From Candidatus Binatota bacterium (GTDB taxonomy: Bacteria; Desulfobacterota; Binatia; UBA1149; CAITLU01): a stretch of 64,000 bases of DNA. This document shows, piece after piece, positions 1 to 64,000 of the stretch. Every line of letters begins with the position of its first letter. Positions within the stretch are counted from its first letter, which is position 1. The notes below the pieces were generated by a model that was not told the DNA's origin, ran no database searches, and saw only the letters and a program-made list of their open reading frames with translations. A program made the translations under genes and the position numbers. The stretch spans positions 1,161 to 65,160 of the forward strand of contig JAJRWY010000312.1 in NCBI GenBank assembly GCA_024276575.1. Direction: 5' to 3'.

Positions 1-4
1 GCGC

Positions 5-1909
5 GTGATGACGATGTTCGACCAATCTGCAGACGGCGAGATCTACTCGTTCTTTCTGGAGCCGGGGTTGATCGCCGGTGTGCACGGGGAGGCCCGCGAA
101 GAGCGCCGGGAGATGACGCTCGATGAGATCCCTACCGCCTTGGTTCGCGCTGTAGTGGCGGTAGAAGACCGGCGTTTCTTCGATCATGCAGGTGTTGATT
201 TGCGCGGGCTTGGACGCGCGCTACTGGTCAATATCAGCAGCGGCAGTGTGCAGCAGGGCGGTTCGACCTTGACGCAGCAACTGATGAAGAATTTTTTTCT
301 CAGTTCCGAACGCAGCATCAGCCGTAAGCTTCGAGAGGCGGCGATGGCGATGGTGGCCGAGCGGCGTTACTCGAAGTACGAGATTCTCGAAAACTACTTG
401 AACGAGATCTACCTGGGGCAGGATGGCGCCTCGGCCATTCACGGGGTGTGGGAGGCTGCGAAGTTTTATTTCGGGCGCGAACCCGCCGACCTCAGTGTCG
501 CGCAGATGGCGACGATTGCCGGTTTGATTCGCGCGCCCAACTACTACTCTCCCCACCGCCACCCCGACCGCGCCGAGCAGCGTCGCAACGTGGTTCTGGA
601 TCTGATGCACAGGCAGGGAGATATAGACGACGCTACTTATGCGGCGGCACTGGCCGAGAAGATGGATGCCGTAGATCCACCGAAACCCGCTATCGAAGCG
701 CCTTATTTCGTCGATTTCGTGCGCGATGAACTGCTTGATCGCTACCCGCGTGAGGTTCTGACCAGCGAAGGCTATCGGATCTTCACTTCACTCGACGCCG
801 AGTTGCAGACTATTGCTGAGCGTGTAGTTCGCGATAATTTGGAGGAAATAGAACAGGACATAGGCGAAGCCATCGAGCGGGCGGGCGGGCAAGCGCTGCA
901 GGCTGCGCTCATCGCGATCAATCCACGTACCGGAGCGATCCGGGCCATGGTCGGTGGGCGTGACTACGGCGAAAGCCAGTTCAACCGGGCCACCGAGAGC
1001 CGGCGCCAGCCGGGGTCGACCTTCAAGCCCATTGTCATGCTGGCGGCGCTCGGCAGTGAGCATGTCGGCGCCGTGCACATGCTTCCGACCACCAAAGTCC
1101 TGGATGCTAAATTCGAGTGGAAGTACGAAGGCCAGGTGTGGTCGCCCTCGAACTACGAGAACAAGTTTTATGGAGAGGTAACGGTGCGCGAGGTAATCGA
1201 GCACTCTCTCAATTCCGCGACGGCTCGTATTGCCCATAGTGTCGGAATAGTTCCGATCCGTGACCTTGCCGTAAGACTGGGAATGGATCCGCAGATGCAA
1301 GCCTTTCCGGCGATCGTGCTCGGTGGCTGGGAAGTACCTCCTTTCGAGTTGGCCAAAGTGTTTGGTGTGTTTGCCAATGGTGGCATGGCGGCGACGCCGA
1401 TTTCGGTGAAAAAAGTGATCGACCGCAAAGGGGGCCTAGTGGAAGGCCACCGTCTTGAAATGAAGCGTGTGATTCCTGCTGCGGATGCTTATCTGGTCAC
1501 CCATCTGCTTGAAGGAGTAATGGAGCGTGGCACCGGTGCCGGTGCACGGCGAAAGGGCTTCCGGCATCCAGCGGCGGGAAAGACCGGGACCTCCAACGAT
1601 TACAAGGACGCTTGGTTTGCCGGCTACACGCCGGATCTGTTGGCGGTGGTGTGGGTTGGTTTCGACCGCAAGGCGGGAATGGGGCTGGCAGGCTCGGAGG
1701 CCGCACTTCCGATATGGACTGACTTCATGCGCCAAGCTTTGGCGGATGCGCCGCACCGTACATTCGATGTTCCCGAAGGGGTCGTGTTGGTTGATATCGA
1801 CGAGGAGACCGGCGGCCGGGCGGTGCGTGACTGCCACAAGGTAATACGCGAGTCTTTCCTTGCCGGAGAGGAACCGCGGGAGTTGTGCCCGGAACATGCT
1901 TTGTTCTGA
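5..1909 (+). CDS. mrcA: Penicillin-binding protein 1A family; N-terminus probably lies upstream of the window
   Basis: The ORF holds the GT51 glycosyltransferase motifs (EDRRFFDHAGVD, GGSTLTQQL) and then a transpeptidase domain (STFKP, KTGT). No membrane anchor precedes the GT51 domain, so the 5' end is most likely truncated by the window edge. Confidence 0.85.
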   Translation: MMTMFDQSADGEIYSFFLEPGLIAGVHGEAREERREMTLDEIPTALVRAVVAVEDRRFFDHAGVDLRGLGRALLVNISSGSVQQGGSTLTQQLMKNFFLSSERSISRKLREAAMAMVAERRYSKYEILENYLNEIYLGQDGASAIHGVWEAAKFYFGREPADLSVAQMATIAGLIRAPNYYSPHRHPDRAEQRRNVVLDLMHRQGDIDDATYAAALAEKMDAVDPPKPAIEAPYFVDFVRDELLDRYPREVLTSEGYRIFTSLDAELQTIAERVVRDNLEEIEQDIGEAIERAGGQALQAALIAINPRTGAIRAMVGGRDYGESQFNRATESRRQPGSTFKPIVMLAALGSEHVGAVHMLPTTKVLDAKFEWKYEGQVWSPSNYENKFYGEVTVREVIEHSLNSATARIAHSVGIVPIRDLAVRLGMDPQMQAFPAIVLGGWEVPPFELAKVFGVFANGGMAATPISVKKVIDRKGGLVEGHRLEMKRVIPAADAYLVTHLLEGVMERGTGAGARRKGFRHPAAGKTGTSNDYKDAWFAGYTPDLLAVVWVGFDRKAGMGLAGSEAALPIWTDFMRQALADAPHRTFDVPEGVVLVDIDEETGGRAVRDCHKVIRESFLAGEEPRELCPEHALF

Positions 1910-1988
1910 GCCGGTGTGTGCGGGGGCGGCGGACGAGCGCGATTTGATGGTGCTGCCCATTGCCTGGATTTGGTTGCCGGAGGTTTAG

Positions 1989-2711
1989 TTGTTTCGAGTT
2001 TGTGACGATCGAGTGGTTCCGGCAGCGTCGCCTTCAGTACTGGCGCTTTCTTGCGCATCCTTCCGCAGGTTTCTCCGGGTTTCGGTGCATGGCCACTCGG
2101 TAGGGCCGGGGCCGGCCGCGTATCTCGCCTGTGGACTCGGTCCCGGCCTGTGCCTGGGCCTGTGCCTGATTTTCGGCATACTCTCGTGTACACCGCGCCG
2201 CTTGCCTGCACCTGCGCCGGTAGCGTTTCCGGAGCCGGTGTCTTCACCGGAGACCGCAGAAGTCGAGGCACCCGTGGAGCCGGTTTCCATCGAAGCCCTG
2301 CGGCCTGAGCCGGAGCATGTGGAAAACTGGGAAGCTTTTAGCAATTCCGTACGGATGTTGCGTGGGGAAATCCAACGCGGGGGCTACGCGCTGAAGATTC
2401 GCGGTGCCGATGAGGCACCGGTGGGGTTGGCAAGTCTGCGTCTTTGTCTCGATGCTTGGGACTTGATTCAAACGGCGGATAACGAGCGCGCCGTCGACTT
2501 GCTGGAGCGAGCCATCAGCCTGGACGGGCGCAACGGTTTCGCCTACCTTTTCCTGGCCTATGCTTATCACCGAAGCGCCCGTTTCGAGCAGGGTAGGCTG
2601 TTTTTAGGGCAGGCTTGGCGCTACCTGCCTTACGATCCACGTGTTCTCGGTGAGTTCGAAGGGCTGAAGCAGTCGATTGAACTCAACACCGCAAGCTCGG
2701 CGGTCGATTGA
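1989..2711 (+). CDS. Hypothetical protein with a TPR-like C-terminal half; start uncertain
   Basis: A 240-aa ORF whose N-terminus is low-complexity Gly/Pro/Leu and whose C-terminus has helical TPR-like repeats (AYLFLAYAYHRSARFEQGRLFLGQAWRY). The real start may be internal. Confidence 0.35.
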   Translation: MFRVCDDRVVPAASPSVLALSCASFRRFLRVSVHGHSVGPGPAAYLACGLGPGLCLGLCLIFGILSCTPRRLPAPAPVAFPEPVSSPETAEVEAPVEPVSIEALRPEPEHVENWEAFSNSVRMLRGEIQRGGYALKIRGADEAPVGLASLRLCLDAWDLIQTADNERAVDLLERAISLDGRNGFAYLFLAYAYHRSARFEQGRLFLGQAWRYLPYDPRVLGEFEGLKQSIELNTASSAVD

Positions 2712-2756
2712 TGAAAGCGGCACGGTTACGCAGCCAAGGATATCGAGATTTATAAG

Positions 2757-3776
2757 ATGCTGTTGTTGGCGGTGGAAAGCTCCTGCGACGATACTTCTGC
2801 GGCTGTACTCGACGGACGCCGGCTGAAGTCCAATGTGGTTACGTCGCAAGACTCACTGCACGCAGATTATGGCGGTGTGGTTCCCGAGCTTGCGGCCCGC
2901 CGCCATCTCGAGAGCATCGATGCGGTGATAGCTTCGGCGCTGGATAGGGCCGGTGTCGAGTTGTGCGAGATCGAGGCGATTGCGGTCACGCGCGGGCCGG
3001 GTTTGGTCGGATCTTTGCTCGTGGGTATGGCGGCGGCCCAAGGTTTGGGTCTGCGGCTCGGCGTCCCGGTGACCGGGGTTCACCACCTGGAAGGCCATGT
3101 ACTGTCGCCTTTGATGGATTCGGAAATACAGTTGCCGCTACTGGCGATGGTGGTGTCCGGCGGGCATACGGCCGTATATTTGCTTCGTGACATAGGAGAC
3201 TATGCGGAACTTGCCTCGACTCGCGACGATTCGGCGGGGGAAGCGTTTGACAAGGGCGCCAAGATGTTGGGCCTCGGTTACCCGGGCGGCAAGATCGTTG
3301 ATGAAATGGCGGCCCGCGGCGATTCCAGAGCTTTTCGTTTTCCACGCGCCGTGGTCAAAGCCGACCCTTGGGCTTTCAGTTTTTCGGGATTGAAAACGGC
3401 TCTATGGAATCAACTCGGCGAGTTGCACGGGGCTTCCAGGCCGTCGGATTCCCTGCCCTTGGCCGATATATGTGCGTCTTTTCAAGAGGCTATTGTCGAC
3501 GTGCTCGTCGACCGCATCATGAGTTTGGCGCTACGCCTCGAGATTCCGCGCCTAGCCGTTGCCGGCGGGGTTTCCGCCAACAGTAGGTTGCGCGAGCGGA
3601 TGAAGGAGGCCTGCGACGGGGCGGGTTTCGAGTTGGCGTTTCCGAGCATGCCTTTATGTACCGACAACGCGGGGATGATCGGCTATGCGGCGCAACGGCG
3701 TTTGGAATTGGGCTTGCCCGGACAGCCGCTGGCCGCAGTCTCGCGGTTGCCGCTCGGACCCGTCCTGCGGCCGTGA
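2757..3776 (+). CDS. tsaD: tRNA N6-adenosine threonylcarbamoyltransferase
   Basis: Kae1/TsaD family N-terminus (LLLAVESSCDDTSAAVL) with the metal-binding HHLEGH motif; length 339 aa. Confidence 0.9.
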   Translation: MLLLAVESSCDDTSAAVLDGRRLKSNVVTSQDSLHADYGGVVPELAARRHLESIDAVIASALDRAGVELCEIEAIAVTRGPGLVGSLLVGMAAAQGLGLRLGVPVTGVHHLEGHVLSPLMDSEIQLPLLAMVVSGGHTAVYLLRDIGDYAELASTRDDSAGEAFDKGAKMLGLGYPGGKIVDEMAARGDSRAFRFPRAVVKADPWAFSFSGLKTALWNQLGELHGASRPSDSLPLADICASFQEAIVDVLVDRIMSLALRLEIPRLAVAGGVSANSRLRERMKEACDGAGFELAFPSMPLCTDNAGMIGYAAQRRLELGLPGQPLAAVSRLPLGPVLRP

Positions 3777-3840
3777 AGTCAGCGTTTCAACTTGGTATTC
3801 GCGGCTTCTGGGCGGCATCGTCGACCGGGGACGAGGAGCG

Positions 3841-4647
3841 GTGAGCGCACGGACGGTACGTTGGGGCCAGAACTTTCTGGCCGATCGCAGCATCGCCTGT
3901 GATATTGTCGATTGGGCCGCTATCGAGGGGAAGGCGGTAGTGGAGGTCGGGCCCGGTCGCGGTGCTCTGAGCGGCTTGCTCGCCGAGCGGGCACAACGTT
4001 TGATCATGGTCGAGATCGATCCGCGCTTGGCGCAGCGCGGGTGCGATCTTGCGGCCGGCGATCCGCGCATTTCGGTGGTAGAAGCCGACGTGTTGAAGCT
4101 CGACCCATCGCAGCTTTGTAGCGGTCCGTACACGATGGTTTCCAATCTTCCCTACGAAAGCGGCACTGCCATCGTAGATCTGTTTTTGCGCCGCAGCCGG
4201 GGGCTCGAGCGCATGGTGGTGATGCTCCAGCGCGAAGTCGCTGCGCGTCTACAGGCCCCTCCGGGTTCGCGCAGTTACGGCATCCTGTCGGTAATGACTG
4301 CGTTGCGCGCCGATGTCGAAACCGGGATGGACGTGCCGCCGGCGGCATTCAAGCCGGCGCCCAAAGTGTGGTCTCGGGTTTTGCGTATCAGCCCTATAGC
4401 CGCCCCCCGCTATCAGTTGGGAGACGAAGCCTTGTTCTCCGATTTGCTGAAGAGCGCCTTTAGGCATCGGCGCAAGATGCTTCGCAATACGCTACTACCC
4501 CGGATGGCGGCGCTGGTTGGGGAGGAGGCTGCGGTTGGCGTGCTCGAATCCGCCGGGGTCGAAGCCGAGCAACGGCCGGAGCAAGTTTCGGTATCGGCCT
4601 TTGCGTCGATCTCACGGCAAGTCCACGGCTTGCTCGAAGGGGCGTGA
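3841..4647 (+). CDS. rsmA: 16S rRNA (adenine1518/1519-N6)-dimethyltransferase
   Basis: KsgA signature VRWGQNFL and the SAM-binding motif VVEVGPGRGALS. The tool ORF starts at 3685 and would overlap tsaD; the in-frame GTG at 3841 gives a typical 268-aa protein. Confidence 0.85.
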   Translation: MSARTVRWGQNFLADRSIACDIVDWAAIEGKAVVEVGPGRGALSGLLAERAQRLIMVEIDPRLAQRGCDLAAGDPRISVVEADVLKLDPSQLCSGPYTMVSNLPYESGTAIVDLFLRRSRGLERMVVMLQREVAARLQAPPGSRSYGILSVMTALRADVETGMDVPPAAFKPAPKVWSRVLRISPIAAPRYQLGDEALFSDLLKSAFRHRRKMLRNTLLPRMAALVGEEAAVGVLESAGVEAEQRPEQVSVSAFASISRQVHGLLEGA

Positions 4648-4669
4648 GGGGAGGGTGTAGGGAGCGATA

Positions 4670-5491
4670 GTGCCCGAGCTTCCGGAAGTAGAGACTATCG
4701 CGCGTTCGTTGGCGCCGTTGCTGACCGGTCGCCGGGTGCGGAGGCTAACCCTGCGGGCGACACGCTTACGCAAGCCGCTCGATTCGTCTTTGGCCGAAGC
4801 GGTTTACGGCCGTCGTATTGAAGAGGTTGGGAGGCGTGGCAAGTACCTTCTGTTGCATCTCGACGATGGTTTTACATGGATCTGGCATATGGGAATGAGC
4901 GGTTGCTTGGTCCACCAGCGTTTGGGTGAAACTCAGGCTGCACGCAAGCACGACCATGTGATTGCCGAACTCGACGATGGAGGCCGTTTGGTGTTCAACG
5001 ACCCGCGCCGTTTCGGTTTGTCGCTGGTTGATCGCATGGCCACTTGCGGCTTGTTTTCCGCCATGGGTCCGGAACTTCTCGATGTGCAGGCCTTTAATGG
5101 GCCCTACCTAGCGTCCTGGCGCCGCCGCACCGGCCGTAACATCAAGGATGTGCTGATGGATCAACGCGTCGTCGCGGGCTTGGGCAACATTTACGCCAGC
5201 GAGATACTGTTCGTGTGTGGTTTGCGTCCCACACGCCGTCTTGCACGGATGTCGCGGGCGGCCTGCGATGCTGTGGTCGTGGCAGCCAGAGAGATCATCA
5301 GCGAGGCCATAGAGCATCGCGGCACCTCAGTATCGGATTTCCTCGACGGCATCGGCAAGCCCGGAGGCTATCAGTGGCGTCTGCGGGTCTACGGGCGGCG
5401 GGGTCAGGCCTGTCCTCGCTGCGGTAGTGCTATAAAGTCGGTGCTTATATCCCAGCGTTCCAGCTTCTACTGCCCTCGCTGCCAGAAGTAG
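4670..5491 (+). CDS. mutM: Formamidopyrimidine-DNA glycosylase
   Basis: N-terminal MPELPEVE with catalytic Pro2 and Glu3, plus a C-terminal zinc finger (CPRCGS...CPRCQ). Confidence 0.92.
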   Translation: MPELPEVETIARSLAPLLTGRRVRRLTLRATRLRKPLDSSLAEAVYGRRIEEVGRRGKYLLLHLDDGFTWIWHMGMSGCLVHQRLGETQAARKHDHVIAELDDGGRLVFNDPRRFGLSLVDRMATCGLFSAMGPELLDVQAFNGPYLASWRRRTGRNIKDVLMDQRVVAGLGNIYASEILFVCGLRPTRRLARMSRAACDAVVVAAREIISEAIEHRGTSVSDFLDGIGKPGGYQWRLRVYGRRGQACPRCGSAIKSVLISQRSSFYCPRCQK

Positions 5492-5511
5492 CGGCAGCAA
5501 CCGGCTGCAAG

Positions 5512-6345
5512 TTAAGCCCCGCGCACGTCGAGGGCTTCCCGCAATGCGTCTCCCAGTGTGTTGAGAGCCAGCACGGTCAAGCTGATGGCGATTCCGGGAA
5601 AGACGGTCAGGTGCGGGGCAATGAGGAGAAAACTGCGGCCTTCGTTGAGCATGGAGCCCCAGGATGCTTGCGGCGCTTGCACTCCCAGGCCCAGGAAACT
5701 CAACCCAGCCTCTGCGGTTATTGCTCCCGCCAACCCGAAGCTGGCCTGAACCGTCAAAGGTCCGGCTAGCATAGGCATTATGTGGCGGCTGAGTATGCAC
5801 AACGGCGTTACGCCCAGTGATCGGGCCGCTTCGACGTGCTCGCGTTTCTTCAGCGCCAGCACTTCGCCGCGGACCAAGCGAGCGTAGCCCGTCCATCCGA
5901 TCAGACTCAAGGCTAGCACCACGTTGACCAGCGACGGGCCCAGCACTGCGCTCATTGCGATTGCCAGCAGTATCCCGGGGAAGGCCATCAGTATGTCGAT
6001 GAAACGTGAGATCCAGAAATCGACCGCAGCTCCGGCATAGGCTGATATGGCGCCGACGGAAACTCCGATAAGCAATGAAAAACTAATAGTTAGCAGTCCA
6101 ACGTAAAGGGATACACGAGCCCCGTGCAGGAGCCGGCTAAGTTGGTCCCTGCCCAGCTTGTCCTGCCCCAACGGATGCTCGATGGAGGGTGGCGCGAGGT
6201 TCTCCGCGAGTTGTTGGCGGTCGGGCGGGTAGGGCGCGAGCAGGTCCGCACCGATCGCGGCGGTGCATAGTATCGCGATTACTGCCGATCCGAAGGCAAT
6301 GCCACGCCGGCGAGCCCTGCCTTTGTTTTCAGTCGGAGTCGTCAA
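5512..6345 (-). CDS. ABC transporter permease, DppC/OppC family
   Basis: Six predicted TM segments and a peptide/nickel-permease N-terminus; overlaps the upstream permease gene by 17 nt. Confidence 0.8.
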   Translation of the reverse strand: MTTPTENKGRARRRGIAFGSAVIAILCTAAIGADLLAPYPPDRQQLAENLAPPSIEHPLGQDKLGRDQLSRLLHGARVSLYVGLLTISFSLLIGVSVGAISAYAGAAVDFWISRFIDILMAFPGILLAIAMSAVLGPSLVNVVLALSLIGWTGYARLVRGEVLALKKREHVEAARSLGVTPLCILSRHIMPMLAGPLTVQASFGLAGAITAEAGLSFLGLGVQAPQASWGSMLNEGRSFLLIAPHLTVFPGIAISLTVLALNTLGDALREALDVRGA

Positions 6346-7258
6346 GGCGGATTCGCGGGTCGGCCAGCGCGTAGGCCAGGTCAGTGAGCAGGTTTATCAA
6401 TACGTAAGCCATGGCAATTAGCAACACGCAGCCCTGAACCAGGGGGTAGTCGCGTGTTTGAATGGCTTCGAGAGTGAGGCGGCCGATGCCCGGCCATGCG
6501 AAGATAGTTTCGGTGATCACGGCGCCGGCAAGTAGCGAACCGAACTGAAGGCCGAGCAGTGAGATGAGCGGCGTAAGTGCGTTCGGGAAGGCATGGACCA
6601 GGATGATACGCCGCCGGGTCAAGCCCTTGGCCGCTGCGCTACGAACGTATTCTTCCTGCAACGATTCGAGTACCGCGGCGCGGGTCATGCGGGTCAGTAT
6701 CGCCGCCATCGATGCGCCTAAGGTCAGTGCCGGCAGTATCAGGTGCTGTGGGCTACCGTTGCCGGAAACGGGCAGCCACCCCAGTTCGATCGAGAAAGCC
6801 ATTATGAGCATCGGTCCCAGCCAGAAGTTGGGAATCGCTACGCCCAGGAGGCTTATTCCAAGCGTGATTCTGTCGCTGGGCGAATGTGGCCGGGCGGCCG
6901 AAAGTAAGCCGAGCGGTAGCGCGATCAACACTGCGAATGCGCCCGCGGCCAAGCTCAATCGCAGGGTTGCGGGGAAGCGCTCGGCTAGCAGTTCACGCAC
7001 CGGACGTCCGCTGTGCACCGACTCCCCGAGATCTCCGCGTGCAAGGCCGCTGAGGAAAGTCCCGTATTGCACGAGTAGCGGGCGGTCGAGCCCGAGCTTC
7101 TCGCGCAGTTCCTGGCGATCCGCGTTGGCGGCGCTCTCGCCGAGCATGATGTCGACGGGATCGCCGGGAATGAGATGGAGCAGGAGAAACACCACGCTGG
7201 CCACGCCGATTATGGTGGGCACGAAGAATGCAAGACGTTTAGTTAGGTAACTTGACAC
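6329..7258 (-). CDS. ABC transporter permease, DppB/OppB family
   Basis: DppB-like N-terminus LTKRLAFFVPTIIG. The tool start at 7318 adds a Pro-rich 20-aa leader; the GTG at 7258 gives a typical N-terminus. Confidence 0.75.
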   Translation of the reverse strand: MSSYLTKRLAFFVPTIIGVASVVFLLLHLIPGDPVDIMLGESAANADRQELREKLGLDRPLLVQYGTFLSGLARGDLGESVHSGRPVRELLAERFPATLRLSLAAGAFAVLIALPLGLLSAARPHSPSDRITLGISLLGVAIPNFWLGPMLIMAFSIELGWLPVSGNGSPQHLILPALTLGASMAAILTRMTRAAVLESLQEEYVRSAAAKGLTRRRIILVHAFPNALTPLISLLGLQFGSLLAGAVITETIFAWPGIGRLTLEAIQTRDYPLVQGCVLLIAMAYVLINLLTDLAYALADPRIRLDDSD

Positions 7259-7575
7259 TGTCGTTCCCGGCGTTGGCTGAGAGGGTGGCGGTGCCCGGCG
7301 TGTCACTACTCGTTCCATTGCCGGCGCCAGCGCGTGTGACTAGTGATTCCCACGCCGCCGCTTTCGTTTATGATACAGGAATTGCGCCTGGGTGTTCGGG
7401 TGTTGCCGCGCTAGGCCGGGACCGGCCATTGATCGCCGGGCTTGGCGTGCCGGACCTCGCGCCGCGTCCCTGCCGCCGAGCCGGCGGCTGCGTGGCAGAC
7501 CTGGAGACGTCGAGAGGGCGATGCGCGCGGGCCCGCGGTTCTTGAACGCGATTCGCCGGGCGCTCGAAGATAGCT

Positions 7576-8886
7576 GTGGAAGGACTCACTAAGTTTTTGT
7601 TCGAAGATCTGTGGAGCGCCGGCATGACCGGTGCTTCAAGGTTCAGCCGTTGGGCGATACAGGCTCTGCGTGTCGCGGTGTTGACGGTCGAGGGCTTTCT
7701 CGACGATCTTTGTTTGTTGAGAGCCTCCGCGCTTACTTACGCGTCATTGATGGCGCTGGTTCCGGTTTTGGCGATTTCCTTCGCGGTCCTGCGCGGGCTC
7801 GGTTGGCGGGGCGCGCGACTGGAGACGCTGATTCTCGAAAAACTCACCATTCTTTCTCCCGAAGCCATCTCCACAGTGGTCTCCTATATAGACAACACCA
7901 GTCTGACCGGTTTGGGAATATTTGGTGGGATTTTGTTGCTGGCCATCTTCCTTTCGCTGATGAGCAACATCGAGCACTCGTTTAACGCGATCTGGGGAAG
8001 CCCGCCGCCGCGAAGTTGGCTGCGCAAGGCCAGCGACTATCTTGGGCTGAGTGTCGCTGCGCCCCTTCTTCTGGCCTCGGCCACCAGTATCACCGCAGCT
8101 TTGCGGCGGGACGCGTTCGTGCAGAGCCTCGAGGCGACTTGGGGTCTCGGAGGCCTTCTCGAAGCATCGATGGCGATGGCGGCGCATGTATTGGTCTGGT
8201 TACTGTTCGCGTTCCTCTACATGTTCGTGCCTAACACAAAAGTTCGCTTGTTTCCCGCAGTGCTGGGGGCGGTGGTGGCCGGTAGTATTTGGGAACTAAC
8301 GCAGGCGGCCTACATCAATTTCCAGATCGGGGTGGCTAATTACAACGCTATCTACGGTGCGATGGCGCAGTTGCCCGTGCTGATGGCATGGGTCTATGTA
8401 AGCTGGGTTATCGTGTTGTTGGGCGCCGAACTCGTTGCCGCGGTGCAGAACCTGGGTTTCTACAGCCACGAGCGGCGCACGGCGAAGTCCGGCTACGCCT
8501 TGCGCGAGCGTCTGGGCTTGAGCATATGCGCCGAACTGGCCCGTGCCGCCCACGCTTGTTCGCCGACTCCCACGGTCGAAGATCTTGCTCATAAGCTCGA
8601 CGCGCCGGTTAAAAACATTCGCGAAATCGTCAACGATATGATTGCCGGTGGCCTGTTGCACTTCGGGGGTGAGGACGGGGAACTGTGCTTCCTTTCTCTG
8701 GCACCGAGCCGGATCCAGGTATCGAGGGTGCTGGATCTGCTTCGCGGTGCCGATCAGTTGGCGTTGCAAGCGGATGCAGGAGCCGGCACCGCCAAGGTTG
8801 CGGACTTGTGCGAGCAGCTCGACAGCCATCGCATGCAGGCTGTTTCCGGTGCCACCATTGCCGACTTAGCGTCGGAGACGAGCTGA
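7576..8886 (+). CDS. YihY/BrkB family inner-membrane protein with a C-terminal soluble extension
   Basis: YihY-type N-terminus (RASALTYASLMALVPVLAISFAVL) and multiple TM helices, followed by a C-terminal extension of roughly 130 aa. Confidence 0.75.
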   Translation: MEGLTKFLFEDLWSAGMTGASRFSRWAIQALRVAVLTVEGFLDDLCLLRASALTYASLMALVPVLAISFAVLRGLGWRGARLETLILEKLTILSPEAISTVVSYIDNTSLTGLGIFGGILLLAIFLSLMSNIEHSFNAIWGSPPPRSWLRKASDYLGLSVAAPLLLASATSITAALRRDAFVQSLEATWGLGGLLEASMAMAAHVLVWLLFAFLYMFVPNTKVRLFPAVLGAVVAGSIWELTQAAYINFQIGVANYNAIYGAMAQLPVLMAWVYVSWVIVLLGAELVAAVQNLGFYSHERRTAKSGYALRERLGLSICAELARAAHACSPTPTVEDLAHKLDAPVKNIREIVNDMIAGGLLHFGGEDGELCFLSLAPSRIQVSRVLDLLRGADQLALQADAGAGTAKVADLCEQLDSHRMQAVSGATIADLASETS

Positions 8887-10458
8887 AAGAATACCCCATA
8901 GTTGCCCGGAAGGGAGGGGTTCGAAGCCGGTGAGGCGCCGTGAAATGACGGTCACGTTTCGAGGCCACCAAAGCGGAATGTAGGGCAAGCGGCGCGAATT
9001 GCGCCGTTGCAGTCTCGCATAGAGCTTCCGGCGCTTGCCGGGCCGGCTGCGCAGCGCCCGTTCGCTTAGCCGGTCCGTGATAGCGTCGCTGTAGCCCCCC
9101 CTGTTGTTTCCGTCCGGAGGCTGCATTCGCGAGTGGAACACTGTTCTCATCAAGTCGGGATCTTCTATCCCTACCCAAGCTAGTGAGTAGAGATCGAAAT
9201 TCCCGGCTCGGACATCCGCGAAGAAGGTGCCCCATTCGTAGCTCTCGATTTTCAATTCGATACCGACTTCCGACAATTGAGCAGCCAGCACTTCAGCAAT
9301 GCGCCGGCGCAGTTCGATGGTCGTGGTCTTGTAACTTAGCGTCAGCCTCGGGGCCGGTCCTGGTGGGTCTGTGTAGCCGGCGCGCTCGAGCAGGCGGCGT
9401 GCGCGGTCCGGATCGTAGCTGTAGTGTCGCACTTTGTCCGAATAGGCCCAATGGTGCGGAGGCAGCATGGCATCGGCCGTTTGTGCCTGGCCTTTGAGGA
9501 TGTATCTGACGATGGCGTTGCGGTCGATCGCGTAAACCAGGGCGCGGCGCACCGGTAATTTGGCCAGGGCCGGGTGCCGCAGGTTGACTCCGATATACTG
9601 ATAGGCGTTGTAGTCGCCGAGTCGAACTTCGACTCCTTTCTCTTCTCGATCAAGCCAGTCGACGGTGTCCGGATCGATCGCGTTCTGCACGATGTCGACG
9701 CTGCCGTGCCTTAACTCCAACGCACGCATGACCGAGTCGGGAAGGACCTTGAAGATCAGCGTCTCTATCGTAGGATCGCCGGCTGCGGAGCCTTGGACCG
9801 CCTCGAGCCGGAGGCGGTCGCTATCGAAGGAGGCTAGGCGGTAGGGTCCCGAGCCAGTCAGTTCGAGCGCTGCAACCGGCTCAATGCCGAGGCCGTCGGC
9901 CGCTAGGATGCCGATACCGGTGCTGTGCATAAAGGCGGCGTCGGGCTTGCTCAGCCGGAATATGACGGTGGTTGCGCCCTCGGCTTCGACGCTTTGTAAA
10001 GAAGCGAGCGCAGCTCTTTTCGGGGACGATGACCGGTGGTCCAGGATGCTGCGGTAGGTGGCTACGACGTCGCGTGCACGCAACCGCCTACCGTCATGGA
10101 AACGCAGATCGTCGCGCAGTTCGAAGATGTAGGTCTTGCGGTCCGGCTGCCACCATTTCGAGGCGGCGTAGGGCAGTGGTCTTGCGTCGACGCCGCTGCG
10201 TGTCAGGGAAGCGAAAAGCAAGCTCCCTATGCGCGACGAGTAAGCGTCAATGCTGTAGCGTGGGTCAAGCTGGGTGGGAGAGGCCTCTATCGCTATCACC
10301 ACCGCGTCGGGGTCCCGGACTACGCTATCCGCGCACCCCCCCAGCAGCGTGAGCCCCCAGGCTACTACCAGCAACGGGGCGGAAGGAATCAAATAAAATA
10401 AGCAAGCTTTTCTCAAAGGAAATAGAACACAGTGCTTCGCTTTGGTACCATAGTGCAT
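8866..10458 (-). CDS. ABC transporter substrate-binding protein, family 5 (peptide/nickel)
   Basis: Lipoprotein-like signal peptide (LTLLGGCAD) and SBP family 5 architecture; 530 aa. Confidence 0.8.
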   Translation of the reverse strand: MHYGTKAKHCVLFPLRKACLFYLIPSAPLLVVAWGLTLLGGCADSVVRDPDAVVIAIEASPTQLDPRYSIDAYSSRIGSLLFASLTRSGVDARPLPYAASKWWQPDRKTYIFELRDDLRFHDGRRLRARDVVATYRSILDHRSSSPKRAALASLQSVEAEGATTVIFRLSKPDAAFMHSTGIGILAADGLGIEPVAALELTGSGPYRLASFDSDRLRLEAVQGSAAGDPTIETLIFKVLPDSVMRALELRHGSVDIVQNAIDPDTVDWLDREEKGVEVRLGDYNAYQYIGVNLRHPALAKLPVRRALVYAIDRNAIVRYILKGQAQTADAMLPPHHWAYSDKVRHYSYDPDRARRLLERAGYTDPPGPAPRLTLSYKTTTIELRRRIAEVLAAQLSEVGIELKIESYEWGTFFADVRAGNFDLYSLAWVGIEDPDLMRTVFHSRMQPPDGNNRGGYSDAITDRLSERALRSRPGKRRKLYARLQRRNSRRLPYIPLWWPRNVTVISRRLTGFEPLPSGQLWGILSARLRR

Positions 10459-10485
10459 CTACCTGTGCCTGCCGGAGGTTAGCGA

Positions 10486-12465
10486 GTGAAGGGGAGAGGT
10501 TTTGCAGCAAAGGTAACCATGGCTACGCTGATACCGGCGTTGCTCCTGTGTGCGGGTTACGCTTGCGCCACTCAGGAGTTGCCGCGTTTCGAGCAACTTG
10601 CCCCCAACGTTGAGTTCTGGAGCGACGTTTTTACCAAGTACAGTGACGAGAAAATCGTTTTTCACGATCCCTACCGGCTCGAATTAGTCTACTCGATTCT
10701 CGATGTAGGCGACATAATGAACGGCGAAGGAAGCGAGCGGCGGCGTGCTCATGACGTTGCCAAGCGCCGTGTTGCCGAAGAACGTCGTATCAAGGCGATG
10801 CTCCGGCGCTTGGCTGTTTCCCCGCCGCGCAACGCAGAAGAGAAGGAGTTGGTTTCCGCGATCGCAGGAATCTTCCATGAGGCCAAGTTCGCGAAGGTGC
10901 TGGCTGATCGGGTTCGTTCCCAGCGGGGATTGGCGAACAAGTTCTGCCCGGCTATGGAGCGGGCGCACGCGTATATGCCGAAAATGAAGCGCATCCTTGC
11001 CGCCAAGGGAGTTCCCGGCGATCTCGCCGCACTTCCCCTGGTCGAGTCGGCCTATCAGGTCGGGGCGCATTCTAGCGCGGGTGCGGCCGGGATTTGGCAG
11101 TTCACCTATGGGACCGGGCGCCTATTTTTGAAGATCGACGGTTACCGTGACGAGCGGCGCGATCCTCTGAAAGCGACTGAAGCGGCAGCGGCGTTGCTTC
11201 GGCAGAATTTCGATAAGCTCGGGAGTTGGCCGCTAGCCATAACCGCATATAACCACGGGTCTGCAGGTATGGCGCGTGCGGTGCGTACGGTGGGGACCAA
11301 GAACCTCGGCATCATCTCCGAGTCCTACAAGAGCCGCAGCTTCGGGTTCGCGTCCCGTAATTTCTACGCTGAGTTTCTCGCTGCACGTGATGCGGTGGCG
11401 AGGGCGGAAGAGATCTGCGGACCGATTTCCGTGGATGCCTATGCGCCGGACCATTTCGAACTCGACTCGTACGTCTCTCTTGCCGATCTCTCGCGAGCTT
11501 CGGGGATTTCCACCTCGCGGTTGATCGAACTCAACCCAGCGCTGCGGCCGGGCGTGGTTTCCGGAGTTCACCGCGTGCCCAAGGGGTATCGTCTCAACTT
11601 GCCTGCGGGGGCGGGCCGCGAGTTCGGCCGGCGCTATGCGAGTCTGCCGGCCTCGGTGAAGTTCGTTACTCAGCCGGAGACCCGCTATCGTGTGCATCGC
11701 GGCGAGACCTTGAGCCATATAGCGAGGCGCCACGGGACCAGCGTGTCCAGTTTGCTGAGTTTCAACGGTTTGCGCGATCCCCGGCGCTTGAGGGCGGGAC
11801 AGATAATTCGGATCCCGAGCCGGGCTTCGGCTGCTAAGACGGCTGTCGCCAAGGTATCGGTTTCTTCTCGCAGCTCCTCAGCCGCCCCGCCGCCGGCGGT
11901 CAAGGATAGCCACAACTCCTCGGGCGCTGCGTTGGCCTCATTGAGGTTCCCGCCCGGGAAAAACTTTTCCGAGCACCGAGTAGGGCGCGGCCAAACACTT
12001 TCCGAGATCGCCCGCATGTATAAGTCTTCGGTTGCTGAACTCAAGAGGCTCAATGGAATCAGCGATCCCCGCAAGCTTCGGCGCGGAGCGACGCTCAAGG
12101 TGCCGCTACGTGGTGCCGCAGTTCCGGCCGCCACTTCGGCCTTGCTGACCCGCACCCACCGGGTCGGACGGGGGGAGACGCTGTGGAGCATAGCCCGCAA
12201 TTACCGTACCACGGTAGATACGTTACAGCGGCTTAGCGGCATACGGAATCCGTCGAGACTCAAGATCGGGCAAGTCATAACAGTGCCTGATTCTGCCGTG
12301 GCCACGCGCTCAGGCAGCTACCTCACCCATACTGTTCGTAAGGGACAGACGCTATCGCATATCGCCAAGATGTACCGAACTTCGGTGCTGACGCTCAAGC
12401 GGGTGAACCGTATCAGCGACCCTCGAAAGCTGCGTCCGGGACAAACTTTGAAAGTCCCGAACTGA
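10486..12465 (+). CDS. mltD: Membrane-bound lytic murein transglycosylase D-like protein (SLT domain plus four LysM repeats)
   Basis: SLT catalytic motif LPLVESAYQ...GAAGIWQF followed by four LysM repeats (YRVHRGETLSHIARRHGTSV, HRVGRGQTLSEIARMYKSSV, and so on). A lipoprotein-like signal is present; the start may be at M12. Confidence 0.85.
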   Translation: MKGRGFAAKVTMATLIPALLLCAGYACATQELPRFEQLAPNVEFWSDVFTKYSDEKIVFHDPYRLELVYSILDVGDIMNGEGSERRRAHDVAKRRVAEERRIKAMLRRLAVSPPRNAEEKELVSAIAGIFHEAKFAKVLADRVRSQRGLANKFCPAMERAHAYMPKMKRILAAKGVPGDLAALPLVESAYQVGAHSSAGAAGIWQFTYGTGRLFLKIDGYRDERRDPLKATEAAAALLRQNFDKLGSWPLAITAYNHGSAGMARAVRTVGTKNLGIISESYKSRSFGFASRNFYAEFLAARDAVARAEEICGPISVDAYAPDHFELDSYVSLADLSRASGISTSRLIELNPALRPGVVSGVHRVPKGYRLNLPAGAGREFGRRYASLPASVKFVTQPETRYRVHRGETLSHIARRHGTSVSSLLSFNGLRDPRRLRAGQIIRIPSRASAAKTAVAKVSVSSRSSSAAPPPAVKDSHNSSGAALASLRFPPGKNFSEHRVGRGQTLSEIARMYKSSVAELKRLNGISDPRKLRRGATLKVPLRGAAVPAATSALLTRTHRVGRGETLWSIARNYRTTVDTLQRLSGIRNPSRLKIGQVITVPDSAVATRSGSYLTHTVRKGQTLSHIAKMYRTSVLTLKRVNRISDPRKLRPGQTLKVPN

Positions 12466-12577
12466 CTCTGCTATCCGCGGATATTGCCGGCAGCGGACAT
12501 GATTGTCGCTCCGGTGTGAGTTTGCTGAGCATCAGACACAGCTTCGGCGTCGGGTCTTCATGTGCTAGTTTCCTTCC

Positions 12578-13297
12578 GTGGCCTATCTCCCTGTATTTTT
12601 GAATGTTAAGGATCGCCGTTGCTTGGTTGTCGGGGGTGGCCCGGTAGCTGCGGGCAAGACCCGGCTACTGCTGGAGTATGGGGCGAAAACCGTCGTGGTC
12701 GGCAAGCATTTGTGTCCTGCCTTGGTGGAACTCATAGGGCGGTGGGGCCTAGAGTTCAGTGAGCGCGAGTACCGGCCTGATGACCAGCAAGGGGTCATGC
12801 TGGTGTTTGCGTGCACCGATTCTCCGGACGTACAGGCTCAGATATTAAGTGATGCACGACGATTCGGTGTGTTGGCCTGCCGTGTGGACGACGGTTCCGT
12901 TTCCGACTTCTGCAGTGCGGCGCTCATCCAACGAGGAGAGGTCTGCGTGGCGGTATCTACCTCAGGCTCGAGTCCGGCGCTAGCCGCCCGGATAAAGCGA
13001 GAGTTGGAGCCATACATAGGTTCCCACTATGGTGTGGCGGCGACACTCCTCGGGCGTGTTCGCGAGCAGGGCTACCGCGGCGTGGCGGTAAATTCGGACG
13101 CCGGCTTGGGAAGCGGCCCCCCCGTAGACCCGGAAGTTTTTGCGGAATTATTCGGACGCGGTTTTTTGGACTTGTTGGCTCGAGGGCAACTACAACAAGC
13201 AGTCGCTTTGCTCGAGGAGTTGTGCGGGTGGCGGCACGATGCGGGGCCGGTGGAGCCTGTAGGGCCTGAGATACGACGAGGGAAGCGAAAGGATTGA
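12578..13297 (+). CDS. sirC: Precorrin-2 dehydrogenase / sirohydrochlorin ferrochelatase (siroheme synthase N-domain-like)
   Basis: N-terminus LPVFLNVKDRRCLVVGGGPVA matches the CysG N-domain/SirC/Met8 Rossmann fold. Confidence 0.75.
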   Translation: MAYLPVFLNVKDRRCLVVGGGPVAAGKTRLLLEYGAKTVVVGKHLCPALVELIGRWGLEFSEREYRPDDQQGVMLVFACTDSPDVQAQILSDARRFGVLACRVDDGSVSDFCSAALIQRGEVCVAVSTSGSSPALAARIKRELEPYIGSHYGVAATLLGRVREQGYRGVAVNSDAGLGSGPPVDPEVFAELFGRGFLDLLARGQLQQAVALLEELCGWRHDAGPVEPVGPEIRRGKRKD

Positions 13298-13300
13298 GAA

Positions 13301-14131
13301 TTGGAACTGCTGGCTCTCGAGTTTGCTTGCTTTGCTTACCTTACGGCTGCGGCTGCCTACATGACAGGCATAGCCTATCCATCGGATTGGACGCGGCGTT
13401 TGGGGCCCTGGGCGCTGGGAACGGCCTTTGTTCTGCAATCTCTTTCCGTCGTCCTACACGTCATCGATACCGGCGTGATCCCGGTCGAAGGGTTTACTGA
13501 GGGACTCGCATTCTTCGCTTGGCTTCTGGTTGCCACCTACGTCTTCGTACAGCGCAAGCAGGAGGTGTCAGTACTGGCTGCGGCAATAGCACCGATGGCT
13601 TTCCTGTTTACTCTGCTGGCGATCGAGTTTTATTCCGAAAGGACGGTGCTGCCGGAGTCATGGCAGACTCCATGGCTGACGGTGCATGTAACCCTGGCTT
13701 TTCTCGGCAACGCGGTGTTTGGCCTCGCCTTTGTCGTCAGCCTCGTCTACCTGGTCCAGGAACGACTGCTCAAATCTCACCGCAGGGCTTGGATGATCCG
13801 CCGCTTGCCCGCTCTGGAAACTATGGACAGGCTCGGATACCTGTTCTTGTTCTGGGGCTTCCCCCTGCTTTCGCTGGGAATGGTAAGTGGCGGGGTCTGG
13901 GCTTTGAGTATGCTCGGCAAGTTCTGGACCTGGGAACCGCGCGAGATTCTTTCGGTTATCACCTGGGTTCTGTACGCCGGCTTGCTCGAGTTCCGCCTAG
14001 TCGGCGGCCTGCGGGGTAAGCGAGCCGCCTACCTCACTATTTTGGGCTTTATGGTGCTGGTGGTTTCCTACATCGCCGTCACCCTGATTTCCGTGCCCGG
14101 CGCCAGGCACGGCGGTGTATACACTTCTTGA
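13301..14131 (+). CDS. Cytochrome c assembly (CcsA/HemX) family membrane protein
   Basis: Polytopic membrane protein with the Trp-rich CcsA-type motif WTWEPREILSVITWVLYAG; it sits immediately upstream of hemA, as hemX does in hemAXCDBL operons. Confidence 0.7.
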   Translation: MELLALEFACFAYLTAAAAYMTGIAYPSDWTRRLGPWALGTAFVLQSLSVVLHVIDTGVIPVEGFTEGLAFFAWLLVATYVFVQRKQEVSVLAAAIAPMAFLFTLLAIEFYSERTVLPESWQTPWLTVHVTLAFLGNAVFGLAFVVSLVYLVQERLLKSHRRAWMIRRLPALETMDRLGYLFLFWGFPLLSLGMVSGGVWALSMLGKFWTWEPREILSVITWVLYAGLLEFRLVGGLRGKRAAYLTILGFMVLVVSYIAVTLISVPGARHGGVYTS

Positions 14132-14143
14132 GGAAGCCGGGTA

Positions 14144-15418
14144 GTGTCACGCCAACTATCGATACTGGGGCTGAATCACCGCACTGCGCCGGTCGAGCTG
14201 CGCGAGAAGCTGGCCATGACCGAAGGCCGCGGCGAAGGCGTGCTCGCGTCTCTTCTTACTCACGACCACATAGAGGAAGTGGTGTTGCTCTCCACCTGCA
14301 ATCGGGTCGAGATTGTCTACTGCAGCCGCGAAGGTCCGATTGAGACTGAGGAGATGACCGGCTTCCTAGTCGAGGGCACCGGGCTGAGTGTGGATGAATG
14401 CGTGCCTTACCTTTACAGTTTCGAGAACCGGGAAGCGGTCAGGCATCTGTTCCGTGTGGCCTCTAGCCTGGACTCCATGGTTGTGGGCGAGCCGCAGATC
14501 CTCGGCCAAATGAAGGAGCAGTTTGACGCGTCGGTGGACGCGCATAGTGCCGGTCCTGTACTTCACCGTGTCTTTCACAAGAGTTTCTCGGTGGCCAAGC
14601 GGGTGCGTTCGGAAACCGGAATCGCCTCGAGAACGGTTTCGGTCGCCTCCACGGCGGTGGATCTGGCCAGTCATATCTTCGAGAGCCTGGAGGGCCGGAC
14701 CGTGCTGCTGATCGGCGCCGGCGACATGGGGGAGACTGCCGCGCGCCATTTCCAGGGCGCGGGGGTCAAGGACATCATGGTGGCCAACCGCACTTTTGAA
14801 AACGGCGTAGCCCTGGCCAGGGAGTTGGGAGGGACGCCGATTCCGCTCGAGCGCCTGTCCAACTACTTGCCGCTCGCCGACCTAGTGGTGGGTTCAGCCG
14901 GGGGTGGGGAGATGCTCAGCGCCAAGGAGGTCAAGGGCCTCATGCGTGAGCGCAAGGGCCGTGCGGTATTCTTCATAGATGTCGCGGTTCCCCGCAACTT
15001 CGATCCTGCGATAAACAAGATCGACGGCGCTTATCTTTACGACATGGACGACCTCTCGTCGGTGGTAGAGGAGAACCTCGAGGAAAGGCAGCGTGAGGCG
15101 GTAAAAGGCGAGGCCATAGTGGAGGGGGAGGTCGACCATTTCTGGTTGTGGTTCGAGAAACTCGGGGTAATTCCCACGATCGTTGCTTTGCGTGAGTATG
15201 CCGAGGAGATTCGCAATCAAGAACTGGAGCGTACCGTTGCCAAGCTCAACGGCATCAGCGAGGAAGACAGGATACGTATAGACCATATGACTCGTTCTAT
15301 CGTCAATAAACTACTGCATAGGCCGACCAGCGTATTGAAACGTGAAGTTCGCCCGGATGAAGAAACTCGTATGTTGAGCGCGGTTCGCAAGCTTTTTTCC
15401 TTGGAGGACGAACTGTGA
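14144..15418 (+). CDS. hemA: Glutamyl-tRNA reductase
   Basis: Signature LSTCNRVEIVY (catalytic Cys) and the NADPH-binding motif LLIGAGDMGE. Confidence 0.92.
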   Translation: MSRQLSILGLNHRTAPVELREKLAMTEGRGEGVLASLLTHDHIEEVVLLSTCNRVEIVYCSREGPIETEEMTGFLVEGTGLSVDECVPYLYSFENREAVRHLFRVASSLDSMVVGEPQILGQMKEQFDASVDAHSAGPVLHRVFHKSFSVAKRVRSETGIASRTVSVASTAVDLASHIFESLEGRTVLLIGAGDMGETAARHFQGAGVKDIMVANRTFENGVALARELGGTPIPLERLSNYLPLADLVVGSAGGGEMLSAKEVKGLMRERKGRAVFFIDVAVPRNFDPAINKIDGAYLYDMDDLSSVVEENLEERQREAVKGEAIVEGEVDHFWLWFEKLGVIPTIVALREYAEEIRNQELERTVAKLNGISEEDRIRIDHMTRSIVNKLLHRPTSVLKREVRPDEETRMLSAVRKLFSLEDEL

Positions 15419-16359
15419 AGCTTCGTGTGGGTACGCGGAGGAGCCCCCTTGCCTTGGCCCAGGCCGGCCAAGGTATGCGCTCGGTAGTGGACAAGGCCGG
15501 GGGCGGTGAGTGGGAGTTGATTGAGATGGTCACTACCGGTGACCGCGTTCAGGACCGTCCGTTGCGCGACGTCGGAGGTAAGGCCCTGTTCGTGCGTGAG
15601 CTTGACGATGCCCTGCTGCGTGGAGATGTCGATTGCGCCATTCATTCGCTGAAAGATGTCCCCAGCGATTTGCCGGCCGGCATCGTAATTGCCGCAGTGC
15701 TCGAACGTGCCGACGTGCGTGATCTGTTGATCAGCAAACGGGGCCTGGCGCCGGCGGAGCTTGCGCCGGGGGCGCTGGTCGGCACCACTAGTTTGAGGCG
15801 TGCATCGCAACTGCTGGCCGTAAACCCGCAGGTGAAAGTCGAAACCATACGAGGCAATGTAGCCACGCGCTTGGGGCGCTTGATGGATGGGGATTTCGAC
15901 GCGACCTTTTTGGCTGCTGCGGGTATCGCGCGGCTCGGTGCCGACCTCGGAGCGGCAAAAGCCCTAGCATTAGATCCTTGGGAGTTTATTCCTGCTCCCG
16001 GGCAGGGGGCGCTGGCCATTACTGCACGTGAAGACGACCGGAAATGCAGGGATTATCTGGCTATGGCCGAGGATGGGGCGGCGCGTGCGGCGGTTGAGGC
16101 GGAGCGCGCGCTGGCGAGAGTTTTCGGCGGCGGTTGCCATCTGCCCATCGGCGTCTATGCCGAGGCCGGGCCGGGCAGCTTAAGGATGATCGCGGTCGTG
16201 GTTTCATCTGATGGGCGCCGTTTGCTGCGCGACGAGGCTTCAGGCGAGGCTAGTCACGCGGCTGCCGTGGGTGAGGCTTTAGGCCGGCGTATGCTGGAAA
16301 ACGGCGGTGCTGAGATCGTTGCCGAAGCGGAAGCGGCTGCAGCTGGGGGGCTGGTCTGA
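15415..16359 (+). CDS. hemC: Hydroxymethylbilane synthase (porphobilinogen deaminase)
   Basis: N-terminus LRVGTRRSPLALAQA; 314 aa; overlaps the hemA stop by 4 nt. Confidence 0.9.
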   Translation: MKLRVGTRRSPLALAQAGQGMRSVVDKAGGGEWELIEMVTTGDRVQDRPLRDVGGKALFVRELDDALLRGDVDCAIHSLKDVPSDLPAGIVIAAVLERADVRDLLISKRGLAPAELAPGALVGTTSLRRASQLLAVNPQVKVETIRGNVATRLGRLMDGDFDATFLAAAGIARLGADLGAAKALALDPWEFIPAPGQGALAITAREDDRKCRDYLAMAEDGAARAAVEAERALARVFGGGCHLPIGVYAEAGPGSLRMIAVVVSSDGRRLLRDEASGEASHAAAVGEALGRRMLENGGAEIVAEAEAAAAGGLV

Positions 16360-16376
16360 GCGGGCGGGTCTATCTT

Positions 16377-17852
16377 GTGGGTGCGGGGCCCGGAGATCCC
16401 GGCCTGCTGACTCTTCGCGGGAAAGAGGCCCTCGAGCGGGCTGATGTAGTCCTCTATTACGCGCTAGCGAACTCCCGCCTGCTCGATTTTGCCCCCGCCG
16501 GGGCTGAACGCATACTCGTCGGACATCGCCACGGTCAGGAGACGGTCGGGCAGAACAGCATCGAGGAGATGCTGGTGGACTACGCTCGACGCGGTAAGAG
16601 CGTGGTTCGGTTGAAGGGCGGAGACCCCTTTGTATTTGGCCGGGGCGCGGAAGAAGCCCAGGCTTGTGCGATTGCGGGGGTGCCATTTTCGGTGATACCC
16701 GGCGTGAGTTCGGCCTCGGCCGCTCCCGCCTATGCAGGCATAGCCCTGACCCACCGTGACCTGTCTTCTTCGTACACAGTGGTGACCGGCCGTCCGGGAC
16801 GCAACCGGGACGGTGAAGAGGTAGAGGCCGACTGGGAATCTTTGGCGCGAGGTGGCGGTACTTTGGTACTGCTGATGGCGATGACGCGAATCTCAGAGAT
16901 CTCCGCGAAGCTAATCGGTGCCGGTATGTCTGCGGAAACTCCTGCGGCTGCGGGTCGCTGGGGAACTCTGCCCCGGCAAAAGACAGTGACCGGATGTCTC
17001 GGAGATATTGCGAATACGGCCGCCGCGGAGTTGATACGGCCGCCGGTGGTTTTCGTGATAGGAGACGTGGTGCGGCTCGCTGAAAGCATCTACTGGTACG
17101 AGAAACTGCCACTGTTCGGGCGTCGCATCGTGGTCACCCGCGCCCGCCATCAAGCTGCGGAATTTTCGCGTCGTCTGGAGGAATCCGGTGCCTGGGTGCT
17201 CGAGTATCCGACCATAGAGATCCGGCGGCTCGAGATAGCCGATAGCCGTCTGGACGAGGTTGCGGGTGCGGATTGGCTCTTGTTCAGCAGTGTCAACGGG
17301 GTCGAGCATTTCTTCGCGAGTTATCTCGCAGCCGGGCGTGACCTGCGCGAGCTTGCCGGCGTAGGAATTGCCGCTATCGGACCGGCCACCGCCGCGGCGG
17401 TGAAGCGGCGTGGCCTGAAGGTGGACGTGCAGCCTTTAGAGTATCGAGCGGAGGCCTTGCTCGAAGCCTTGGGGGAAGTCCGCGGAATGCGGATGATACT
17501 GGCGCGGGCCAAGGTGGCTCGTGAGGTGCTGCCCGAACAGCTCCGGGCGCGCGGCGCCGAAGTCACGGTGCTTCCGGTCTACCAGACCGTGGTGCCGCCT
17601 GATTCTTCGCAGTTCACGGAGTTCGGCGAAGTCGACATGGTTACTTTTACCAGCGCGAGTACCGTAGGGAACTTCGACCGTATAAACGGAGGACGGGCCG
17701 CCGAACTCCTGGCCGGAGTCAAGGTCGCGGCGATCGGACCGATTACCGCTGCGGCTCTCAGGGACAAGGGTATTGGGGTCGACGCCATGCCGCACGATTA
17801 TACGATTCCCGCGCTAGCCGCCGAGATAGAGCGCTGCTTTGCAAATGGCTAA
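16377..17852 (+). CDS. Uroporphyrinogen-III C-methyltransferase / uroporphyrinogen-III synthase fusion
   Basis: N-terminal SUMT domain ([15 protein letters not shown]...[15 protein letters not shown]) followed by a HemD-like C-terminal half of about 240 aa. Confidence 0.85.
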
Positions 17853-17875
17853 GCGCTAAACTAGCATTTTGCATC

Positions 17876-18844
17876 ATGCCTTTTCCTGAGCAACGGCCTC
17901 GAAGACTACGTCGCAACGAAACCATACGCCGTATGGTTCGCGAAACTTCTGTGGGTAGCGACGATCTCATGCTGCCGCTTTTCGTGGTTCCTGGTAGCAG
18001 CGTGGAAAATGAAGTGGCTTCGATGCCCGGAGTGTTTCAGCAATCGGTCGATAAAGTGGTGGAGACCGCCAGGCGTGCCGCCGGTCTCGGAATTCCCGCG
18101 GTGCTGCTGTTCGGTATTCCTGAGCACAAGGACCCGCGGGGCAGCGAAGCCTGGCGACGGGACGGAGTCGTGCAGAACGCTGTGCGGGCGATCAAGGAGG
18201 CGGTCCCGGAGCTATGTGTAACGACCGATGTCTGTCTTTGCGAGTATACCGACCACGGGCACTGTGGAGTACTATCCGGCGATAGTGTCGACAATGACGA
18301 AACCTGCGAGCTATTGGTTGCCGAAGCGGTTTCTCACGCCGAAGCAGGAGCCGATCTCATCGCGCCTTCGGATATGATGGATGGACGTGTGGACGCGATC
18401 AGGGAAGGACTCGACGACAAAGGTTTCGAGGAGATTCCGATAATGTCTTATGCCGCCAAGTACTGTTCGGGTTTTTATGGACCCTTCCGGGACGCGGCGG
18501 AGTCGGCTCCGCGCTTCGGCGACCGGCGCTCATACCAGATGGACCCGTCCAACTCCGACGAAGCGTTGCTCGAGGTCGAGCTTGATATCGAGGAAGGCGC
18601 CGACATTCTGATGGTGAAACCGGCGATGCCTTACCTCGACATAATCCGCCGGGTCAAGGACGAGTTTCAACGTCCACTGGCCGCCTACCAGGTCAGCGGT
18701 GAGTTCGCGATGATAAAAGCGGCGGCGGCGAGGGGATGGCTTGATGAGCCGCGTGTGGTTGCCGAAAGCCTGACTGCGATAAAGCGTGCGGGGGCGGACA
18801 TCATAATTAGTTATTTCGCGTTGGATTTCGCGAAGGGGGTTTGA
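17876..18844 (+). CDS. hemB: Porphobilinogen synthase (delta-aminolevulinate dehydratase)
   Basis: N-terminus [15 protein letters not shown], Schiff-base lysine context, 322 aa. Confidence 0.92.
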
Positions 18845-18877
18845 ATCGAGCTGTCGCGGAAGTTTCTCGCCTGCGTT

Positions 18878-20302
18878 TTGGCGCTAGTCTGCGTGGGGCA
18901 TCCGGCTCTTGTTCATGCTTCGATTAGCCAAGAGAAGAAGATGGGGGAAGAGTTTCTCGCGCAGGCGCGCCTGCAGATCCCCCTGGTTCATGACTACGAG
19001 GTTTTGAGCTTCGTCCGAGAACTCGGAACCCGCTTGGTCGCCACGTTAAAGGATCAGCCTTTCGACTACGAGTTCTTCGTGGTTCGCTCGGACGATATAA
19101 ATGCCTTTGCGGTGCCGGGAGGAAAGATATTTTTTAATGCGGGGCTTATTGCGAGAGTCGAGAGCGAAGACGAGTTGGCTGGTGTCATGGGCCATGAAAT
19201 CGCCCACTCTCATGCTCACCACATAGTTCGGCAAGAGCAAAAGAGTGCCCCAACCAACTATGCAGCTCTGCTCGGCATGCTGCTCACCGTCATTCACCCG
19301 GCACTTGGTGTCGCCGCCCTGTCGGCGGCCAACGCACAAACGCTGAAATATCAGCGTGATTTCGAACGCGAAGCGGATTTCCTGGGAGTCGGCTATGCGC
19401 GCGCAGCCGGTTTCGAAGAGGAGGCTATAATGCACTTGCTTCGCAAGTTGTTTGCGGAGCAGCAACTCAATCCCACGCTTGTTCCTCCCTATTTGAGTTC
19501 GCACCCCTTGACCGGCGAGCGTTTGAGCAACTTGGAGGCGGTGCTGGGGAATAACGAGTGGACGGGTAAGAAACTCGAGCGAAGTTACCGGCTGAAGCGT
19601 GTGCAGGCCATCGTGCGTGGGTTGTCTCAGCGTCGTGAGCAGGTAGTGCCTGAGTTTGAAAGAATGCTCGAGAGCGCCTCTGCGACCGAACGCCCCCTAG
19701 CGCTGGAACTCATGGGAATAATGATGACCCATGGCGAGGACTATGCGCTTGCACGGCCCTACCTCGAACAGGCGCGAGACGCCGGACGTAACGTGGATAG
19801 AGAACTCGGGAGAGTCTATGCACGGCTGGGAATGTCGGAGAAGGCGCTCGAGTATCTGCAGAGGGCTGCCGAGGCGCACCCGGACGATTGGAACGTTTTG
19901 GCGGACCTTGGACGCACGGAGTACCAACTCAAAGACTACGAGGGTGCGAAAGAACACCTGGAGAAGTCGGTACGTTTGTATCCCTACCTGCCGGAGGTGT
20001 TGCGTACTCTGGGAAGAGGGCTTGGAGCCTCGGATCAGGAAGGCGAGGGCTTCTACCGGTTCGGCCAGGCCTCGGAGTTGGAAGGGCATCTGGCGCAGGC
20101 GCACTATTACTACACGAAGGCGCTGGAAACATTGCCCGAAGATCATCCGTTGCGCAAGGAACTCTCCACGCACATGACGGAAGTAGAGGAAGAGGTGGGG
20201 GAAACGGAACCGGTCCCGCATCCGCGCCGCAGGGGAGACCCACCGCGTGACCCCCGCCGCGGGAGGTTCCGGCCTCAGGAAATAGGGCCGGGTATTCAAT
20301 GA
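18878..20302 (+). CDS. M48-family zinc metalloprotease with C-terminal TPR repeats (BepA/YfgC-like)
   Basis: HEIAHSHAHH (HExxH) in an M48 fold, followed by TPR-like repeats and an Arg/Pro-rich C-terminal tail. Confidence 0.75.
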   Translation: MALVCVGHPALVHASISQEKKMGEEFLAQARLQIPLVHDYEVLSFVRELGTRLVATLKDQPFDYEFFVVRSDDINAFAVPGGKIFFNAGLIARVESEDELAGVMGHEIAHSHAHHIVRQEQKSAPTNYAALLGMLLTVIHPALGVAALSAANAQTLKYQRDFEREADFLGVGYARAAGFEEEAIMHLLRKLFAEQQLNPTLVPPYLSSHPLTGERLSNLEAVLGNNEWTGKKLERSYRLKRVQAIVRGLSQRREQVVPEFERMLESASATERPLALELMGIMMTHGEDYALARPYLEQARDAGRNVDRELGRVYARLGMSEKALEYLQRAAEAHPDDWNVLADLGRTEYQLKDYEGAKEHLEKSVRLYPYLPEVLRTLGRGLGASDQEGEGFYRFGQASELEGHLAQAHYYYTKALETLPEDHPLRKELSTHMTEVEEEVGETEPVPHPRRRGDPPRDPRRGRFRPQEIGPGIQ

Positions 20303-21333
20303 CCTCTTTGTTAAGTGAGCGGGTGGCGCGCATGAAGGGCTACGTTCCGGGAGAGCAGCCCCGCGCAGGCACGCTACTGAAGCTCAACACCAACGAAAAT
20401 CCGTATCCTCCTTCGCCGCGGGTTCTGCGGGCGGTGGGGGAGGCCGCCTCTCGAGACCTACGCTTATACCCCTCGGCGCGCGCCGACGAACTGCGCGAGG
20501 CGGCGGCTCAATGTTACGGATGTAGGCCGGAGCAGGTATTGGCAGCCAATGGATCGGACGAAATTCTGGCGCTGTGCCTGAGAGCCTGTGTCAGTGAAGG
20601 TGACGTGGTGGCCTTCCCGCGGCCCACGTACTCGCTTTACCCGACTTTGGCTGAGGCAGCCGGTGCCAGCATCGTCGAGGTTCCCGCTTTGCCCGGCGAG
20701 ATCCCGGCCGGCCTGCTCGAGGCCGGCGCCGCGGTTACTTTTCTGTGCAGTCCCAACTCTCCGAGCGGTGCGAGCCTGCAACTACAGGAAATATCGCGCT
20801 TCGCCCAGGCGGCGGGTGGCCTCGTGGTGGTCGATGAAGCCTACGTCGATTTTGCTTCGCACAGCGCCTTGGAGATTCTCGACCGGCATTCGAACCTGCT
20901 GGTAAGCAGGTCTTTTTCCAAGTCTTTCTCGATGGCCGGAGTAAGGCTAGGGCTTGGCTTCGCCGCTCCGGATCTGATCGAGGGGCTGAACCGGGTAAAG
21001 GATTCCTACAATGTTTCGCGTTTGGCGGCAGCGGCCGGTGTGGCTGCCCTGGCCGACTATCGCTGGATGCGTGACAGCGCTGCCAAGGTTTGTGCCACCC
21101 GGGATCGTACGATCTCCCGGCTTCGCCAGGCCGGTTGGCAGGCGGCCGACTCCGATGCAAATTTTTTCTGGCTGGACTGCGGCGGGGAAGGGGGGCTGAG
21201 CGTTTACCGGCGCCTGCGTGACGGCGGGGTTTTGGTTCGCTACTTCAACACAGAAGAACTTCGCGGGGGTGTACGTGTTAGCGTCGGTACGGATGAGCAG
21301 ATGGAGCGTTTCTTGGCAGTACTCGGAGTGTGA
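20299..21333 (+). CDS. hisC: Histidinol-phosphate aminotransferase
   Basis: MKGYVPGEQP...LKLNTNENPYPPSP signature and a PLP-lysine context (SKSFSMAGVRLG). Confidence 0.9.
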   Translation: MTSLLSERVARMKGYVPGEQPRAGTLLKLNTNENPYPPSPRVLRAVGEAASRDLRLYPSARADELREAAAQCYGCRPEQVLAANGSDEILALCLRACVSEGDVVAFPRPTYSLYPTLAEAAGASIVEVPALPGEIPAGLLEAGAAVTFLCSPNSPSGASLQLQEISRFAQAAGGLVVVDEAYVDFASHSALEILDRHSNLLVSRSFSKSFSMAGVRLGLGFAAPDLIEGLNRVKDSYNVSRLAAAAGVAALADYRWMRDSAAKVCATRDRTISRLRQAGWQAADSDANFFWLDCGGEGGLSVYRRLRDGGVLVRYFNTEELRGGVRVSVGTDEQMERFLAVLGV

Positions 21334-21479
21334 GCGGCGCGTGCTCTAGCTTGGACCGCTCACAAGACGGCGCGCTGCGGAGTCTGATAAAGGCTGATGC
21401 TATCTCGAACCGTACGCCGCTCGCCGGGTAGAGGCTCACCTTTGGAGTTTCCGTTGCGAGCTTTCACGAACGGTTCAAG

Positions 21480-22952
21480 TCAATCGCTCTGTGTCTTTGC
21501 GGATGCAGCGCCGGAGCTGGGGTCCGTTTTCGCGGCAGTGGCCTGAGGAGCTGCTTCGAGGAAGTCGTCCGGCTTGAAATCCAAGCGAGAGAATAAATGA
21601 CCGCCTCCTGACATGATGGTGGGGCTGCCCGCACGCTTGAAGTAATACACGGGTTGTTCGGCGCCGGGGTCCGGGGAGCCTGCCGATGCGGCGGCGCATA
21701 CATTGCCTTCGCTGTCGGCGACGCTCACCTCGACCAGGGGCCGGTATAGGCCGAAACGTTTCAGGGCCTCCGCTTCGTTGCCCTCGTCGCTCACGATATG
21801 CTCGGCCTGCAAGCGGGCAAGACCGCTACGCACTCGCAGCGGTGCCGCCTGTTTTAGCTTGCGCTGCTGCGGCGGGTCTATGGACCAGTTCCCATCACTG
21901 TCTTCTCGAAGGACGAAGGCGGTAGATGAACTTGGCCGGAAGCGCAACTCTTTTACGGTGTCGAAGTCGCAGCGAAAAACGGATTTGTCTCTCATCTCAT
22001 TGGGGTCTTTGGTGAAGATCCGTACGGAGCTGTTGGCAACCTTTGCGATCTGCCCGTCGCCGAGCCGTCTTAGGTAGTGGCCGCTCGGTTGTTCCTCGGC
22101 GACGTCGCTCATCGCGAAACCACGGCGCTCCCCACCTTTTAACTCCACCGTTACTTCGAGAACGGGTTTATCGAGACCGAGTTCGGCAAGATCAGGTTCG
22201 TAGCCATCGGTGCCGGGATCCACGAAGGCCATAGCGCGCAAGGCGTTGATCGAGGAGACTAGAGATCTAAGTCCCGACGAATCCGCCAGATCTCTGATGG
22301 GCGCCACCATGTTCCAAGTATCCCCATTGCGCTGGAAACGCACCTCGCGATCCTTTCCCCGTAGGTTGAGACTCAGGGCTTTGTCGAAGTCGATATCGAA
22401 AAGACTCTTGTCTCGTAAGTCGAAGAGCGTTTTCTTGACTCCGGAGTGAAACAATAGCGGCGTAACCACCACCTCGTCGCTGTCTTCGAGCCTAGCGAAA
22501 GCCGAGAAGCCTACGGGGGTGGTGCGCCCGACTATAATGGCCGGCAGTTCCTGGCCGTCTTTCAAACCGAACTGTATGCGGGCCTGTGTCCCGTCGCCCT
22601 CGAGCCCGTAGCTCGAAAGCTCCAAAGTCTCGCCAGCGTCCAGGCGTCGCTGAAGTTCGAGGTCAGCGGCAGCTTTGACCAAGTTGTTTACGGTTCGCTG
22701 TTCAGCGGGGTATTCCAGCGGAGCTTCGATCTGCCATTTTCCAGCCTTTCGCCTTATCAAAATCGGCTCAGCGTCCGGATACGAAAGACGTATAGTATCG
22801 ACGTCCTCAGCCGCGAAATTCAGCAATTTGTCCGGCGCCGCTTCTGCCTCCATCTTCGGCCGTTCGACGAAATAAATATATGCGCCGAAGATCAAAGACA
22901 GGGCGGTGGCCAGAATCGCCTTCCACGGTTTCACAACGAGGAGCGCCTCCAC
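21480..22952 (-). CDS. DUF4340-domain membrane-anchored protein, fourth gene of the GldG module
   Basis: N-terminal TM anchor and typical placement directly downstream of gldG-like genes. Confidence 0.6.
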   Translation of the reverse strand: MEALLVVKPWKAILATALSLIFGAYIYFVERPKMEAEAAPDKLLNFAAEDVDTIRLSYPDAEPILIRRKAGKWQIEAPLEYPAEQRTVNNLVKAAADLELQRRLDAGETLELSSYGLEGDGTQARIQFGLKDGQELPAIIVGRTTPVGFSAFARLEDSDEVVVTPLLFHSGVKKTLFDLRDKSLFDIDFDKALSLNLRGKDREVRFQRNGDTWNMVAPIRDLADSSGLRSLVSSINALRAMAFVDPGTDGYEPDLAELGLDKPVLEVTVELKGGERRGFAMSDVAEEQPSGHYLRRLGDGQIAKVANSSVRIFTKDPNEMRDKSVFRCDFDTVKELRFRPSSSTAFVLREDSDGNWSIDPPQQRKLKQAAPLRVRSGLARLQAEHIVSDEGNEAEALKRFGLYRPLVEVSVADSEGNVCAAASAGSPDPGAEQPVYYFKRAGSPTIMSGGGHLFSRLDFKPDDFLEAAPQATAAKTDPSSGAASAKTQSD

Positions 22953-24505
22953 CAGACCGCAATGCCGGCCAACAGTATCAGTTCAGGTAAGACCAGCACC
23001 GACAAGTAAAAGACAGTGCGTGCTTGATCAGGTTCGAGATAGGCTCGCGACGCCCGGATTGCGCGCGGACCTATTGATATCAGTTGATCCTCACCCGCAA
23101 GCCAAGCCACTACGCTCAAGGCGAGGTCTCCGTTGAAAAGCTGCCTGATATAACGGTTGCTGACGAAACTCGCATCGCCGAAAACCGCGAAACGCATCTC
23201 ACTGTCTTGCTCTTGGCCGAAAGTTCCCGGGGGGGCGCTACCCGCCGCCGCTAACGGTACGGGGCCTTTCTTGTCGTTCTCGTCAAGTTCCGCTTCACCG
23301 GCCTCGAAGACGCGCGCGACATCGGTCTCGGCCCAACTCGATTCGGCGGTGAAAGCCAGCGGTTTCAACGTGATGCCAGGTCTCGGATCGGAAGCCATCG
23401 ATATCGACCGTGCTACCGAGAATAGTGTGCGGTTCTTGATCGGCGACACCGCCGGATGGTCCGTGTAGTGGCTGACCACCGGATCGGTGCCGAGCGTCAT
23501 ACCTTCGAACAGACGCATTTGGCGGTCGAGAATGAGATCGTCGCCAGGGAAAATCCCAAAGGCTCCAAGAACTCCGTTGAGTTCGGCACTCTTTTGCGGT
23601 TCCAGCAGGAACAACACATGCCCGCCTTCTTCCATGTAGCTGCCGATCATCTTCAACTCAGCGGGAAAGTACTCACGGTCGGCCGCACTGACTATCAGCA
23701 AGTCTGCATCGTCCGGGATCGCGCCCGCCTCGGCGGGAAATACAGAGGCTACCTCATAGTTCTGTCCGCGCAGATCAGTCGCAAACAGTCCAAGGCCCGC
23801 AGGGCTTTCGCTGTCGTCGATAGCGCCTTCTCCGTGGCCTTCAACGAAATAGATCTTCTTTTGTGTGTCCGCGGTTACGCGGTTGATACCGTTGGTTATC
23901 GATTCCTCGTCGATCTTCCTTACTACCGTAGACCGCTCGCCCTTCTTGATCTTTAGCGTTGGAACTTGAGTGACCATCTCTCGTTGGGCTAGTTCGGGGT
24001 TTACCTGAGGGTCGATGATCCGGAATTTTAGACGGTCGCTGTGGTAGTCATAGATGTCGATTACTTCACGCAAGAACTGCTCGTCGCGTGGGTCTACGAA
24101 GGCCAGGATTTCCACGTCGCCATCCAGTCGCGACAGCACCTCCCGGGATTGCTGCGAAAGGCTGTTGACTGCCGAGGCCGTCATGTCGAAGCGCTTGTGG
24201 TAGCGTACTCCCATGAAATTGGCCATTGCTATTATCGCGACAAAAGCCAGTGAGTATATCGCTGCGTTCACTCCGTAGCGCGTTGAGCGTGCTTTGGCGA
24301 AAGCAGTGATCGATCCGCTGCCAGCCCAAAAGTACCAAATCAATGCCGCGACGCCGGCGATCAGATGGGCGCCGGCGTACCAGCCGATACTTAAATATCC
24401 GGCGCGTGGATCGTAGGTCATCCAATGTTCGAGCAGTGCGAAGACGATGAAGACCAGCCCGACGATGCCCAGTATTGGAGTGCGCCTGCCCATGCTTACT
24501 TCCAC
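22931..24505 (-). CDS. GldG-like ABC transporter auxiliary component
   Basis: N- and C-terminal TM anchors flanking a large periplasmic domain; 524 aa; gene-order context. Confidence 0.7.
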   Translation of the reverse strand: MEVSMGRRTPILGIVGLVFIVFALLEHWMTYDPRAGYLSIGWYAGAHLIAGVAALIWYFWAGSGSITAFAKARSTRYGVNAAIYSLAFVAIIAMANFMGVRYHKRFDMTASAVNSLSQQSREVLSRLDGDVEILAFVDPRDEQFLREVIDIYDYHSDRLKFRIIDPQVNPELAQREMVTQVPTLKIKKGERSTVVRKIDEESITNGINRVTADTQKKIYFVEGHGEGAIDDSESPAGLGLFATDLRGQNYEVASVFPAEAGAIPDDADLLIVSAADREYFPAELKMIGSYMEEGGHVLFLLEPQKSAELNGVLGAFGIFPGDDLILDRQMRLFEGMTLGTDPVVSHYTDHPAVSPIKNRTLFSVARSISMASDPRPGITLKPLAFTAESSWAETDVARVFEAGEAELDENDKKGPVPLAAAGSAPPGTFGQEQDSEMRFAVFGDASFVSNRYIRQLFNGDLALSVVAWLAGEDQLISIGPRAIRASRAYLEPDQARTVFYLSVLVLPELILLAGIAVWWRRSSL

Positions 24506-25266
24506 CGTGCGGCTTCAACCGCCCTATGAGTCAGAAAAAGGAACAACGATGTGAGGCTCGCGAAGTACAGCAGGTCTGCTGTGTCGATCACTCCTTTGAC
24601 CATGTTGCGGAAATGTTCGGTTACCGACAGGTAGTTGAGAACGGCCTTCATCGTTTCTCCCGCACCTTCAGCCGGCCAGTTGATGACGAACAGCAGCAGT
24701 AGAATTACCAGCGAGGTGATGGTCGCGATTATCTGGTTAGAAGTCAGCGCCGAGGTAAAGTTGCCAACCGCGACGAAAGACAACGCCATCAAGTAAAGCC
24801 CCAGGTATCCGCTGAAGATGAGCCCCATCTCCGGGTTCCCGTAAACACTGACTACTGCGGGGAAGACCAGGGTGATAGCCAACATCAACGTCACCAGTGC
24901 GGCGCCGGCCAAGAACTTTCCGCCCACGATCTCGGCTACGGAAAGCGGGGAGGTAAACAGCAATTCGTAAGTGCCGGAACTGCGCTCTTCGGCGAAACTG
25001 CGCATGGTTATCATCGGACTTACGATCAGCAACACCGTCGACATGTTCTGCAACAGAGGCCCAATTACGGCATCGTTCAAATTCAACCAGGTGGTGTCCA
25101 TGCCTTGTAGCATAGAGTATTGGGCCACCAGCCGGTTGAATTGCCCGAGTAGGTTGAAGAAGAACCACCCCGACAGCAGCAGGAAGCCGGTAAGCACCAC
25201 GTAAGCGATCGGTGAAACGAAAACCGAACGGAGATCCCGCCAAGCTATGGTCAGCAGGTTACGCAT
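24496..25266 (-). CDS. ABC-2 family permease (GldF-like)
   Basis: Six TM segments and N-terminus MRNLLTIAWRDLRSVF. The start at 25266 avoids a 62-nt overlap with the ATPase gene; the tool start is 25320. Confidence 0.7.
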   Translation of the reverse strand: MRNLLTIAWRDLRSVFVSPIAYVVLTGFLLLSGWFFFNLLGQFNRLVAQYSMLQGMDTTWLNLNDAVIGPLLQNMSTVLLIVSPMITMRSFAEERSSGTYELLFTSPLSVAEIVGGKFLAGAALVTLMLAITLVFPAVVSVYGNPEMGLIFSGYLGLYLMALSFVAVGNFTSALTSNQIIATITSLVILLLLFVINWPAEGAGETMKAVLNYLSVTEHFRNMVKGVIDTADLLYFASLTSLFLFLTHRAVEAARWK

Positions 25267-26086
25267 CTGCGCTACCTCGCTCATCTCTAGCCCTGTCCAC
25301 GGCCTTCCCTTCTCCGGCATTCCCCGCCGCGGTAGCGGAAGTCCTCCCGGATCCTCCAGTGACGCCTCTGCTTTGCGCGCTGTCGCGGCCGACGTGGCGC
25401 AGGTATTCCTGCTCGAGGCTGCCGTGGCTGGTCAAATCGGCGATGTCGGTCTCCAGCGCGACGCGGCCTTCGTTGATTATGACCACTCGCTGACAGATCT
25501 GAGCGACCTCGGGAAGTATGTGCGTTGACAGGATGACTGTACGCTCGGCGGTCAAGCCTTTGATCAACTCGCGTATTTCTATGATTTGAGCAGGATCCAG
25601 CCCGATGGTCGGTTCATCGAGAATCAGTACCGCAGGCTCATGGATCAGCGCTTGCGCGAGGCCTACACGTTGCCGGTAGCCCTTGGAGAGATGCCCGCAC
25701 AACCGGCCGGCTACTGCTTCGAGTCCACATTCCGAAACTACCCGCTCCGTGGCTTGGCGAATCTGCTTGCGGGCGACGCCTTTGAGCTTGGCGACATGTT
25801 GCAAGTAACGGTCCACCTTCATTTCCAGGTATAGGGGCGGAGTTTCCGGTAGATAGCCGATGCGGCGGCGTACCTCGAAGGAATCGTCGAAGACGTCGAA
25901 GCCGTCGACGGTTACCGTACCTTCCGTAGCCGGCATGAAGCCGGTGATGATGCGCATGGTGGTGGTGTTTCCGGCCCCGTTGGGCCCGAGAAAGCCGGTT
26001 GCCTGCCCGGTTTTCGCCTGGAAACTGACGCCGGATACAGCGGTGACCGATCCGTAACTCTTACTCAGGTTCTTTACGTCTATCAT
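25259..26086 (-). CDS. ABC transporter ATP-binding protein (GldA-like)
   Basis: MIDVKNLSKSYG, Walker A GPNGAGNTT, signature LSKGYRQRV and Walker B ILDEPT. The tool ORF extends to 26368, but that 5' extension is low-complexity and overlaps polA. Confidence 0.88.
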   Translation of the reverse strand: MIDVKNLSKSYGSVTAVSGVSFQAKTGQATGFLGPNGAGNTTTMRIITGFMPATEGTVTVDGFDVFDDSFEVRRRIGYLPETPPLYLEMKVDRYLQHVAKLKGVARKQIRQATERVVSECGLEAVAGRLCGHLSKGYRQRVGLAQALIHEPAVLILDEPTIGLDPAQIIEIRELIKGLTAERTVILSTHILPEVAQICQRVVIINEGRVALETDIADLTSHGSLEQEYLRHVGRDSAQSRGVTGGSGRTSATAAGNAGEGKAVDRARDERGSADA

Positions 26087-26357
26087 TTCTTGCGCGAAGG
26101 TGGCGTCGCGTCTTGATGCAACCGTCTTAGCACAAGCAAGGTGGCTGTCAAGAAAACGCGGCGACGGCGAATATAGCGACGGCGAACGCAGGGCAGGCGA
26201 ACGAAGGGGAAGTAAACTCAGCGGCGGTAAGTGGAGTCGCAGAAAGCGCAACGCCGGCACCGAACCCGGCCTCGGCACAATCGAATCCGCTTTTGATCCT
26301 CGCGGGTGCCACGCAGCCCCGGTTGCAATTGGCAATATACTGCCCGAGTGTGGCAAG

Positions 26358-29174
26358 GTGAGCGGCAACCCCGGCAGCCCGGTTTACCTGATCGACGTCA
26401 GTTTTTTCGTTTTTCGGGCCTACCACGCGTTGCCTCCGTTGAACACCTCATCGGGGCAGGCTACCAATGCGGTTCACGGGGTCGCGACCATGCTCGAGCG
26501 GCTGCTGCGCTCGGAAAGGCCCATCTATGTCGGAGCCTGCTTCGATTCTTCCGGCGACACCTTCCGCCATGAAATCTACCCCGACTACAAAGCCAACCGC
26601 GACGAACCCGATGAAGATTTGAAGCTTCAGTTCCCGTTGGTACGGCGCCTGATTCGCGCGATGAACATAACGTGTTTCGAGCACGCGGGCGCTGAAGCCG
26701 ACGATATTCTCGCGACTCTGGCGCTGCGTTGCTCGCGGGCCGGGCATAGTGTGGTGATCGTCACCGGGGACAAGGATCTCATGCAGTGTGTCAGTGACCG
26801 GGTCTCTCTGTCGGATCCGGTCAAGGGGCGGCGGGTCGGCAAGCCTCAGGTTCTGGAGAAGTTCGGTGTGGCTCCGGAGAGTGTTCCCGATGTGCTCGGT
26901 TTGATGGGGGATTCTTCCGACAATATTCCGGGTATCAAGGGTATAGGGCCAAAGAGTGCGGCGGTATTGATGGCCCATTTCGGATCTTTGGAGCAAATGT
27001 ACGAAAGGCTCGATGAGATTGAGTCGCTTTCTCTTCGCGGCGCCAAGGCGGTGCGCAAGAAGATCGAAGAAGGCCGGGCCATGGCCTTGCTGTGCCGCCG
27101 TCTGGCGACCGTCGACTACGAAATACCGGTGGATGCGGAACTCGAAGATCTACGCCTCTGTAAGCTCTCGAGCCCTGAACTCGAGGCTTTGGCTGAAGAA
27201 CTGGAGATGAGAAAGCTGCCGGTTCGCATGCGGGAGTTGGCGAGCAACCTAGGGCTCGAGATCGACAGTGGTGGTGTGGACCGTGAAGGCCATGGCGAGG
27301 CGGCGATCGAGAAGGATGGTGAAGTGCCGGGCAGATCCGCGAGTCCGGACGCAAAGATGCCTAAGCGGTCCGGGAACGGAGCTGAGGATCTCGGATTCGC
27401 GAATTCAGGGTCCGGTGAGGCTACGGGGTCAGGGATAGAGACCGGGGCTACCAGGGACCTTTTTACGACAGTTACAGATGCCGCGCAGCTGCGGAGCTGG
27501 GGAGATTGGCGGGCCATGGCCGGCGCCAGGGTCTACGTTGTTTTGATCACCGGCGGAGATTCCGCTCCCGGCCCGGCCGTACTGGCTGTCGGCCGTCCGG
27601 CGGGTGGGGAAGGGGAGTTCTTCGAGTCGGCCCTCCTGGTTGGCGAGGCGGTCCTGACACAGTGCCTGTCCGCCTACGCGGAAGCGGAAACAGATTTGGT
27701 TGGAGTGGATATCAAGGGCCTGTGCCGTGATTTCTCGGCGCGGCCGGGAAGCGACGGCCTCGATCTGGGAGTCGCTTCGTATCTGATCGACGCTTCAGCC
27801 GGGGATCACGGCCGCGAAGACATGGCCCGCCGCTTGCTCGGCGAAGAAGCTGTCGCGCTCGAAGCACGGCCTGATGCGGTCGAAGCCGCGCTTGCACAAT
27901 TACGTAGGCTCGAGTCGCGCGTGCTCGAATTGCTGAAGGAGCGTGAACAGACAAAGCTCTACCGAGAGCTTGAACACCCACTGCTTTCCTTGCTCGCCGC
28001 CATGGAAGCGCGTGGCATAATGCTCGACGTTGAGGCTCTGCACGCGATGTCGCGGGATCTGGAAGCAAGCATGGCCGAGTTGGTGGGCCGGGTCTATGAA
28101 GCCGCGGGTTGTGAATTCAACATTCTTTCGCCGCTGCAGTTGCGAGAGATCCTGTTCACGCGTCTCGGGCTGCCGAGCAAGGGGATCAAGAAGACCAAGA
28201 GCGGCCCCTCGACCGACAGCGATTCGCTGGCGGCACTGGCCGGCAAGCACCCTCTGCCCGATCTTGTCCTCGAGTACCGCGGTATGGCCAAGCTGAAGTC
28301 GACTTATGTGGACGCGTTGCCGCGCTTGGTCGACGAGCACGGGCGGATTCATACGAGACTCAACCAGACCGTGACTGCCACCGGCCGGCTCAGTTCCAAG
28401 GATCCTAACTTGCAGAACATTCCGGTGAGAACCGAGGAGGGTTCGCGTATAAGGGCGGCCTTCATCGCGCCGCCGGGAAGGCGCTTGGTGTCGGCGGATT
28501 ACAACCAGATAGAATTGAGGGTATTGGCCGAGTTGTCGCGCGACGAGAATCTGATCGCCGCTTTCGAGCAGGGGCTGGATATCCATACTGCGACTGCGGC
28601 CGAGTTGCTCGAGTTGCCGGCTGCGGAGGTGACGCCGGCGATGCGTCGTGAAGCCAAGGTGGTAAATTACGGGATCGTCTATGGTATGGGGCCGTCGCGC
28701 CTGTCACGAGAGCTTGGGATCAGCCGTGCGGCCGCTGCCGACTACATAGAGCGCTACTTCGAACGCTACGCCGGGGTTGCCCGCTACTACGAGCAAATGC
28801 TCGAGAGGGCGCGTGAACAGGGCTACGTATCTACGCTGTTTGGGCGCCGCCGCTATTTGCACGACATAAACAGTTCCCACGGAGGCCTTCGGCAAGCTGC
28901 GGAGAGAGTCGCGACCAACACCACCATTCAGGGTAGTGCCGCCGATTTGATCAAGCGCGCCATGGTCGATCTCGAGGCAGCCCTTGAAGCCAGTGGCGCA
29001 CCCGGCGCGGATCTCATTCTACAAATTCATTACGAGCTGTTACTCGAATGCGACGTGGGGGATGTCGATGCGGTTTCGGCCCTGCTGGTCGAGGTCATGG
29101 AGGGAGTTGCGGACCTCGTTGTTCCCGTTGCGGTCGAGGTGGGTAGCGGAAGCAATTGGGCCGAGGCCCACTGA
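26358..29174 (+). CDS. polA: DNA polymerase I
   Basis: 5'-3' exonuclease start (VYLIDVSFFVFRAYHA), a 3'-5' exonuclease/linker region and polymerase motifs (RRxAKxxNYGxxYG, QIHDELL-like QIHYELLLE). The GTG at 26358 is preferred over the tool start at 26100. Confidence 0.9.
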   Translation: MSGNPGSPVYLIDVSFFVFRAYHALPPLNTSSGQATNAVHGVATMLERLLRSERPIYVGACFDSSGDTFRHEIYPDYKANRDEPDEDLKLQFPLVRRLIRAMNITCFEHAGAEADDILATLALRCSRAGHSVVIVTGDKDLMQCVSDRVSLSDPVKGRRVGKPQVLEKFGVAPESVPDVLGLMGDSSDNIPGIKGIGPKSAAVLMAHFGSLEQMYERLDEIESLSLRGAKAVRKKIEEGRAMALLCRRLATVDYEIPVDAELEDLRLCKLSSPELEALAEELEMRKLPVRMRELASNLGLEIDSGGVDREGHGEAAIEKDGEVPGRSASPDAKMPKRSGNGAEDLGFANSGSGEATGSGIETGATRDLFTTVTDAAQLRSWGDWRAMAGARVYVVLITGGDSAPGPAVLAVGRPAGGEGEFFESALLVGEAVLTQCLSAYAEAETDLVGVDIKGLCRDFSARPGSDGLDLGVASYLIDASAGDHGREDMARRLLGEEAVALEARPDAVEAALAQLRRLESRVLELLKEREQTKLYRELEHPLLSLLAAMEARGIMLDVEALHAMSRDLEASMAELVGRVYEAAGCEFNILSPLQLREILFTRLGLPSKGIKKTKSGPSTDSDSLAALAGKHPLPDLVLEYRGMAKLKSTYVDALPRLVDEHGRIHTRLNQTVTATGRLSSKDPNLQNIPVRTEEGSRIRAAFIAPPGRRLVSADYNQIELRVLAELSRDENLIAAFEQGLDIHTATAAELLELPAAEVTPAMRREAKVVNYGIVYGMGPSRLSRELGISRAAAADYIERYFERYAGVARYYEQMLERAREQGYVSTLFGRRRYLHDINSSHGGLRQAAERVATNTTIQGSAADLIKRAMVDLEAALEASGAPGADLILQIHYELLLECDVGDVDAVSALLVEVMEGVADLVVPVAVEVGSGSNWAEAH

Positions 29175-29375
29175 GCAACCCGTTAGTCGTAGTCTCGCGG
29201 TGCTTTGCTGCACTTTCTGACCCTTGGGCGCTTCGTTGGCACCGTCTACGGGTCCGGCTTTGGGATCCGCTGCTGTTTTTTACCAAAGTTATTGGATTGC
29301 ATGGAGTTTCTTCGGCTTTGATGTGAATATGGCGTGATTGGTGGCGTCTACCGCTACTGATATGGAGCTGCATAC

Positions 29376-29945
29376 GTGGAATCAGATGATGGGGAACTCG
29401 TCGGCCGCGCCAAGAACGGTGACCGGCAGGCCATGCAGCAGCTCATGGAGCGCTACCAAGGGCGTCTCACAGGTGTTGCCGTTGGTATGCTCAAGAATCC
29501 CGACGATGCCAGTGAGGTCGTTCAAGAGACCTTCATTCGTGTCTTTCGCAACCTCGCCGGTTTCAAAGGCGACTCTTCATTCTACACGTGGGTGTACAGG
29601 ATAGCCGTGAACTTGGCGATTGATTTCAAGCGCCGCCAAGCTAAGCGGCCGTTAGTTGAGTTCGATGAGAGTCTCCCCCCCAGCGAAGAGCCCATTGGTT
29701 CCGGGGCCCACGATCTCGGCGAAGATCCTTTCAAGCGTGTCAGGAATAGAGAGTTGGGCCGCAAGATTTTTCAGGCGATGGACGATTTGACCCCTGATCA
29801 CCGGGCGGTCATACTTTTGCGGGAGATCGACGGACTCTCTTACGAGGAAATCAGCAAGGTTCTCGACTGTTCGATGGGAACCGTGATGAGCCGCCTTCAT
29901 TACGCGCGCAAGAAGCTGCAGACGCGCTTGACGGAGTTATTGTGA
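29376..29945 (+). CDS. ECF-subfamily RNA polymerase sigma factor
   Basis: Sigma-70 region 2 (FYTWVYRIAVNLAIDFKRR) and region 4 (SYEEISKVLDCSMGTVMSRLHYARKKL). Confidence 0.88.
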   Translation: MESDDGELVGRAKNGDRQAMQQLMERYQGRLTGVAVGMLKNPDDASEVVQETFIRVFRNLAGFKGDSSFYTWVYRIAVNLAIDFKRRQAKRPLVEFDESLPPSEEPIGSGAHDLGEDPFKRVRNRELGRKIFQAMDDLTPDHRAVILLREIDGLSYEEISKVLDCSMGTVMSRLHYARKKLQTRLTELL

Positions 29946-30829
29946 AGGCTGTTATGAGTGAGTGCGACAAAGCTTCTGCCAACGTGATGAACTGCGCTGA
30001 GTTCAAGAAGAACTTCGATCTTTATGTAGACGATGAACTTGTCGTGACCGTTCGTGATGCGGCTGCCATGCACATTGCCTCGTGCCCGGCGTGTGAAGAG
30101 GCAGTGACCCGCTTCCAACAAAACCGCTGCATGTTGACGACGGCCGTAGCTGAACTAGCTGCGGCCGTTGACGTTTCCGGAATGTGGGAGAGAGTCGAGG
30201 CGGCTCTGGGAACGCCCGTGGCCGTAGCTGTGGAGCCGGTGCCGTCGCGGCCGCCGGCTTTCGCGAATCCGGCAGCGGGCGATATGGCGGATGCCGCGTC
30301 AAGCTCTTTGGGTAGGCGCTTGGCCGCCGCTTTCGGTTTGCGGCCGCTTGGTTATGTGTGGCGTCTGGGAACTGCTGCGAGTTTGTCGGCGGTGGCTGCG
30401 GCGATGTTGTTTTTGTTGTTTGCTGCGCCTGGTGTGGAAGTGGCCGACAACTCCGCTTCCCGATTGCAGGGTAGTTGGGGGGCACTGAGCCGCCTAGCCG
30501 CCAACTCAGATTTGCCCGTTAGCGGATCATCAAGATTTTCCTCGAGGTTTTCCCATGGCACCGGTTCGCACGTTAAGCGGGTCGCGTCCCGGCGAGTGAA
30601 GGCTGGCGGCTTTAGTGATTTTGGAGTGCCGGTTTCTTTGTCGTTGCCGTCTAAATTCTCGACGGCACTTGGTGCGCAAGCCGTGAGCCAGGCCGTTCGC
30701 GTGGATGCCATTGAGGCGGGTCCGGGCAGTTCGGTTTCCACATGGGAACTTCCGCGCAGCGGCGGCCGCGTGATATGGGTTTCCTCTACTGCCCGCACGG
30801 CGGCGTCCGCCGAAGCATTCGGTCGATGA
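29942..30829 (+). CDS. Zinc-binding anti-sigma factor (ZAS motif) with a TM segment and Ala/Ser-rich C-terminal region
   Basis: HIASCPACEE (HxxxCxxC) is present near the N-terminus. The gene overlaps the sigma-factor gene by 4 nt, and a central hydrophobic TM helix is present. Confidence 0.7.
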   Translation: MKAVMSECDKASANVMNCAEFKKNFDLYVDDELVVTVRDAAAMHIASCPACEEAVTRFQQNRCMLTTAVAELAAAVDVSGMWERVEAALGTPVAVAVEPVPSRPPAFANPAAGDMADAASSSLGRRLAAAFGLRPLGYVWRLGTAASLSAVAAAMLFLLFAAPGVEVADNSASRLQGSWGALSRLAANSDLPVSGSSRFSSRFSHGTGSHVKRVASRRVKAGGFSDFGVPVSLSLPSKFSTALGAQAVSQAVRVDAIEAGPGSSVSTWELPRSGGRVIWVSSTARTAASAEAFGR

Positions 30830-31392
30830 ACAAGCCTTTGCTCCGTGCCGTGGCTTCGGCGTTGCTGGCCTGTCTGGCTTCGTACCCGGCCAGTGTCACG
30901 GCAGAGGAGCGTGCTTCGGTTGCACAAAGTGCACAAAGAGTCGCACTTCGGGTGTCGATGGTAATGGCTTCCAACGAGTCGAGGTATTTCGACCCCCGGC
31001 TCAAAGATCTCCGTGCCCAGTTAAAGCCGCTTCCTTTCAAGAATTACCGCCTTTTGGGTGTTGAAACCCGAGACCTCAGTACCTGGGCCCAGTGCGGTTT
31101 CCGCATCCCCGGCGGCCGTTACTTGCACGTCACGACCCAGGAGCGAACCGCGGACCACATCAAGATGAGGGTACTGTTGAATGAACACAACCGCCCTTTG
31201 CTAAATGCCGATGTCAAGCTCGACCACGACTCTGTCATAGTGCTGGGCGGGCCGCAGGAAGAAGAGGGCACGTTGATCATAACCATACGTGCGGTTTCCG
31301 GCTTGATGGAGCACGCACAGCCGGCGGCGGTGCATGCCGGCGGCGATTTACTGGATAGCGTAGATTCAGCGCCAGACGAGGGGAGTGAGTAG
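30826..31392 (+). CDS. Hypothetical secreted protein
   Basis: Signal peptide MNKPLLRAVASALLACLASYPASVTA; the gene overlaps the anti-sigma stop (ATGA). Confidence 0.5.
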   Translation: MNKPLLRAVASALLACLASYPASVTAEERASVAQSAQRVALRVSMVMASNESRYFDPRLKDLRAQLKPLPFKNYRLLGVETRDLSTWAQCGFRIPGGRYLHVTTQERTADHIKMRVLLNEHNRPLLNADVKLDHDSVIVLGGPQEEEGTLIITIRAVSGLMEHAQPAAVHAGGDLLDSVDSAPDEGSE

Positions 31393-31397
31393 CGGCG

Positions 31398-31703
31398 ATG
31401 TGGCCTTTCGACAATAGCTTCTATGAGGAAATATCGGCTCGGTTCGAAACTCTGCTCAAGGACGGTGAGGACGCCGGAAATACCAATGATCTGTCGGCTT
31501 TGCTTGCTCCGGTGGATCCTTTCAACCGTTCACCCTTGTTTACACCGGTCGTGAAAGCTCTGGGCGTCGCTGCGTTGGTAGCAATGACCGGGCTTGCCGC
31601 AGCCGGTTTAGTCGTGGCCTTCGTTGCTTTCCTCGGTCTTTACTTCTTGCTTACCGAAGTATTCGGTTACGAGCTTTCTCTGGCACCGCTGCAACCGATG
31701 TAG
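31398..31703 (+). CDS. Small hypothetical membrane protein
   Basis: 101-aa ORF with a C-terminal hydrophobic helix, positioned 5 nt after the preceding gene. Confidence 0.4.
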   Translation: MWPFDNSFYEEISARFETLLKDGEDAGNTNDLSALLAPVDPFNRSPLFTPVVKALGVAALVAMTGLAAAGLVVAFVAFLGLYFLLTEVFGYELSLAPLQPM

Positions 31704-32332
31704 ATTGCGTCTTGCCGTACGGCGAGACCGAGTATTAGAGCACAGGCGACGGCTGCCGCATCGCATGCCGCCACCGCGTGCCGCCACTGGCGCAGGTGCT
31801 TGTCGTAGCCACCGGCCTGCCGGCTGCGGTCTGAATAACGCGCGGGGAAATCGAGACCGGATGGTCCGTGATCTTGCGTTCGACGGTGGCTTGGCAAGGC
31901 GCCGTAGTTACGACAATCGCTAAACAGATCAGGAAGCGGTGCCTGTGGATGCACTCCGCAAACGAAACCGCAACCACCGCCATCCGGCTCAAAAGTGTAC
32001 CATACAATCGGTACCGAAGTTTTGCGGGCATGTTCGATTTGGTTCAGATCCGAATGCTCGACTCCCGCTACTATGTAGCAGGCGATAGAAGTGGATGTTT
32101 GTGTAGCTTTGCGACCTCGTCCCCGGAGGCTTTCAATGCCTGGACCATCGCTGCGCGAGGATACGCTGACCCCCGCTGCTCTCAAGTAAAGGGATGCTTG
32201 TTCCACGCCGCGAGGGTGCCCGAGCAGTACCACTGTCGCCGCCAGTAACTTTCCCTGGCCTTCCGCACCGATGCCGGGGATGATGATCTGTCGCGCATAG
32301 CGTTCAATGCTCTCATCATCGAGAGTAGCCAT
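31667..32332 (-). CDS. Divergent E1-like (ThiF/MoeB N-terminal motif) protein with a degenerate nucleotide-binding loop; possibly a pseudogene
   Basis: N-terminus ERYARQIIIPGIGAEGQGKLLAATVVLLG matches the E1 first helix and beta-1, but GxGxxG is replaced by GHPRGV. The remainder resembles no known family. Confidence 0.35.
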   Translation of the reverse strand: MATLDDESIERYARQIIIPGIGAEGQGKLLAATVVLLGHPRGVEQASLYLRAAGVSVSSRSDGPGIESLRGRGRKATQTSTSIACYIVAGVEHSDLNQIEHARKTSVPIVWYTFEPDGGGCGFVCGVHPQAPLPDLFSDCRNYGALPSHRRTQDHGPSGLDFPARYSDRSRQAGGYDKHLRQWRHAVAACDAAAVACALILGLAVRQDAIYIGCSGARESS

Positions 32333-32359
32333 ATCGCTAGCGAGGTCGTAGAGCAGATC

Positions 32360-32599
32360 TCATTCTATGACGTTCTTCTCTATCGGCTCGACAGTGACGC
32401 CTTGCTCGGCGATCCATCGTACGGCCCGGTCAATCTCGTCTTGCTCACCTTCGAGTTCGAGAGCCATGATGCCCACATGCTCAGAAATCGAAGCACCGCG
32501 TATATTGGTGACCACGCGGAACTTGTGTCCGACGTGGTAAACGATCGGCTCCTTTATCTTCTCTTGGCTGTAGGTCAGGTAGAAACGTTGAAGTGTCAT
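32360..32599 (-). CDS. NIL-domain protein
   Basis: The 79-aa ORF matches the NIL domain pattern seen at the MetN C-terminus (VVTNIRGASISEHVGIMALELEG...VEPI); it overlaps the cysM-like stop by 4 nt. Confidence 0.6.
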   Translation of the reverse strand: MTLQRFYLTYSQEKIKEPIVYHVGHKFRVVTNIRGASISEHVGIMALELEGEQDEIDRAVRWIAEQGVTVEPIEKNVIE

Positions 32600-33579
32600 T
32601 GGTTCTCCTCCGCGGCGGCGAGTTCATGGCGGTCGCGCCAGCCGGTCCACAGATTCGTAGATAAGTAGCGGTCGCCAAAATCGGGTAGCACTACCACCAC
32701 GCACCCGGATTGCAACTCCGCAGCCACTTCCAGTGCTGCGACTACCGCGGCACCGGAGGACTGTCCGACCAGCAGACCTTCTTTGGCGGCCAACTCGTAA
32801 ACCATCTCGTAAGCGGCATCGGTAGCCACACCCACCTTGCGGTCGAAGCCGGATTCGTCGTAAATACCCGGCACGATCGAGCTGCCCATGTGCTTCAAGC
32901 CTTCTATCCCGTGGAAGGCGTCGTCGGGCTCCACGGCTATTATTTCGACCTCAGGCTTGCGCGATCTCAAGTAGCGGCCGCAGCCCATTACGGTTCCGCT
33001 GGTACCGATCGTGGCGAGAAAGTGAGAGACGCGGCCGGCAGTTTGCTCCCAGATCTCGGGTCCTGTGGTCAGGAAGTGGGCCTCCGGATTGGCCGGGTTG
33101 TAGTACTGGTCGGGTTTGAAGTACGCGTCGGGATCGGCGTCGAACATCTTTTTGGCCAAGACGATGGAGCCGTCGGACCCTTCCATCGGATCGGACTCGA
33201 CTATTTCGGCGCCGTAAGCCGCAATCACCCGCAATCGTTCGCGTGAGGCGTTGGCGGGTATCACTAATTTTACCGGATATCCCAGCGCAGCGCCGATCAT
33301 CGCCAGCGCGATGCCGGTGTTGCCGGAAGTAGAATCGAGAATGGTTTTGCCGGGGCGTAAGTGTCCGTCTTCCAATCCACGACGCACCATGTTCCAGGCC
33401 GGGCGGTCTTTGACCGAACCGCCGGGGTTGAAGCCCTCGACTTTGGCGTACACTTCTACACCGCCGGCCAAGTGCGGGGTTACACCTCGCAGTTGGAGCA
33501 ACGGTGTGTCGCCGATCAAGTCGAGTATGCCTGTGGCCTCCGCCTCATTAAGGGTCGGCTGTTGGCGAGTCCGGTGCAC
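32596..33579 (-). CDS. Cysteine synthase family PLP enzyme (CysM/CysK-like)
   Basis: PLP-lysine motif GGSVKDRPAWNMV, IGDTPLLQL substrate-loop region and GTGGT motif. The start is uncertain: GTG at 33579, or TTG at about 33519. Confidence 0.85.
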   Translation of the reverse strand: MHRTRQQPTLNEAEATGILDLIGDTPLLQLRGVTPHLAGGVEVYAKVEGFNPGGSVKDRPAWNMVRRGLEDGHLRPGKTILDSTSGNTGIALAMIGAALGYPVKLVIPANASRERLRVIAAYGAEIVESDPMEGSDGSIVLAKKMFDADPDAYFKPDQYYNPANPEAHFLTTGPEIWEQTAGRVSHFLATIGTSGTVMGCGRYLRSRKPEVEIIAVEPDDAFHGIEGLKHMGSSIVPGIYDESGFDRKVGVATDAAYEMVYELAAKEGLLVGQSSGAAVVAALEVAAELQSGCVVVVLPDFGDRYLSTNLWTGWRDRHELAAAEENQ

Positions 33580-33854
33580 GCGCCGCCGGCGATAGCGGGA
33601 ACGATGGAGATTTCGTCGCCGTCTTTGACGGCGGACTCCAGGTCATCAAGAAAGCGAATGTCATCGCCGTTCACGTAAACATTTACGAAACGCCGTACTG
33701 AACCGTCGCGTTCGCAGATGCGCTCCTTGAGGCCTGGATGGGCTGCCTCGACGCTGTCGAGAACCGCGGCCACGGTCGAGCCTTCTGCGTCGACGGCTTC
33801 GTTGCCGCCTGTAAACTTTCTCAGGGGTGTGGGGATTCTTACCCGGACTGCCAT
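33516..33854 (-). CDS. MoaD/ThiS/CysO-family sulfur-carrier protein with a 21-residue extension after the Gly-Gly
   Basis: Beta-grasp carrier sequence MAVRVRIPTPLRKF...GDEISIVPAIAGG, then ACTGLANSRPLMRRRPQAYST before the stop. A strong RBS (AGGAGG) lies 7 nt upstream of the ATG. The tool ORF has a spurious 77-aa leader. Confidence 0.75.
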   Translation of the reverse strand: MAVRVRIPTPLRKFTGGNEAVDAEGSTVAAVLDSVEAAHPGLKERICERDGSVRRFVNVYVNGDDIRFLDDLESAVKDGDEISIVPAIAGGACTGLANSRPLMRRRPQAYST

Positions 33855-33891
33855 GTTGTAGTTCCTCCTAAGTCGAATTCCGCCGATCCTA

Positions 33892-35184
33892 TCACGAACC
33901 GGTGGCCGGAGAAGCAATCGTGGAAGCCTGATCGCCGCCGGCTGTCTTGCCGGCTTCAAGACGCTCGTAAAGACGGTCGAATTCGTCGAGACGTGCTGCG
34001 ATATCGTGGGTGACCGGAACCGAATCACGAACCGCCTCGAGGGTCTTGTAGCCGTTGCCGGTAATAGAGATGACGATCGACTCATCTCGGGGTATGCGGC
34101 CTTGCTCTATGAGTTTCTTGGTAACCGCCACCGTGGTGCCCCCGGCCGGCTCGGTAAACACACCTTCCGTACGCGCCAGTAGTTTGATTGCTTCCACTAT
34201 TTCTTCGTCGCTAGCTGATTCACCCCATCCTCCGGAATCCCTGACCGCTCCGAGAACGTAATAGCCGTCGGCCGGGTTGCCGATCGCGATCGACTTGGCG
34301 ATGGTATGAGGCTTTACCGGTTCGATAAGGTCGGTTCCCCGGTGAAGGGCGTTGACGACCGGAGCGCAACCGGCGGCTTGCGCGGAGTATATCTTGAATC
34401 CGCTCTGCTCGACCAAGCCTACCCGCTGCAGCTCTTCAAAGGACTTGGCGACTTTGGGCAAGATGGTGCCGCCGGCGGTAGGAACGACGATGTGTTGGGG
34501 GAGCTTCCAGCCGAGTTGTTCGGCCACTTCGAATCCGTAAGTTTTGGCTCCTTCGGTGTAAAAAGGCCGCAGGTTGATGTTTGCGAAAGCCCAGCCGTAC
34601 TTGTCCGCGATCTCGGTGCACAGGCGGTTAACGTCGTCATAATTGCCGGAGATCGCGACCGGGACCGGGTTGTATATGGCCGATCCCACCACCTTGCCTT
34701 GTTCGAGGTTGTCGGGGATGAAGATGAAGCACCGCAGGCCGGCGCGTGCTGCATGGGCGGAAACGGAATTGGCTAGGTTGCCGGTAGAGGCGCATGCGAC
34801 GGTTTCGAAGCCGAACTCGACCGCTTTGGTCAGCGCGACCGAGACTACGCGGTCCTTGTAGGAGAAGGTCGGGTGGTTGACCGAATCGTCTTTTACGTAG
34901 AGTTCCGAGACGCCGAGCACTTCTGCCAAGCGATCGGCTTTGAGCAAGGGAGTAAAACCTGAATACAGGCCGATACGCGGCTCGGACTCCACCGGAAGCA
35001 ACTCGCGATATCTCCACAGGTTGGGTGGCCTCGCTTCAATGGTCTTGCGATCGACCGCAGCCGATATCTTGTCATAGTCGTATTCTACTTCGAGGGGGCC
35101 AAAGCAGTATTCACAGACGTGGTAGGGCTTGAGTTCGTAAGCCTCGCCACATTCACGGCACTTGAGGCCTTTTACAAAAGACAT
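33892..35184 (-). CDS. Threonine synthase family PLP enzyme with an N-terminal zinc ribbon
   Basis: CRECGE...CEYCFG zinc ribbon, PLP-lysine motif FSYKDR, RBS AAGGAGA; 431 aa counted from MSFVKGLKC. Confidence 0.85.
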   Translation of the reverse strand: MSFVKGLKCRECGEAYELKPYHVCEYCFGPLEVEYDYDKISAAVDRKTIEARPPNLWRYRELLPVESEPRIGLYSGFTPLLKADRLAEVLGVSELYVKDDSVNHPTFSYKDRVVSVALTKAVEFGFETVACASTGNLANSVSAHAARAGLRCFIFIPDNLEQGKVVGSAIYNPVPVAISGNYDDVNRLCTEIADKYGWAFANINLRPFYTEGAKTYGFEVAEQLGWKLPQHIVVPTAGGTILPKVAKSFEELQRVGLVEQSGFKIYSAQAAGCAPVVNALHRGTDLIEPVKPHTIAKSIAIGNPADGYYVLGAVRDSGGWGESASDEEIVEAIKLLARTEGVFTEPAGGTTVAVTKKLIEQGRIPRDESIVISITGNGYKTLEAVRDSVPVTHDIAARLDEFDRLYERLEAGKTAGGDQASTIASPATGS

Positions 35185-35198
35185 GGTAGTTATCTCCT

Positions 35199-35957
35199 TC
35201 AGCGGTCGATGCCGGGCGCTGCAGCGGCGGGCTCGTAACCGCGGGGTCGTGAACGGGTTTCCCCCGAGCGGGAGCATCGCGGGCAAGCGGGATCCCTGGG
35301 GAAATATACATGGCGCCAACGGCACCCTGACAATTCATAGATATTCATGCGGCCGGGACACAGGCTTTTGTCTCCACCAAGGTAACGAAGCGCGTCTTGC
35401 GCTTGTGCGGTTCCCACCAAGCCGGCCACTGGTGCGAGAATGCCCATAGCTGAACAGCCGCCGTCGGCTTCCTGCGGGTGGTCGTCGGGGAAAGCGCATG
35501 CGAGGCAGGCCGACACGCCCGGCACCACGGTCATCCATTGGCCGGTGGTTCTGATCACACCGCCGTAACAGAAAGCGGTGCCGGTCGAGACTGCAACGGC
35601 GTTTATCATGAATTTCGTGGCCGGGTCGTCACAAGCGTCGATCACGAAATCATGAGAGGAAACGAGGCTCTCGGCGTTGCCGGTGTTCAACGTATCTTCG
35701 ATGGGACGAATTTCAGTGGTAACAGGGCCGCCGGCGGATGCGGCTAGAGCCTTACGCGCGGCCTCGGCCTTGGGTGCTCCGACGTCGCTGTCGCCGAACA
35801 AGACCTGCCGCTGCAGGTTCGAAAGCTCGATGCGGTCGGGGTCGATAATCGTGAGTTTGGCAACTCCGGCGCCCACGAGCATGCGCGCGGCAGCGCAACC
35901 GAGGGCGCCGACGCCCACCAACAGAACCGAATCTTTTGTTTGCTGCTGCAAGTACAA
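35199..35957 (-). CDS. ThiF/MoeB-family E1-like adenylyltransferase; start codon uncertain and canonical N-terminal helix absent
   Basis: LLVGVGALGCAAARMLVGAGV...ELSNLQRQ and C-terminal CxxC pairs (CLAC, CPRC). The reading frame runs directly out of the riboswitch terminator U-tract. Confidence 0.8.
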   Translation of the reverse strand: MYLQQQTKDSVLLVGVGALGCAAARMLVGAGVAKLTIIDPDRIELSNLQRQVLFGDSDVGAPKAEAARKALAASAGGPVTTEIRPIEDTLNTGNAESLVSSHDFVIDACDDPATKFMINAVAVSTGTAFCYGGVIRTTGQWMTVVPGVSACLACAFPDDHPQEADGGCSAMGILAPVAGLVGTAQAQDALRYLGGDKSLCPGRMNIYELSGCRWRHVYFPRDPACPRCSRSGETRSRPRGYEPAAAAPGIDR

Positions 35958-35990
35958 AAAAACCTCTTCCAGGCGGGATAAGGAAGAGGT
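35954..35990 (-). terminator. Intrinsic terminator forming the riboswitch expression platform
   Basis: On the minus strand the sequence reads CCUCUUCC-UUAUCCCGCCU-GGAAGAGG-UUUUUUU: a perfect 8-bp stem followed by a U7 tract. The 5' arm can pair with the upstream AUAAGGAGAGG as an antiterminator. Confidence 0.7.
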
Positions 35991-36007
35991 ACTGGGTCGC
36001 GGCGACA

Positions 36008-36165
36008 GGCCTCTCCTTATCTTTCACCCTCTTTGCATTTGCGTGAACTCGATTACGCGCTCACCGCAACGCTAAGGTGCGGGACTTAGCACCTGCCGCC
36101 CGCTTGCGCAGGCCGGTTGCTGTGGCTTCACAGGGCCCATTCCCTCCGCCACTCTGAATAAGGAA
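36008..36165 (-). promoter_or_regulatory. SAM-I (S-box) riboswitch aptamer
   Basis: The minus-strand RNA reads UCCUUAUUCAGAGUGGCGGAGGGAAUGGGCCCUGUGAAGCCACAGCAACC...GGUGCUAAGUCCCGCACC...AUAAGGA. This matches the SAM-I consensus CUUAUCAAGAG-GGCGGAGGGA-UGGCCC-AUGAA-CC-GCAACC / GGUGCUAA-UCC-GCA, including the kink-turn and the J3/4 pseudoknot region. Confidence 0.8.
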
Positions 36166-36170
36166 CGGAA

Positions 36171-36200
36171 AGGGTAGCGGCACTAGGCCTCACTGTCAAA
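36171..36200 (-). promoter_or_regulatory. Putative sigma-70-type promoter driving the riboswitch
   Basis: On the minus strand, TTGACA is followed by 17 nt and then TACCCT, placed immediately 5' of the aptamer P1 helix. Confidence 0.45.
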
Positions 36201-36332
36201 AGCTTTCGCTGCGGTGCAGCATGAACGGCGCAAGTCTGGCGGCGGACGCGGGTTCCATCTGACGATGTTTCTACATACTGTTGCCGTGCGTGGGTGTGAA
36301 TCGTCGGCAGTCCCGGTGTAGTAGAGCCGGAT

Positions 36333-37067
36333 ATGTCGCGTCGTGTAGAGTTACAGGGGCTTCGCAATTTTCGAGATCTGGGTGGGTTTAACACCCACGA
36401 CGGGCGCCGTACGGCTACCGGGCGCTTGTTTCGCTCCGACGGCTTGCACCGTGTCAGCGCCGCCGACCTTCGCTTACTCGAAGCGATGTCGATACGCAGG
36501 GTCTACGACCTGCGTAGCCAGATCGAGTTGGATAATGACGGAGTCGGGCCGTTTGCAGGGGCCGCCGGACGGCACCGGCATATGCCTCTTATCAAGGTCA
36601 GTTTGAACCCTTACGATCCCGATCTCGATTGGAAAACGATGGACTTGCGCAACCGCTACTACGAAATGCTGTGCGAAGGCGCTGCAACTATAGCCGCCAT
36701 ACTCGGTGAACTGTCGGTGGCCGGTTGCGAGCCTGCGGTTTTTCACTGCAGTGGGGGCAAGGATCGCACGGGAGTGCTCGCTGCGGTTATTCTGCGGAGT
36801 TTAGGGGTAGCCGATGATGATATCGTAGCCGACTATGCTCTGTCGGAACGCTATCTCTCGCCGGTGGTCGAGCGCTACCGGGAGGCTATGGAGGCCGGAG
36901 GTATAGACGAAGAGACGGTTTCGTATCTTATCTCGAGTCCGCCCGAGCGAATGATTCATACCCTGAACAAGATGGACGAGTGTTGGGGCGGGATCCGCGG
37001 TTACTTGGATGCGATTGGGGTGAGCGAACGACAGGTCCGCGGTCTCGAGCGCAATCTGTTGATATGA
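36333..37067 (+). CDS. Protein-tyrosine phosphatase family protein (Y_phosphatase3-like)
   Basis: CX5R catalytic loop HCSGGKDRTG and an N-terminal LRNFRDLGG motif. Confidence 0.75.
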   Translation: MSRRVELQGLRNFRDLGGFNTHDGRRTATGRLFRSDGLHRVSAADLRLLEAMSIRRVYDLRSQIELDNDGVGPFAGAAGRHRHMPLIKVSLNPYDPDLDWKTMDLRNRYYEMLCEGAATIAAILGELSVAGCEPAVFHCSGGKDRTGVLAAVILRSLGVADDDIVADYALSERYLSPVVERYREAMEAGGIDEETVSYLISSPPERMIHTLNKMDECWGGIRGYLDAIGVSERQVRGLERNLLI

Positions 37068-37245
37068 TGTTGATCTGAACCGGCTCGAACTGCCGGTCGC
37101 GGGGACTCTGGCCCGGCTCCAGAAGGGCGGGGAGTCGTTGCAACCGCCCCCCTTCTGCACTGTCCATGTCGACTCGACTCAGCCAGCGCCTCCCGGCACT
37201 TTCGACGGGGCCTCGGGCCTTCAGTGACTGGCTGCGCCGCAGGGG

Positions 37246-37947
37246 CTATAGCGATCCGCTTGGTCCCGAGTCCTCTTGCACCGCAAGAGGACTCGCACTC
37301 CCGCGCAATTCAGCGAGCTTGCGCTGTGCCTCGAGCGCGCTCTCGCTGTCCGGGTAGGTGTCGAGAACATACGAGTAGCGCGCCATCGCCGCTTCCTTGC
37401 GGTCGTGTTCCAGATAATAGTCGCCGACGTAGAGCTCATGCCTAGCGAGATGCTCGATGCTCTGCCGTAGCCGGAAGCTGGCTAGTGTAGAGTAGATGGA
37501 ATCGGGATACCTTTGCAGCAGGCGCTCGAACTGTCGTTTGGCCTGGGCAGAAGCCGAAGTGTCACGGTCTCCGTCAAGCGCCCGGTCGAGGTGGCACATT
37601 CCCACAGTGTATTCCACGAAAGGAAGGCGGTCGCTGACCGGGTAGAGCCTCTCGAAGTCGTTGAAAGCCGCGATGGCCTTCTCGTATTGGGCGGTTAGGT
37701 AGTAAGCCTGCGCGATCTTGATGCTGGCGCTCTCAGCGTATTCAGAGAAGGGGAACTGCTCGAGCAACTCTTCATAGTTACCGATGGCTTGAATGTAATT
37801 GCGGTGTTCGAAATAACGCGAAGCTTCGTCTTCCAGCTCGTCCTCGGTGAGTGGGGCGGGCGCCCCGCAAGCCGAGATCAGTATAAGGGTGGAGACTATG
37901 AGCAGGGCGCTTCGGTAGCGCCGCAATATGTGCTTAGGGCCGTTCAT
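37246..37947 (-). CDS. bamD: Outer membrane protein assembly factor BamD
   Basis: Lipoprotein signal (LILISACG) followed by TPR repeats typical of BamD/YfiO (YFEHRNYIQAIGNYEELLEQFPFSEYAESASIKIAQAYY). The tool ORF carries a 72-aa spurious leader. Confidence 0.8.
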   Translation of the reverse strand: MNGPKHILRRYRSALLIVSTLILISACGAPAPLTEDELEDEASRYFEHRNYIQAIGNYEELLEQFPFSEYAESASIKIAQAYYLTAQYEKAIAAFNDFERLYPVSDRLPFVEYTVGMCHLDRALDGDRDTSASAQAKRQFERLLQRYPDSIYSTLASFRLRQSIEHLARHELYVGDYYLEHDRKEAAMARYSYVLDTYPDSESALEAQRKLAELRGSASPLAVQEDSGPSGSL

Positions 37948-37983
37948 ACTTGTGTAAAGCTTAGCGATGTTACGCTGCCCGGT

Positions 37984-38015
37984 CCACAGCAACCGTGGGC
38001 ACAGCAACCGTGGGC
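37984..38015. repeat. Tandem direct repeat (about 15 bp, two copies) in the bamD/arsA-like divergent intergenic region
   Basis: cacagcaaccgtgggca occurs twice in tandem; a second motif, ggcaagcctgca, also occurs twice near 38125-38165. Confidence 0.5.
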
Positions 38016-38229
38016 AAGAGTCCGCGGGCTGGTGTCCGGCGCTTCTTCGAGACGGTGTCTCCGGCAGGATCGGTGGCGGCCTGTTCGGCAGTGTATCGTT
38101 GCATGGTCCACAAGACAGCAAGGGGACGCCGGCAAGCCTGCAACCGGCAAGGCAAGCCTGCACACAGTGCGCTGGCCTGCATCCCGGTTGACCCGCGAAT
38201 GGGCAAGAAGTAAGGCCGGGAGTGTTTTG

Positions 38230-39198
38230 ATGAGCAAACGGCTGCAGTTCGTCGTCGGTAAGGGGGGAGTGGGCAAATCTACAGTGGCGGCCGCACTTGC
38301 CGTCGCTGCCGCCGGCCCTAACGAGCGGGTCTTACTACTGGAGTTGGGCGCGCCTGGAGGAGCCGCGCGATTGTTGTCTCCGGGTAAGCCCGGCCGGGGC
38401 CCGGTCGAAGTCCTCGACGGGCTCTATCTGGACTGCGTGGAAGGCGATGCTGCGCTGGCGGAGTACCTGGAGTTGGTCGTTCCCATACGCCGTCTTCTGC
38501 GTTTGGTTTTCGAGAGTAATCTTTACCGTAGTTTCGTCGCGGCAGCGCCAGGTCTCAAAGAGCTGATGACGATGGGAAAGATCTGGTTCGAAGCCGAGAG
38601 ACGCGATGCCGCCGGCAAGCCGCTATGGGATTGTATAGTGGTCGATGCCGGGGCATCCGGGCACAGTCTGAAGTACTTACAGATGCCGGCTACTGCCGCG
38701 GCGACCTTCAAATCGGGTTTGGTACATCGAGAGTCTCAACGCGTGGAAGCGCTACTCGAGGATCCATCGCTCTCGGTGGTGCACGTGGTCGCGTCTCCCG
38801 AAGACATGCCGCTGTTTGAAGCTGCCGAGATCGTCGAGAAACTCAACGGCCCTTTGTCGATGCCGTTCGGAAAGTTGTTCGTCAACCGTTGCCGGGAGCG
38901 ACCGCCTGAAGGCGCCGGTACGGCTGTCGACAGCTTGCGGCGGTTTACCCCACTTCCCGAGCAGCGGGCCTTGCGTGACGCTGTCGTCGATGCCGCGGCA
39001 TCCTGCCTGGGCTGGTACCGGGTGCAAGAGCGCGGTATCGCGGCGGTCGAGGACCGCCTAGGTCTGCGGGTCTGCAGGCTTCCCTTGCAGCAGAGCGAAG
39101 AATTCGGCTTAGCCGAGTTACGCCTGCTGGCTTCACTGGTCAAGGACGCGGTGCAGGACCCCGGGGGCACTAGCGACTCCCGCGACGAGGTTTCATGA
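38230..39198 (+). CDS. ArsA/GET3-family P-loop ATPase (single-domain)
   Basis: Deviant Walker A VVGKGGVGKSTVAAALA and ArsA-like architecture. The tool ORF begins at 37789, but that leader overlaps bamD on the opposite strand. Confidence 0.75.
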   Translation: MSKRLQFVVGKGGVGKSTVAAALAVAAAGPNERVLLLELGAPGGAARLLSPGKPGRGPVEVLDGLYLDCVEGDAALAEYLELVVPIRRLLRLVFESNLYRSFVAAAPGLKELMTMGKIWFEAERRDAAGKPLWDCIVVDAGASGHSLKYLQMPATAAATFKSGLVHRESQRVEALLEDPSLSVVHVVASPEDMPLFEAAEIVEKLNGPLSMPFGKLFVNRCRERPPEGAGTAVDSLRRFTPLPEQRALRDAVVDAAASCLGWYRVQERGIAAVEDRLGLRVCRLPLQQSEEFGLAELRLLASLVKDAVQDPGGTSDSRDEVS

Positions 39199-39299
39199 AT
39201 AATGCGGGATAAGGAACATCCCCGCGATGCTATGACCGAGCATGACATTGTCGGGGCGGTAGAAGAACCGGCTGCAGGTGTATTGGAGGACTCTAGCGA

Positions 39300-40436
39300 G
39301 TGAGCTTGGCGCAACTACTTGATGGCCACCGGGTGGTTGTTTGTGTGGGAACCGGCGGCGTGGGCAAGACCACAGTTTCGGCGTCGCTCGCACTGCACGC
39401 AGCGATGCAAGGCCGCCGCGCGATGGTTCTGACCATCGATCCAGCCCAGCGCCTGGCACAATCGCTGGGTTTGGACACCCTGCGGTCGGGCGGAGAAGTG
39501 ATCCCCGAACGGCTCGTGCACGAAGCTGGACTCGAACTGCCGGGCGAGCTGAGCGCGGGAATGCTGGACCAGAAAAGCGCCTGGGATGATTTCATAGGAC
39601 GTCATGCTCCCAACTCCGAGATTCGCAATGCCATTTTGGACAACGACTTCTATTTGCACTTGTCGCAATCGTTTGCGGGATCGGTGGAATACATGGCTAT
39701 CGAGGAGCTTTGCCGGGTCGAGGAGTCGAACGATTATGATCTCATCGTGCTCGACACCCCCCCTACGGGCCATGCCCTGGACTTCCTAGAAGCTCCGGCG
39801 CGGCTCGAGGCTTTTCTGGACCGCAATGTGGTCAGTTGGTTGGTCAAGCCCTATGTGTCCGTGGGCTGGTCTGCGTGGAAAGGCGGGAGCAGGACAGTGC
39901 AGTTTCTATTGCAAAAGATAGAAGATGCTACGGGGCTACAGACCCTTTCCGACGTATCCAAATTTTTCATTGCCATGGAAGAGTTGTTCGACGGCATCGC
40001 CGATCGAAGCCGCAAGGTGAGGGCCCTGTTGCGAGGAGATTCTACCGCCTTCGTGCTCGTCGCCGCTTGCGAGGAGCAGGTCCTCGGGGAAGCGGAGGAT
40101 CTGACCGCTAAGATGGAGAAGCTCGGAGTCAGCTTGAAAGCGGTAGTTATGAACCGCGTGCATCTGTCGCCGGCCGTAGACGCCGAGGTCTCAGCCGATG
40201 CTGTGTCTGATTTGCTGGAGCGGGCATCTGTGGCCGGAGCGGACCCCGCGTTAGCCGGTTGGTTGCGGCAAACTTTCTCGAACGCATACCGTACGGCGCT
40301 TGCCGAAGCAGTCAGACGCGAGGCTTTCGAAGCTGAATTGCCTAGCGGTGTCGTCAGCGCAGCGATTCCCGAAATGCCGCACGACGTGCATGATCTTCGA
40401 GCTCTTGCTGTGATCGCCTCTTATTTGTCGGCGTGA
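39300..40436 (+). CDS. ArsA/GET3-family P-loop ATPase (single-domain), second copy
   Basis: VCVGTGGVGKTTVSASLA P-loop and VLDTPPTGHALDFL (ArsA/GET3 switch region); 378 aa. Confidence 0.75.
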   Translation: MSLAQLLDGHRVVVCVGTGGVGKTTVSASLALHAAMQGRRAMVLTIDPAQRLAQSLGLDTLRSGGEVIPERLVHEAGLELPGELSAGMLDQKSAWDDFIGRHAPNSEIRNAILDNDFYLHLSQSFAGSVEYMAIEELCRVEESNDYDLIVLDTPPTGHALDFLEAPARLEAFLDRNVVSWLVKPYVSVGWSAWKGGSRTVQFLLQKIEDATGLQTLSDVSKFFIAMEELFDGIADRSRKVRALLRGDSTAFVLVAACEEQVLGEAEDLTAKMEKLGVSLKAVVMNRVHLSPAVDAEVSADAVSDLLERASVAGADPALAGWLRQTFSNAYRTALAEAVRREAFEAELPSGVVSAAIPEMPHDVHDLRALAVIASYLSA

Positions 40437-41641
40437 GTTCCGGATTCTTCCGCCGCTGCGAGATCGACGCCGAGGGATGCCGAAAGAGCCTTGCGGTAGC
40501 ATTGCTCGGCCAGCCGGTCTTGGGAACGCAAACGGTGCAGTTCTCCCTCCAGAGCAAGCTTCAAGGGCGGGTTGAACCCCGGGTCGACTTCGCTTAGGAG
40601 CCGCTCGGCATCTTCCAATCGTCCGTCTTTCAAAGCGTAACCAGCGATGTGGAGTTTGAGGGCTTGGTCTTCGGGGCGGGAGGCTAGAAGCTTGCGATGA
40701 ACTTTCAACAAGCGGCTACGCCGGCCGCTGTCCGCGAGCTGTTGCTCCAACTCTTCGAGTATTCCCAGATGTGCGACCGTTTTTAGGCCTTTCTCCAGGA
40801 CCCGCAATGCGGCACGCCGCGCGCCTCGTTCAGACAGCAGCTTGGCACGAAGGATGATCGCCGGGGCGAAGCCGGGAGCAGATGATATTATGGATTTCAG
40901 CGCGGCTTCCCGCCGCTCGCTTTCCATGTGTTTGGCTACAGAGAACCGGTAGCGTATCAGCCTGTGTTTTTCGTCTTCGTCGTCCGGCTTTAGAGCGGTC
41001 AGACGGTACTGGATCTCCTCGAGTCGTTGCCAGGATCCCGCCGCTTCGAGGACGTCACGCAGTAAAGTTATCAAGGCCGCACTGGCGGGGTAGGTGGCCA
41101 GCGCCCGTTCCAGAGCCACTGCGGCAGCCGCGTAATCGCCTAGGGCATAGCAGACTTCGCCGATAGCGTGCAGCAGAAGGGGATCGTTGCCGAAGTCATC
41201 GATGCCGTTCTCCAACACCTTGCGGGCCTCTTTCAGCGCGCCCTCGCGGCGGTAGCTCTCCGCGTATTCGAGCAGGTCGAGAAGCGTCGACTCGCTTCTC
41301 TTGGTGGCACGGGTGAGCAGAGTGCGTGCACGCAGGTGCTGGCCGGCCAGAGCGAGAGATCGCGATTCGGTCTTCAAGCGGCAGTTTCGCTCGGCGTGGC
41401 GGCGCTCACGATTCATCGACCAGCGCCGTAGCGCCCAGCGGCCTTCTCTGAGCAGGAGCAGCAAGAATACCAGTGCAGCGCCGAGCATGGTGCTGGCTAT
41501 GATGATGGCCCCGAGAGAGAGTTCGTAACGGAAGGCCGGCGGCAGCTTGACTACCGAGGGTTGCGGGTTGAGGTAGACCAAGCTCGCGACGGCGGCGATC
41601 AGGGCGACGATCAGTAGGAAGGTGGCTGTGCGGCGGATCAT
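40421..41641 (-). CDS. TPR-repeat inner-membrane protein with two N-terminal TM helices (HemY-N / LapB-like)
   Basis: Two N-terminal hydrophobic helices followed by multiple TPR-like repeats; 406 aa. Confidence 0.5.
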   Translation of the reverse strand: MIRRTATFLLIVALIAAVASLVYLNPQPSVVKLPPAFRYELSLGAIIIASTMLGAALVFLLLLLREGRWALRRWSMNRERRHAERNCRLKTESRSLALAGQHLRARTLLTRATKRSESTLLDLLEYAESYRREGALKEARKVLENGIDDFGNDPLLLHAIGEVCYALGDYAAAAVALERALATYPASAALITLLRDVLEAAGSWQRLEEIQYRLTALKPDDEDEKHRLIRYRFSVAKHMESERREAALKSIISSAPGFAPAIILRAKLLSERGARRAALRVLEKGLKTVAHLGILEELEQQLADSGRRSRLLKVHRKLLASRPEDQALKLHIAGYALKDGRLEDAERLLSEVDPGFNPPLKLALEGELHRLRSQDRLAEQCYRKALSASLGVDLAAAEESGTHADK

Positions 41642-42030
41642 TGTGAGCCTGAAGCAGTCTTCTTAGCCGACCCGTCCTCGTAGTTCCAACGCGGCGACTG
41701 TCCCCATAGCCTTTCGAGGTCGTAAAGAGCGCGGAACTGTTGTTGAAAGACGTGAACTACGATGTCGCCGTAGTCGAGAAGGGCCCAAAGCCCGTTTTCC
41801 AAGCCTTCTGTGGACAGGGGCCGCTTGGCCGAGCGGTCGCGCATGCCTTCTTCTATGCGGGCACAGATCGCGTCAACTTGAATGTGGGAGCGTCCGGTGC
41901 AGATGATGAAATAATCTGCTACCGAGGATCGCTCTGCTATATCTATTATGGTGATGTCCTGGGCTTTGCGCTCAGCGGCAAGATCGGCAATAGCGAGCGC
42001 TTGCTGCCGGGTCGATAAAGTTTCGCTCAA
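41638..42030 (-). CDS. rsfS: Ribosomal silencing factor RsfS (Iojap)
   Basis: DITIIDIAERSSVADYFIICTGRSHIQVDAICARIE matches the RsfS family; 130 aa. Confidence 0.88.
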   Translation of the reverse strand: MSETLSTRQQALAIADLAAERKAQDITIIDIAERSSVADYFIICTGRSHIQVDAICARIEEGMRDRSAKRPLSTEGLENGLWALLDYGDIVVHVFQQQFRALYDLERLWGQSPRWNYEDGSAKKTASGSQ

Positions 42031-42036
42031 GTTTCG

Positions 42037-42741
42037 TCAACTCCGTTTGACTGCTCGGTACAGTCCATGTTCGAGGATGTAGCGGGCTACCGCAGGCCCG
42101 CACAGATCGGCAATTTCCCCGTCTTGACGGGCCCTTCGCCTGATTTCAGTCGAAGATATATCGAGGGCTGTGATTTGCTGGCCGATCACTCTGTGGCCGC
42201 TGCTGTGCAGGTAGCAGCCGGCTTCAGAATCATAACAAGCGTCGGACAGGGCGGCAATTGCAGGGAAAGGGGGCAGCTTAGCCTTTCCCCGGGGTTGGCT
42301 GCTGCCGCGGCCACCGGCGCGATCCAACTCGTGTCCGGGCCTGCCGGTTACTAACAAATGGCATAGCTCGAGGATCTCGCCCGCGCGGTACCAGGTGTCC
42401 AATTCGACGAAAGCATCCACGCCCAGAATCAAATACAACTCGCAGCCGGGGTAGCGCGTTCTCAGTGTCTTCAGCGTGTCGTATGTGTAGGAAAGGCCGG
42501 GCCGTCCGGCCTCCAAAGCGCTCGGCTCGAGGCGGGGGTCTTCGGCGGTCGCAAGACGTAACATTTCCATGCGGCATTGAACCGGGGCGGGTGTTTGGCC
42601 GGGTTTGTGGGGCGGGCGGGCCGAGAGCACCAACAATACTTTAGATAAATCGAAGTTGTGCGCACTGTCGCGGGCGCACGCGATGTGCCCGCGATGTACG
42701 GGATCGAAGGTGCCGCCGAGAATCCCCAGCTGCATCACCAC
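42037..42741 (-). CDS. nadD: Nicotinate-nucleotide adenylyltransferase
   Basis: GILGGTFDPVHRGH (HxGH) and an SSTEIRRR motif. Confidence 0.88.
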   Translation of the reverse strand: MVMQLGILGGTFDPVHRGHIACARDSAHNFDLSKVLLVLSARPPHKPGQTPAPVQCRMEMLRLATAEDPRLEPSALEAGRPGLSYTYDTLKTLRTRYPGCELYLILGVDAFVELDTWYRAGEILELCHLLVTGRPGHELDRAGGRGSSQPRGKAKLPPFPAIAALSDACYDSEAGCYLHSSGHRVIGQQITALDISSTEIRRRARQDGEIADLCGPAVARYILEHGLYRAVKRS

Positions 42742-43998
42742 TTAACGCAACTGCCCCTGGCCGCGAACCACGTACTTGTAAGTGGTCAACTCTCGAAGCC
42801 CCATCGGTCCGCGGGCATGCAGGCGGTTGGTCGAAATACCGACTTCGGCTCCGAAACCGAACGCGAAGCCGTCGGTGAAACGAGTGGAGGCATTCACGTA
42901 TACGACGGCGGAGTCTACCCGGTCGAGGAACTTATCCGCCGCCACTTCGTCTACGGTGACGATGCTGTCGGAATGGCCGGACCCGTAGTGATTGACGAAA
43001 TCGATGGCTTCGTCGAGCGAGGAGACGACCTTGACTGCGACTATGAGGTCCAAATATTCACGCGACCAATCGTCTTCGACGGCTTGACGGGCACCGGGCA
43101 GTAGGGTGCAGGTTTTATCGTCGCCGCGTATCTCTACCCCGGCCTCTTCGAAGCGCGGCCCGATTGTGGCAAAGAATTCCTCGGCTACGCTTTCGTGGAC
43201 CAGCAGATTTTCCATCGCGTTGCACACGCCGGGCCGCTGGACCTTGGCGTTGAAGGCGATATCGGCAGCCATGGCCAAGTCGGCGGCGCTATCAACGTAG
43301 ACGTGGCAGACCCCTTCATAGTGCTTGATGACAGGAATGTTGGAATGTTGCGCCACCGCACGGACCAAACCGGGGCCTCCGCGGGGAATTATCACATCAA
43401 TGAATTCTTCCGCTTCGAGCATCGCCTGGGTGTCACTTCTTTCGGTGCTGCGTATCAGCTGAACGGCATCTTCAGGCACTCCGGCCGAGCAAAGTTCTTC
43501 AGCCAAGAGATCGGCGATGATGCTGTTCGAGGCGATAGCCTCTTTGCCGCCCTTCAGCACCACCGCGTTTCCGGATTTTACGCATAGGGCTGCGACGTCG
43601 GCGGTCACGTTGGGACGCGATTCGTAGATGACGCCGATTACTCCGATCGGGATGCGGCGTTGCTCTATGTCCAGCCCTGAAGGTGCCTGCCAGCTCCGTA
43701 TGGGCTCGAGCAGAGGATCGGGAAGTTCGGCCACCGCTTCCAGGCCTGCCGCCATCGACTCTATTCTTTCGCGACTGAGCAGCAGGCGATCCAGAAGTGC
43801 GGCGGAAAGGCCGCCGGCGCGCCCCGCTCCCAGGTCTTTGCGATTGCGTTCTTCGATCAAGGCCGCATCCCGGCGCAACCGTGTAGCGGCAGCCTGCAAG
43901 GCGGCACTACGCGTATTATCGTCGATCTGTGATAGCCGCTGCGCCGCGTGACGTGCGCGACGGCATAGATCGAGCACCGTCCCGTTGTTGTCGTTCAC
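42742..43998 (-). CDS. proA: Gamma-glutamyl phosphate reductase
   Basis: ALDH-fold ProA motifs and the catalytic cysteine context (VCNAMENLLVH); 418 aa; overlaps proB by 4 nt. Confidence 0.9.
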   Translation of the reverse strand: MNDNNGTVLDLCRRARHAAQRLSQIDDNTRSAALQAAATRLRRDAALIEERNRKDLGAGRAGGLSAALLDRLLLSRERIESMAAGLEAVAELPDPLLEPIRSWQAPSGLDIEQRRIPIGVIGVIYESRPNVTADVAALCVKSGNAVVLKGGKEAIASNSIIADLLAEELCSAGVPEDAVQLIRSTERSDTQAMLEAEEFIDVIIPRGGPGLVRAVAQHSNIPVIKHYEGVCHVYVDSAADLAMAADIAFNAKVQRPGVCNAMENLLVHESVAEEFFATIGPRFEEAGVEIRGDDKTCTLLPGARQAVEDDWSREYLDLIVAVKVVSSLDEAIDFVNHYGSGHSDSIVTVDEVAADKFLDRVDSAVVYVNASTRFTDGFAFGFGAEVGISTNRLHARGPMGLRELTTYKYVVRGQGQLR

Positions 43999-45170
43999 TT
44001 TCGGCCTCCTCGTTCACTGTTTCCTCCGCTTTGCTCCTCGACGTCGCGAAGCAGAACTAGGTCGTCTCGATGTATCAGTTCATCGCAAATGTAGTAACCC
44101 AACTCGCTCTCGATCGCGGAACTGGATTTGCCCAGTAGCGCCCGGCAGTCGCCGGCGTCATAGGAGACCAGTCCGCGGGCCACTTCGACGCCGTCTGCGG
44201 ATTCGCAGGCAACGCAAGCACCGGCACGGAAGTCACCGTGGGCTGCGGTCACACCTGCGGGCAACAAGCTTGCCCCACGTTCGCAGATTGCCTTGACCGC
44301 GCCCTCATCGAGCAGCAGGCGCCCCTGGACGGGTACTCCGTAGGCGATCCAGTACTTACGATTGGAGATCGGAGAATCCGACGGTAGGAACAGGGTGCCT
44401 ACCGAATCGTCCGCGCTCAAGATGCGCCCGAGAGTGCCCGCTTCGAGACCGTTGGCTACTACGACCGGTATGCCGCGATGGCCGGCGCTTCGCGCTGCGA
44501 GTAGCTTGCTTCGCATCCCGCCGCTTCCCAACCGGCCGGACTGTCCGCCCCCTGCGAGGTCGAGGCCTGGTCCTTTGATCACCTCGACGAGCTTGGAGCC
44601 TTGGGTCTGAGGGTCGCCCGAGTAGACCCCGTCGACGTCCGTGAGCATGATCAGTAAATCGGCCTCGGCGAGTCCGGCAACCAGCGCCGACAGGCGGTCG
44701 TTATCGCCGAACTTCAACTCGTCGATGGCTACCGAATCGTTTTCATTGACGATCGGGACGATGCGGTTCTCGAGTAGGTGGTTGAGCGTTCGTTTGGCGT
44801 TGATGTACTGGCTGCGATCGCGCAGGCCGGTCGCGGTCAGTAGCACCTGCCCAACGTGCTTGCCATGGTCGGCGAAAAATTCCTCGTACAGCGACATCAG
44901 GCCTATTTGGCCGATCGCCGCCGCCGCTTGCTGTTCGGGGATTCTAGTGGGCATGCGTTTCAAGCCCAGGCGCGCCAGCCCGGCTGCCCGCGCCCCGGAA
45001 GTGACGACGACGATCTCGTATCCGTCCTCGTGCAGCCTCGAGATCTCCGCGACGATGCGGCCTACGCGTTCGCGGTGCACTCCCGACTCGGTAGCAACGA
45101 TGCTGCTGCCCAGCTTGACGACCAAGCGTCGTGCCTGCCGGAACAGGCTGTGCTTATATTGCCTGTGCAT
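43995..45170 (-). CDS. proB: Glutamate 5-kinase with a C-terminal PUA domain
   Basis: Amino-acid kinase N-terminus (RLVVKLGSSIV), 391 aa. Confidence 0.9.
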   Translation of the reverse strand: MHRQYKHSLFRQARRLVVKLGSSIVATESGVHRERVGRIVAEISRLHEDGYEIVVVTSGARAAGLARLGLKRMPTRIPEQQAAAAIGQIGLMSLYEEFFADHGKHVGQVLLTATGLRDRSQYINAKRTLNHLLENRIVPIVNENDSVAIDELKFGDNDRLSALVAGLAEADLLIMLTDVDGVYSGDPQTQGSKLVEVIKGPGLDLAGGGQSGRLGSGGMRSKLLAARSAGHRGIPVVVANGLEAGTLGRILSADDSVGTLFLPSDSPISNRKYWIAYGVPVQGRLLLDEGAVKAICERGASLLPAGVTAAHGDFRAGACVACESADGVEVARGLVSYDAGDCRALLGKSSSAIESELGYYICDELIHRDDLVLLRDVEEQSGGNSERGGRK

Positions 45171-45284
45171 CTCTCGTCTCTCGTCGATTCCTGCCGTCCC
45201 TACGGTTCCTGCAAATTCTATTGCCGCTGCGATCCGAGCCCCCCGGCTCCGTTACCGCTGCTATGGCGCCGGCGTGTTTTTACA

Positions 45285-46334
45285 TCAGTCGGTAGCGGCA
45301 GAACCCGGGTCAACCTCAGCCTGCCTCGCTCGCAGTTCCACAACTTTACGGCCGAGCATGGAGATAATTTCCCGGCAGCCTTCGCCGGTGGCCGATGACA
45401 GCGCGAGGAGTTCGAGTCCACGCTGTTCGAAGTATCGTTTCAGTTCGGGAAACATCGCCGCCGATTCCGGCAGGTCTAGCTTCGACATCGCGACCACCTG
45501 CGGACGTCGCACTATCTGTGGCGAGTAAGACTCCAATTCCGCGTTCACCGCGTCGAAATCCCTCATTACCTGCTCGGGGCCCTTCATGCTGGCATCGAGC
45601 AGGTGCAGTAGCATGGCACTGCGGCTTACATGCTTGAGAAACTGCAACCCCAATCCGTGGCCTTCGTGGGCGCCCTCTATCAAGCCGGGGAGGTCGGCGA
45701 TTACGAAACTTCCTCCATCCTCGTTCCACTTTACCACGCCGAGCGTGGGGGCGAGCGATGTGAATGGATACGCGCCGATCTTGGGCTTGGCTGCACTTAC
45801 GCGTGCCACCAAGCTCGATTTCCCGGCGTTCGGCAAGCCTATCACTCCGACATCCGCCAGTAGCCTGAGTTCCAGACGCAAGTTACGTTTCTCGCCAGGC
45901 GTGCCAGGGTCGGCCCGGCGCGGAGCCTGATTGACCGAGGTGGCGAATCGAGCGTTGCCACGGCCGCCGCGGCCACCGTACACCAGTACCGCCTCCTGCC
46001 CAGGACGCGTCAAGTCGGCTATGGTTTCGCCACTGCTCTCGTCGATGATCAAAGTTCCGACCGGAACCGTCAGGACCGTGTCCCGTGCGGCCGCGCCGTG
46101 CCGGCTCTTGCCGCTACCGTTTTCTCCGCGGTCGGCCTTGATCAAGTCTTTGTAGCGGTAGTCGAGCAGGGTGCTCATGCCGGCATCGGCGATGGCGATG
46201 ATGGAGCCCCCGTCGCCCCCGTCGCCCCCGGCAGGGCCACCCTTGGGCCGGTACTTCTCCCGCAGAAAAGCGCTACAGCCGTCGCCCCCGTCGCCTGCCC
46301 AAACCCGAAGCCGGGCTTCGTCGACGAATGTCAT
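45285..46334 (-). CDS. obg: GTPase Obg
   Basis: Obg fold N-terminus (FVDEARLRVWAGDGGDGCSAF, glycine-rich repeats) and G-domain motifs GLPNAGKSS and DLPGLIEGA. Confidence 0.92.
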   Translation of the reverse strand: MTFVDEARLRVWAGDGGDGCSAFLREKYRPKGGPAGGDGGDGGSIIAIADAGMSTLLDYRYKDLIKADRGENGSGKSRHGAAARDTVLTVPVGTLIIDESSGETIADLTRPGQEAVLVYGGRGGRGNARFATSVNQAPRRADPGTPGEKRNLRLELRLLADVGVIGLPNAGKSSLVARVSAAKPKIGAYPFTSLAPTLGVVKWNEDGGSFVIADLPGLIEGAHEGHGLGLQFLKHVSRSAMLLHLLDASMKGPEQVMRDFDAVNAELESYSPQIVRRPQVVAMSKLDLPESAAMFPELKRYFEQRGLELLALSSATGEGCREIISMLGRKVVELRARQAEVDPGSAATD

Positions 46335-46358
46335 GGATTCCGCCTGTCGCGAGCGCGA

Positions 46359-46613
46359 TCAGGCCGGGTAGACGCTGACTTTCTTCCGGCTACGCCCGTA
46401 GCGCTCATAGCTGATGACGCCGTCAGTGGTGGCAAACAAAGTGTAGTCACGGCCCATGCCCACGCCGTTGCCTGGATGGATGCGCGTGCCGAGCTGGCGT
46501 ACGATGATATTGCCGGCTACCACCGACTCTCCCCCGAACTTCTTCACGCCGCGTCGCTGGCCGCGGGTATCGCGACCGTTGCGGCTGCTGCCTTGACCTT
46601 TTTTATGTGCCAT
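46359..46613 (-). CDS. rpmA: 50S ribosomal protein L27
   Basis: [29 protein letters not shown]. Confidence 0.95.
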
Positions 46614-46668
46614 TTCGCTATTCCGCGGTATCGGGACAAGCCCGTAGTTGACGTCTGCAGCGACGCTG

Positions 46669-46980
46669 TTAGTTGACGGCGGTTATCTCCACCGTGGTTT
46701 CCCACTGCCGGTGCCCTTGGCGCCGGCGGTAGTTCTTGCGGCGTTTTTTCTTGTAAACCAGGATCCTATGGCCACGGCCTTGGTGCAGGATCACCGCTTT
46801 GACCGAGGCGCCGGGAACCAATGGTGTCCCTACTTCCACGCCGTCACCGCCACCGCGAAGGAGTACTTCCTCGAACTCCACCGCGTCGCCGGGGGCGCCG
46901 TCGCACTTCTCGATCGTAAGCCGGGTGCCTGGAGCCACCCGGTACTGTTTTCCACCGGTCTTTATTACTGCATAGCTCAT
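46669..46980 (-). CDS. rplU: 50S ribosomal protein L21
   Basis: [15 protein letters not shown]. Confidence 0.95.
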
Positions 46981-47078
46981 CGCCGTTTCCTCGAAAGCTA
47001 GCCAAATTGGCGTGGTTACCGTGTGATGTCAATCCCCGTGCCTAGAGTCTGGAGGCCCTCGATAACGAAGGCCTGGGT

Positions 47079-47849
47079 TTGCCAAGGCCGGCTGTTGCGG
47101 GTTTGGAAGGAACTATGAGCATGGGAGCCGCTAGATTGCGAGAAACGGTTGTGAAAGAGGTTCCATCCTATATTTTCGCGAAGGAGCCGGTCGAGGGACG
47201 GGTCAAAACCCGCTTGTGTCCACCGCTAAGCCCACAGCAAGCCGCACGCTGCCACCTTGCCTTCGTCTCGGATATCGTTACGCGTACGGCGAAGCTCGAT
47301 GGTGCGGCCGTCCACCTTGCCTGTTCTCCCGATGGGGCAAGCCCGGTGTTGGCTCGGCTGGCCGGAGAGGCGGGCGTTGAACTGGTGGCCCAAGGCGAGG
47401 GTGATCTTGGTGAGCGCATGGGCCGGGCGCTGCAGCGGTCGGTGGGAGATTCCGGCGCTGGGTTGATCCTGGGCGCCGATGTGCCCGATCTTCCATTGGG
47501 TGTTCTGGAGCGCGCTCTGTGGCAGGTCAGCACAGGCGGTAGCGACGTAGTGTTGGGGCCGGCTGAAGACGGAGGATACTACTTGATCGGCGCCCGTTGC
47601 GAGGTGCCGGGGCTTTTCGATATCGAAGCTGAATGGGGTGGCAGCGGCGTTCTCGAGGCGACCGTGCGTAGGATCGAAAATGCGGGGGCTTCTTTTGCAT
47701 TGCTCCCGCGCTGGTGCGACGTAGACTCATACGGGGATCTAGTGCGCTTGGCCGGGCGTTTGCGTGGCACTGCGCCGGGTGCGCAAACGGACAGCCGGGC
47801 TACGCGCAAGCTGCTTGGGGAATTGGTTGCCGAAGGAGTCTCGCTCTGA
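47079..47849 (+). CDS. DUF2064 family protein (MobA-like nucleotidyltransferase fold)
   Basis: FAKEPVEGRVKTRLCPPL motif typical of DUF2064/TIGR04282. Confidence 0.6.
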   Translation: MPRPAVAGLEGTMSMGAARLRETVVKEVPSYIFAKEPVEGRVKTRLCPPLSPQQAARCHLAFVSDIVTRTAKLDGAAVHLACSPDGASPVLARLAGEAGVELVAQGEGDLGERMGRALQRSVGDSGAGLILGADVPDLPLGVLERALWQVSTGGSDVVLGPAEDGGYYLIGARCEVPGLFDIEAEWGGSGVLEATVRRIENAGASFALLPRWCDVDSYGDLVRLAGRLRGTAPGAQTDSRATRKLLGELVAEGVSL

Positions 47850-48904
47850 GGCGTATCGCAGTCTTTCGCTGGGACATCGACAAGACCTACCTCGATTCGG
47901 ACTTCGAGTCGTTGCGCGCACTGATGCGTGTGCCATTTGAAAAAGGCCGCGATAAAGTGGCGCTGCCGGGTGTGGTGGAACTGATAAAGGGATTGCGCAC
48001 GACTGCCTCGAAGCAGGGGCGCGACAGCCGTCTCTTCTTCATCACCGCGTCACCTCCGCAGATCGGGACAGCCATTCGCGACAAGCTCGAGCTTGATGGT
48101 ATCGACTACGATGGTATCGGCTTCAAAAACCAGTTCCGCCATTTGATGCGCGGAGACTTCGGAGCCTTACGCGAGCAACTTGGCTATAAGCTCAGTGAAC
48201 TGCTCGGCGGCCTCGCGCAGATCCCTCCGGGATCCCGGGAATACCTGTTCGGTGATGACTGGGAGTCGGATCCTTTCGTGTATTCGCTCTATGCCGACAT
48301 CGTGGACGGCCGCGTCGGCGCGGGCCGGGTCCTGAGTTTGCTCGAGAAAGCGGGTGTGGAGGATCTTTACGTATCCAAGGTCGAGAGGTTCCTGGCGCTT
48401 CGTGAGGATCGCGGACATCGCGTTGGCGGGATCTATATTTTGCGCCAGCGCATGCGCCGGGCCGAGGAACTCGAGTGTTTCGGCCGCCGCTTGTCTTGGT
48501 TCGATGACTATTTCGAAGCGGCGCTCTTGCTCCATTGTGAACGGCTGCTGTCGTCCGAGGCGGTTTGTGAGATTGCCGCCGCCACGCGGTTCGGGCCTGC
48601 GCACTTGAGCGCTTGCTTAGAGGGGGTGGCTTCGGGCGGAAATCGCCGCAGTTTCAAGGTACCGGCGTCGTTGCGACGACAGCTATTTGGCGCCGGCTTG
48701 CTGGAACCCAGCTCCGGGGCCGGGCCGGTCGCTGCCTTCTTCGCCCCGGCGCTGCAGTCATGTAGACGGGCGCTGAACGCCTTGCGAGCAGCCGGTGCAG
48801 TGCCCGCCTACGAGCGTTTGCTCCCGACTTGGTCGAAGCGTGCCAAACGTGGTGCCGAGTCGGAGCTGGGAGAGAAGCATGAAAGTCGAGAAGCCGCAGA
48901 ATGA
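47714..48904 (+). CDS. HAD-like hydrolase-fold hypothetical protein; start uncertain
   Basis: Motif I-like WDIDKTY (DxDxT) near the N-terminus. The only canonical in-frame start upstream of this motif is the GTG at 47714, which overlaps the previous gene by 136 nt. Confidence 0.4.
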   Translation: MRRRLIRGSSALGRAFAWHCAGCANGQPGYAQAAWGIGCRRSLALRRIAVFRWDIDKTYLDSDFESLRALMRVPFEKGRDKVALPGVVELIKGLRTTASKQGRDSRLFFITASPPQIGTAIRDKLELDGIDYDGIGFKNQFRHLMRGDFGALREQLGYKLSELLGGLAQIPPGSREYLFGDDWESDPFVYSLYADIVDGRVGAGRVLSLLEKAGVEDLYVSKVERFLALREDRGHRVGGIYILRQRMRRAEELECFGRRLSWFDDYFEAALLLHCERLLSSEAVCEIAAATRFGPAHLSACLEGVASGGNRRSFKVPASLRRQLFGAGLLEPSSGAGPVAAFFAPALQSCRRALNALRAAGAVPAYERLLPTWSKRAKRGAESELGEKHESREAAE

Positions 48905-49223
48905 TCCCGCGTTGTTGGTGCTGAGTACCACAGCCGACGAGGAGTCGGCACGGAAACTGTCGTCTGCGTTGGTCGAGGAAGGGCTGGCCGCATGCGTTAC
49001 CCGAGTTGCCGCAGCGTCCGTGTATCGTTGGGAAGGCAAGGTCGAGAGCGGGCCCGAATGTCTACTGCTCATAAAGACACTTGCGAGCAATTGGGAGCGG
49101 CTTGTCGAACGCCTAAAACAGTTGCACGCTTACGAAACCCCGGAGTTGATATCTTTCGAAGCGGCGAAAGTCGAGAGCGCTTATTTTTCTTGGCTGCTCA
49201 GTAGTTGCAGATCTTCTTCGTGA
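48879..49223 (+). CDS. cutA: Divalent-cation tolerance protein CutA
   Basis: CutA1 fold (LLVLSTTADEESARKLSSALVEEGLAACV...YRWEGKVE...YETPELI); 114 aa from MKVEK. Confidence 0.8.
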   Translation: MKVEKPQNDPALLVLSTTADEESARKLSSALVEEGLAACVTRVAAASVYRWEGKVESGPECLLLIKTLASNWERLVERLKQLHAYETPELISFEAAKVESAYFSWLLSSCRSSS

Positions 49224-50008
49224 TCTGCGGTGCCGGCGAGCGCCGATCCCGCGGGTTCTTGTCCCGGGATGAAGCTTTCGCGGACGATCAAAGTGTCGAA
49301 ACCGCGTGATTGTAATTGAGCAGACGCGGCGCGGGCTGCAGCCTTGTTTGCAAAAAGTCCCAAGCGCACCCGGTAGAAACGTGAGAGCAAGTCCGGGTCT
49401 TTTATGTAGAAAGCCGCATCGCCCGCGGTGTCCAGGCCGATTCCATCGATGAATGTTCGCGCGCGTCCGGGAAACTTGAAGGCGCCGATCTGCACCGAGA
49501 AAGCCTGCTCCGGCCAACTCGTAAGGCGTTCGTCGAGTACCTCGAGTTCGACTTCAGCGACTCCCTTTTCGAGTATCCCGAGCCGGATGGCGGCGGCACG
49601 CGAGATGTCAAGTATGCGTTCCCGTACGTAGGGCCCGCGGTCGTTCACGCGAACATCCACGCTGCGCCCGCTTGCTAGGTCCCGCACTCTTATCTTGGTG
49701 TCGAAGGGCAGTGTCCTGTGAGCTGCGGTCATAGCCTCGCGGTCGAAATATTCACCGTTGGCGGTCCGCCGCCCATGAAAGGCATCGCCGTACCAAGAGC
49801 ACAGCCCTTTCTGGGTGAGCGCGGGACGCGGCGGTGGGGGAGTTTGCTCGGCGGCGGCTTTCACGGGGAGGGTGGCTTGGGGAGCCGGCGTGGCCCGCAG
49901 CGGCTCTGCTGCCGGCGGTTTGCCCGCCGAGCAGGCGCTCAGGGTCAAAGCTGCCAGCGCTGCCGCGGTAGCGTTAGGAATGCGCTGCCATGATTCTACC
50001 GACAACAT
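49181..50008 (-). CDS. rlpA: Septal ring lytic transglycosylase RlpA family lipoprotein (DPBB plus SPOR domains)
   Basis: Lipoprotein signal LTLSACS, DPBB motif GLCSWYGDAFHGRRTANGEYF and a C-terminal SPOR-like FSVQIGAF...LQSRGFD region. The tool ORF adds a 51-aa leader. Confidence 0.8.
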   Translation of the reverse strand: MLSVESWQRIPNATAAALAALTLSACSAGKPPAAEPLRATPAPQATLPVKAAAEQTPPPPRPALTQKGLCSWYGDAFHGRRTANGEYFDREAMTAAHRTLPFDTKIRVRDLASGRSVDVRVNDRGPYVRERILDISRAAAIRLGILEKGVAEVELEVLDERLTSWPEQAFSVQIGAFKFPGRARTFIDGIGLDTAGDAAFYIKDPDLLSRFYRVRLGLFANKAAARAASAQLQSRGFDTLIVRESFIPGQEPAGSALAGTADHEEDLQLLSSQEK

Positions 50009-50182
50009 CGCGGTGCGAGTGTGGCTGAAATCTGCGAGATCACGCAAACGCACCCTGTGTAGCTTTCTTTCGCATAGGCACGCGATTGCCCGACCGCAGT
50101 GGCGGGCTAGCCCACGTTTACTAGCGGCGGCTGCTATGCTATCGATGCGAACAAGAGGCAAAAGGAGCAGGCGAGTAAGTAA

Positions 50183-50932
50183 ATGTCAGGTCACTCTAAG
50201 TGGAGTTCCATCAAGCACAAGAAGGCGGCCAACGATGCCAAGCGTGGCAAGCTGTTCACCAAGCTGATCAAGGAACTTACCATCGCGGCGCGATTGGGCG
50301 GTAGTGATGCCGACGCGAACCCCAGGCTGAGAACGGCGATCAATAACGCCCGTGCTCAGAGCATGCCCAACGACAACATCGAGCATGCGATCAAGAAGGG
50401 CGCCGGGGAACTCGAAGGCGCCGACTATGTGGAGGTTACCTACGAAGGTTACGGCGCCGGGGGGATGGCGGTGATGCTCGAGGCCTTGACCGACAACAAG
50501 AATCGCACAGTGGCCGACATCAGGCACCTTTTCAGCAAGCACGGCGGTAATCTAGGGGAGAATAATTGCGTGAGTTGGATGTTCGACCGGGTCGGCCAGA
50601 TTCGCGTTGCTGCCGAGGGAGTGGAGGAAGAGGATGTCTTTGAGATGGCGGTGGAAGCCGGGGCCGACGATGTAGCCGGCGAAGACGATTCCTTCGTGGT
50701 GACTACCGCCGTGGACCAACTTGAAAACGTGCGCTCGGCTCTAGAAGCGGGCGGACTTCGAATCGAGGCCGCCGAGATCGCGTTGGTTCCGCAAAACTTC
50801 GTCAAGCTGTCGGGGGGGGATGCAGCGAGAGCGCTGAAGCTCATCGACGCCCTGGAAGACAACGACGACGTCCAAAGAGTCTCGGCCAATTTCGAAATCG
50901 ACGACGAGGAACTCAAACGGCTTTCCGCTTGA
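50183..50932 (+). CDS. yebC: YebC/PmpR family DNA-binding transcriptional regulator
   Basis: MSGHSKWSSIKHKKAANDAKRGKLFTKL. Confidence 0.92.
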   Translation: MSGHSKWSSIKHKKAANDAKRGKLFTKLIKELTIAARLGGSDADANPRLRTAINNARAQSMPNDNIEHAIKKGAGELEGADYVEVTYEGYGAGGMAVMLEALTDNKNRTVADIRHLFSKHGGNLGENNCVSWMFDRVGQIRVAAEGVEEEDVFEMAVEAGADDVAGEDDSFVVTTAVDQLENVRSALEAGGLRIEAAEIALVPQNFVKLSGGDAARALKLIDALEDNDDVQRVSANFEIDDEELKRLSA

Positions 50933-51080
50933 GCCAGGAATCCTTTGACCAGATTGTCTCAGGCGCCTGCTTGGGGCCGGAGCCGGGCGCGAATCGTTTC
51001 GGTGGGCCGGCCGCTTGTTGGGCGGCCTTCTCGTTTGCGCGGAGTCGGCACGCTGCCGGCCCTCGTTGCCGGATTTCGCC

Positions 51081-51626
51081 ATGCGCATAATGGGCATTGA
51101 TCCGGGTACCATTATTACCGGCTGGGGAGTAGTCGAGGCCCAAGGCTCGCGTCTGACCTGCGTGTCTTCGGGCGTGCTGCGCGCCGGCCATGGTGAGATC
51201 GGTGACCGCCTAGCGCAAATCTATGCAGGGCTGGCTACTTTGATCGCCGAGTACCGGCCCGATGGTGTCGCTTTGGAACGGAACTTTCTGGCCAGGAACG
51301 TGCAGTCTGCTTTTCGTTTGGGTGAGGCCAGGGGGGTGGCGATGGCGGCGGTAGCCGCTGCGGGTTTGCCGCTGAACGAGTATGCCCCGATGAGTGTCAA
51401 GAAAACCGTAGTCGGCTATGGGCGTGCCGACAAATCTCAAGTGCAGGCCGGCGTGGCGAGATTGCTGGCACTCGACAGCTTGCCGCTCGAAGATGAGGCC
51501 GATGCGCTCGGCGTAGCACTTTGTTACGTTCTTAGCGGTGGTTTCGAGAGCAAGGTGCAGCAGGCGCTGGCTGCCGCGCCGGCGCCGCGGCGAAGACCCG
51601 TACGACGTAGACGGGGCGGGGGTTGA
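51081..51626 (+). CDS. ruvC: Crossover junction endodeoxyribonuclease RuvC
   Basis: MRIMGIDPGTIITGWGVV; acidic catalytic residues. Confidence 0.9.
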   Translation: MRIMGIDPGTIITGWGVVEAQGSRLTCVSSGVLRAGHGEIGDRLAQIYAGLATLIAEYRPDGVALERNFLARNVQSAFRLGEARGVAMAAVAAAGLPLNEYAPMSVKKTVVGYGRADKSQVQAGVARLLALDSLPLEDEADALGVALCYVLSGGFESKVQQALAAAPAPRRRPVRRRRGGG

Positions 51627-51632
51627 TTCAAG

Positions 51633-52208
51633 ATGATCGCGCGTCTCCGTGGAGAACTGGAGGAGAAGTGCCCTAACGAGGTGCTCATCGACGTTGCCGG
51701 CGTTGGTTATGGTGCTGCGATCTCCCTGAATACTTTCAACAAGCTTCCCGAGTGCGGAGAGGAAGTCTCTTTGTACGTGGTGACGAACTTGCGCGAAAAC
51801 GCGCTGGAATTGTTTGCTTTTGCCGATGGTGCAGAGCGGAGCCTATTTAATGTGTTACGTACAGTATCCGGGATAGGACCTCGATTGGCAATGGCTATTC
51901 TGTCCGGCATCGACAGTGATGAGTTTCCGCGGGTGGTCGCCGAGCGCGACCTTGCGCGCCTGGTGTCAATCTCTGGAGTCGGCCGCAAGACCGCCGAACG
52001 CATCCTCGTAGAGCTTACCGACAAGATGCCGGAGCCGGGTCCGGTCAAAAGCGAGAGCGGCCCGTCGGCCGATGCCGTCGCGGCGCTGTGCTCCTTGGGC
52101 TACAAGAGAGGGGAAGCGCTCAGAGCGGTAAGCGCGGTTCGCGCCGACGGTGGCGACGGCGGCGGGGTCGAGGAGTTGATACGCGGCGCCTTGGCTAGAC
52201 TGTCGTGA
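51633..52208 (+). CDS. ruvA: Holliday junction branch-migration protein RuvA
   Basis: MIARLRGEL...IDVAGVGY and helix-hairpin-helix motifs (ISGVGRKTAERIL). Confidence 0.92.
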   Translation: MIARLRGELEEKCPNEVLIDVAGVGYGAAISLNTFNKLPECGEEVSLYVVTNLRENALELFAFADGAERSLFNVLRTVSGIGPRLAMAILSGIDSDEFPRVVAERDLARLVSISGVGRKTAERILVELTDKMPEPGPVKSESGPSADAVAALCSLGYKRGEALRAVSAVRADGGDGGGVEELIRGALARLS

Positions 52209-52231
52209 GCACACTGCGTGGTTGTTGAAAG

Positions 52232-53266
52232 ATGCGAAGCAACGAGAATAGAGATGCTCTGAGCGAAGCTTCCGAAACGGATCCGGATTTTTCGCAAGAA
52301 CCGAGCCTTCGGCCGCAAACACTCGACAGTTACATCGGGCAGCGCCGCATCTGCGAGAATCTCGATATCGCGATACGGGCAGCTTCGCGGCGCAACGAGC
52401 CTCTCGACCACCTACTGCTCATCGGGCCGCCTGGTCTCGGCAAGACTTCGCTTGCCCACATCGTCGCGCGTGAGATGGGCGGCCGTGTGCATCAGAGTAG
52501 TGGCCCGGTAATCGAGAAAGCCGGTGATCTGGCGGCCATACTGACCTCGCTGGAGCGCGGCGATGTATTGTTCATCGACGAAATCCACCGCCTTGGTAAA
52601 GCCATAGAAGAGATACTTTACCCGGCGATGGAGGATTTTCGCATCGATTTGGTGATCGGAGAGGGGCCTTCGGCACGCTCGGTGTCCTTGAACTTGGCTA
52701 GGTTCACGCTGGCCGGTGCCACCACGCGCTCCGGTTTGCTCAGTGCTCCCTTGCGCTCGCGCTTCGGCAATACCTTCCGGCTCGATTTCTATGATGAGAA
52801 GGAACTCGCGGCTATCATCACACGCTCGGCGGCTTTGATGGAGGTAGAGATCGAGCAGGACGCCGCCCGCGAAGTGGCCTCGCGTTCGCGCGGCACGCCA
52901 CGCATCGCCAATCGCCTGTTGCGGCGCTTGCGCGACTTTGCGGAAGTTCGCGCCGCCGGGCGTATCGACCTCGAGGTAGCCCGGCAAGCGTTGGAAACCT
53001 TGGGGGTCGACGAAGCGGGCTTCGATACCATGGACCGTCGTTTGCTGTCGGTCATTGCAGAGAATTTCGAGGGTGGCCCGGTCGGGCTCGACACGCTTGC
53101 CGCTGCCGTAGGTGAAGATGCCAGCACCATCGAGGAAGTATACGAGCCCTATCTCATTCGCTGCGGGTATTTGCAGAAGACGCCGCGTGGCAGGGTCGCC
53201 ACGGCGCGCGCTTATGACCATCTGAAGCTCAACTCTCCCGTGCCACAGGAGAGTCTGTTCGAATAG
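52232..53266 (+). CDS. ruvB: Holliday junction branch-migration ATPase RuvB
   Basis: Walker [18 protein letters not shown], sensor motifs. Confidence 0.95.
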
Positions 53267-53278
53267 CATGCGCGGCGG

Positions 53279-55516
53279 TTGTTTATGAGCGGCGCACCTA
53301 GGCCGGACATCTCCATTTCGCGCGAGGAAAGGGCGCGCCGACGCCGTGAGGTTGCGGTGATTCTCGCGGCCGGTCTTGCGGTGGTGTTCTTTGCCGTGTG
53401 GGAAATCGGCCGGCCGGCTGGGCGTGGAGCCACCGGTAACGTTGTCTCCTTCCTACTGGTAAACCTCAACATAGTTCTGCTTCTAGTCGTGGCGTTCCTG
53501 GTTTTGCGAAACATCGTGAAGCTGGTGATTGACCGGCGCCGGCGTGTCCCGGGTAGCCATCTTCGCGGGCGGCTGGTCTTTGCTTTCGTTACCATTGCGC
53601 TATTCCCGGCGGGTTTGATGCTCGTCATTTCGTATCAATTCGTGACCAGCAACATCGATGATTGGCTCGACAGCGAGGTCGAGCAGTCGCTCGAAGGTGC
53701 CTGGGAACTGGCCCATACCTACTATCGGGATTCTGCGGATGCGGCGCTTGCGCATGCGCGGGCCCTGGCTGCGGAGGCTGTGGAGAAGCGGCTGCTGCAG
53801 CCGTCTTCACGGACGAAATTGCGAGAGTTGGTTCTCGAACACCAGCGCGCTTACAAGCTGGGAACCATCCAGATAGTCAACTCCTCAGGCGAACAGGTAC
53901 TGGCTTTGTTCAACGAATCCACTCCTACCGGGATGCCGCTATATCCGGACGCTGAATTGATGTCAGAGAACCTCGAAGGGCGTGAGGCTACCAAAGTAGA
54001 GGCTTACGGCGAAAGTGACGTGATCAGCGGTGCGGTGCCGATACTCGACAGTAAAGGAAAAGTGCTGGGTGCGGTGGTGGTTGATTATTTCGTTGAGCGC
54101 AGTATCCGGCGCTGGAGTGAAGACATACTGAAATCCTTCAGCGAGTTCCGCCAGCTAAAGCTCAGCAAACAGCCTTTCAAGAATCTCTACGCGATTACTC
54201 TTGCTCTGGCCGCGGTCGCGGTAGTGTTCTCGGCTACATGGCTGGGTATTTATATGGCCCGGGGGGTTACCGACCCCATTGGGCGGTTGGCGGAAGCTAC
54301 TGAACGGGTTGCCGGCGGTGACTGGGAGGTTCGGCTCGAAGAAGCAGGCGGTGACGAAGTCGGCATGCTGGTCAGTGCTTTCAACACCATGACTTCACAG
54401 CTCAAGGCAACCCACGATGATCTCGATGAGAGGCGCCGTTACATCGAGAATGTGCTCGGACATATCGAAGCGGGTGTCGTGTCCATCGATGAAGAGGGGC
54501 GCATCGGTACCGTGAACTCAGCCGCAGTGTCGTTGTTGGGCCTCGACGCTGAAGGGCTTGCGGGGCTAGCTGCGGTAGAGACGTTTCAGGAGGCCGGTTA
54601 CTCGGAAATGGCGTCGCTGTTGAAAGATTTGAGTGCCGGAGTCGTAGCTTCCGGCACCCGTATCAACGTCAAGCGGGAACAGGAAGGGCGGACGCTACTG
54701 GTTACTGCGACTGAGTTGAAGCGCGTGAGTGGTGAGCGGGCGGGCTTCGTTCTTTTTGTCGAAAACGTATCACAGATAGTCGAAGTTCAGAGGATGGAGG
54801 CCTGGCGCGAGGTTGCTAGGCGTATCGCCCATGAGATCAAGAATCCACTGACTCCCATCCAACTGTCGGCGCAAAGGCTGGGCAGGCGCTTGCGTTCACG
54901 GCTCGGCGGGGAAGACGCCGAGCTACTGGAGCGCAGCGTGGAAACGATCGTCTCTCAAGTAGACACATTGAAGCAGTTGGTCAACGAGTTCTCGCGCTTT
55001 GCGCAAAAGTCGGAAGGAGACAAGCGCCTACACGATTTGAACCAGTTGGTCGAGGAGACGATCCCTTTGTACAGCGAGTCGCGCCCTGACATCAAAGTGG
55101 AATTCTCCCGTGCCGAAGAGCTTCCGGCACTGATGTTGGACCGGCAGTCGGTAAAGCGCGTTCTGATCAATCTGCTCGATAATGCGGTGGCGGCTCTTTC
55201 GGCGGACGAGGCCGTGCGTGAAAGCGGCGTCGAGCCGCAAATAGAACTTCGGACCTCTTTTGATGAAAGAACCTCGCGCGTGGTTCTCGAAGTCGCGGAC
55301 AACGGCCCAGGAATCGCTGCCAAGGACAAACCGCGGGTATTCGAGCCGTACTTCTCGACCAAGGACGATGGGACCGGCCTCGGCCTGGCTATTGTTGCTT
55401 CGGTGGCTGCCGACCACCAAGCCTTCGTTCGAGTCAGGGACAACCATCCGCGAGGCAGCCGTTTCGTGATAGAATTTCCCATCGTGCCCAAGGAGAGAGA
55501 GGTCCGAGATGCCTGA
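53279..55516 (+). CDS. NtrY-like sensor histidine kinase (2 TM, HAMP, PAS, HisKA, HATPase)
   Basis: Two N-terminal TM helices, HAMP and PAS regions, H-box HEIKNPLTPIQLSAQRL, N-box LLDNAVAAL, G1 DNGPGI and G2 GTGLGLAIV. Confidence 0.85.
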   Translation: MFMSGAPRPDISISREERARRRREVAVILAAGLAVVFFAVWEIGRPAGRGATGNVVSFLLVNLNIVLLLVVAFLVLRNIVKLVIDRRRRVPGSHLRGRLVFAFVTIALFPAGLMLVISYQFVTSNIDDWLDSEVEQSLEGAWELAHTYYRDSADAALAHARALAAEAVEKRLLQPSSRTKLRELVLEHQRAYKLGTIQIVNSSGEQVLALFNESTPTGMPLYPDAELMSENLEGREATKVEAYGESDVISGAVPILDSKGKVLGAVVVDYFVERSIRRWSEDILKSFSEFRQLKLSKQPFKNLYAITLALAAVAVVFSATWLGIYMARGVTDPIGRLAEATERVAGGDWEVRLEEAGGDEVGMLVSAFNTMTSQLKATHDDLDERRRYIENVLGHIEAGVVSIDEEGRIGTVNSAAVSLLGLDAEGLAGLAAVETFQEAGYSEMASLLKDLSAGVVASGTRINVKREQEGRTLLVTATELKRVSGERAGFVLFVENVSQIVEVQRMEAWREVARRIAHEIKNPLTPIQLSAQRLGRRLRSRLGGEDAELLERSVETIVSQVDTLKQLVNEFSRFAQKSEGDKRLHDLNQLVEETIPLYSESRPDIKVEFSRAEELPALMLDRQSVKRVLINLLDNAVAALSADEAVRESGVEPQIELRTSFDERTSRVVLEVADNGPGIAAKDKPRVFEPYFSTKDDGTGLGLAIVASVAADHQAFVRVRDNHPRGSRFVIEFPIVPKEREVRDA

Positions 55517-56780
55517 GACGATTTTGCTTGTAGATGACGATGCCAAGGTTCGCGAATCGATACGTGGCGTTCTCGGAGATGAAGGCTATGAGGTCGTAAC
55601 TGCATCCAACGGCGTTCAGGCCATGGATGCGGTTGCGGTGCATAACCCCGATCTCATCTTGCTTGATTTGTGGATGCCGGAGATGGATGGCATCGAGTTC
55701 TTACAGCAGGCTGGGTCCGGGGACTCGGCGATTCCGGTGATCGTGATCTCGGGCCACGGCAACGTGGAAACGGCGGTCCGCGCGACCAAGCTTGGAGCCG
55801 TGGATTTCGTCGAGAAGCCGTTTTCCATCGACGGGCTTCTAGCGGCGGTAAACGGAGCCTTGAATCGTTTCTCCCCCGACGAAGGTGCCGCTAGCGTCGT
55901 GGCCGGGCAATTGCCTTCGGCCGGTGGCGCGACGGCTGGTGTCAGCCAGCGCACGTTGGCGCAAAGCGTGGTCGGTGGCGGACTCGGCTTACATAGCGGG
56001 GTGAGGACCGGATTGATCTTGCAGCCGATGCCGCCGGGGAGCGGGATAAGTTTTGCGAGTATAGCGGGCGAGGGCAAAGTGCTCGCACATGTGGACAACG
56101 TGGATTCCACCGGCTACGCGACCACACTGTTCGACAAGGGGACGGTTGCGCGAACGGTAGAACATCTCATGGCGACCCTGCACGCTTATGGGATCACCAA
56201 TCTGCTGGTGAAGATAGAAGGCGAAGTGCCGATTCTAGACGGCTCAGCGGCCGAACTCTGCCAGTTGATAGACTCGGTTGGTGTAGAAGACCAGCCCTCG
56301 GCCATCGCTCCCATAGTGATCGAGGAGGAAGTGCGCATAGACGCCGGTCCGGACGAATTCATCGTGATTCGTCCTCATGACGGTTTCGAAGTAACCTACG
56401 AACTTTCTTATCCGCCGCCGGTGGGGGAACAGAGTTACACATTTTGCTTCGAAGGAGCCGGGTCGTTTCGTTCGCAGATCGCTCCGGCGCGTACCTTCGG
56501 CTTTGTCGAGGAGATCCGCGCGTTGGAAGGAGCGGGGCTAGGCCAGGGAGGACAGCTGAGCAACTTTATACTGATCGGCGAGGGCAGGATCGTCAACACC
56601 GAATTACGCTTCCCCGAGGAACTCGCGCGCCACAAGATCCTTGATATCATGGGAGATTTCTATCTCCTCGGGGCACCGATACGAGGCTCGCTGCACGCGC
56701 GAAAAACCGGGCATTCGCAGAACATCGCGTTGATGCGATTGCTAAGCGAGGGCAGAGGGAGAAGCGCGTCGAGTCGTTGA
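55509..56780 (+). CDS. lpxC: Response-regulator receiver domain fused to UDP-3-O-acyl-N-acetylglucosamine deacetylase
   Basis: Receiver residues 1-120 carry all phospho-acceptor positions (LLVDDD, LLDLWMP, VISGHG, FVEKP). Residues ~135-423 are a complete LpxC with RTL...GLGLHSG, EHLMATLHAYGI, HKILDIMGDFYLLG and KTGHSQN zinc and catalytic motifs. It is a single uninterrupted ORF that overlaps the kinase stop by 8 nt. Confidence 0.8.
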   Translation: MPETILLVDDDAKVRESIRGVLGDEGYEVVTASNGVQAMDAVAVHNPDLILLDLWMPEMDGIEFLQQAGSGDSAIPVIVISGHGNVETAVRATKLGAVDFVEKPFSIDGLLAAVNGALNRFSPDEGAASVVAGQLPSAGGATAGVSQRTLAQSVVGGGLGLHSGVRTGLILQPMPPGSGISFASIAGEGKVLAHVDNVDSTGYATTLFDKGTVARTVEHLMATLHAYGITNLLVKIEGEVPILDGSAAELCQLIDSVGVEDQPSAIAPIVIEEEVRIDAGPDEFIVIRPHDGFEVTYELSYPPPVGEQSYTFCFEGAGSFRSQIAPARTFGFVEEIRALEGAGLGQGGQLSNFILIGEGRIVNTELRFPEELARHKILDIMGDFYLLGAPIRGSLHARKTGHSQNIALMRLLSEGRGRSASSR

Positions 56781-56838
56781 GTCTCGCCGGCGAGACTCAA
56801 CGTAGCCGCCCGTCGTGCGGCAAGCCTTAGCTGCATGT

Positions 56839-57639
56839 TTACTTGAGCCCTAGCAGGCGGGGTCTACCGAGGGGGCCGCTTAGACGGTAGCTGCGCCAGC
56901 CCTCTGTGTTCTCGGTGGCTTTGGGAAGCAGGCCGAGCAGGACCCGCGCTTTGGCCGAAGAGTCAGCGGCTCGCACCTTGAAATACAGATCTGTTTGGTA
57001 GCTACCGTCGTCCCTGCGCGAGATGTGGCCGCGGGTCAGATGCCATTGCAGGCCGGCGGCCCTAGCCTCTGCGGATTCGATCTCGAGCTTGCCGTTGCTC
57101 AACCGACCCTTGGCTGAAACCGCATCGAACTCCCATTCGCCGATGGCCATGCCCGCCTTGCTGATGCCGCGCCCGTCCGCGTTGGCGAGCGGCAGGTGCC
57201 CGCTCACGCTGCCATCATTTGCTTCGAGCTCCATACTGCCGTTTCCGTCCGTTACGTCGATTCGTGCGTTGAAGTCGCCGCTTAGAGAAAGAAACCCCAA
57301 GCGAACGCACTTGGCGGGGTCGCCGTCAAGCAAGCGCAGTTGGAAATCGTCGGGGCCCGTAAAGTTACCCTCGATCGACCCTCCGCAGTAATCGGTGTGG
57401 AAACCTCCGAACAGTCCCAGGTATGCCGACTGAAGGTTCAATTCATAACCGTCTTTGGCAAGCCGTAGCCCACCTACTCTATAACCGAAGGGAAACGCCG
57501 GCCGTGCCGAAAGCAGCGATACTTGAACACCGCGTGGTGAAAGGCCCGCACGCAGTACGCTGGCGAGAAGACGCTCGTGCGGAAAGGTGACGGCTGCGAA
57601 AAGCGCCAGCAGGGCCGCGAACACCAGCAAGCGTTTCAT
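56839..57639 (-). CDS. gspN: Type II secretion system protein N (GspN-like)
   Basis: Signal peptide and predicted periplasmic protein of 266 aa, sitting immediately downstream of gspM in the cluster. Confidence 0.5.
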   Translation of the reverse strand: MKRLLVFAALLALFAAVTFPHERLLASVLRAGLSPRGVQVSLLSARPAFPFGYRVGGLRLAKDGYELNLQSAYLGLFGGFHTDYCGGSIEGNFTGPDDFQLRLLDGDPAKCVRLGFLSLSGDFNARIDVTDGNGSMELEANDGSVSGHLPLANADGRGISKAGMAIGEWEFDAVSAKGRLSNGKLEIESAEARAAGLQWHLTRGHISRRDDGSYQTDLYFKVRAADSSAKARVLLGLLPKATENTEGWRSYRLSGPLGRPRLLGLK

Positions 57640-58193
57640 GTCTTGGACAGCGTTGCGGCCAGCAGTACCAGGTCGAAGCGATCGCGGTCGTCGTAGCGCT
57701 TCTTCATGTCGAGCCTTCGAACGTCGATCGGCCTTTCCGCGTTCTCGATGCGCTTGAGCAGTGCCACGATCTCGGCCAATGACACTTGAGACAGCTTGAT
57801 CTCGACGGTGCTCTCCAAAGTTCCATCCTCGAGTTCCCGGCGGCTAGGATTCATCGACGCTACGCTTTCGGCGCTGACGGCCGCCGCAGTGGCTTTGTCC
57901 ATGAAAGAGAATAGTGAGAAATTCTTCGCGTCTTTCTCCGCTCCGGGCTTGCGCGCGGTGGCACCGGATTGTGCGACTCTGATCTGGCCGGCGAGTATCT
58001 TCATCTCGGCTAGGTCTCTGCGTAAAGAGGCAATCTCGGCCTCTATGCGGCGGCGTCCGGCAGTCAGGGGTTGTATGACCAGCGAGTAGGCTACGACCGC
58101 GGCGACGATAGTGCCGAGTATTGCCAACAAGCGCTGTTCCCGGGGACTGAGACGGGCAAGAATCGCGCCCAGCTTGCGCAGAAGTTCGTTCAT
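57636..58193 (-). CDS. gspM: Type II secretion system protein M
   Basis: Bitopic 185-aa protein (N-terminal TM after a short cytoplasmic segment), 4-nt overlaps with both neighbouring genes, cluster position. Confidence 0.6.
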   Translation of the reverse strand: MNELLRKLGAILARLSPREQRLLAILGTIVAAVVAYSLVIQPLTAGRRRIEAEIASLRRDLAEMKILAGQIRVAQSGATARKPGAEKDAKNFSLFSFMDKATAAAVSAESVASMNPSRRELEDGTLESTVEIKLSQVSLAEIVALLKRIENAERPIDVRRLDMKKRYDDRDRFDLVLLAATLSKT

Positions 58194-59653
58194 CCCTTAG
58201 CGCCTCCACGGAGCGAAGCGGAGCCCAAGGGCTCGAGCAGAAGTTGGAATGCGACGCCGTTGCCGCCGGCTGCCGCGTGTACGTCTTTGACCTCCACTTC
58301 TCCGAAGTGGCCGCTGTCGATCAGCGCTTGTTGCAACAGAGTGACGGCTTCGAAGGAGGCCCCGTTTCCGTTGAGCCTTACATTGTTGCCGCTCACGTAG
58401 AATCCGTCGAACTCGACATCCACATCCTTTGGAACGGCTTGAGACATGAGTGCCAGCACCGTTAGGGGTGTTACTGAAGCGCCGCCCGGGGTTGCCCTTG
58501 CGCCGTTGAGTTCGCGCAGCCGCATCTCCATTTTCAGCCGTGCGCCCTTGCCCTGGCGCATTCCGGGCATTGCCTTGGCGAACACGGCCTCGCTTTGTTT
58601 GCGCAGTTCGGCTCTTTCGGAAGCAAGCCGTACATAGCTGACAGTCGAGGCGAGCAGGGCCAGGCCTAGCGCAGTACCCGCCCAGGGCAATAAAGGCCTG
58701 AGTTCGCTCGATAACTCCGACCAGCGGCCGAAGGTTCCCGAACGCCGTGGCGAAAAATCAAGTAGCGGGGAAGCGATGCCGCCGGTGGCGGCGAACAGTA
58801 GCCCGACCGCCGGCGCACAAGTTCTCCAACGAGCGTCGTCCACACCTTCTAGCGGGCAGCGCTCCGGCAGTTGTTCGATGCTGAAGTGATCGCCGTCACG
58901 ATTCAGATTCTGCGCGATGGCTGCCGCACGCGGCCCTCCCAGCACTATACGCCGGGGGCAGGTCTTCATGCTACGCAGCGCGTACAGCACGTTCCTCGAA
59001 AGTAGAGCGTCGTCACAGGCGCCTATAACGCGCAGGTCCAGCAGTGCTTCCCCACCGAGAACTCCGATGGTAGCGCCGTCGACGGATGCGTCGACAATGG
59101 CTACAGTGCCTTTGTCTTCGTAACTGATTGAGCGGCGATAAATCTCCAAGGTTGCACAAGGAGCCCAGACTATGCGGTCCGCGGACAGCCCCCACTCGGA
59201 AAGACGATTCCCGAGCTTCTCGATGGCCGAGTTCGCGGCCATGGCCGCCAGTACCGGACCTCTGCGGCGGGAGTCGGTAAAGTCGTAGGCGGTAGTGGCT
59301 TCATCGAGCGAAAGCGGGACATGCTCCTCGAGCGCCGGTCCGACGGCTTGTCCCAGCCTCCTGCGGTCGCGGAAGGGGAGGTCGAGGAAGCGGTACAGCG
59401 CTGTTTCAGCCGGCAAGGTGGCGATGACACGGTCCCACGAGTCTTTGCAGAACTCTGGTATCGCCGCGTTGCCGTCGAACTCGGCGTCGCTCAGGGAAAG
59501 CAGCTTGAACGAGCCGATGGTGGCTTCGGCTCTGGCTGCGCACAGCCTCCGGCTGCTCAGGTGTAGGGCAAGTATCTTGGTGCTCACTCCGCTTGCGTTC
59601 CTATGGAGCCGGCTTTCCGCCGGAGCCGAAAAGGCGCGGCCCGAGATCGGCAA
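58190..59653 (-). CDS. gspL: Type II secretion system protein L
   Basis: Cytoplasmic domain, central TM and periplasmic domain; the N-terminus ILALHLSS resembles GspL. The start probably lies downstream of the tool start, which overlaps gspK by 53 nt. Confidence 0.6.
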   Translation of the reverse strand: MPISGRAFSAPAESRLHRNASGVSTKILALHLSSRRLCAARAEATIGSFKLLSLSDAEFDGNAAIPEFCKDSWDRVIATLPAETALYRFLDLPFRDRRRLGQAVGPALEEHVPLSLDEATTAYDFTDSRRRGPVLAAMAANSAIEKLGNRLSEWGLSADRIVWAPCATLEIYRRSISYEDKGTVAIVDASVDGATIGVLGGEALLDLRVIGACDDALLSRNVLYALRSMKTCPRRIVLGGPRAAAIAQNLNRDGDHFSIEQLPERCPLEGVDDARWRTCAPAVGLLFAATGGIASPLLDFSPRRSGTFGRWSELSSELRPLLPWAGTALGLALLASTVSYVRLASERAELRKQSEAVFAKAMPGMRQGKGARLKMEMRLRELNGARATPGGASVTPLTVLALMSQAVPKDVDVEFDGFYVSGNNVRLNGNGASFEAVTLLQQALIDSGHFGEVEVKDVHAAAGGNGVAFQLLLEPLGSASLRGGAKG

Positions 59654-60650
59654 ACCGTGCCGGTGCCGAATCGTCGATGTCGGCTATGTTGGGCCCCCGC
59701 CTCGGCAGAAAATAGACTACATGTATTTCGTCCAAATCGCGATAAAGCACGGCCTCCACCGATTGGAATACGCCGTCAACTTCGCCGCTAGACAGCACTC
59801 GGAAGTAACTACTGCTGTATCGAAACATCTTGTCCAGCTTGCTCTTGCTGCGGAATGCGGTCTTCCAACCCTCGAGTTCGAGCAGCATCTGCGAGTTTCG
59901 TATCGGTGTTTGCTCGCGGTAGGCCAGGAGAGTGCCGACCAGCACACCGTCACGCAAGGCCGGGTCCAAGGCTTCGAGCACTGCGGCCGGCGCCGTATTG
60001 GGATTGATCTTGTCCTGGGTTTCCGGAAGCACCGTACACAGTGGGCGCAGGGCACTCAGGCGGTGAGTGTCGAATCCGCGGATGAGGGCGAGTTCGGCGA
60101 AGCTGCGCAAGGCGGAGTTTCTCGGTGGGTAAGGCACGCCGATACTTTGATAGTAGTCGCGCTCGGCGCCCACAGGATCGCTGCTTACCGCGTTGTTGCG
60201 GTCGAGCCAATCCGCCAACGCAGCGGCAAGCTCAGGTTCGAATTCGAGCTGGGCCAGAATCTCCATGAAACGCCGGCCGTTCGTCGAATGGACACCCGAA
60301 CCCAGTAGATTCAGGTTGAAGCGTGCGTTTTCGTCACTGATACGCAGGAAGATGGTGCCGTCCTCGCTCTGTATGGGAGGTAGCGGAGCGGCCCACAGTT
60401 CACTCAGTGCATCCACCGTCGACATGCGAGCGTCGAGCCTCAGTATCTCCGAGGCCAGTTCGATTCCCGATTCGGCCAGTAGCGCGGCACGCCTTGCCTT
60501 GAGCCAGTGGGCGGTGCGACGGTAGTCGACCTGGGCATCGTAGGTGAACTCGATCACCAGCAAGGTCAGTAGCGACATTGCCACCAATGTCATCAGCAGT
60601 GCGATCCCACGCTGGCTCCTGTTCGCGGCCGCCCCGCAGCAGCGTGTCAT
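59601..60650 (-). CDS. gspK: Type II secretion system minor pseudopilin K
   Basis: N-terminus RGIALLMTLVAMSLLTLLVIEF (prepilin-like hydrophobic segment without the conserved Glu5) and a large periplasmic domain. Confidence 0.7.
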   Translation of the reverse strand: MTRCCGAAANRSQRGIALLMTLVAMSLLTLLVIEFTYDAQVDYRRTAHWLKARRAALLAESGIELASEILRLDARMSTVDALSELWAAPLPPIQSEDGTIFLRISDENARFNLNLLGSGVHSTNGRRFMEILAQLEFEPELAAALADWLDRNNAVSSDPVGAERDYYQSIGVPYPPRNSALRSFAELALIRGFDTHRLSALRPLCTVLPETQDKINPNTAPAAVLEALDPALRDGVLVGTLLAYREQTPIRNSQMLLELEGWKTAFRSKSKLDKMFRYSSSYFRVLSSGEVDGVFQSVEAVLYRDLDEIHVVYFLPRRGPNIADIDDSAPARFADLGPRLFGSGGKPAP

Positions 60651-61357
60651 CGCGTTCCCGTTTCCGCAGCCAGCGGCAGCAGTACCGCAGAGGTCAACTC
60701 TACTGCGGGACCTTCTTCCGCCGTTACCGCAACGGTAGTTTCGACCAGGGCCGGTGCAATATCTTTGTCGGCTCCGGGGCCTACCGAATCCCACTGCTCG
60801 AGCCACCGCTTGCGGTTGTAGAAACGAAGACTGAGTTCCGTTACCGAATCATCGAGCAACACACCCGGTGTCTCCTCAAAATCCACTTCTTCCCGCAACG
60901 GAGGCCGGATTTCGTAGCGCCATAGTTGGGTCCGGTCTTGAATTCTATAGACGACGCGGACCTGGTCGCCCCTGGCCGGACCGGCCCAGGACGCCTCGAT
61001 AGGAGCTTCGGGCGAAGGCACACCGCGTGCCGAGAGGCAGGTAAAATCCAGTACAGTGGCGCTATCGGAAGATAGTTCGAAGCGGTCCGGACCTGGGTAG
61101 AAGAATCGTTTGAGATCCCTGTTGTAATCCTGGGTCATGAAAGAAGCCCGCAGGTCTCTTTCGATGATGTCGATCAACGTACGTGCCCTCGAGTAGGCTT
61201 CGCTACGTTGGCCGACGTATCTGCGCGTGGAAACCGTGCGTGTGAAGGTGCCGTAGAGTCCGGCCGCGAGTAGTGCGAAGATCGCCATGGCTACGGTGAG
61301 TTCGAGCAAGGTCATGCCCCGTTGCCGCTGCTCGGCGCTGTAGGCTACGGCAGCCAT
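60647..61357 (-). CDS. gspJ: Type II secretion system minor pseudopilin J
   Basis: Prepilin-type N-terminus RQRGMTLLELTVAMAIFALL. Confidence 0.7.
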   Translation of the reverse strand: MAAVAYSAEQRQRGMTLLELTVAMAIFALLAAGLYGTFTRTVSTRRYVGQRSEAYSRARTLIDIIERDLRASFMTQDYNRDLKRFFYPGPDRFELSSDSATVLDFTCLSARGVPSPEAPIEASWAGPARGDQVRVVYRIQDRTQLWRYEIRPPLREEVDFEETPGVLLDDSVTELSLRFYNRKRWLEQWDSVGPGADKDIAPALVETTVAVTAEEGPAVELTSAVLLPLAAETGTR

Positions 61358-61767
61358 CAATAGGACTGTTGCCTCATCACAACGGCCATGGTCGCCAGCA
61401 CTTGCGGGTCGCCGCTTCTCGATACACTTACCCGCACGCGCCGTAGCGTTTCGATGGCAGTGGGCATGACTTCGCGTGTCCATACGAAATCTTCACTGCC
61501 GGCTCCTCCGTAGCGAAGGTCCGAGGTCCCGAAGAGATCCTTGTCGCTGCTGAAGCGCCCGTGTTCAATACCGAGTTCCGGATACTCGTCTACTCGCGTC
61601 ATTGTGATCAAATGAGAGGCCAGCAAGCCGGCGCGGGTCAAGTCCAGTGTTTCGGCACTGAGCCTTATGTTGCGAGCGTGCAAGCCCAGCAGGCTTACGA
61701 TTGCGATTCCCAACAGCGCGGTTGCGATCAGAACCTCGAGCAGCGTAAACCCACGGCGATCAGCCAT
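61357..61767 (-). CDS. gspI: Type II secretion system minor pseudopilin I
   Basis: Prepilin-type N-terminus RRGFTLLEVLIATALLGIAIVSL; 136 aa. Confidence 0.75.
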   Translation of the reverse strand: MADRRGFTLLEVLIATALLGIAIVSLLGLHARNIRLSAETLDLTRAGLLASHLITMTRVDEYPELGIEHGRFSSDKDLFGTSDLRYGGAGSEDFVWTREVMPTAIETLRRVRVSVSRSGDPQVLATMAVVMRQQSY

Positions 61768-62344
61768 TGCCGTTCTCCAGGCCGGAGACTGTCACTTTCC
61801 CGTTCATCATGTTTATCGCGATGTGTTTGCGTTCACCGTTATCGGCCACCACGTCGAAGCTCCACTCGCCGAAGCCGCCTTCGGGTAGGAAGTAGAGATC
61901 GGCCAAGCCGCTATAGCTCGTCCCTTCCGCACCGGCGAAAGAGTCGAATTCGACCCCCGCCGGGAACTGCAGCGGTTCTGAGTATGGGTCCCATACTTGA
62001 CGAAATCCAGGATCCTCGCCGACGCTGGAGTCGCTATCTGCCGGCTCGGCGGAAGCCGTCCGGTCCTGTTGCCCGGTTTGCTCGAAAGGAAGGAATACAC
62101 TTACCGTATAGAAGTCGCGATCGAGATCCGCCCGCAGCCTATAGACCCGGCCGCGAAGCGCCGCCTCGTCGTAGAGATAAGAGATCTGTGCAGCTAGGCG
62201 CCGGGTGGTGGACTTGAGCCGCGAAGAACCGAGTTCCGGAAAACGCGGCGCGACCACCGACAAAAGAATGCCGATTATCACGATGACTAGGGTCACCTCT
62301 ATCAGGGTAAACCCCGCTCGTGGGTTACGGTTACATGCGGCCAT
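61760..62344 (-). CDS. gspH: Type II secretion system minor pseudopilin H
   Basis: Prepilin-type N-terminus AGFTLIEVTLVIVIIGILLSV. Confidence 0.7.
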   Translation of the reverse strand: MAACNRNPRAGFTLIEVTLVIVIIGILLSVVAPRFPELGSSRLKSTTRRLAAQISYLYDEAALRGRVYRLRADLDRDFYTVSVFLPFEQTGQQDRTASAEPADSDSSVGEDPGFRQVWDPYSEPLQFPAGVEFDSFAGAEGTSYSGLADLYFLPEGGFGEWSFDVVADNGERKHIAINMMNGKVTVSGLENGNG

Positions 62345-62403
62345 ACCGGCTTTTTTCGATTCGTGATTGAGCGGCCGCGGGCCTGGCACTGAACTATCCT
62401 TGG

Positions 62404-62859
62404 CTAGAAATCTCGCGAGTCGATATCCGCGTCGAAATCTTCGCCCCCTTCTTCGCCGTCGGCACCGAGACTTCTGAGGACGTAAGTCTTTCCGTCACTT
62501 GCGAACAAGAATTCACCACCCCAGGGGTCGATGGGCACCCGCTCCATATAGCCGCCTTTGCGCCAGTTACGCGGCAGTGGCGCGATTTCCGGTTCGGTCA
62601 CCAAGGCTTCGAGCCCCTGGGCCGTGGTCGGGTATATGCCCGAGTCCAGCTTGTACATTTGCAGGCCTTCTTCCAGCGCGCGTATGTCGGCTTGCGCCTT
62701 TACCACCCTGGCTTCATCGGTCCGGCTTATGAAGCGAGGCGCAGCCAGAGATATAAGGAGTCCGAGAATCAGTACGACCACCAGGATCTCAATGAGCGTG
62801 AAGCCCGCTTCGCCTGTACGGCGGCCAGACCCGAACGGTAGCAACGTCTTTTTGTCCAT
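62404..62859 (-). CDS. gspG: Type II secretion system major pseudopilin G
   Basis: GFTLIEILVVVLILGLLISLAAPRF and a conserved GspG body (KAQADIRALEEGLQMYKLDSGIYPTTAQGLEAL); start at MDKK. Confidence 0.85.
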   Translation of the reverse strand: MDKKTLLPFGSGRRTGEAGFTLIEILVVVLILGLLISLAAPRFISRTDEARVVKAQADIRALEEGLQMYKLDSGIYPTTAQGLEALVTEPEIAPLPRNWRKGGYMERVPIDPWGGEFLFASDGKTYVLRSLGADGEEGGEDFDADIDSRDF

Positions 62860-62918
62860 GCGGCAAAAACCCCGGCGACAGGAAAATCTTGTGTAGCAAA
62901 AAAACACGATGGTAAATC

Positions 62919-63971
62919 CTAACGAACCAATTGGTTCATCTCAAAAACCGGAAGCATGATGGCGAGCAACACAAACAGAACCACTCCAGCCATCAGCACT
63001 ATCATCGCCGGTTCGGCCAGCCTTGCAAGTGTGTCGATCTGCTCCCCGACTTCTTCGTCGAGAGCTTCGGCCGCTTTGGCGAGCATTCCTTCGAGGTCGC
63101 CGCTACGCTCTCCGACCGCCAGCATGTCCACTATCATAGGGTGAAAAAGTGGGTTGCCTTCGAGGTGCTCAGCCAGTGACTCTCCTTCGGATACTGCCGT
63201 TTCTGCGCGTGCGAGCGCGTCATTGACCAGTAGGCTGCCCGAAGCGCTGCGGCTTATGCGTAAGGCGTCTACCAGGGTGAGGCCGCCCGAGACCATAGTG
63301 GATAAGGTTTGCGCGAATCGCGCTACCGCAAGGTCGCGGAACAGGCCACCCGCAACCGGTGTGGCCAGCAACAGGCTTTCGAAGCGGCGGCGCCCTTCGT
63401 CTCTGGACACCGCGACTCGAATTCCCGCCAGCAACGCCAGCAAGCCCAGGAACATGACCGCTCCGTAGTTGCCCACCGCCGAGCCTGCGGCCATCAACAT
63501 GCGCGTGGGTAGCGGCAACTGCTGGTTGGCTTCGGCAAAAACGCGGGTTACCTGTGGAACCACATAGGCGAGCAAAAACAGAACGATGCCACCGCCGACC
63601 AGGGACATGATGGCGGGGTATGTCATTGCCGCCCGTGCGCGCGACTGGAGCCGGGCGCTGGCTTCTGCGTGGTCGGCGATGCGTTCACACACGGAATCGA
63701 GAGCGCCGCTGGCCTCGCCGGCCTCGACCATTGCCACGTAGATTGCCGGGAACACTGACGGATGTCGCGCGAGCCCCGCGGCGAAGCTTTCACCTTCCAG
63801 TAGCCGTACGCGGATGTTGTCGAGTGCGGCTCCCAGGCGCGCTTCCACTCCGCGTTTGCGGATCGAAGCCACAGCCTCGACCAATGGTACACCGGCACGT
63901 AGCAGCGTCGCCAACTGCCGCATTGCCCGCGAGAGAACGCGTGGGGAGATGCGCCTCGAGAACAACGTCAA
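62919..63971 (-). CDS. gspF: Type II secretion system inner-membrane platform protein F; N-terminus beyond the window end
   Basis: GspF/PilC family repeats (LATLLRAGVPLVEAV, TLSTMVSGGLTLVDAL). About 60 N-terminal residues are missing, so the gene probably continues past position 64000. Confidence 0.8.
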   Translation of the reverse strand: MTLFSRRISPRVLSRAMRQLATLLRAGVPLVEAVASIRKRGVEARLGAALDNIRVRLLEGESFAAGLARHPSVFPAIYVAMVEAGEASGALDSVCERIADHAEASARLQSRARAAMTYPAIMSLVGGGIVLFLLAYVVPQVTRVFAEANQQLPLPTRMLMAAGSAVGNYGAVMFLGLLALLAGIRVAVSRDEGRRRFESLLLATPVAGGLFRDLAVARFAQTLSTMVSGGLTLVDALRISRSASGSLLVNDALARAETAVSEGESLAEHLEGNPLFHPMIVDMLAVGERSGDLEGMLAKAAEALDEEVGEQIDTLARLAEPAMIVLMAGVVLFVLLAIMLPVFEMNQLVR

Positions 63972-64000
63972 TGGGTGGTTGAAGAGCGATCGATCGCTCT

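What the first reader, a model, noticed from the sequence alone, without database searches (positions are those of the whole stretch)
55509..56780. Receiver domain fused to LpxC: candidate phosphorylation control of the committed step of lipid A synthesis
A single 423-aa ORF joins an NtrC/NtrX-type receiver, with all phospho-acceptor positions intact (DD...D...S...K), to a complete LpxC deacetylase with all zinc and catalytic motifs (EH, HKxLDxxGD, GH). LpxC levels are normally controlled post-translationally (FtsH/LapB in enterobacteria). A receiver-LpxC fusion would place that step under direct two-component control. A LapB/HemY-like TPR membrane protein is also encoded in this window (40421-41641).
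Basis: seen in the sequence. Interest (0 to 1): 0.75.

Follow-up and report, generated by a model that had tools for sequence, protein, structure and literature searches.

The report
Response regulator fused to LpxC enzyme
One gene joins a phosphorylation-sensing receiver domain to LpxC, the enzyme that commits a cell to making lipid A, and sits just after its likely sensor kinase; the fusion belongs to a large family in several bacterial phyla that I could not find described in the literature, and it suggests direct signal control of outer-membrane synthesis.

Summary
ORF 55509-56780 (+) encodes 423 aa: a receiver domain (res 5-115), a disordered linker of about 27 aa, and a complete LpxC (res 147-412) that scores above NCBI's lpxC equivalog cutoff.

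- **Not an artefact.** At least 195 independent fusion genes were seen. In 120 aligned fusions, all phospho-acceptor residues and all LpxC zinc and catalytic residues are essentially invariant.
- **Kinase partner.** An NtrY-type histidine kinase lies directly upstream, and its stop codon overlaps the fusion's start codon. This pairing recurs in 33 of 87 related loci.
- **New finding.** Relatives in Nitrospinota and some Desulfobacterota carry a longer form: receiver, degenerate sigma-54 AAA+ domain, sometimes an HTH, then LpxC. That is a whole NtrX-like regulator fused to LpxC. The window's protein is the short form of this family.
- **Link to published work.** NtrYX represses lpxC transcription in alphaproteobacteria, and two recent reviews of LpxC regulation do not mention a receiver fusion.
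- **Most likely mechanism (inferred).** Phosphorylation of Asp53 by the NtrY-like kinase tunes LpxC output after translation.
- **Not tested.** Biochemistry, the direction of the effect, and whether this is the genome's only lpxC.
- **LapB hint.** It fails: the TPR protein has no rubredoxin domain.

The parts
53279..55516 (+). NtrY-like sensor histidine kinase, 745 aa. It has N-terminal hydrophobic segments (res 22-124 and 299-327) around an extracytoplasmic Cache-like stretch, then HAMP, PAS, HisKA (H-box His518, codon 54830-54832) and HATPase_c. It is the presumed cognate kinase.
   Evidence: Pfam: NtrY_N 25.7 bits (cutoff 23.2), HAMP, PAS, HisKA, HATPase_c. Hydropathy and H-box position. 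Homologous kinases lie directly upstream of the fusion in 33 of 87 loci.
55509..55516 (+). 8-nt overlap (ATGCCTGA) between the kinase stop codon and the fusion start codon. This fits co-transcription and translational coupling.
   Evidence: Sequence.
55509..56780 (+). The complete receiver-LpxC fusion ORF, 423 aa.
   Evidence: An exact match exists in the public protein collection as P0001 (source NCBI, 69,691-bp contig).
55521..55853 (+). Receiver (REC) domain, res 5-115, NtrX-like. Acidic pocket D9/D10, acceptor D53 (55665-55667), S81, aromatic switch F100, K103-P104.
   Evidence: best solved-structure match for this part: 4d6x, deposited as 'bacterial regulatory, Fis family protein', E=8e-25. 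D9, D10, D53, K103 and P104 are 120/120 conserved; S/T81 is 118/120; F/Y100 is 120/120.
55860..55940 (+). Flexible inter-domain linker, about res 118-144, rich in A/G/S/P. Its length and sequence vary among homologues.
   Evidence: alignment of linkers. AlphaFold2 pLDDT is below 50 for res 121-140.
55947..56744 (+). LpxC deacetylase domain, res 147-412. E218-H219 (56160-56165), T329, H375-K376-D379-D383 (56631-56657), H402 (56712-56714). The tail after the last catalytic His is short.
   Evidence: Foldseek against PDB LpxC gives target TM-scores of 0.78-0.86. The tail after TGH has a median of 17 aa.
51015..53266 (+). ruvC-ruvA-ruvB, tightly packed upstream on the same strand (12-nt gap before the kinase). 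This is conserved synteny and possibly one operon with the kinase and the fusion.
   Evidence: Pfam. The same order is seen in L001, L004, L005, L006 and L007.
56779..56798 (.). Perfect 20-nt palindrome GAGTCTCGCCGGCGAGACTC overlapping the stop codon, between convergent genes. It may be a transcription stop signal; this was not verified.
   Evidence: Sequence. It was not called by the terminator scan because there is no T-run.

Best explanation
The ORF encodes a genuine two-domain response regulator whose output domain is the lipid A committed-step enzyme LpxC. Its partner is the NtrY-like membrane histidine kinase encoded immediately upstream.

The protein is the short form of a large family of NtrX-LpxC fusions. 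The long form is receiver, degenerate AAA+ domain, sometimes an HTH, then LpxC. The short form has lost the AAA+/HTH part.

Proposed mechanism:
1. The kinase senses an envelope or redox cue through its extracytoplasmic and PAS modules (inferred).
2. It phosphorylates Asp53 of the receiver (inferred).
3. The S81/F100 switch changes the alpha4-beta5-alpha5 face of the receiver (inferred).
4. That change alters LpxC output after translation (inferred).

Step 4 could work by relieving or imposing intramolecular occlusion through the flexible linker, as in CheB, or by receiver-driven dimerisation. The direction of the effect is unknown. By analogy with alphaproteobacteria, where loss of NtrYX raises lpxC expression and LPS, the phosphorylated state may lower flux.

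Shown here: the architecture, conservation of both active sites, kinase adjacency, co-evolution of the two domains, and the NtrX ancestry. Inferred: phosphotransfer, the effect on catalysis, and the physiological signal.
For: - One ORF with both domains and a complete LpxC above the equivalog cutoff.
- LpxC fold confirmed by AlphaFold2 (pLDDT 81.6, pTM 0.79) and Foldseek.
- All 120 aligned fusions keep the receiver residues D9, D10, D53, K103 and P104, S/T81 (118/120) and F/Y100. They also keep LpxC E218, H219, T329, H375, K376, D379, D383 and H402.
- The kinase stop overlaps the fusion start.
- An NtrY_N-HAMP-PAS-HisKA-HATPase kinase lies directly upstream in all four lineages looked up by protein (the one short contig, L003, has no room for it) and in 33 of 87 loci by tblastn.
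- Receiver and LpxC distances correlate (r=0.85; Mantel 0 of 999 permutations), so the two domains have been inherited as one unit.
- Long relatives are receiver + Sigma54_activat + AAA_lid (+HTH_8) + LpxC. Their N-terminal roughly 440 aa align to NCBIfam NtrX as the top hit, end to end in two of the three tested (249-269 bits).
- In the long forms Walker B and GAFTGA are degenerate, as in atypical EBPs such as NtrX (PMC6158489).
- In the 1.84-billion-protein representative search, the roughly 48 best LpxC clusters are almost all extended at the N-terminus. Stand-alone LpxCs appear only below about 46% identity.
- Published biology links the same two-component system to lpxC. A ΔntrYX mutant of R. 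sphaeroides has 8.8-fold more lpxC mRNA and more LPS (PMC7240162; reviewed in PMC12444477).
- In D. vulgaris, response regulator DVU2934 has lpxC as its single target (PMC3333781).
Against: - There is no biochemical evidence of phosphotransfer or of any effect on deacetylase activity.
- In Acidobacteriota and Nitrospinota loci no kinase lies within 5 kb, so the partner is unknown there.
- The linker is disordered and variable.
- Only nine LpxC positions are specific to the fusion clade, so no dedicated receiver-docking surface is evident.
- In long forms about 300 residues separate the receiver from LpxC, which argues against a single simple occlusion mechanism across the family.
- I could not establish that this is the only lpxC in the genome.
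Confidence: 0.6

Rival explanations
1. The receiver controls how much LpxC there is, or where it is, rather than its catalysis. Phosphorylation would expose or hide a degron or adaptor surface for an AAA+ protease (as with the RssB, CpdR and CtrA type of logic), or drive membrane recruitment. This would replace the FtsH/LapB route used in enterobacteria.
For: In the best-studied bacteria LpxC is regulated mainly by proteolysis (PMC12444477, PMC13333357). The fusion lacks an E. coli-like C-terminal extension: the tail after the catalytic His has a median of 17 aa against 40 in E. coli. No bona fide LapB was found in the window. A flexible linker and few fusion-specific LpxC surface residues fit a mechanism that needs no fixed receiver-LpxC interface.
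Against: No protease or adaptor gene is conserved next to the fusion. The best receiver matches are NtrX, NtrC and FixJ, not RssB or CpdR. Nothing here tests protein turnover.
Confidence: 0.17
2. The fusion is an accessory, condition-specific LpxC paralogue, and a separate stand-alone housekeeping lpxC exists elsewhere in the genome. Two-component control would then add a boost or an alternative flux rather than govern the essential step.
For: The gene is not in a classical lipid A or dcw context; it sits between ruvCAB-kinase and a type II secretion cluster. Only 64 kb of the genome could be inspected, and it holds no other lpxC. Whole genomes could not be read with these tools.
Against: It is the form in all 120 best Nitrospinota-type hits. 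Catalytic residues are invariant, and LpxC domain distances track receiver distances as for a vertically inherited core gene. Apparent stand-alone members inside the clade are frameshifted long-read contigs, and the only second LpxC hit near a fusion is a decayed fragment.
Confidence: 0.25
3. The receiver is a phosphorylation-independent structural or dimerisation module (a pseudo-receiver), and the adjacent kinase signals to another regulator.
For: Many fusion loci have no kinase nearby. Phosphorylation-independent receivers do exist in other families (own knowledge).
Against: The full phosphorylation set (DD, D, S/T, F/Y, K-P) is conserved in 118-120 of 120 sequences that average only 46% receiver identity, which is not expected for a pseudo-receiver. 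The kinase overlaps the fusion's start codon, and tblastn finds no other receiver in the 64-kb window.
Confidence: 0.06
4. The fusion is an artefact of sequencing or assembly: a lost stop codon or frameshift between a response-regulator gene and lpxC.
For: None beyond the generic risk in metagenome assemblies.
Against: The same architecture occurs in 120 of 120 best protein clusters from NCBI, JGI, ENA and Logan assemblies and in 75 of 80 species-representative genomes. There is no gene-start signal or stop codon in the linker. Where frames are broken, the contigs are error-prone long-read assemblies that also show other split genes.
Confidence: 0.01

Closest known systems
NtrY/NtrX two-component system (alphaproteobacteria; B. 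abortus NtrX named as an atypical EBP in PMC6158489)
   Same: The receiver's best family match is NtrX. The best solved-structure matches for that part are 4d6x and 5m7n. The upstream kinase has the NtrY_N-HAMP-PAS-HisKA-HATPase layout. Long-form relatives contain a whole NtrX-like module with a degenerate AAA+ domain that lacks GAFTGA. Functionally, NtrYX represses lpxC and lowers LPS in R. sphaeroides and Caulobacter (PMC7240162, PMC12444477).
   Different: Classical NtrX is a DNA-binding repressor or activator that acts on transcription, and its effect on lpxC is indirect in R. sphaeroides (PMC7240162). The window's protein has no AAA+ or HTH domain; LpxC itself is the output domain. Scores are far below the NtrX equivalog cutoff (128 bits for the window's receiver and 249-269 bits for long forms, against 600).
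CheB-type enzymatic response regulators (receiver, flexible linker, catalytic domain)
   Same: The plan is the same: an N-terminal receiver, a disordered linker of about 25-45 aa, and a C-terminal enzyme. CheB is the textbook case in which the unphosphorylated receiver inhibits the enzyme and phosphorylation relieves that inhibition (own knowledge).
   Different: The output domain is unrelated: a zinc amidase of lipid A synthesis rather than a methylesterase. No evidence here shows that the receiver occludes the active site. The family also has long forms with about 300 extra residues between the domains.
FtsH/LapB/YejM proteolytic control of LpxC (enterobacteria)
   Same: It targets the same enzyme and the same regulatory problem: matching lipid A flux to envelope state after translation (PMC12444477, PMC13333357).
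   Different: The mechanism is a protease-adaptor system acting on a C-terminal degron of a stand-alone LpxC. The fusion has a short tail. The TPR protein in the window lacks LapB's rubredoxin domain and matches no LapB model.
Transcriptional control of lpxC by response regulator DVU2934 in Desulfovibrio vulgaris
   Same: It is a two-component regulator dedicated to lpxC in a 'deltaproteobacterial' lineage, and lpxC is adjacent to the orthologous regulator operon in Syntrophobacter fumaroxidans (PMC3333781). It is a possible evolutionary precursor of a gene fusion.
   Different: The proteins are separate and regulation is at the promoter. Orthology between DVU2934 and the fused receiver or NtrX-like module was not tested.
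LpxC-FabZ bifunctional proteins (NCBIfam NF009667)
   Same: This is the other known LpxC fusion architecture. Examples appear as C-terminally extended hits.
   Different: The extension is C-terminal and is a second biosynthetic enzyme, not a signalling domain. The window protein scores 181 bits against a cutoff of 465 and has no FabZ part.

Membership tests
LpxC, UDP-3-O-acyl-GlcNAc deacetylase (PF03331 / TIGR00325) | Profile match above the curated thresholds over the whole domain | tested here: met
   PF03331 260.6 bits (cutoff 27), profile positions 1-266 of 268. TIGR00325 equivalog 228.1 bits (cutoff 187.25).
LpxC, UDP-3-O-acyl-GlcNAc deacetylase (PF03331 / TIGR00325) | Zinc ligands (E. 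coli H79, H238, D242) and catalytic or substrate residues (E78, H265, T191, K239, D246) | tested here: met
   H219, H375, D379; E218, H402, T329, K376, D383. They are conserved in 118-120 of 120 fusions, and the exceptions are alignment gaps.
LpxC, UDP-3-O-acyl-GlcNAc deacetylase (PF03331 / TIGR00325) | Two-domain LpxC fold | tested here: met
   The AlphaFold2 model (pLDDT 81.6) matches P. aeruginosa, E. coli and A. aeolicus LpxC structures: target TM-score 0.78-0.86 over 272-282 aligned columns.
LpxC, UDP-3-O-acyl-GlcNAc deacetylase (PF03331 / TIGR00325) | Deacetylase activity, and being the genome's lipid A committed-step enzyme (sole copy) | not testable with these tools
Only the 64-kb window (no second lpxC) and flanks of 10 kb or less around homologues could be read.
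Response regulator receiver (PF00072) | Profile match plus the phospho-acceptor set: acidic pair, acceptor Asp, S/T, aromatic switch, Lys-Pro | tested here: met
   108.9 bits (cutoff 30.2). D9, D10, D53, S81, F100 and K103-P104 are conserved across 120 fusions.
Response regulator receiver (PF00072) | A cognate histidine kinase encoded with it | tested here: met
   The kinase at 53279-55516 overlaps the start codon. The pairing is conserved in 33 of 87 loci. It is not met in Acidobacteriota and Nitrospinota relatives.
Response regulator receiver (PF00072) | Actual phosphorylation of the acceptor Asp | not testable with these tools
   This needs biochemistry.
NtrX (NCBIfam NF051870; receiver, atypical AAA+, HTH) | Receiver most similar to NtrX and paired with an NtrY-type kinase | tested here: met
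   NtrX is the top NCBIfam hit for the receiver (128 bits); the top solved-structure hit for that part is 4d6x. The kinase hits NtrY_N at 25.7 bits against a cutoff of 23.2.
NtrX (NCBIfam NF051870; receiver, atypical AAA+, HTH) | Central AAA+ domain, C-terminal HTH_8 DNA-binding domain, and a score above the equivalog cutoff | tested here: not met
   The window protein has neither domain and scores 128 bits against 600. Long-form relatives have a degenerate AAA+ domain, sometimes with HTH_8, and score 249-269 bits. The window protein is therefore derived from an NtrX-like regulator but is not a member of the NtrX family.
CheB-like autoinhibited enzymatic response regulator (mechanistic class) | N-terminal receiver tethered by a flexible linker to a C-terminal catalytic domain | tested here: met
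CheB-like autoinhibited enzymatic response regulator (mechanistic class) | The unphosphorylated receiver packs on and blocks the active site | tested here: inconclusive
   A pTM of 0.79 hints at a preferred domain arrangement, but no PAE or coordinates were available. Only nine fusion-specific conserved LpxC positions were found.
   An N-terminal hydrophobic region and TPRs are present. LapA_dom scores 21.7 bits (cutoff 28) and HemY_N 20.9 bits (cutoff 31). No LapB model hit was found, and there is no C-terminal CxxC...CxxC motif.

The most novel reading that the evidence does not exclude
The fused protein is the only LpxC in these organisms, and the NtrY-like kinase directly switches lipid A synthesis by phosphorylating the enzyme's own receiver domain. 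This would be a mode of LpxC control distinct from the mechanisms treated in the two reviews I read (FtsH/LapB proteolysis and transcriptional control). It would operate across Binatia, Desulfobacterota/Myxococcota, Acidobacteriota and Nitrospinota, a phylum that includes the ocean's main nitrite oxidisers. It would also imply that the original job of the NtrYX system was envelope and LPS homeostasis, with the transcriptional NtrX of alphaproteobacteria being a derived form.
Probability: 0.4. Interest if true: 0.8.

Novelty: new variant of a known kind. Interest (0 to 1): 0.68.

Why it matters
[quoted passage not shown] Too much or too little of it is toxic, and how bacteria outside the Proteobacteria balance it is largely unknown (PMC12444477).

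A receiver wired directly to LpxC would be the shortest possible path from an envelope signal to outer-membrane lipid flux. It could be tested with one purified protein.

The family also gives 'Rosetta stone' evidence that NtrYX and LpxC belong to one functional module. That could explain why loss of NtrYX changes lpxC expression and LPS levels in alphaproteobacteria.

Because the long form appears universal in Nitrospinota, and the short form is widespread in soil and sediment phyla, the mechanism would apply to abundant environmental bacteria.

Public annotation currently hides all of this under the plain name 'UDP-3-O-acyl-N-acetylglucosamine deacetylase'.

Tried and rejected
1. **Second lpxC in the same genome.** tblastn over the window found none. 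A search with the nearest true stand-alone LpxC (P0177) returned only Firmicutes and Proteobacteria relatives and told me nothing about co-occurrence. The question stays open.
2. **Naming the source organism.** P0001 is not in the gene-position index, and its cluster carries no name.
3. **Apparent stand-alone LpxCs inside the fusion clade.** P0151 lies on a long-read contig with split ruvB and split kinase genes, so it is an indel artefact. L026, L039, L073, L038 and L043 have the receiver just upstream in another frame.
4. **L047 'second LpxC'.** It is a decayed C-terminal fragment with an in-frame stop and mutated H/K/D residues.
5. **Looking for a receiver-docking surface.** I compared 199 fusion LpxC domains with 86 stand-alone LpxCs. 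Only nine positions were fusion-specific, which is too few to define an interface.
6. **Promoter and terminator scan of 50000-57200.** The counts were no higher than in shuffled sequence.
7. **AFDB fold search for named full-length homologues.** The library was unavailable.
8. **Galperin's 2006 response-regulator census.** The paper is not held.
9. **Literature searches.** I combined LpxC with receiver, response regulator, CheY-like, output domain, fusion, and the taxa involved. None describes this architecture.
10. **LapB reading of ORF 40421-41641.** Rejected.

Full report
**Observation.** The window holds one uninterrupted ORF at 55509-56780 (+), 423 aa.
- Pfam finds a receiver domain at res 5-115 (E=2e-31) and a full-length LpxC domain at res 147-412 (E=2e-77, profile positions 1-266 of 268).
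- NCBIfam's lpxC equivalog model scores 228 bits against a cutoff of 187. The best model for the N-terminal part is NtrX.
- Alignment to solved P. aeruginosa LpxC runs the full length.

| Role | Window residues | E. coli residues |
|---|---|---|
| Zinc ligands | H219, H375, D379 | H79, H238, D242 |
| Catalytic and substrate residues | E218, H402, T329, K376, D383 | E78, H265, T191, K239, D246 |

- The receiver carries D9-D10, acceptor D53 (LLDLWMP), S81, F100 and K103-P104.
- An AlphaFold2 model built on a 41-sequence alignment has pLDDT 81.6 and pTM 0.79. Its linker (res 121-140) is disordered. The C-terminal part superposes on LpxC crystal structures with target TM-scores of 0.78-0.86.

**The fusion is not an artefact and not a one-off.**
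- All 120 best clusters in the 5.8-billion-protein collection carry both Pfam domains. They are 57-70% identical, 417-447 aa long, and come from NCBI, JGI, ENA and Logan assemblies. Where named, they are called only 'UDP-3-O-acyl-N-acetylglucosamine deacetylase'.
- I scanned one genome per GTDB species with two motifs typical of this LpxC clade.
- Of the best 80 loci, 75 have a receiver in the same open frame as LpxC. The other five have it just upstream in another frame. At least some such cases sit on error-prone long-read contigs.
- The MAG labels cover Binatia, Myxococcales, Thermodesulfobacteriota/Syntrophia/Desulfomonile, Acidobacteriota (Thermoanaerobaculia, Holophagae), Nitrospinota and Nitrospirae.
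- In the 1.84-billion representative library there are 1336 LpxC clusters at E<1e-30. The roughly 48 closest to the query (above 200 bits) are almost all extended at the N-terminus. Stand-alone LpxCs of 270-320 aa start only below about 46% identity.
- Across 120 aligned fusions the receiver's phosphorylation residues and LpxC's catalytic residues are essentially invariant, although mean identity is only 46% for the receiver and 54% for LpxC.
- Distances in the two domains correlate at r=0.85 (Mantel 0 of 999 permutations). The fusion has therefore been inherited as one unit, with both activities under selection.

**The kinase.**
- The preceding ORF (53279-55516) is a 745-aa membrane histidine kinase with NtrY_N, HAMP, PAS, HisKA (H518) and HATPase_c.
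- Its stop codon overlaps the fusion's ATG (ATGCCTGA). tblastn finds no other receiver in the 64-kb window.
- The order ruvC-ruvA-ruvB-kinase-fusion, followed by a convergent type II secretion cluster, recurs in L001, L004 and L005, and (on shorter contigs) in L006 and L007. The most distant short-form homologue examined (L002) also has the kinase upstream.
- By tblastn, an NtrY-like kinase lies directly upstream in 33 of 87 loci.
- In Acidobacteriota and Nitrospinota loci no kinase lies within 5 kb.

**A longer form reveals the ancestry.**
- Twenty of the 80 genome loci have 270-346 extra residues between the receiver and LpxC.
- Pfam identifies these residues as a sigma-54 interaction AAA+ domain with its lid, and in one case an HTH_8.
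- NCBIfam's NtrX model is the top hit for the N-terminal roughly 440 aa of all three long forms tested, and it aligns end to end in two of them (249-269 bits, below the cutoff of 600).
- Walker A is kept, but the Walker B acidic pair and the GAFTGA loop are lost, and the HTH is deleted in several lineages. This degenerate state matches what is described for atypical enhancer-binding proteins such as Brucella NtrX (PMC6158489).
- The long form is the only form among the 120 best Nitrospinota-type hits, including clusters with hundreds of marine members. There it sits in a conserved rlpA-greA-trmB-[fusion]-purN-lolA-rseP context.
- In a neighbour-joining tree of LpxC domains, the fusion clade is separated from the single stand-alone outgroup (E. 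coli) by a long branch. Short forms nest among long forms in the Desulfobacterota/Nitrospinota part. This suggests repeated loss of the AAA+/HTH segment (no bootstrap, so only suggestive).
- The window's protein is thus the minimal version of an NtrX-LpxC fusion, and NtrY-like kinases accompany both versions.

**How it most likely works.** What every family member shares is a phosphorylatable receiver and an active LpxC. The simplest reading is that Asp53 phosphorylation changes LpxC output after translation (confidence about 0.6).
- The linker is variable and disordered. This resembles CheB-type regulators, in which a tethered receiver inhibits the enzyme until it is phosphorylated. Receiver-driven dimerisation is equally possible and would also work in the long forms.
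- The direction of the effect is unknown. In R. sphaeroides, deleting ntrYX raises lpxC mRNA 8.8-fold and raises LPS (PMC7240162). The analogous logic would be that the phosphorylated state restrains flux.

Rival explanations:
- Phosphorylation-controlled turnover or localisation. This is plausible because proteolysis is the usual way to control LpxC and the fusion lacks an E. coli-type tail.
- An accessory paralogue alongside a housekeeping lpxC. This was not excluded because whole genomes could not be read.
- A phosphorylation-independent receiver. This is unlikely given the conservation.
- An artefact. This is excluded.

**Comparison with what is known.**
- The protein is a member of the LpxC family and of the receiver superfamily by every sequence and fold criterion tested.
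- It is not a member of NtrX, because it has no AAA+ or HTH domain, but it derives from an NtrX-like regulator.
- Response regulators with enzymatic outputs are a known class.
- I found no description of LpxC as an output domain. Nine of the ten full-text searches, which paired LpxC or enzymatic output domains with receiver, fusion, output-domain or taxon terms, found nothing.
- The 2025 and 2026 JBC reviews of lipid A and LpxC regulation contain none of the words receiver, response regulator or fusion.
- The closest published biology is transcriptional. NtrYX represses lpxC in alphaproteobacteria (PMC12444477, PMC7240162). In D. vulgaris, regulator DVU2934 has lpxC as its single target, and lpxC sits next to the orthologous operon in S. 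fumaroxidans (PMC3333781).
- The architecture is visible in precomputed Pfam annotations, so it may be listed in domain-architecture databases or in literature I could not search.

**The LapB remark.** ORF 40421-41641 (-) is a TPR membrane protein with sub-threshold LapA_dom and HemY_N hits and no LapB model hit. It has no C-terminal rubredoxin motif, which is a defining LapB feature (PMC13333357). It lies 14 kb away beside rsfS-nadD-proAB. It gives no support for a LapB-type pathway here.

**Verdict.** I rate it a new variant of a known kind, with interest 0.68. The two decisive unknowns are whether it is the sole lpxC and whether phosphorylation changes LpxC activity or level.

Noticed in passing
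L062 3651-5828; L069 3612-5837; L089 10001-12172; also L015, L027, L046, L048, L049, L052, L057, L059, L060, L063, L066, L071, L072, L082, L084, L085: Long-form relatives are receiver + degenerate sigma-54 AAA+ (Walker B and GAFTGA lost) + optional HTH_8 + LpxC, about 700-740 aa. This is a whole NtrX-like regulator fused to LpxC. It is the only form among the 120 best Nitrospinota-type hits, in a conserved rlpA-greA-trmB-[fusion]-purN-lolA-rseP context with no kinase nearby.
   Followed up: yes
L047 3717-4670: About 1 kb downstream of a Thermoanaerobaculia receiver-LpxC gene lies a relic of the C-terminal third of LpxC. It has an in-frame stop and mutated catalytic His/Lys/Asp (RCRNLDTIGS). 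It looks like a decayed duplicate.
   Followed up: partly
window 56779-56798: A perfect 20-nt palindrome, GAGTCTCGCCGGCGAGACTC, overlaps the fusion's stop codon between convergent genes. There is no T-run, so the terminator scan did not call it.
   Followed up: no
window 40421-41641 (-): A TPR membrane protein with weak, sub-threshold LapA_dom and HemY_N similarity and no rubredoxin domain, next to rsfS-nadD-proA-proB-obg. It is not LapB, and its function is unknown.
   Followed up: partly
window 37789-39198 and 39300-40436 (+): Two adjacent ArsA/GET3-type ATPases whose best NCBIfam matches are the mycobacterial BagA and BagB models (111 and 286 bits, both below cutoff).
   Followed up: no
window 56839-63971 (-): A type II secretion cluster (F, G, K, L-like and M, plus an unassigned 266-aa ORF at 56839-57639) converges on the fusion gene. 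The same arrangement is seen in L001, L004 and L005; the shorter contigs L006 and L007 show only unassigned ORFs at that position. No functional link is evident.
   Followed up: partly
L088 (contig_25414); L026, L039, L073, L038, L043: Apparent stand-alone or out-of-frame LpxC genes inside the fusion clade. L088 is a long-read contig on which neighbouring genes (ruvB, the kinase) are also split, which points to indel errors; the other five loci were not checked for split neighbours.
   Followed up: partly
L015 (JAIWHJ010000348.1) and L025 (CAZGUU010000404.1): Short contigs carrying the fusion are labelled 'Promethearchaeota archaeon' and 'Enterobacteriaceae bacterium'. These labels are probably binning or labelling errors, because their LpxC domains nest within the bacterial fusion clade.
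   Followed up: no
window 49181-50161 (-): An RlpA-like lytic transglycosylase (DPBB_1 + SPOR) lies a few genes upstream of the kinase-fusion pair. An RlpA-like gene also lies near the fusion in Nitrospinaceae (L069, L089) and in L001. This is a recurring cell-envelope neighbour.
   Followed up: no

What the first reader, a model, noticed from the sequence alone, without database searches (positions are those of the whole stretch)
53279..56780. NtrY-like kinase paired with a receiver-LpxC enzyme instead of an NtrX-like DNA-binding regulator
The kinase has the full NtrY architecture (2 TM, HAMP, PAS, HisKA, HATPase) and its stop overlaps the start of the downstream gene by 8 nt, implying co-translation as a cognate pair. 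The expected partner would be a REC-AAA-HTH transcription factor, but the output here is an enzyme. That implies a membrane or periplasmic signal sensed by the kinase is transduced directly to lipid A flux.
Basis: inference. Interest (0 to 1): 0.55.

Follow-up and report, generated by a model that had tools for sequence, protein, structure and literature searches.

The report
Sensor kinase wired directly to LpxC
A membrane sensor kinase of the NtrY type is paired with a protein in which the phosphorylation-receiver domain is fused to LpxC, the enzyme that commits cells to making lipid A; this pairing is conserved across many uncultured bacteria and would be an undescribed way of controlling outer-membrane synthesis.

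Summary
ORF 53279-55516 is an NtrY-type histidine kinase with four TM segments (not two), a periplasmic loop, HAMP, PAS, HisKA and HATPase. ORF 55509-56780 is a receiver (REC) domain joined by a disordered linker to a full LpxC domain, and the two ORFs overlap by 8 nt.

- **Intact domains:** all LpxC catalytic and zinc residues are invariant in 130/130 family members. The REC phosphorylation pocket is conserved in 128-130 of them.
- **Conserved pairing:** in 21 related loci an NtrY-like kinase lies directly upstream, usually inside a yebC-ruvCAB-HK-REC~LpxC block.
- **NtrYX ancestry:** the kinase's DHp helix and the REC surface match genuine NtrY and NtrX.
- **Evolutionary series:** relatives include canonical ntrYX, an lpxC-ntrY-like-ntrX-like operon, a large family of NtrX-like~LpxC fusions (about 730 aa), and the REC~LpxC form seen here.

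Phosphotransfer and any effect on enzyme activity remain untested. I could not test whether this is the genome's only LpxC. A 2025 review of LpxC regulation does not mention such fusions, and databases label them simply as LpxC. Verdict: a new variant of a known kind, of moderately high interest.

The parts
53279..55516 (+). NtrY-type sensor histidine kinase gene (745 aa from TTG 53279; 743 aa from ATG 53285)
   Evidence: ORF. Pfam NtrY_N, HAMP, PAS, HisKA, HATPase_c. Homologs are labelled NtrY by JGI. 32% identical over 731 aa to the genuine NtrY of a Roseomonas ntrBC-ntrYX cluster.
53351..53629 (+). N-terminal membrane region with three TM-like segments (aa 25-43, 58-76, 99-117)
   Evidence: Kyte-Doolittle window-19 peaks of 2.5-3.0. 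Covered by the Pfam NtrY_N match at residues 26-201.
53630..54193 (+). Predicted periplasmic sensor loop (aa 118-305) with weak Cache/PDC-like similarity
   Evidence: Lies between TM3 and TM4. dCache_3 scores 27.1 bits and sCache_3_2 scores 27.0 bits over residues 142-268. The ligand is unknown.
54194..54250 (+). TM4 (aa 306-324), leading into HAMP
   Evidence: Hydropathy peak of 2.17.
54254..54406 (+). HAMP domain (aa 326-376)
   Evidence: Pfam PF00672, 59 bits.
54443..54763 (+). Cytoplasmic PAS domain (aa 389-495)
   Evidence: Pfam PAS 32.6 bits and PAS_4 29 bits.
54803..55015 (+). HisKA/DHp domain (aa 509-579). The phospho-acceptor His is aa 518, in RIAHEIKNPLTPIQLSAQRL.
   Evidence: Pfam HisKA 46.4 bits. 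Helix 1 differs from genuine NtrY at one residue and is clearly distinct from NtrB.
55139..55483 (+). HATPase_c catalytic domain (aa 621-735)
   Evidence: Pfam PF02518, 72.5 bits.
55509..55516 (+). 8-nt overlap of the kinase stop and the RR start (ATGCCTGA), preceded by the Shine-Dalgarno-like run GGAGAGAGAGG
   Evidence: Sequence read directly. Relatives have 9-38 nt gaps instead.
55509..56780 (+). REC~LpxC fusion gene (423 aa)
   Evidence: ORF. Pfam and NCBIfam hits. At least 120 database clusters at 57-70% identity all carry both domains.
55521..55853 (+). Receiver domain (aa 5-115): D9/D10 acidic pocket, phospho-acceptor D53 (nt 55665-55667), S81, F100, K103
   Evidence: Pfam 108.9 bits. 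The best REC-domain NCBIfam hit is NtrX, and the best PDB REC hits are the Fis-family regulator 4d6x and the nitrogen assimilation regulator 5m7n. Conservation: D9, D10 and K103 in 130/130; D53 in 128/130.
55869..55937 (+). Flexible inter-domain linker (aa 121-143)
   Evidence: Mean conservation 0.25. AF2 pLDDT below 50 for residues 122-141. Length varies from 28 to 52 aa across the family.
55947..56744 (+). LpxC deacetylase domain (aa 147-412). Catalytic and zinc residues are E218, H219, T329, H375, K376, D379, D383 and H402, equivalent to E78, H79, T191, H238, K239, D242, D246 and H265 in E. coli numbering. The C-terminal tail is short.
   Evidence: Pfam 260.6 bits; TIGR00325 228.1 against cutoff 187.25. 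Alignment to solved P. aeruginosa LpxC. The listed residues are invariant in 130/130 sequences. Only 15-23 aa follow the catalytic His.
56814..56837 (+). Weak terminator-like hairpin after the RR stop; possible operon end
   Evidence: Consensus scan only, and the total number of sites is not above shuffles.
50183..53266 (+). yebC-ruvC-ruvA-ruvB, a conserved upstream synteny block. ruvB ends 12 nt before the kinase start, so co-transcription is likely.
   Evidence: RuvB Pfam hits. ORFs. The same block is found upstream of HK-REC~LpxC in 13 related loci: L001, L002, L004, L006, L008-L013, L024, L028 and L030.

Best explanation
This is a dedicated two-component system descended from NtrY/NtrX. 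In it, the regulator's AAA+/DNA-binding output has been replaced by LpxC, the committed enzyme of lipid A synthesis.

The four-TM kinase senses a periplasmic or membrane cue through its loop of about 185 aa, and possibly a cytoplasmic cue through its PAS domain. It autophosphorylates on His518 and transfers the phosphoryl group to Asp53 of the receiver domain. The receiver is tethered by a disordered linker of about 25 residues to a catalytically competent LpxC domain. Its phosphorylation state then sets LpxC activity post-translationally, so an envelope signal changes lipid A flux without transcription or proteolysis.

My preferred detail, which is inferred and less certain, is a CheB-like mechanism. 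The unphosphorylated receiver restrains the enzyme, and phosphorylation releases or stimulates it, so phospho-REC means LpxC is on.

What is shown: the domain content, intact catalytic and phospho-acceptor residues, conserved kinase-regulator adjacency, an NtrY/NtrX-type phosphotransfer interface, and the evolutionary series.

What is inferred: phosphotransfer, the effect on activity, its direction, and the signal.
For: - **Domains and residues:**. The eight catalytic/zinc residues E78, H79, T191, H238, K239, D242, D246 and H265 (E. coli numbering) are invariant in 130/130 family members. D9, D10 and K103 are invariant, and D53 is present in 128/130.
- **Pairing:** an NtrY-like kinase lies directly upstream in 21 loci spanning 41-67% kinase identity. 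The window holds no other REC or histidine kinase.
- **NtrYX ancestry of the kinase:** 32% identical over its full length to the genuine NtrY of an ntrBC-ntrYX cluster. DHp helix 1 is almost identical to NtrY and differs from NtrB.
- **NtrYX ancestry of the REC:** 44-50% identical to NtrX-type RECs against 33% to NtrC.
- **Evolutionary series:** L083 has HK plus REC-AAA-HTH. L082 has lpxC 2 nt upstream of HK plus REC-AAA-HTH. At least 120 clusters have REC-AAA-lid-LpxC, with an NtrY-like kinase upstream in 2 of 3 sampled loci.
- **A distinct fused clade:** fused LpxC domains score 205-337 bits, above stand-alone LpxCs at 200 bits or less. This fits one ancient fusion that has been maintained by selection.
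[quoted passage not shown] In D. vulgaris, the NtrC-family RR DVU2934 has lpxC as its single target (PMC7240162, PMC12444477, PMC3333781).
- **No E. coli-type degron:** only 15-23 residues follow the catalytic His, so a different control mode is needed.
- **Direction of regulation:** the two kinase-less Entotheonella orphans carry Glu at the phospho-acceptor position. From my own knowledge, the same substitution (D54E) makes NtrC constitutively active.
- **Structure:** AF2 gives two confident domains and a disordered linker. The pTM of 0.78 is higher than I would expect if the 270-residue domain alone were placed confidently (this reading is my inference).
Against: - There is no biochemical evidence of any kind.
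If it does, the fusion may be an auxiliary or specialised paralog.
- LpxC works as a monomer, so a dimerisation-type REC output has no obvious catalytic rationale.
- Coordinates and PAE were not available from AF2, so no REC-LpxC interface has been demonstrated.
- The more divergent fusions in Aminicenantes and Entotheonella have no adjacent kinase, so kinase control is not universal in the family.
- The NtrY_N Pfam score is only just above threshold.
- The kinase could have additional partners encoded elsewhere in the genome.
Confidence: 0.62

Rival explanations
1. The pair is a genuine two-component system, but phosphorylation controls LpxC abundance or location rather than catalysis. The receiver would act as a phosphorylation-dependent degron or adaptor handle (as in RssB or CtrA-type logic), or as a membrane- or partner-docking module. 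LpxC would then be degraded, sequestered or recruited according to the signal.
For: Proteolysis is the best-known mode of LpxC control: FtsH/LapB/YejM in E. coli and possibly Lon in alphaproteobacteria (PMC12444477). In Aminicenantes-type loci, a TPR plus ClpA/B-like double-AAA+ gene of about 1000 aa overlaps the REC~LpxC start by 4 nt, which hints at an unfoldase link. A Lon gene lies near one NtrX~LpxC locus, L085. The long disordered linker could serve as an initiation site.
Against: No protease or adaptor gene is conserved next to the Binatia-type pair. The window's neighbours are ruvCAB and a convergent T2SS cluster. The Clp-like neighbour occurs only where the kinase is absent.
Confidence: 0.15
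2. REC~LpxC is an accessory paralog alongside a canonical stand-alone LpxC. The kinase would switch on extra deacetylase capacity, or a deacetylase with altered acyl-chain or substrate preference, under particular conditions. It would not gate bulk lipid A synthesis.
For: Fused LpxC domains form a clade separate from stand-alone LpxCs at 36-45% identity, as paralogs often do. The family is spread across several phyla-level groups: Binatia, Thermodesulfobacteriota, Nitrospirales, Aminicenantes and Entotheonella. Copy number per genome could not be examined.
Against: The domain passes the TIGR00325 equivalog cutoff, and every catalytic residue is invariant in 130 sequences. The gene sits in a conserved housekeeping block, yebC-ruvCAB. 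No second LpxC was found in the 64-kb window or in any of the roughly 20-kb related loci.
Confidence: 0.15
3. The adjacency is an operon accident or relic. The kinase's real partner would be an NtrX-like transcription factor elsewhere, and the receiver on LpxC would be a phosphorylation-independent structural or dimerisation module.
For: Some family members are orphans. Two have lost the phospho-acceptor Asp (D53E), which shows that the fusion can function without a neighbouring kinase.
Against: Adjacency is kept in 21 of 21 close loci over deep divergence. The full phosphorylation pocket is conserved in 128-130 of 130 members. NtrY/NtrX-type interface residues are retained on both partners. 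No other REC was found in the window. The long NtrX~LpxC fusions are also preceded by NtrY-like kinases.
Confidence: 0.06

Closest known systems
NtrY/NtrX two-component system of Alphaproteobacteria (Brucella, Rhodobacter sphaeroides, Caulobacter)
   Same: The kinase architecture is the same: multi-TM NtrY_N region, HAMP, PAS, HisKA, HATPase. It is 32% identical over its full length to a genuine NtrY, with a near-identical DHp helix 1. The receiver is NtrX-type. NtrYX is already linked to envelope and LPS homeostasis and represses lpxC transcription (PMC7240162; PMC12444477).
   Different: The regulator has no AAA+ or HTH_8 domain and carries LpxC instead. Control would be post-translational and specific to one enzyme, not transcriptional over a regulon of dozens of genes. 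The gene context is yebC-ruvCAB rather than ntrBC.
DVU2931-DVU2933-DVU2934 system of Desulfovibrio vulgaris (an NtrC-family regulator whose single target is lpxC)
   Same: It is a two-component system in the former 'Deltaproteobacteria' dedicated to lpxC. Its orthologs are reported in Geobacter and Acidobacterium, and in Syntrophobacter lpxC is adjacent to the orthologous operon (PMC3333781). Locus L082 (Acidobacteriota) has lpxC-HK-REC-AAA-HTH in one string.
   Different: There the control is transcriptional, through DNA binding upstream of a separate lpxC gene. Here the enzyme is covalently fused to the receiver. I could not retrieve the DVU sequences, so homology of DVU2931/DVU2934 to this pair is untested.
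NtrX-like~LpxC fusions (REC-Sigma54_activat-AAA_lid-LpxC, about 730 aa) in Thermodesulfobacteriota MAGs
   Same: The LpxC domains belong to the same clade (55% identical), the receiver is related (48%), and an NtrY-like kinase lies directly upstream in L084 and L086.
   Different: They keep a central AAA+ module with a Walker A motif and no GAFTGA. They also keep a divergent C-terminal segment that aligns with NtrX's HTH region but is not recognised as HTH_8. The window's protein has only a disordered linker of about 25 aa there. These proteins are also uncharacterised.
CheB methylesterase and other enzyme-output response regulators (PleD/WspR GGDEF, RpfG HD-GYP)
   Same: The layout is the same: an N-terminal receiver, a flexible linker and a C-terminal catalytic domain. 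In CheB the receiver blocks the active site until it is phosphorylated (established knowledge).
   Different: The output domain is a zinc amidase of lipid A biosynthesis, which I did not find described as a response-regulator output. No interface or allosteric mechanism has been shown here.
Known LpxC regulators: FtsH/LapB/YejM (E. coli), MurA activation (P. aeruginosa), Ght (Neisseria)
   Same: [quoted passage not shown]
   Different: Those systems act through separate protein partners or proteolysis and occur in Proteobacteria. Here a phosphorylatable domain is built into the enzyme. The E. coli-type C-terminal degron region is absent.

Membership tests
NtrY-type sensor histidine kinase (Pfam NtrY_N architecture; KEGG-style label NtrY) | N-terminal multi-TM NtrY_N region | tested here: met
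   PF19312 scores 25.7 bits against a cutoff of 23.2 over residues 26-201, which is marginal. Most homologs also carry PF19312. Hydropathy gives four TM-like segments.
NtrY-type sensor histidine kinase (Pfam NtrY_N architecture; KEGG-style label NtrY) | HAMP-PAS-HisKA-HATPase_c cytoplasmic module in that order | tested here: met
   All four domains are above their Pfam cutoffs and in that order.
NtrY-type sensor histidine kinase (Pfam NtrY_N architecture; KEGG-style label NtrY) | Full-length homology to an NtrY encoded in a canonical ntrB-ntrC-ntrY-ntrX cluster | tested here: met
   32% identity over 731 aa (E about 5e-79) to P0204 of Roseomonas stagni. Its locus L081 reads dus-ntrB-ntrC-ntrY-ntrX-...-hfq-hflX. 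The match to NtrB covers the catalytic core only, at 27%.
NtrY-type sensor histidine kinase (Pfam NtrY_N architecture; KEGG-style label NtrY) | Cognate partner is NtrX (REC-AAA+-HTH_8) | tested here: not met
   The downstream partner is REC~LpxC, with no AAA+ or HTH. No NtrX-like gene is present in the window.
LpxC, UDP-3-O-acyl-N-acetylglucosamine deacetylase (TIGR00325 / PF03331) | Score above the curated equivalog cutoff over the whole domain | tested here: met
   TIGR00325 scores 228.1 against a cutoff of 187.25. PF03331 scores 260.6 bits over profile positions 1-266 of 268.
LpxC, UDP-3-O-acyl-N-acetylglucosamine deacetylase (TIGR00325 / PF03331) | Zinc ligands H79, H238, D242 and catalytic E78, H265, plus T191, K239, D246 (E. 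coli numbering) | tested here: met
   These residues align with solved P. aeruginosa LpxC and are invariant in 130/130 family members.
LpxC, UDP-3-O-acyl-N-acetylglucosamine deacetylase (TIGR00325 / PF03331) | Deacetylase activity on UDP-3-O-(R-3-hydroxyacyl)-GlcNAc, and being the cell's lipid A LpxC | not testable with these tools
   This needs an enzyme assay and whole-genome copy counts.
Response regulator receiver domain (PF00072), NtrX subtype | Phosphorylation pocket: two N-terminal Asp, phospho-acceptor Asp, Ser/Thr, Lys | tested here: met
   D9, D10, D53, S81 and K103 are present. They are conserved in 128-130 of 130 members.
Response regulator receiver domain (PF00072), NtrX subtype | Closest receiver relatives are NtrX rather than NtrC or others | tested here: met
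   The best REC-domain NCBIfam hit is NtrX at 128.4 bits. The best PDB REC hits are 4d6x and 5m7n. Identity is 44-50% to NtrX-type RECs against 33% to NtrC.
NtrX response regulator (NF051870) | REC + AAA+ (Sigma54_activat) + HTH_8 architecture, and a whole-protein score above the cutoff | tested here: not met
   Only the receiver matches, at 128.4 bits against a cutoff of 600. There are no AAA+ or HTH domains. The protein is therefore NtrX-derived, not an NtrX.
Enzyme-output response regulators of the CheB type | Receiver, flexible linker and catalytic domain in one polypeptide | tested here: met
   REC at 5-115, a poorly conserved disordered linker at 121-143, and LpxC at 147-412.
Enzyme-output response regulators of the CheB type | Phosphorylation-dependent change of catalytic activity | not testable with these tools
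   This requires biochemistry. The only indirect hints are D53E in the kinase-less orphans and the AF2 pTM of 0.78.

The most novel reading that the evidence does not exclude
REC~LpxC is the only, essential LpxC in Binatia-type bacteria and in the related lineages that carry it. [quoted passage not shown] It would have arisen stepwise from an NtrYX system that originally controlled lpxC transcription: first operon linkage, then an NtrX~LpxC fusion, then loss of the AAA+/HTH module.
Probability: 0.35. Interest if true: 0.8.

Novelty: new variant of a known kind. Interest (0 to 1): 0.64.

Why it matters
LpxC is the main control point of LPS synthesis and an antibiotic target. A 2025 review (PMC12444477) lists five kinds of control:
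- Proteolysis by FtsH/LapB/YejM.
- Activation by MurA.
- Possibly Lon.
- Ght.
- Indirect transcriptional control by NtrYX and ChvGI.

The review states that almost nothing is known outside Proteobacteria.

A receiver domain built into LpxC and served by a dedicated membrane kinase would be a sixth, mechanistically distinct solution. It would also be a new enzymatic output class for response regulators. It is easy to test, because one soluble protein can be phosphorylated with acetyl phosphate or BeF3- and assayed.

The comparative series found here runs from separate genes, to an operon, to the long fusion, to the short fusion. It is an unusually clear example of a signalling pathway shortening from transcriptional to direct enzymatic control. 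It also suggests that the NtrYX-lpxC connection seen in alphaproteobacteria may be ancient rather than incidental.

Tried and rejected
- **Azospirillum and Stella loci as an NtrY/NtrX comparison.** The genome scan pulled these in through REC similarity. Their kinases are about 520-560 aa and only 24% identical over the core, so they are not ntrYX. I dropped them and used the Roseomonas ntrBC-ntrYX locus instead.
- **Fis-type HTH in the long fusion.** I suspected a retained HTH in L026 by eye. Pfam does not detect HTH_8 even at E = 0.1. Only the BLAST alignment to NtrX runs through that region, so I report it as a degenerate remnant at most.
- **Stand-alone members of the fused LpxC clade.** P0380 is a fragment on a 902-bp contig. 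P0390 lies in a frameshift-ridden assembly with ruvB and kinase pieces just upstream. Neither is convincing.
- **Promoter and terminator scan around the operon.** The counts are not above shuffles, so the scan is uninformative apart from a weak hairpin after the RR stop.
- **Naming the source organism.** The lineage is inferred only from relatives labelled Candidatus Binatia, 'Deltaproteobacteria' and similar.
- **Literature searches for a described REC-LpxC fusion.** I searched LpxC with each of 'receiver domain', 'REC domain', 'NtrX' and 'response regulator + fusion + domain architecture', plus a search on 'response regulator', 'output domain', 'deacetylase' and 'census' without LpxC. None found such a description. 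The library lacks most subscription journals, so absence is not proof.
- **Is this the genome's sole LpxC?** I could not address this.
- **Mirror-tree or covariation analysis of kinase against REC.** I considered it and did not run it. With about 20 vertically inherited pairs it would not separate co-evolution from shared phylogeny.

Full report
**1. Observation**

*The kinase.* ORF 53279-55516 (+) encodes a 745-aa histidine kinase. It is 743 aa if translation starts at the ATG at 53285, which matches the length of the identical database entry P0121. Pfam finds NtrY_N (25.7 bits, cutoff 23.2), HAMP, PAS, HisKA and HATPase_c. There are also weak Cache-like matches in residues 142-268. Hydropathy shows four TM-like segments at aa 25-43, 58-76, 99-117 and 306-324. 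The sensor loop of about 185 aa between TM3 and TM4 is therefore periplasmic, and '2 TM' is incorrect.

*The response regulator.* ORF 55509-56780 (+) encodes 423 aa: a receiver at 5-115 and LpxC at 147-412. The LpxC part passes NCBI's equivalog cutoff, TIGR00325 228.1 against 187.25.

*The junction.* The kinase stop and the RR start overlap by 8 nt (ATGCCTGA), behind a GGAGAGAGAGG Shine-Dalgarno-like run.

**2. Are the domains functional?**

Alignment with solved P. aeruginosa LpxC shows the motifs TVEHL, ARTFGF, HKILDxxGD and GH. In a 130-sequence family alignment, the equivalents of E78, H79, T191, H238, K239, D242, D246 and H265 are invariant.

The receiver's D9, D10 and K103 are also invariant. 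The phospho-acceptor D53 is Asp in 128/130 and S81 is Ser in 128/130.

The inter-domain linker (121-143) is the only poorly conserved stretch. It varies from 28 to 52 aa in length and has AF2 pLDDT below 50. Both domains themselves are modelled confidently, with mean pLDDT 81.5 and pTM 0.78.

Only 15-23 residues follow the catalytic His. The long E. coli C-terminal region that carries the FtsH degron is absent (the degron knowledge is from PMC12444477).

**3. Is the pair conserved?**

The fusion is not a one-off. All 120 best database clusters (57-70% identity) carry both domains. They are mostly labelled Candidatus Binatia or 'Deltaproteobacteria' MAGs and annotated simply as LpxC.

A scan of one genome per species returned 30 loci with full-length REC~LpxC (L001-L024, L027-L032), plus two with the longer REC-AAA-LpxC form described in section 5 (L025, L026). 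In all 21 loci whose fusion is at least 52% identical to the window's, an NtrY-like kinase (41-67% identical) lies immediately upstream. In 13 of them the whole block yebC-ruvC-ruvA-ruvB-HK-REC~LpxC is conserved. The gaps between kinase and regulator are mostly 9-38 nt, so tight adjacency is what is conserved, not the particular overlap.

In the window, ruvB ends 12 nt before the kinase start, so the six genes are probably co-transcribed. The promoter and terminator scans were uninformative. The window holds no other receiver, kinase or LpxC and no NtrX-like regulator or lpx gene. The rest is ordinary core chromosome, with a convergent gspG-gspM type II secretion cluster downstream.

**4. Is it NtrY/NtrX-derived?**

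JGI labels the kinase's homologs NtrY. One distant full-length homolog, P0204 from Roseomonas stagni (32% identity over 731 aa), sits in a textbook dus-ntrB-ntrC-ntrY-ntrX-...-hfq-hflX locus.

The DHp helix 1 that carries the phospho-His and the partner-specificity residues reads RIAHEIKNPLTPIQLSAQRL in the window kinase and RIAHEIKNPLTPIQLSAERL in genuine NtrY. NtrB reads MLAHEVKNPLSGIRGAAQLL.

The receiver is 50% and 47% identical to the receivers of NtrX-like partners in L083 and L082. It is 44% identical to genuine NtrX and 33% to NtrC. Its best REC-domain NCBIfam hit is NtrX, and its best solved-structure REC hits are 4d6x and 5m7n. Both sides of the NtrY-NtrX phosphotransfer interface are therefore retained, while the output has changed.

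**5. An evolutionary series**

The partners of progressively related kinases form a series:

- **(a)** L083: HK plus REC-AAA+-HTH_8.
- **(b)** L082 (Acidobacteriota): a stand-alone 298-aa lpxC ends 2 nt before an NtrY-like kinase, which is followed by REC-AAA+-HTH_8.
- **(c)** L025 and L026: a 728-aa REC-Sigma54_activat-AAA_lid-LpxC protein. This form is a large family of at least 120 clusters at 49-97% identity, labelled either NtrX or LpxC. An NtrY-like kinase lies directly upstream in two of three sampled loci.
- **(d)** The short REC~LpxC form seen in the window.

The long form has a Walker A motif but no GAFTGA. Its alignment to NtrX runs through NtrX's C-terminal region, but Pfam does not recognise an HTH_8 there.

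Searching 1.84 billion representatives with the LpxC domain alone put fused proteins in a distinct top tier (205-337 bits, domain offset of about 140-460 residues). Ordinary stand-alone LpxCs begin at about 200 bits or less and 36-45% identity. The two short high-scoring hits are a fragment and a frameshifted assembly. This fits one ancient fusion that later lost the AAA+ module in some lineages.

**6. Outliers**

The more divergent fusions (42-47% identity) lack a neighbouring kinase.

- In Aminicenantes-type loci, a TPR plus ClpA/B-like double-AAA+ gene of about 1000 aa overlaps the fusion's start by 4 nt.
- In Entotheonella the gene lies between mutS and lolA. Its receiver carries Glu in place of the phospho-acceptor Asp, and Tyr in place of F100.

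From my own knowledge, D54E is the classic constitutively active NtrC allele. If these orphans are working LpxCs, the active-like receiver conformation is compatible with enzyme activity. That is my reason for favouring 'phospho = ON'.

**7. Literature**

- In R. sphaeroides, deleting ntrYX raises lpxC mRNA 8.8-fold and increases LPS, without NtrX binding at lpxC (PMC7240162).
- In D. vulgaris, the NtrC-family regulator DVU2934 has lpxC as its single target. Its orthologs reach Geobacter and Acidobacterium (PMC3333781).
- The 2025 review of lipid A regulation lists FtsH/LapB/YejM, MurA, Lon, Ght and transcriptional NtrYX/ChvGI control. It contains no occurrence of 'receiver' or 'fusion', and it stresses that regulation outside Proteobacteria is unknown (PMC12444477).
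- Five full-text searches found no description of a receiver-LpxC protein. The library does not cover most subscription journals.

**8. Mechanism and rivals**

My best explanation (confidence 0.62) is a cognate NtrY-derived kinase that phosphorylates Asp53 of REC~LpxC and thereby sets LpxC activity directly. I consider a CheB-like release of inhibition the most likely detail, but that is inference.

Rivals are phosphorylation-controlled stability or localisation (0.15), an accessory paralog beside a canonical LpxC (0.15), and a relic adjacency with a phosphorylation-independent receiver (0.06).

The largest gap is that I could not count LpxC genes per genome. No biochemistry exists.

**9. Verdict**

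The components are known, so this is a new variant of a known kind: an enzyme-output response regulator within NtrYX-type signalling. As a mode of LpxC control it appears undescribed. It is widespread in uncultured lineages and readily testable.

Noticed in passing
L026:8681-10867 (+), L025:792-2978 (+); proteins P0241-P0360: A large family (at least 120 clusters) of proteins of about 730 aa with the architecture REC-Sigma54_activat-AAA_lid-LpxC. This is an NtrX-like regulator fused to LpxC. It has Walker A (GEAGTGK), no GAFTGA, and a Walker B-like LFLDSID. Databases label it either 'NtrX' or 'LpxC'. An NtrY-like kinase lies upstream in L084 and L086 but not in L085.
   Followed up: partly
L082:5102-9465 (+) (Polarisedimenticolaceae MAG, GCA_036274395.1): A stand-alone lpxC (298 aa) ends 2 nt before an NtrY-like kinase, which is followed by a REC-AAA-HTH_8 regulator. 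This is an apparent lpxC-ntrY-ntrX-like operon in Acidobacteriota and a plausible pre-fusion state.
   Followed up: partly
L016:6972-10001, L017:7041-10001, L018:7058-9982, L027:4549-7548, L031:7048-9981, L020:32-1408: In Aminicenantes-type MAGs, REC~LpxC has no adjacent kinase. It is preceded instead by a protein of about 1000 aa with weak TPR hits (below Pfam's cutoff) plus ClpA/ClpB-like double AAA+ domains (AAA, AAA_2, ClpB_D2-small); in L016 and L017 its stop overlaps the fusion's start by 4 nt. The linker in these fusions is about 50 aa. This may be an unfoldase-based control of LpxC.
   Followed up: no
L022:9983-11314 and L023:9983-11317 (Candidatus Entotheonella): These are orphan REC~LpxC genes between mutS and lolA. 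The phospho-acceptor Asp is replaced by Glu and the beta5 switch Phe by Tyr, which suggests a phosphorylation-independent, possibly constitutively 'on' receiver.
   Followed up: partly
window 55509-56780, protein residues 343-366: AF2 gives pLDDT below 50 for GLGQGGQLSNFILIGEGRIVNTE inside the LpxC domain, although this is among the most conserved stretches of the family (0.88-0.94). It may be a mobile element or an interface. This is unexplained.
   Followed up: no
window 56839-57639 (-): A 266-aa ORF with no Pfam hit lies at the 3' end of the convergent gspG-H-I-J-K-L-M cluster, in the position where GspN would sit. It is conserved next to gspM in L002 at 32% identity.
   Followed up: no
window 18878-20302 (+): A BepA/YfgC-like Peptidase_M48 plus TPR protein, an outer-membrane biogenesis and quality-control protease family, lies directly after a heme biosynthesis cluster (hemA, hemC, cobA-hemD, hemB; 14144-18844).
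   Followed up: no
window 47714-48904 (+): A 396-aa ORF has a sub-threshold match to the APP1 phosphatidate phosphatase catalytic domain (25.7 bits against a cutoff of 27.1). This may be a lipid-metabolism enzyme. The listed ORF starts at the first GTG after a stop and overlaps neighbouring ORFs, so the true start may lie further downstream.
   Followed up: no
window 50183-53279: yebC, ruvC, ruvA, ruvB and the kinase are separated by only 82, 6, 23 and 12 nt. The signalling pair therefore appears to be co-transcribed with Holliday-junction resolution genes. This linkage is conserved across the clade and has no obvious functional rationale.
   Followed up: partly
L025, L016, L031; P0013, P0029, P0055: Several contigs carrying these fusions are labelled Promethearchaeota, Clostridia, Limnocylindrales or Hyphomicrobiaceae, while their gene content and closest relatives are Binatia- or Aminicenantes-like. 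These are probably mis-binned contigs or mislabelled MAGs.
   Followed up: no
L008:16255-17323, L012:16211-17676, L030:15872-16920 (- strand): A second, divergent HK plus REC pair (about 30% and 34-39% identity to the window's pair) recurs about 5 kb downstream of REC~LpxC in several Binatia loci. It is not present in the window.
   Followed up: no
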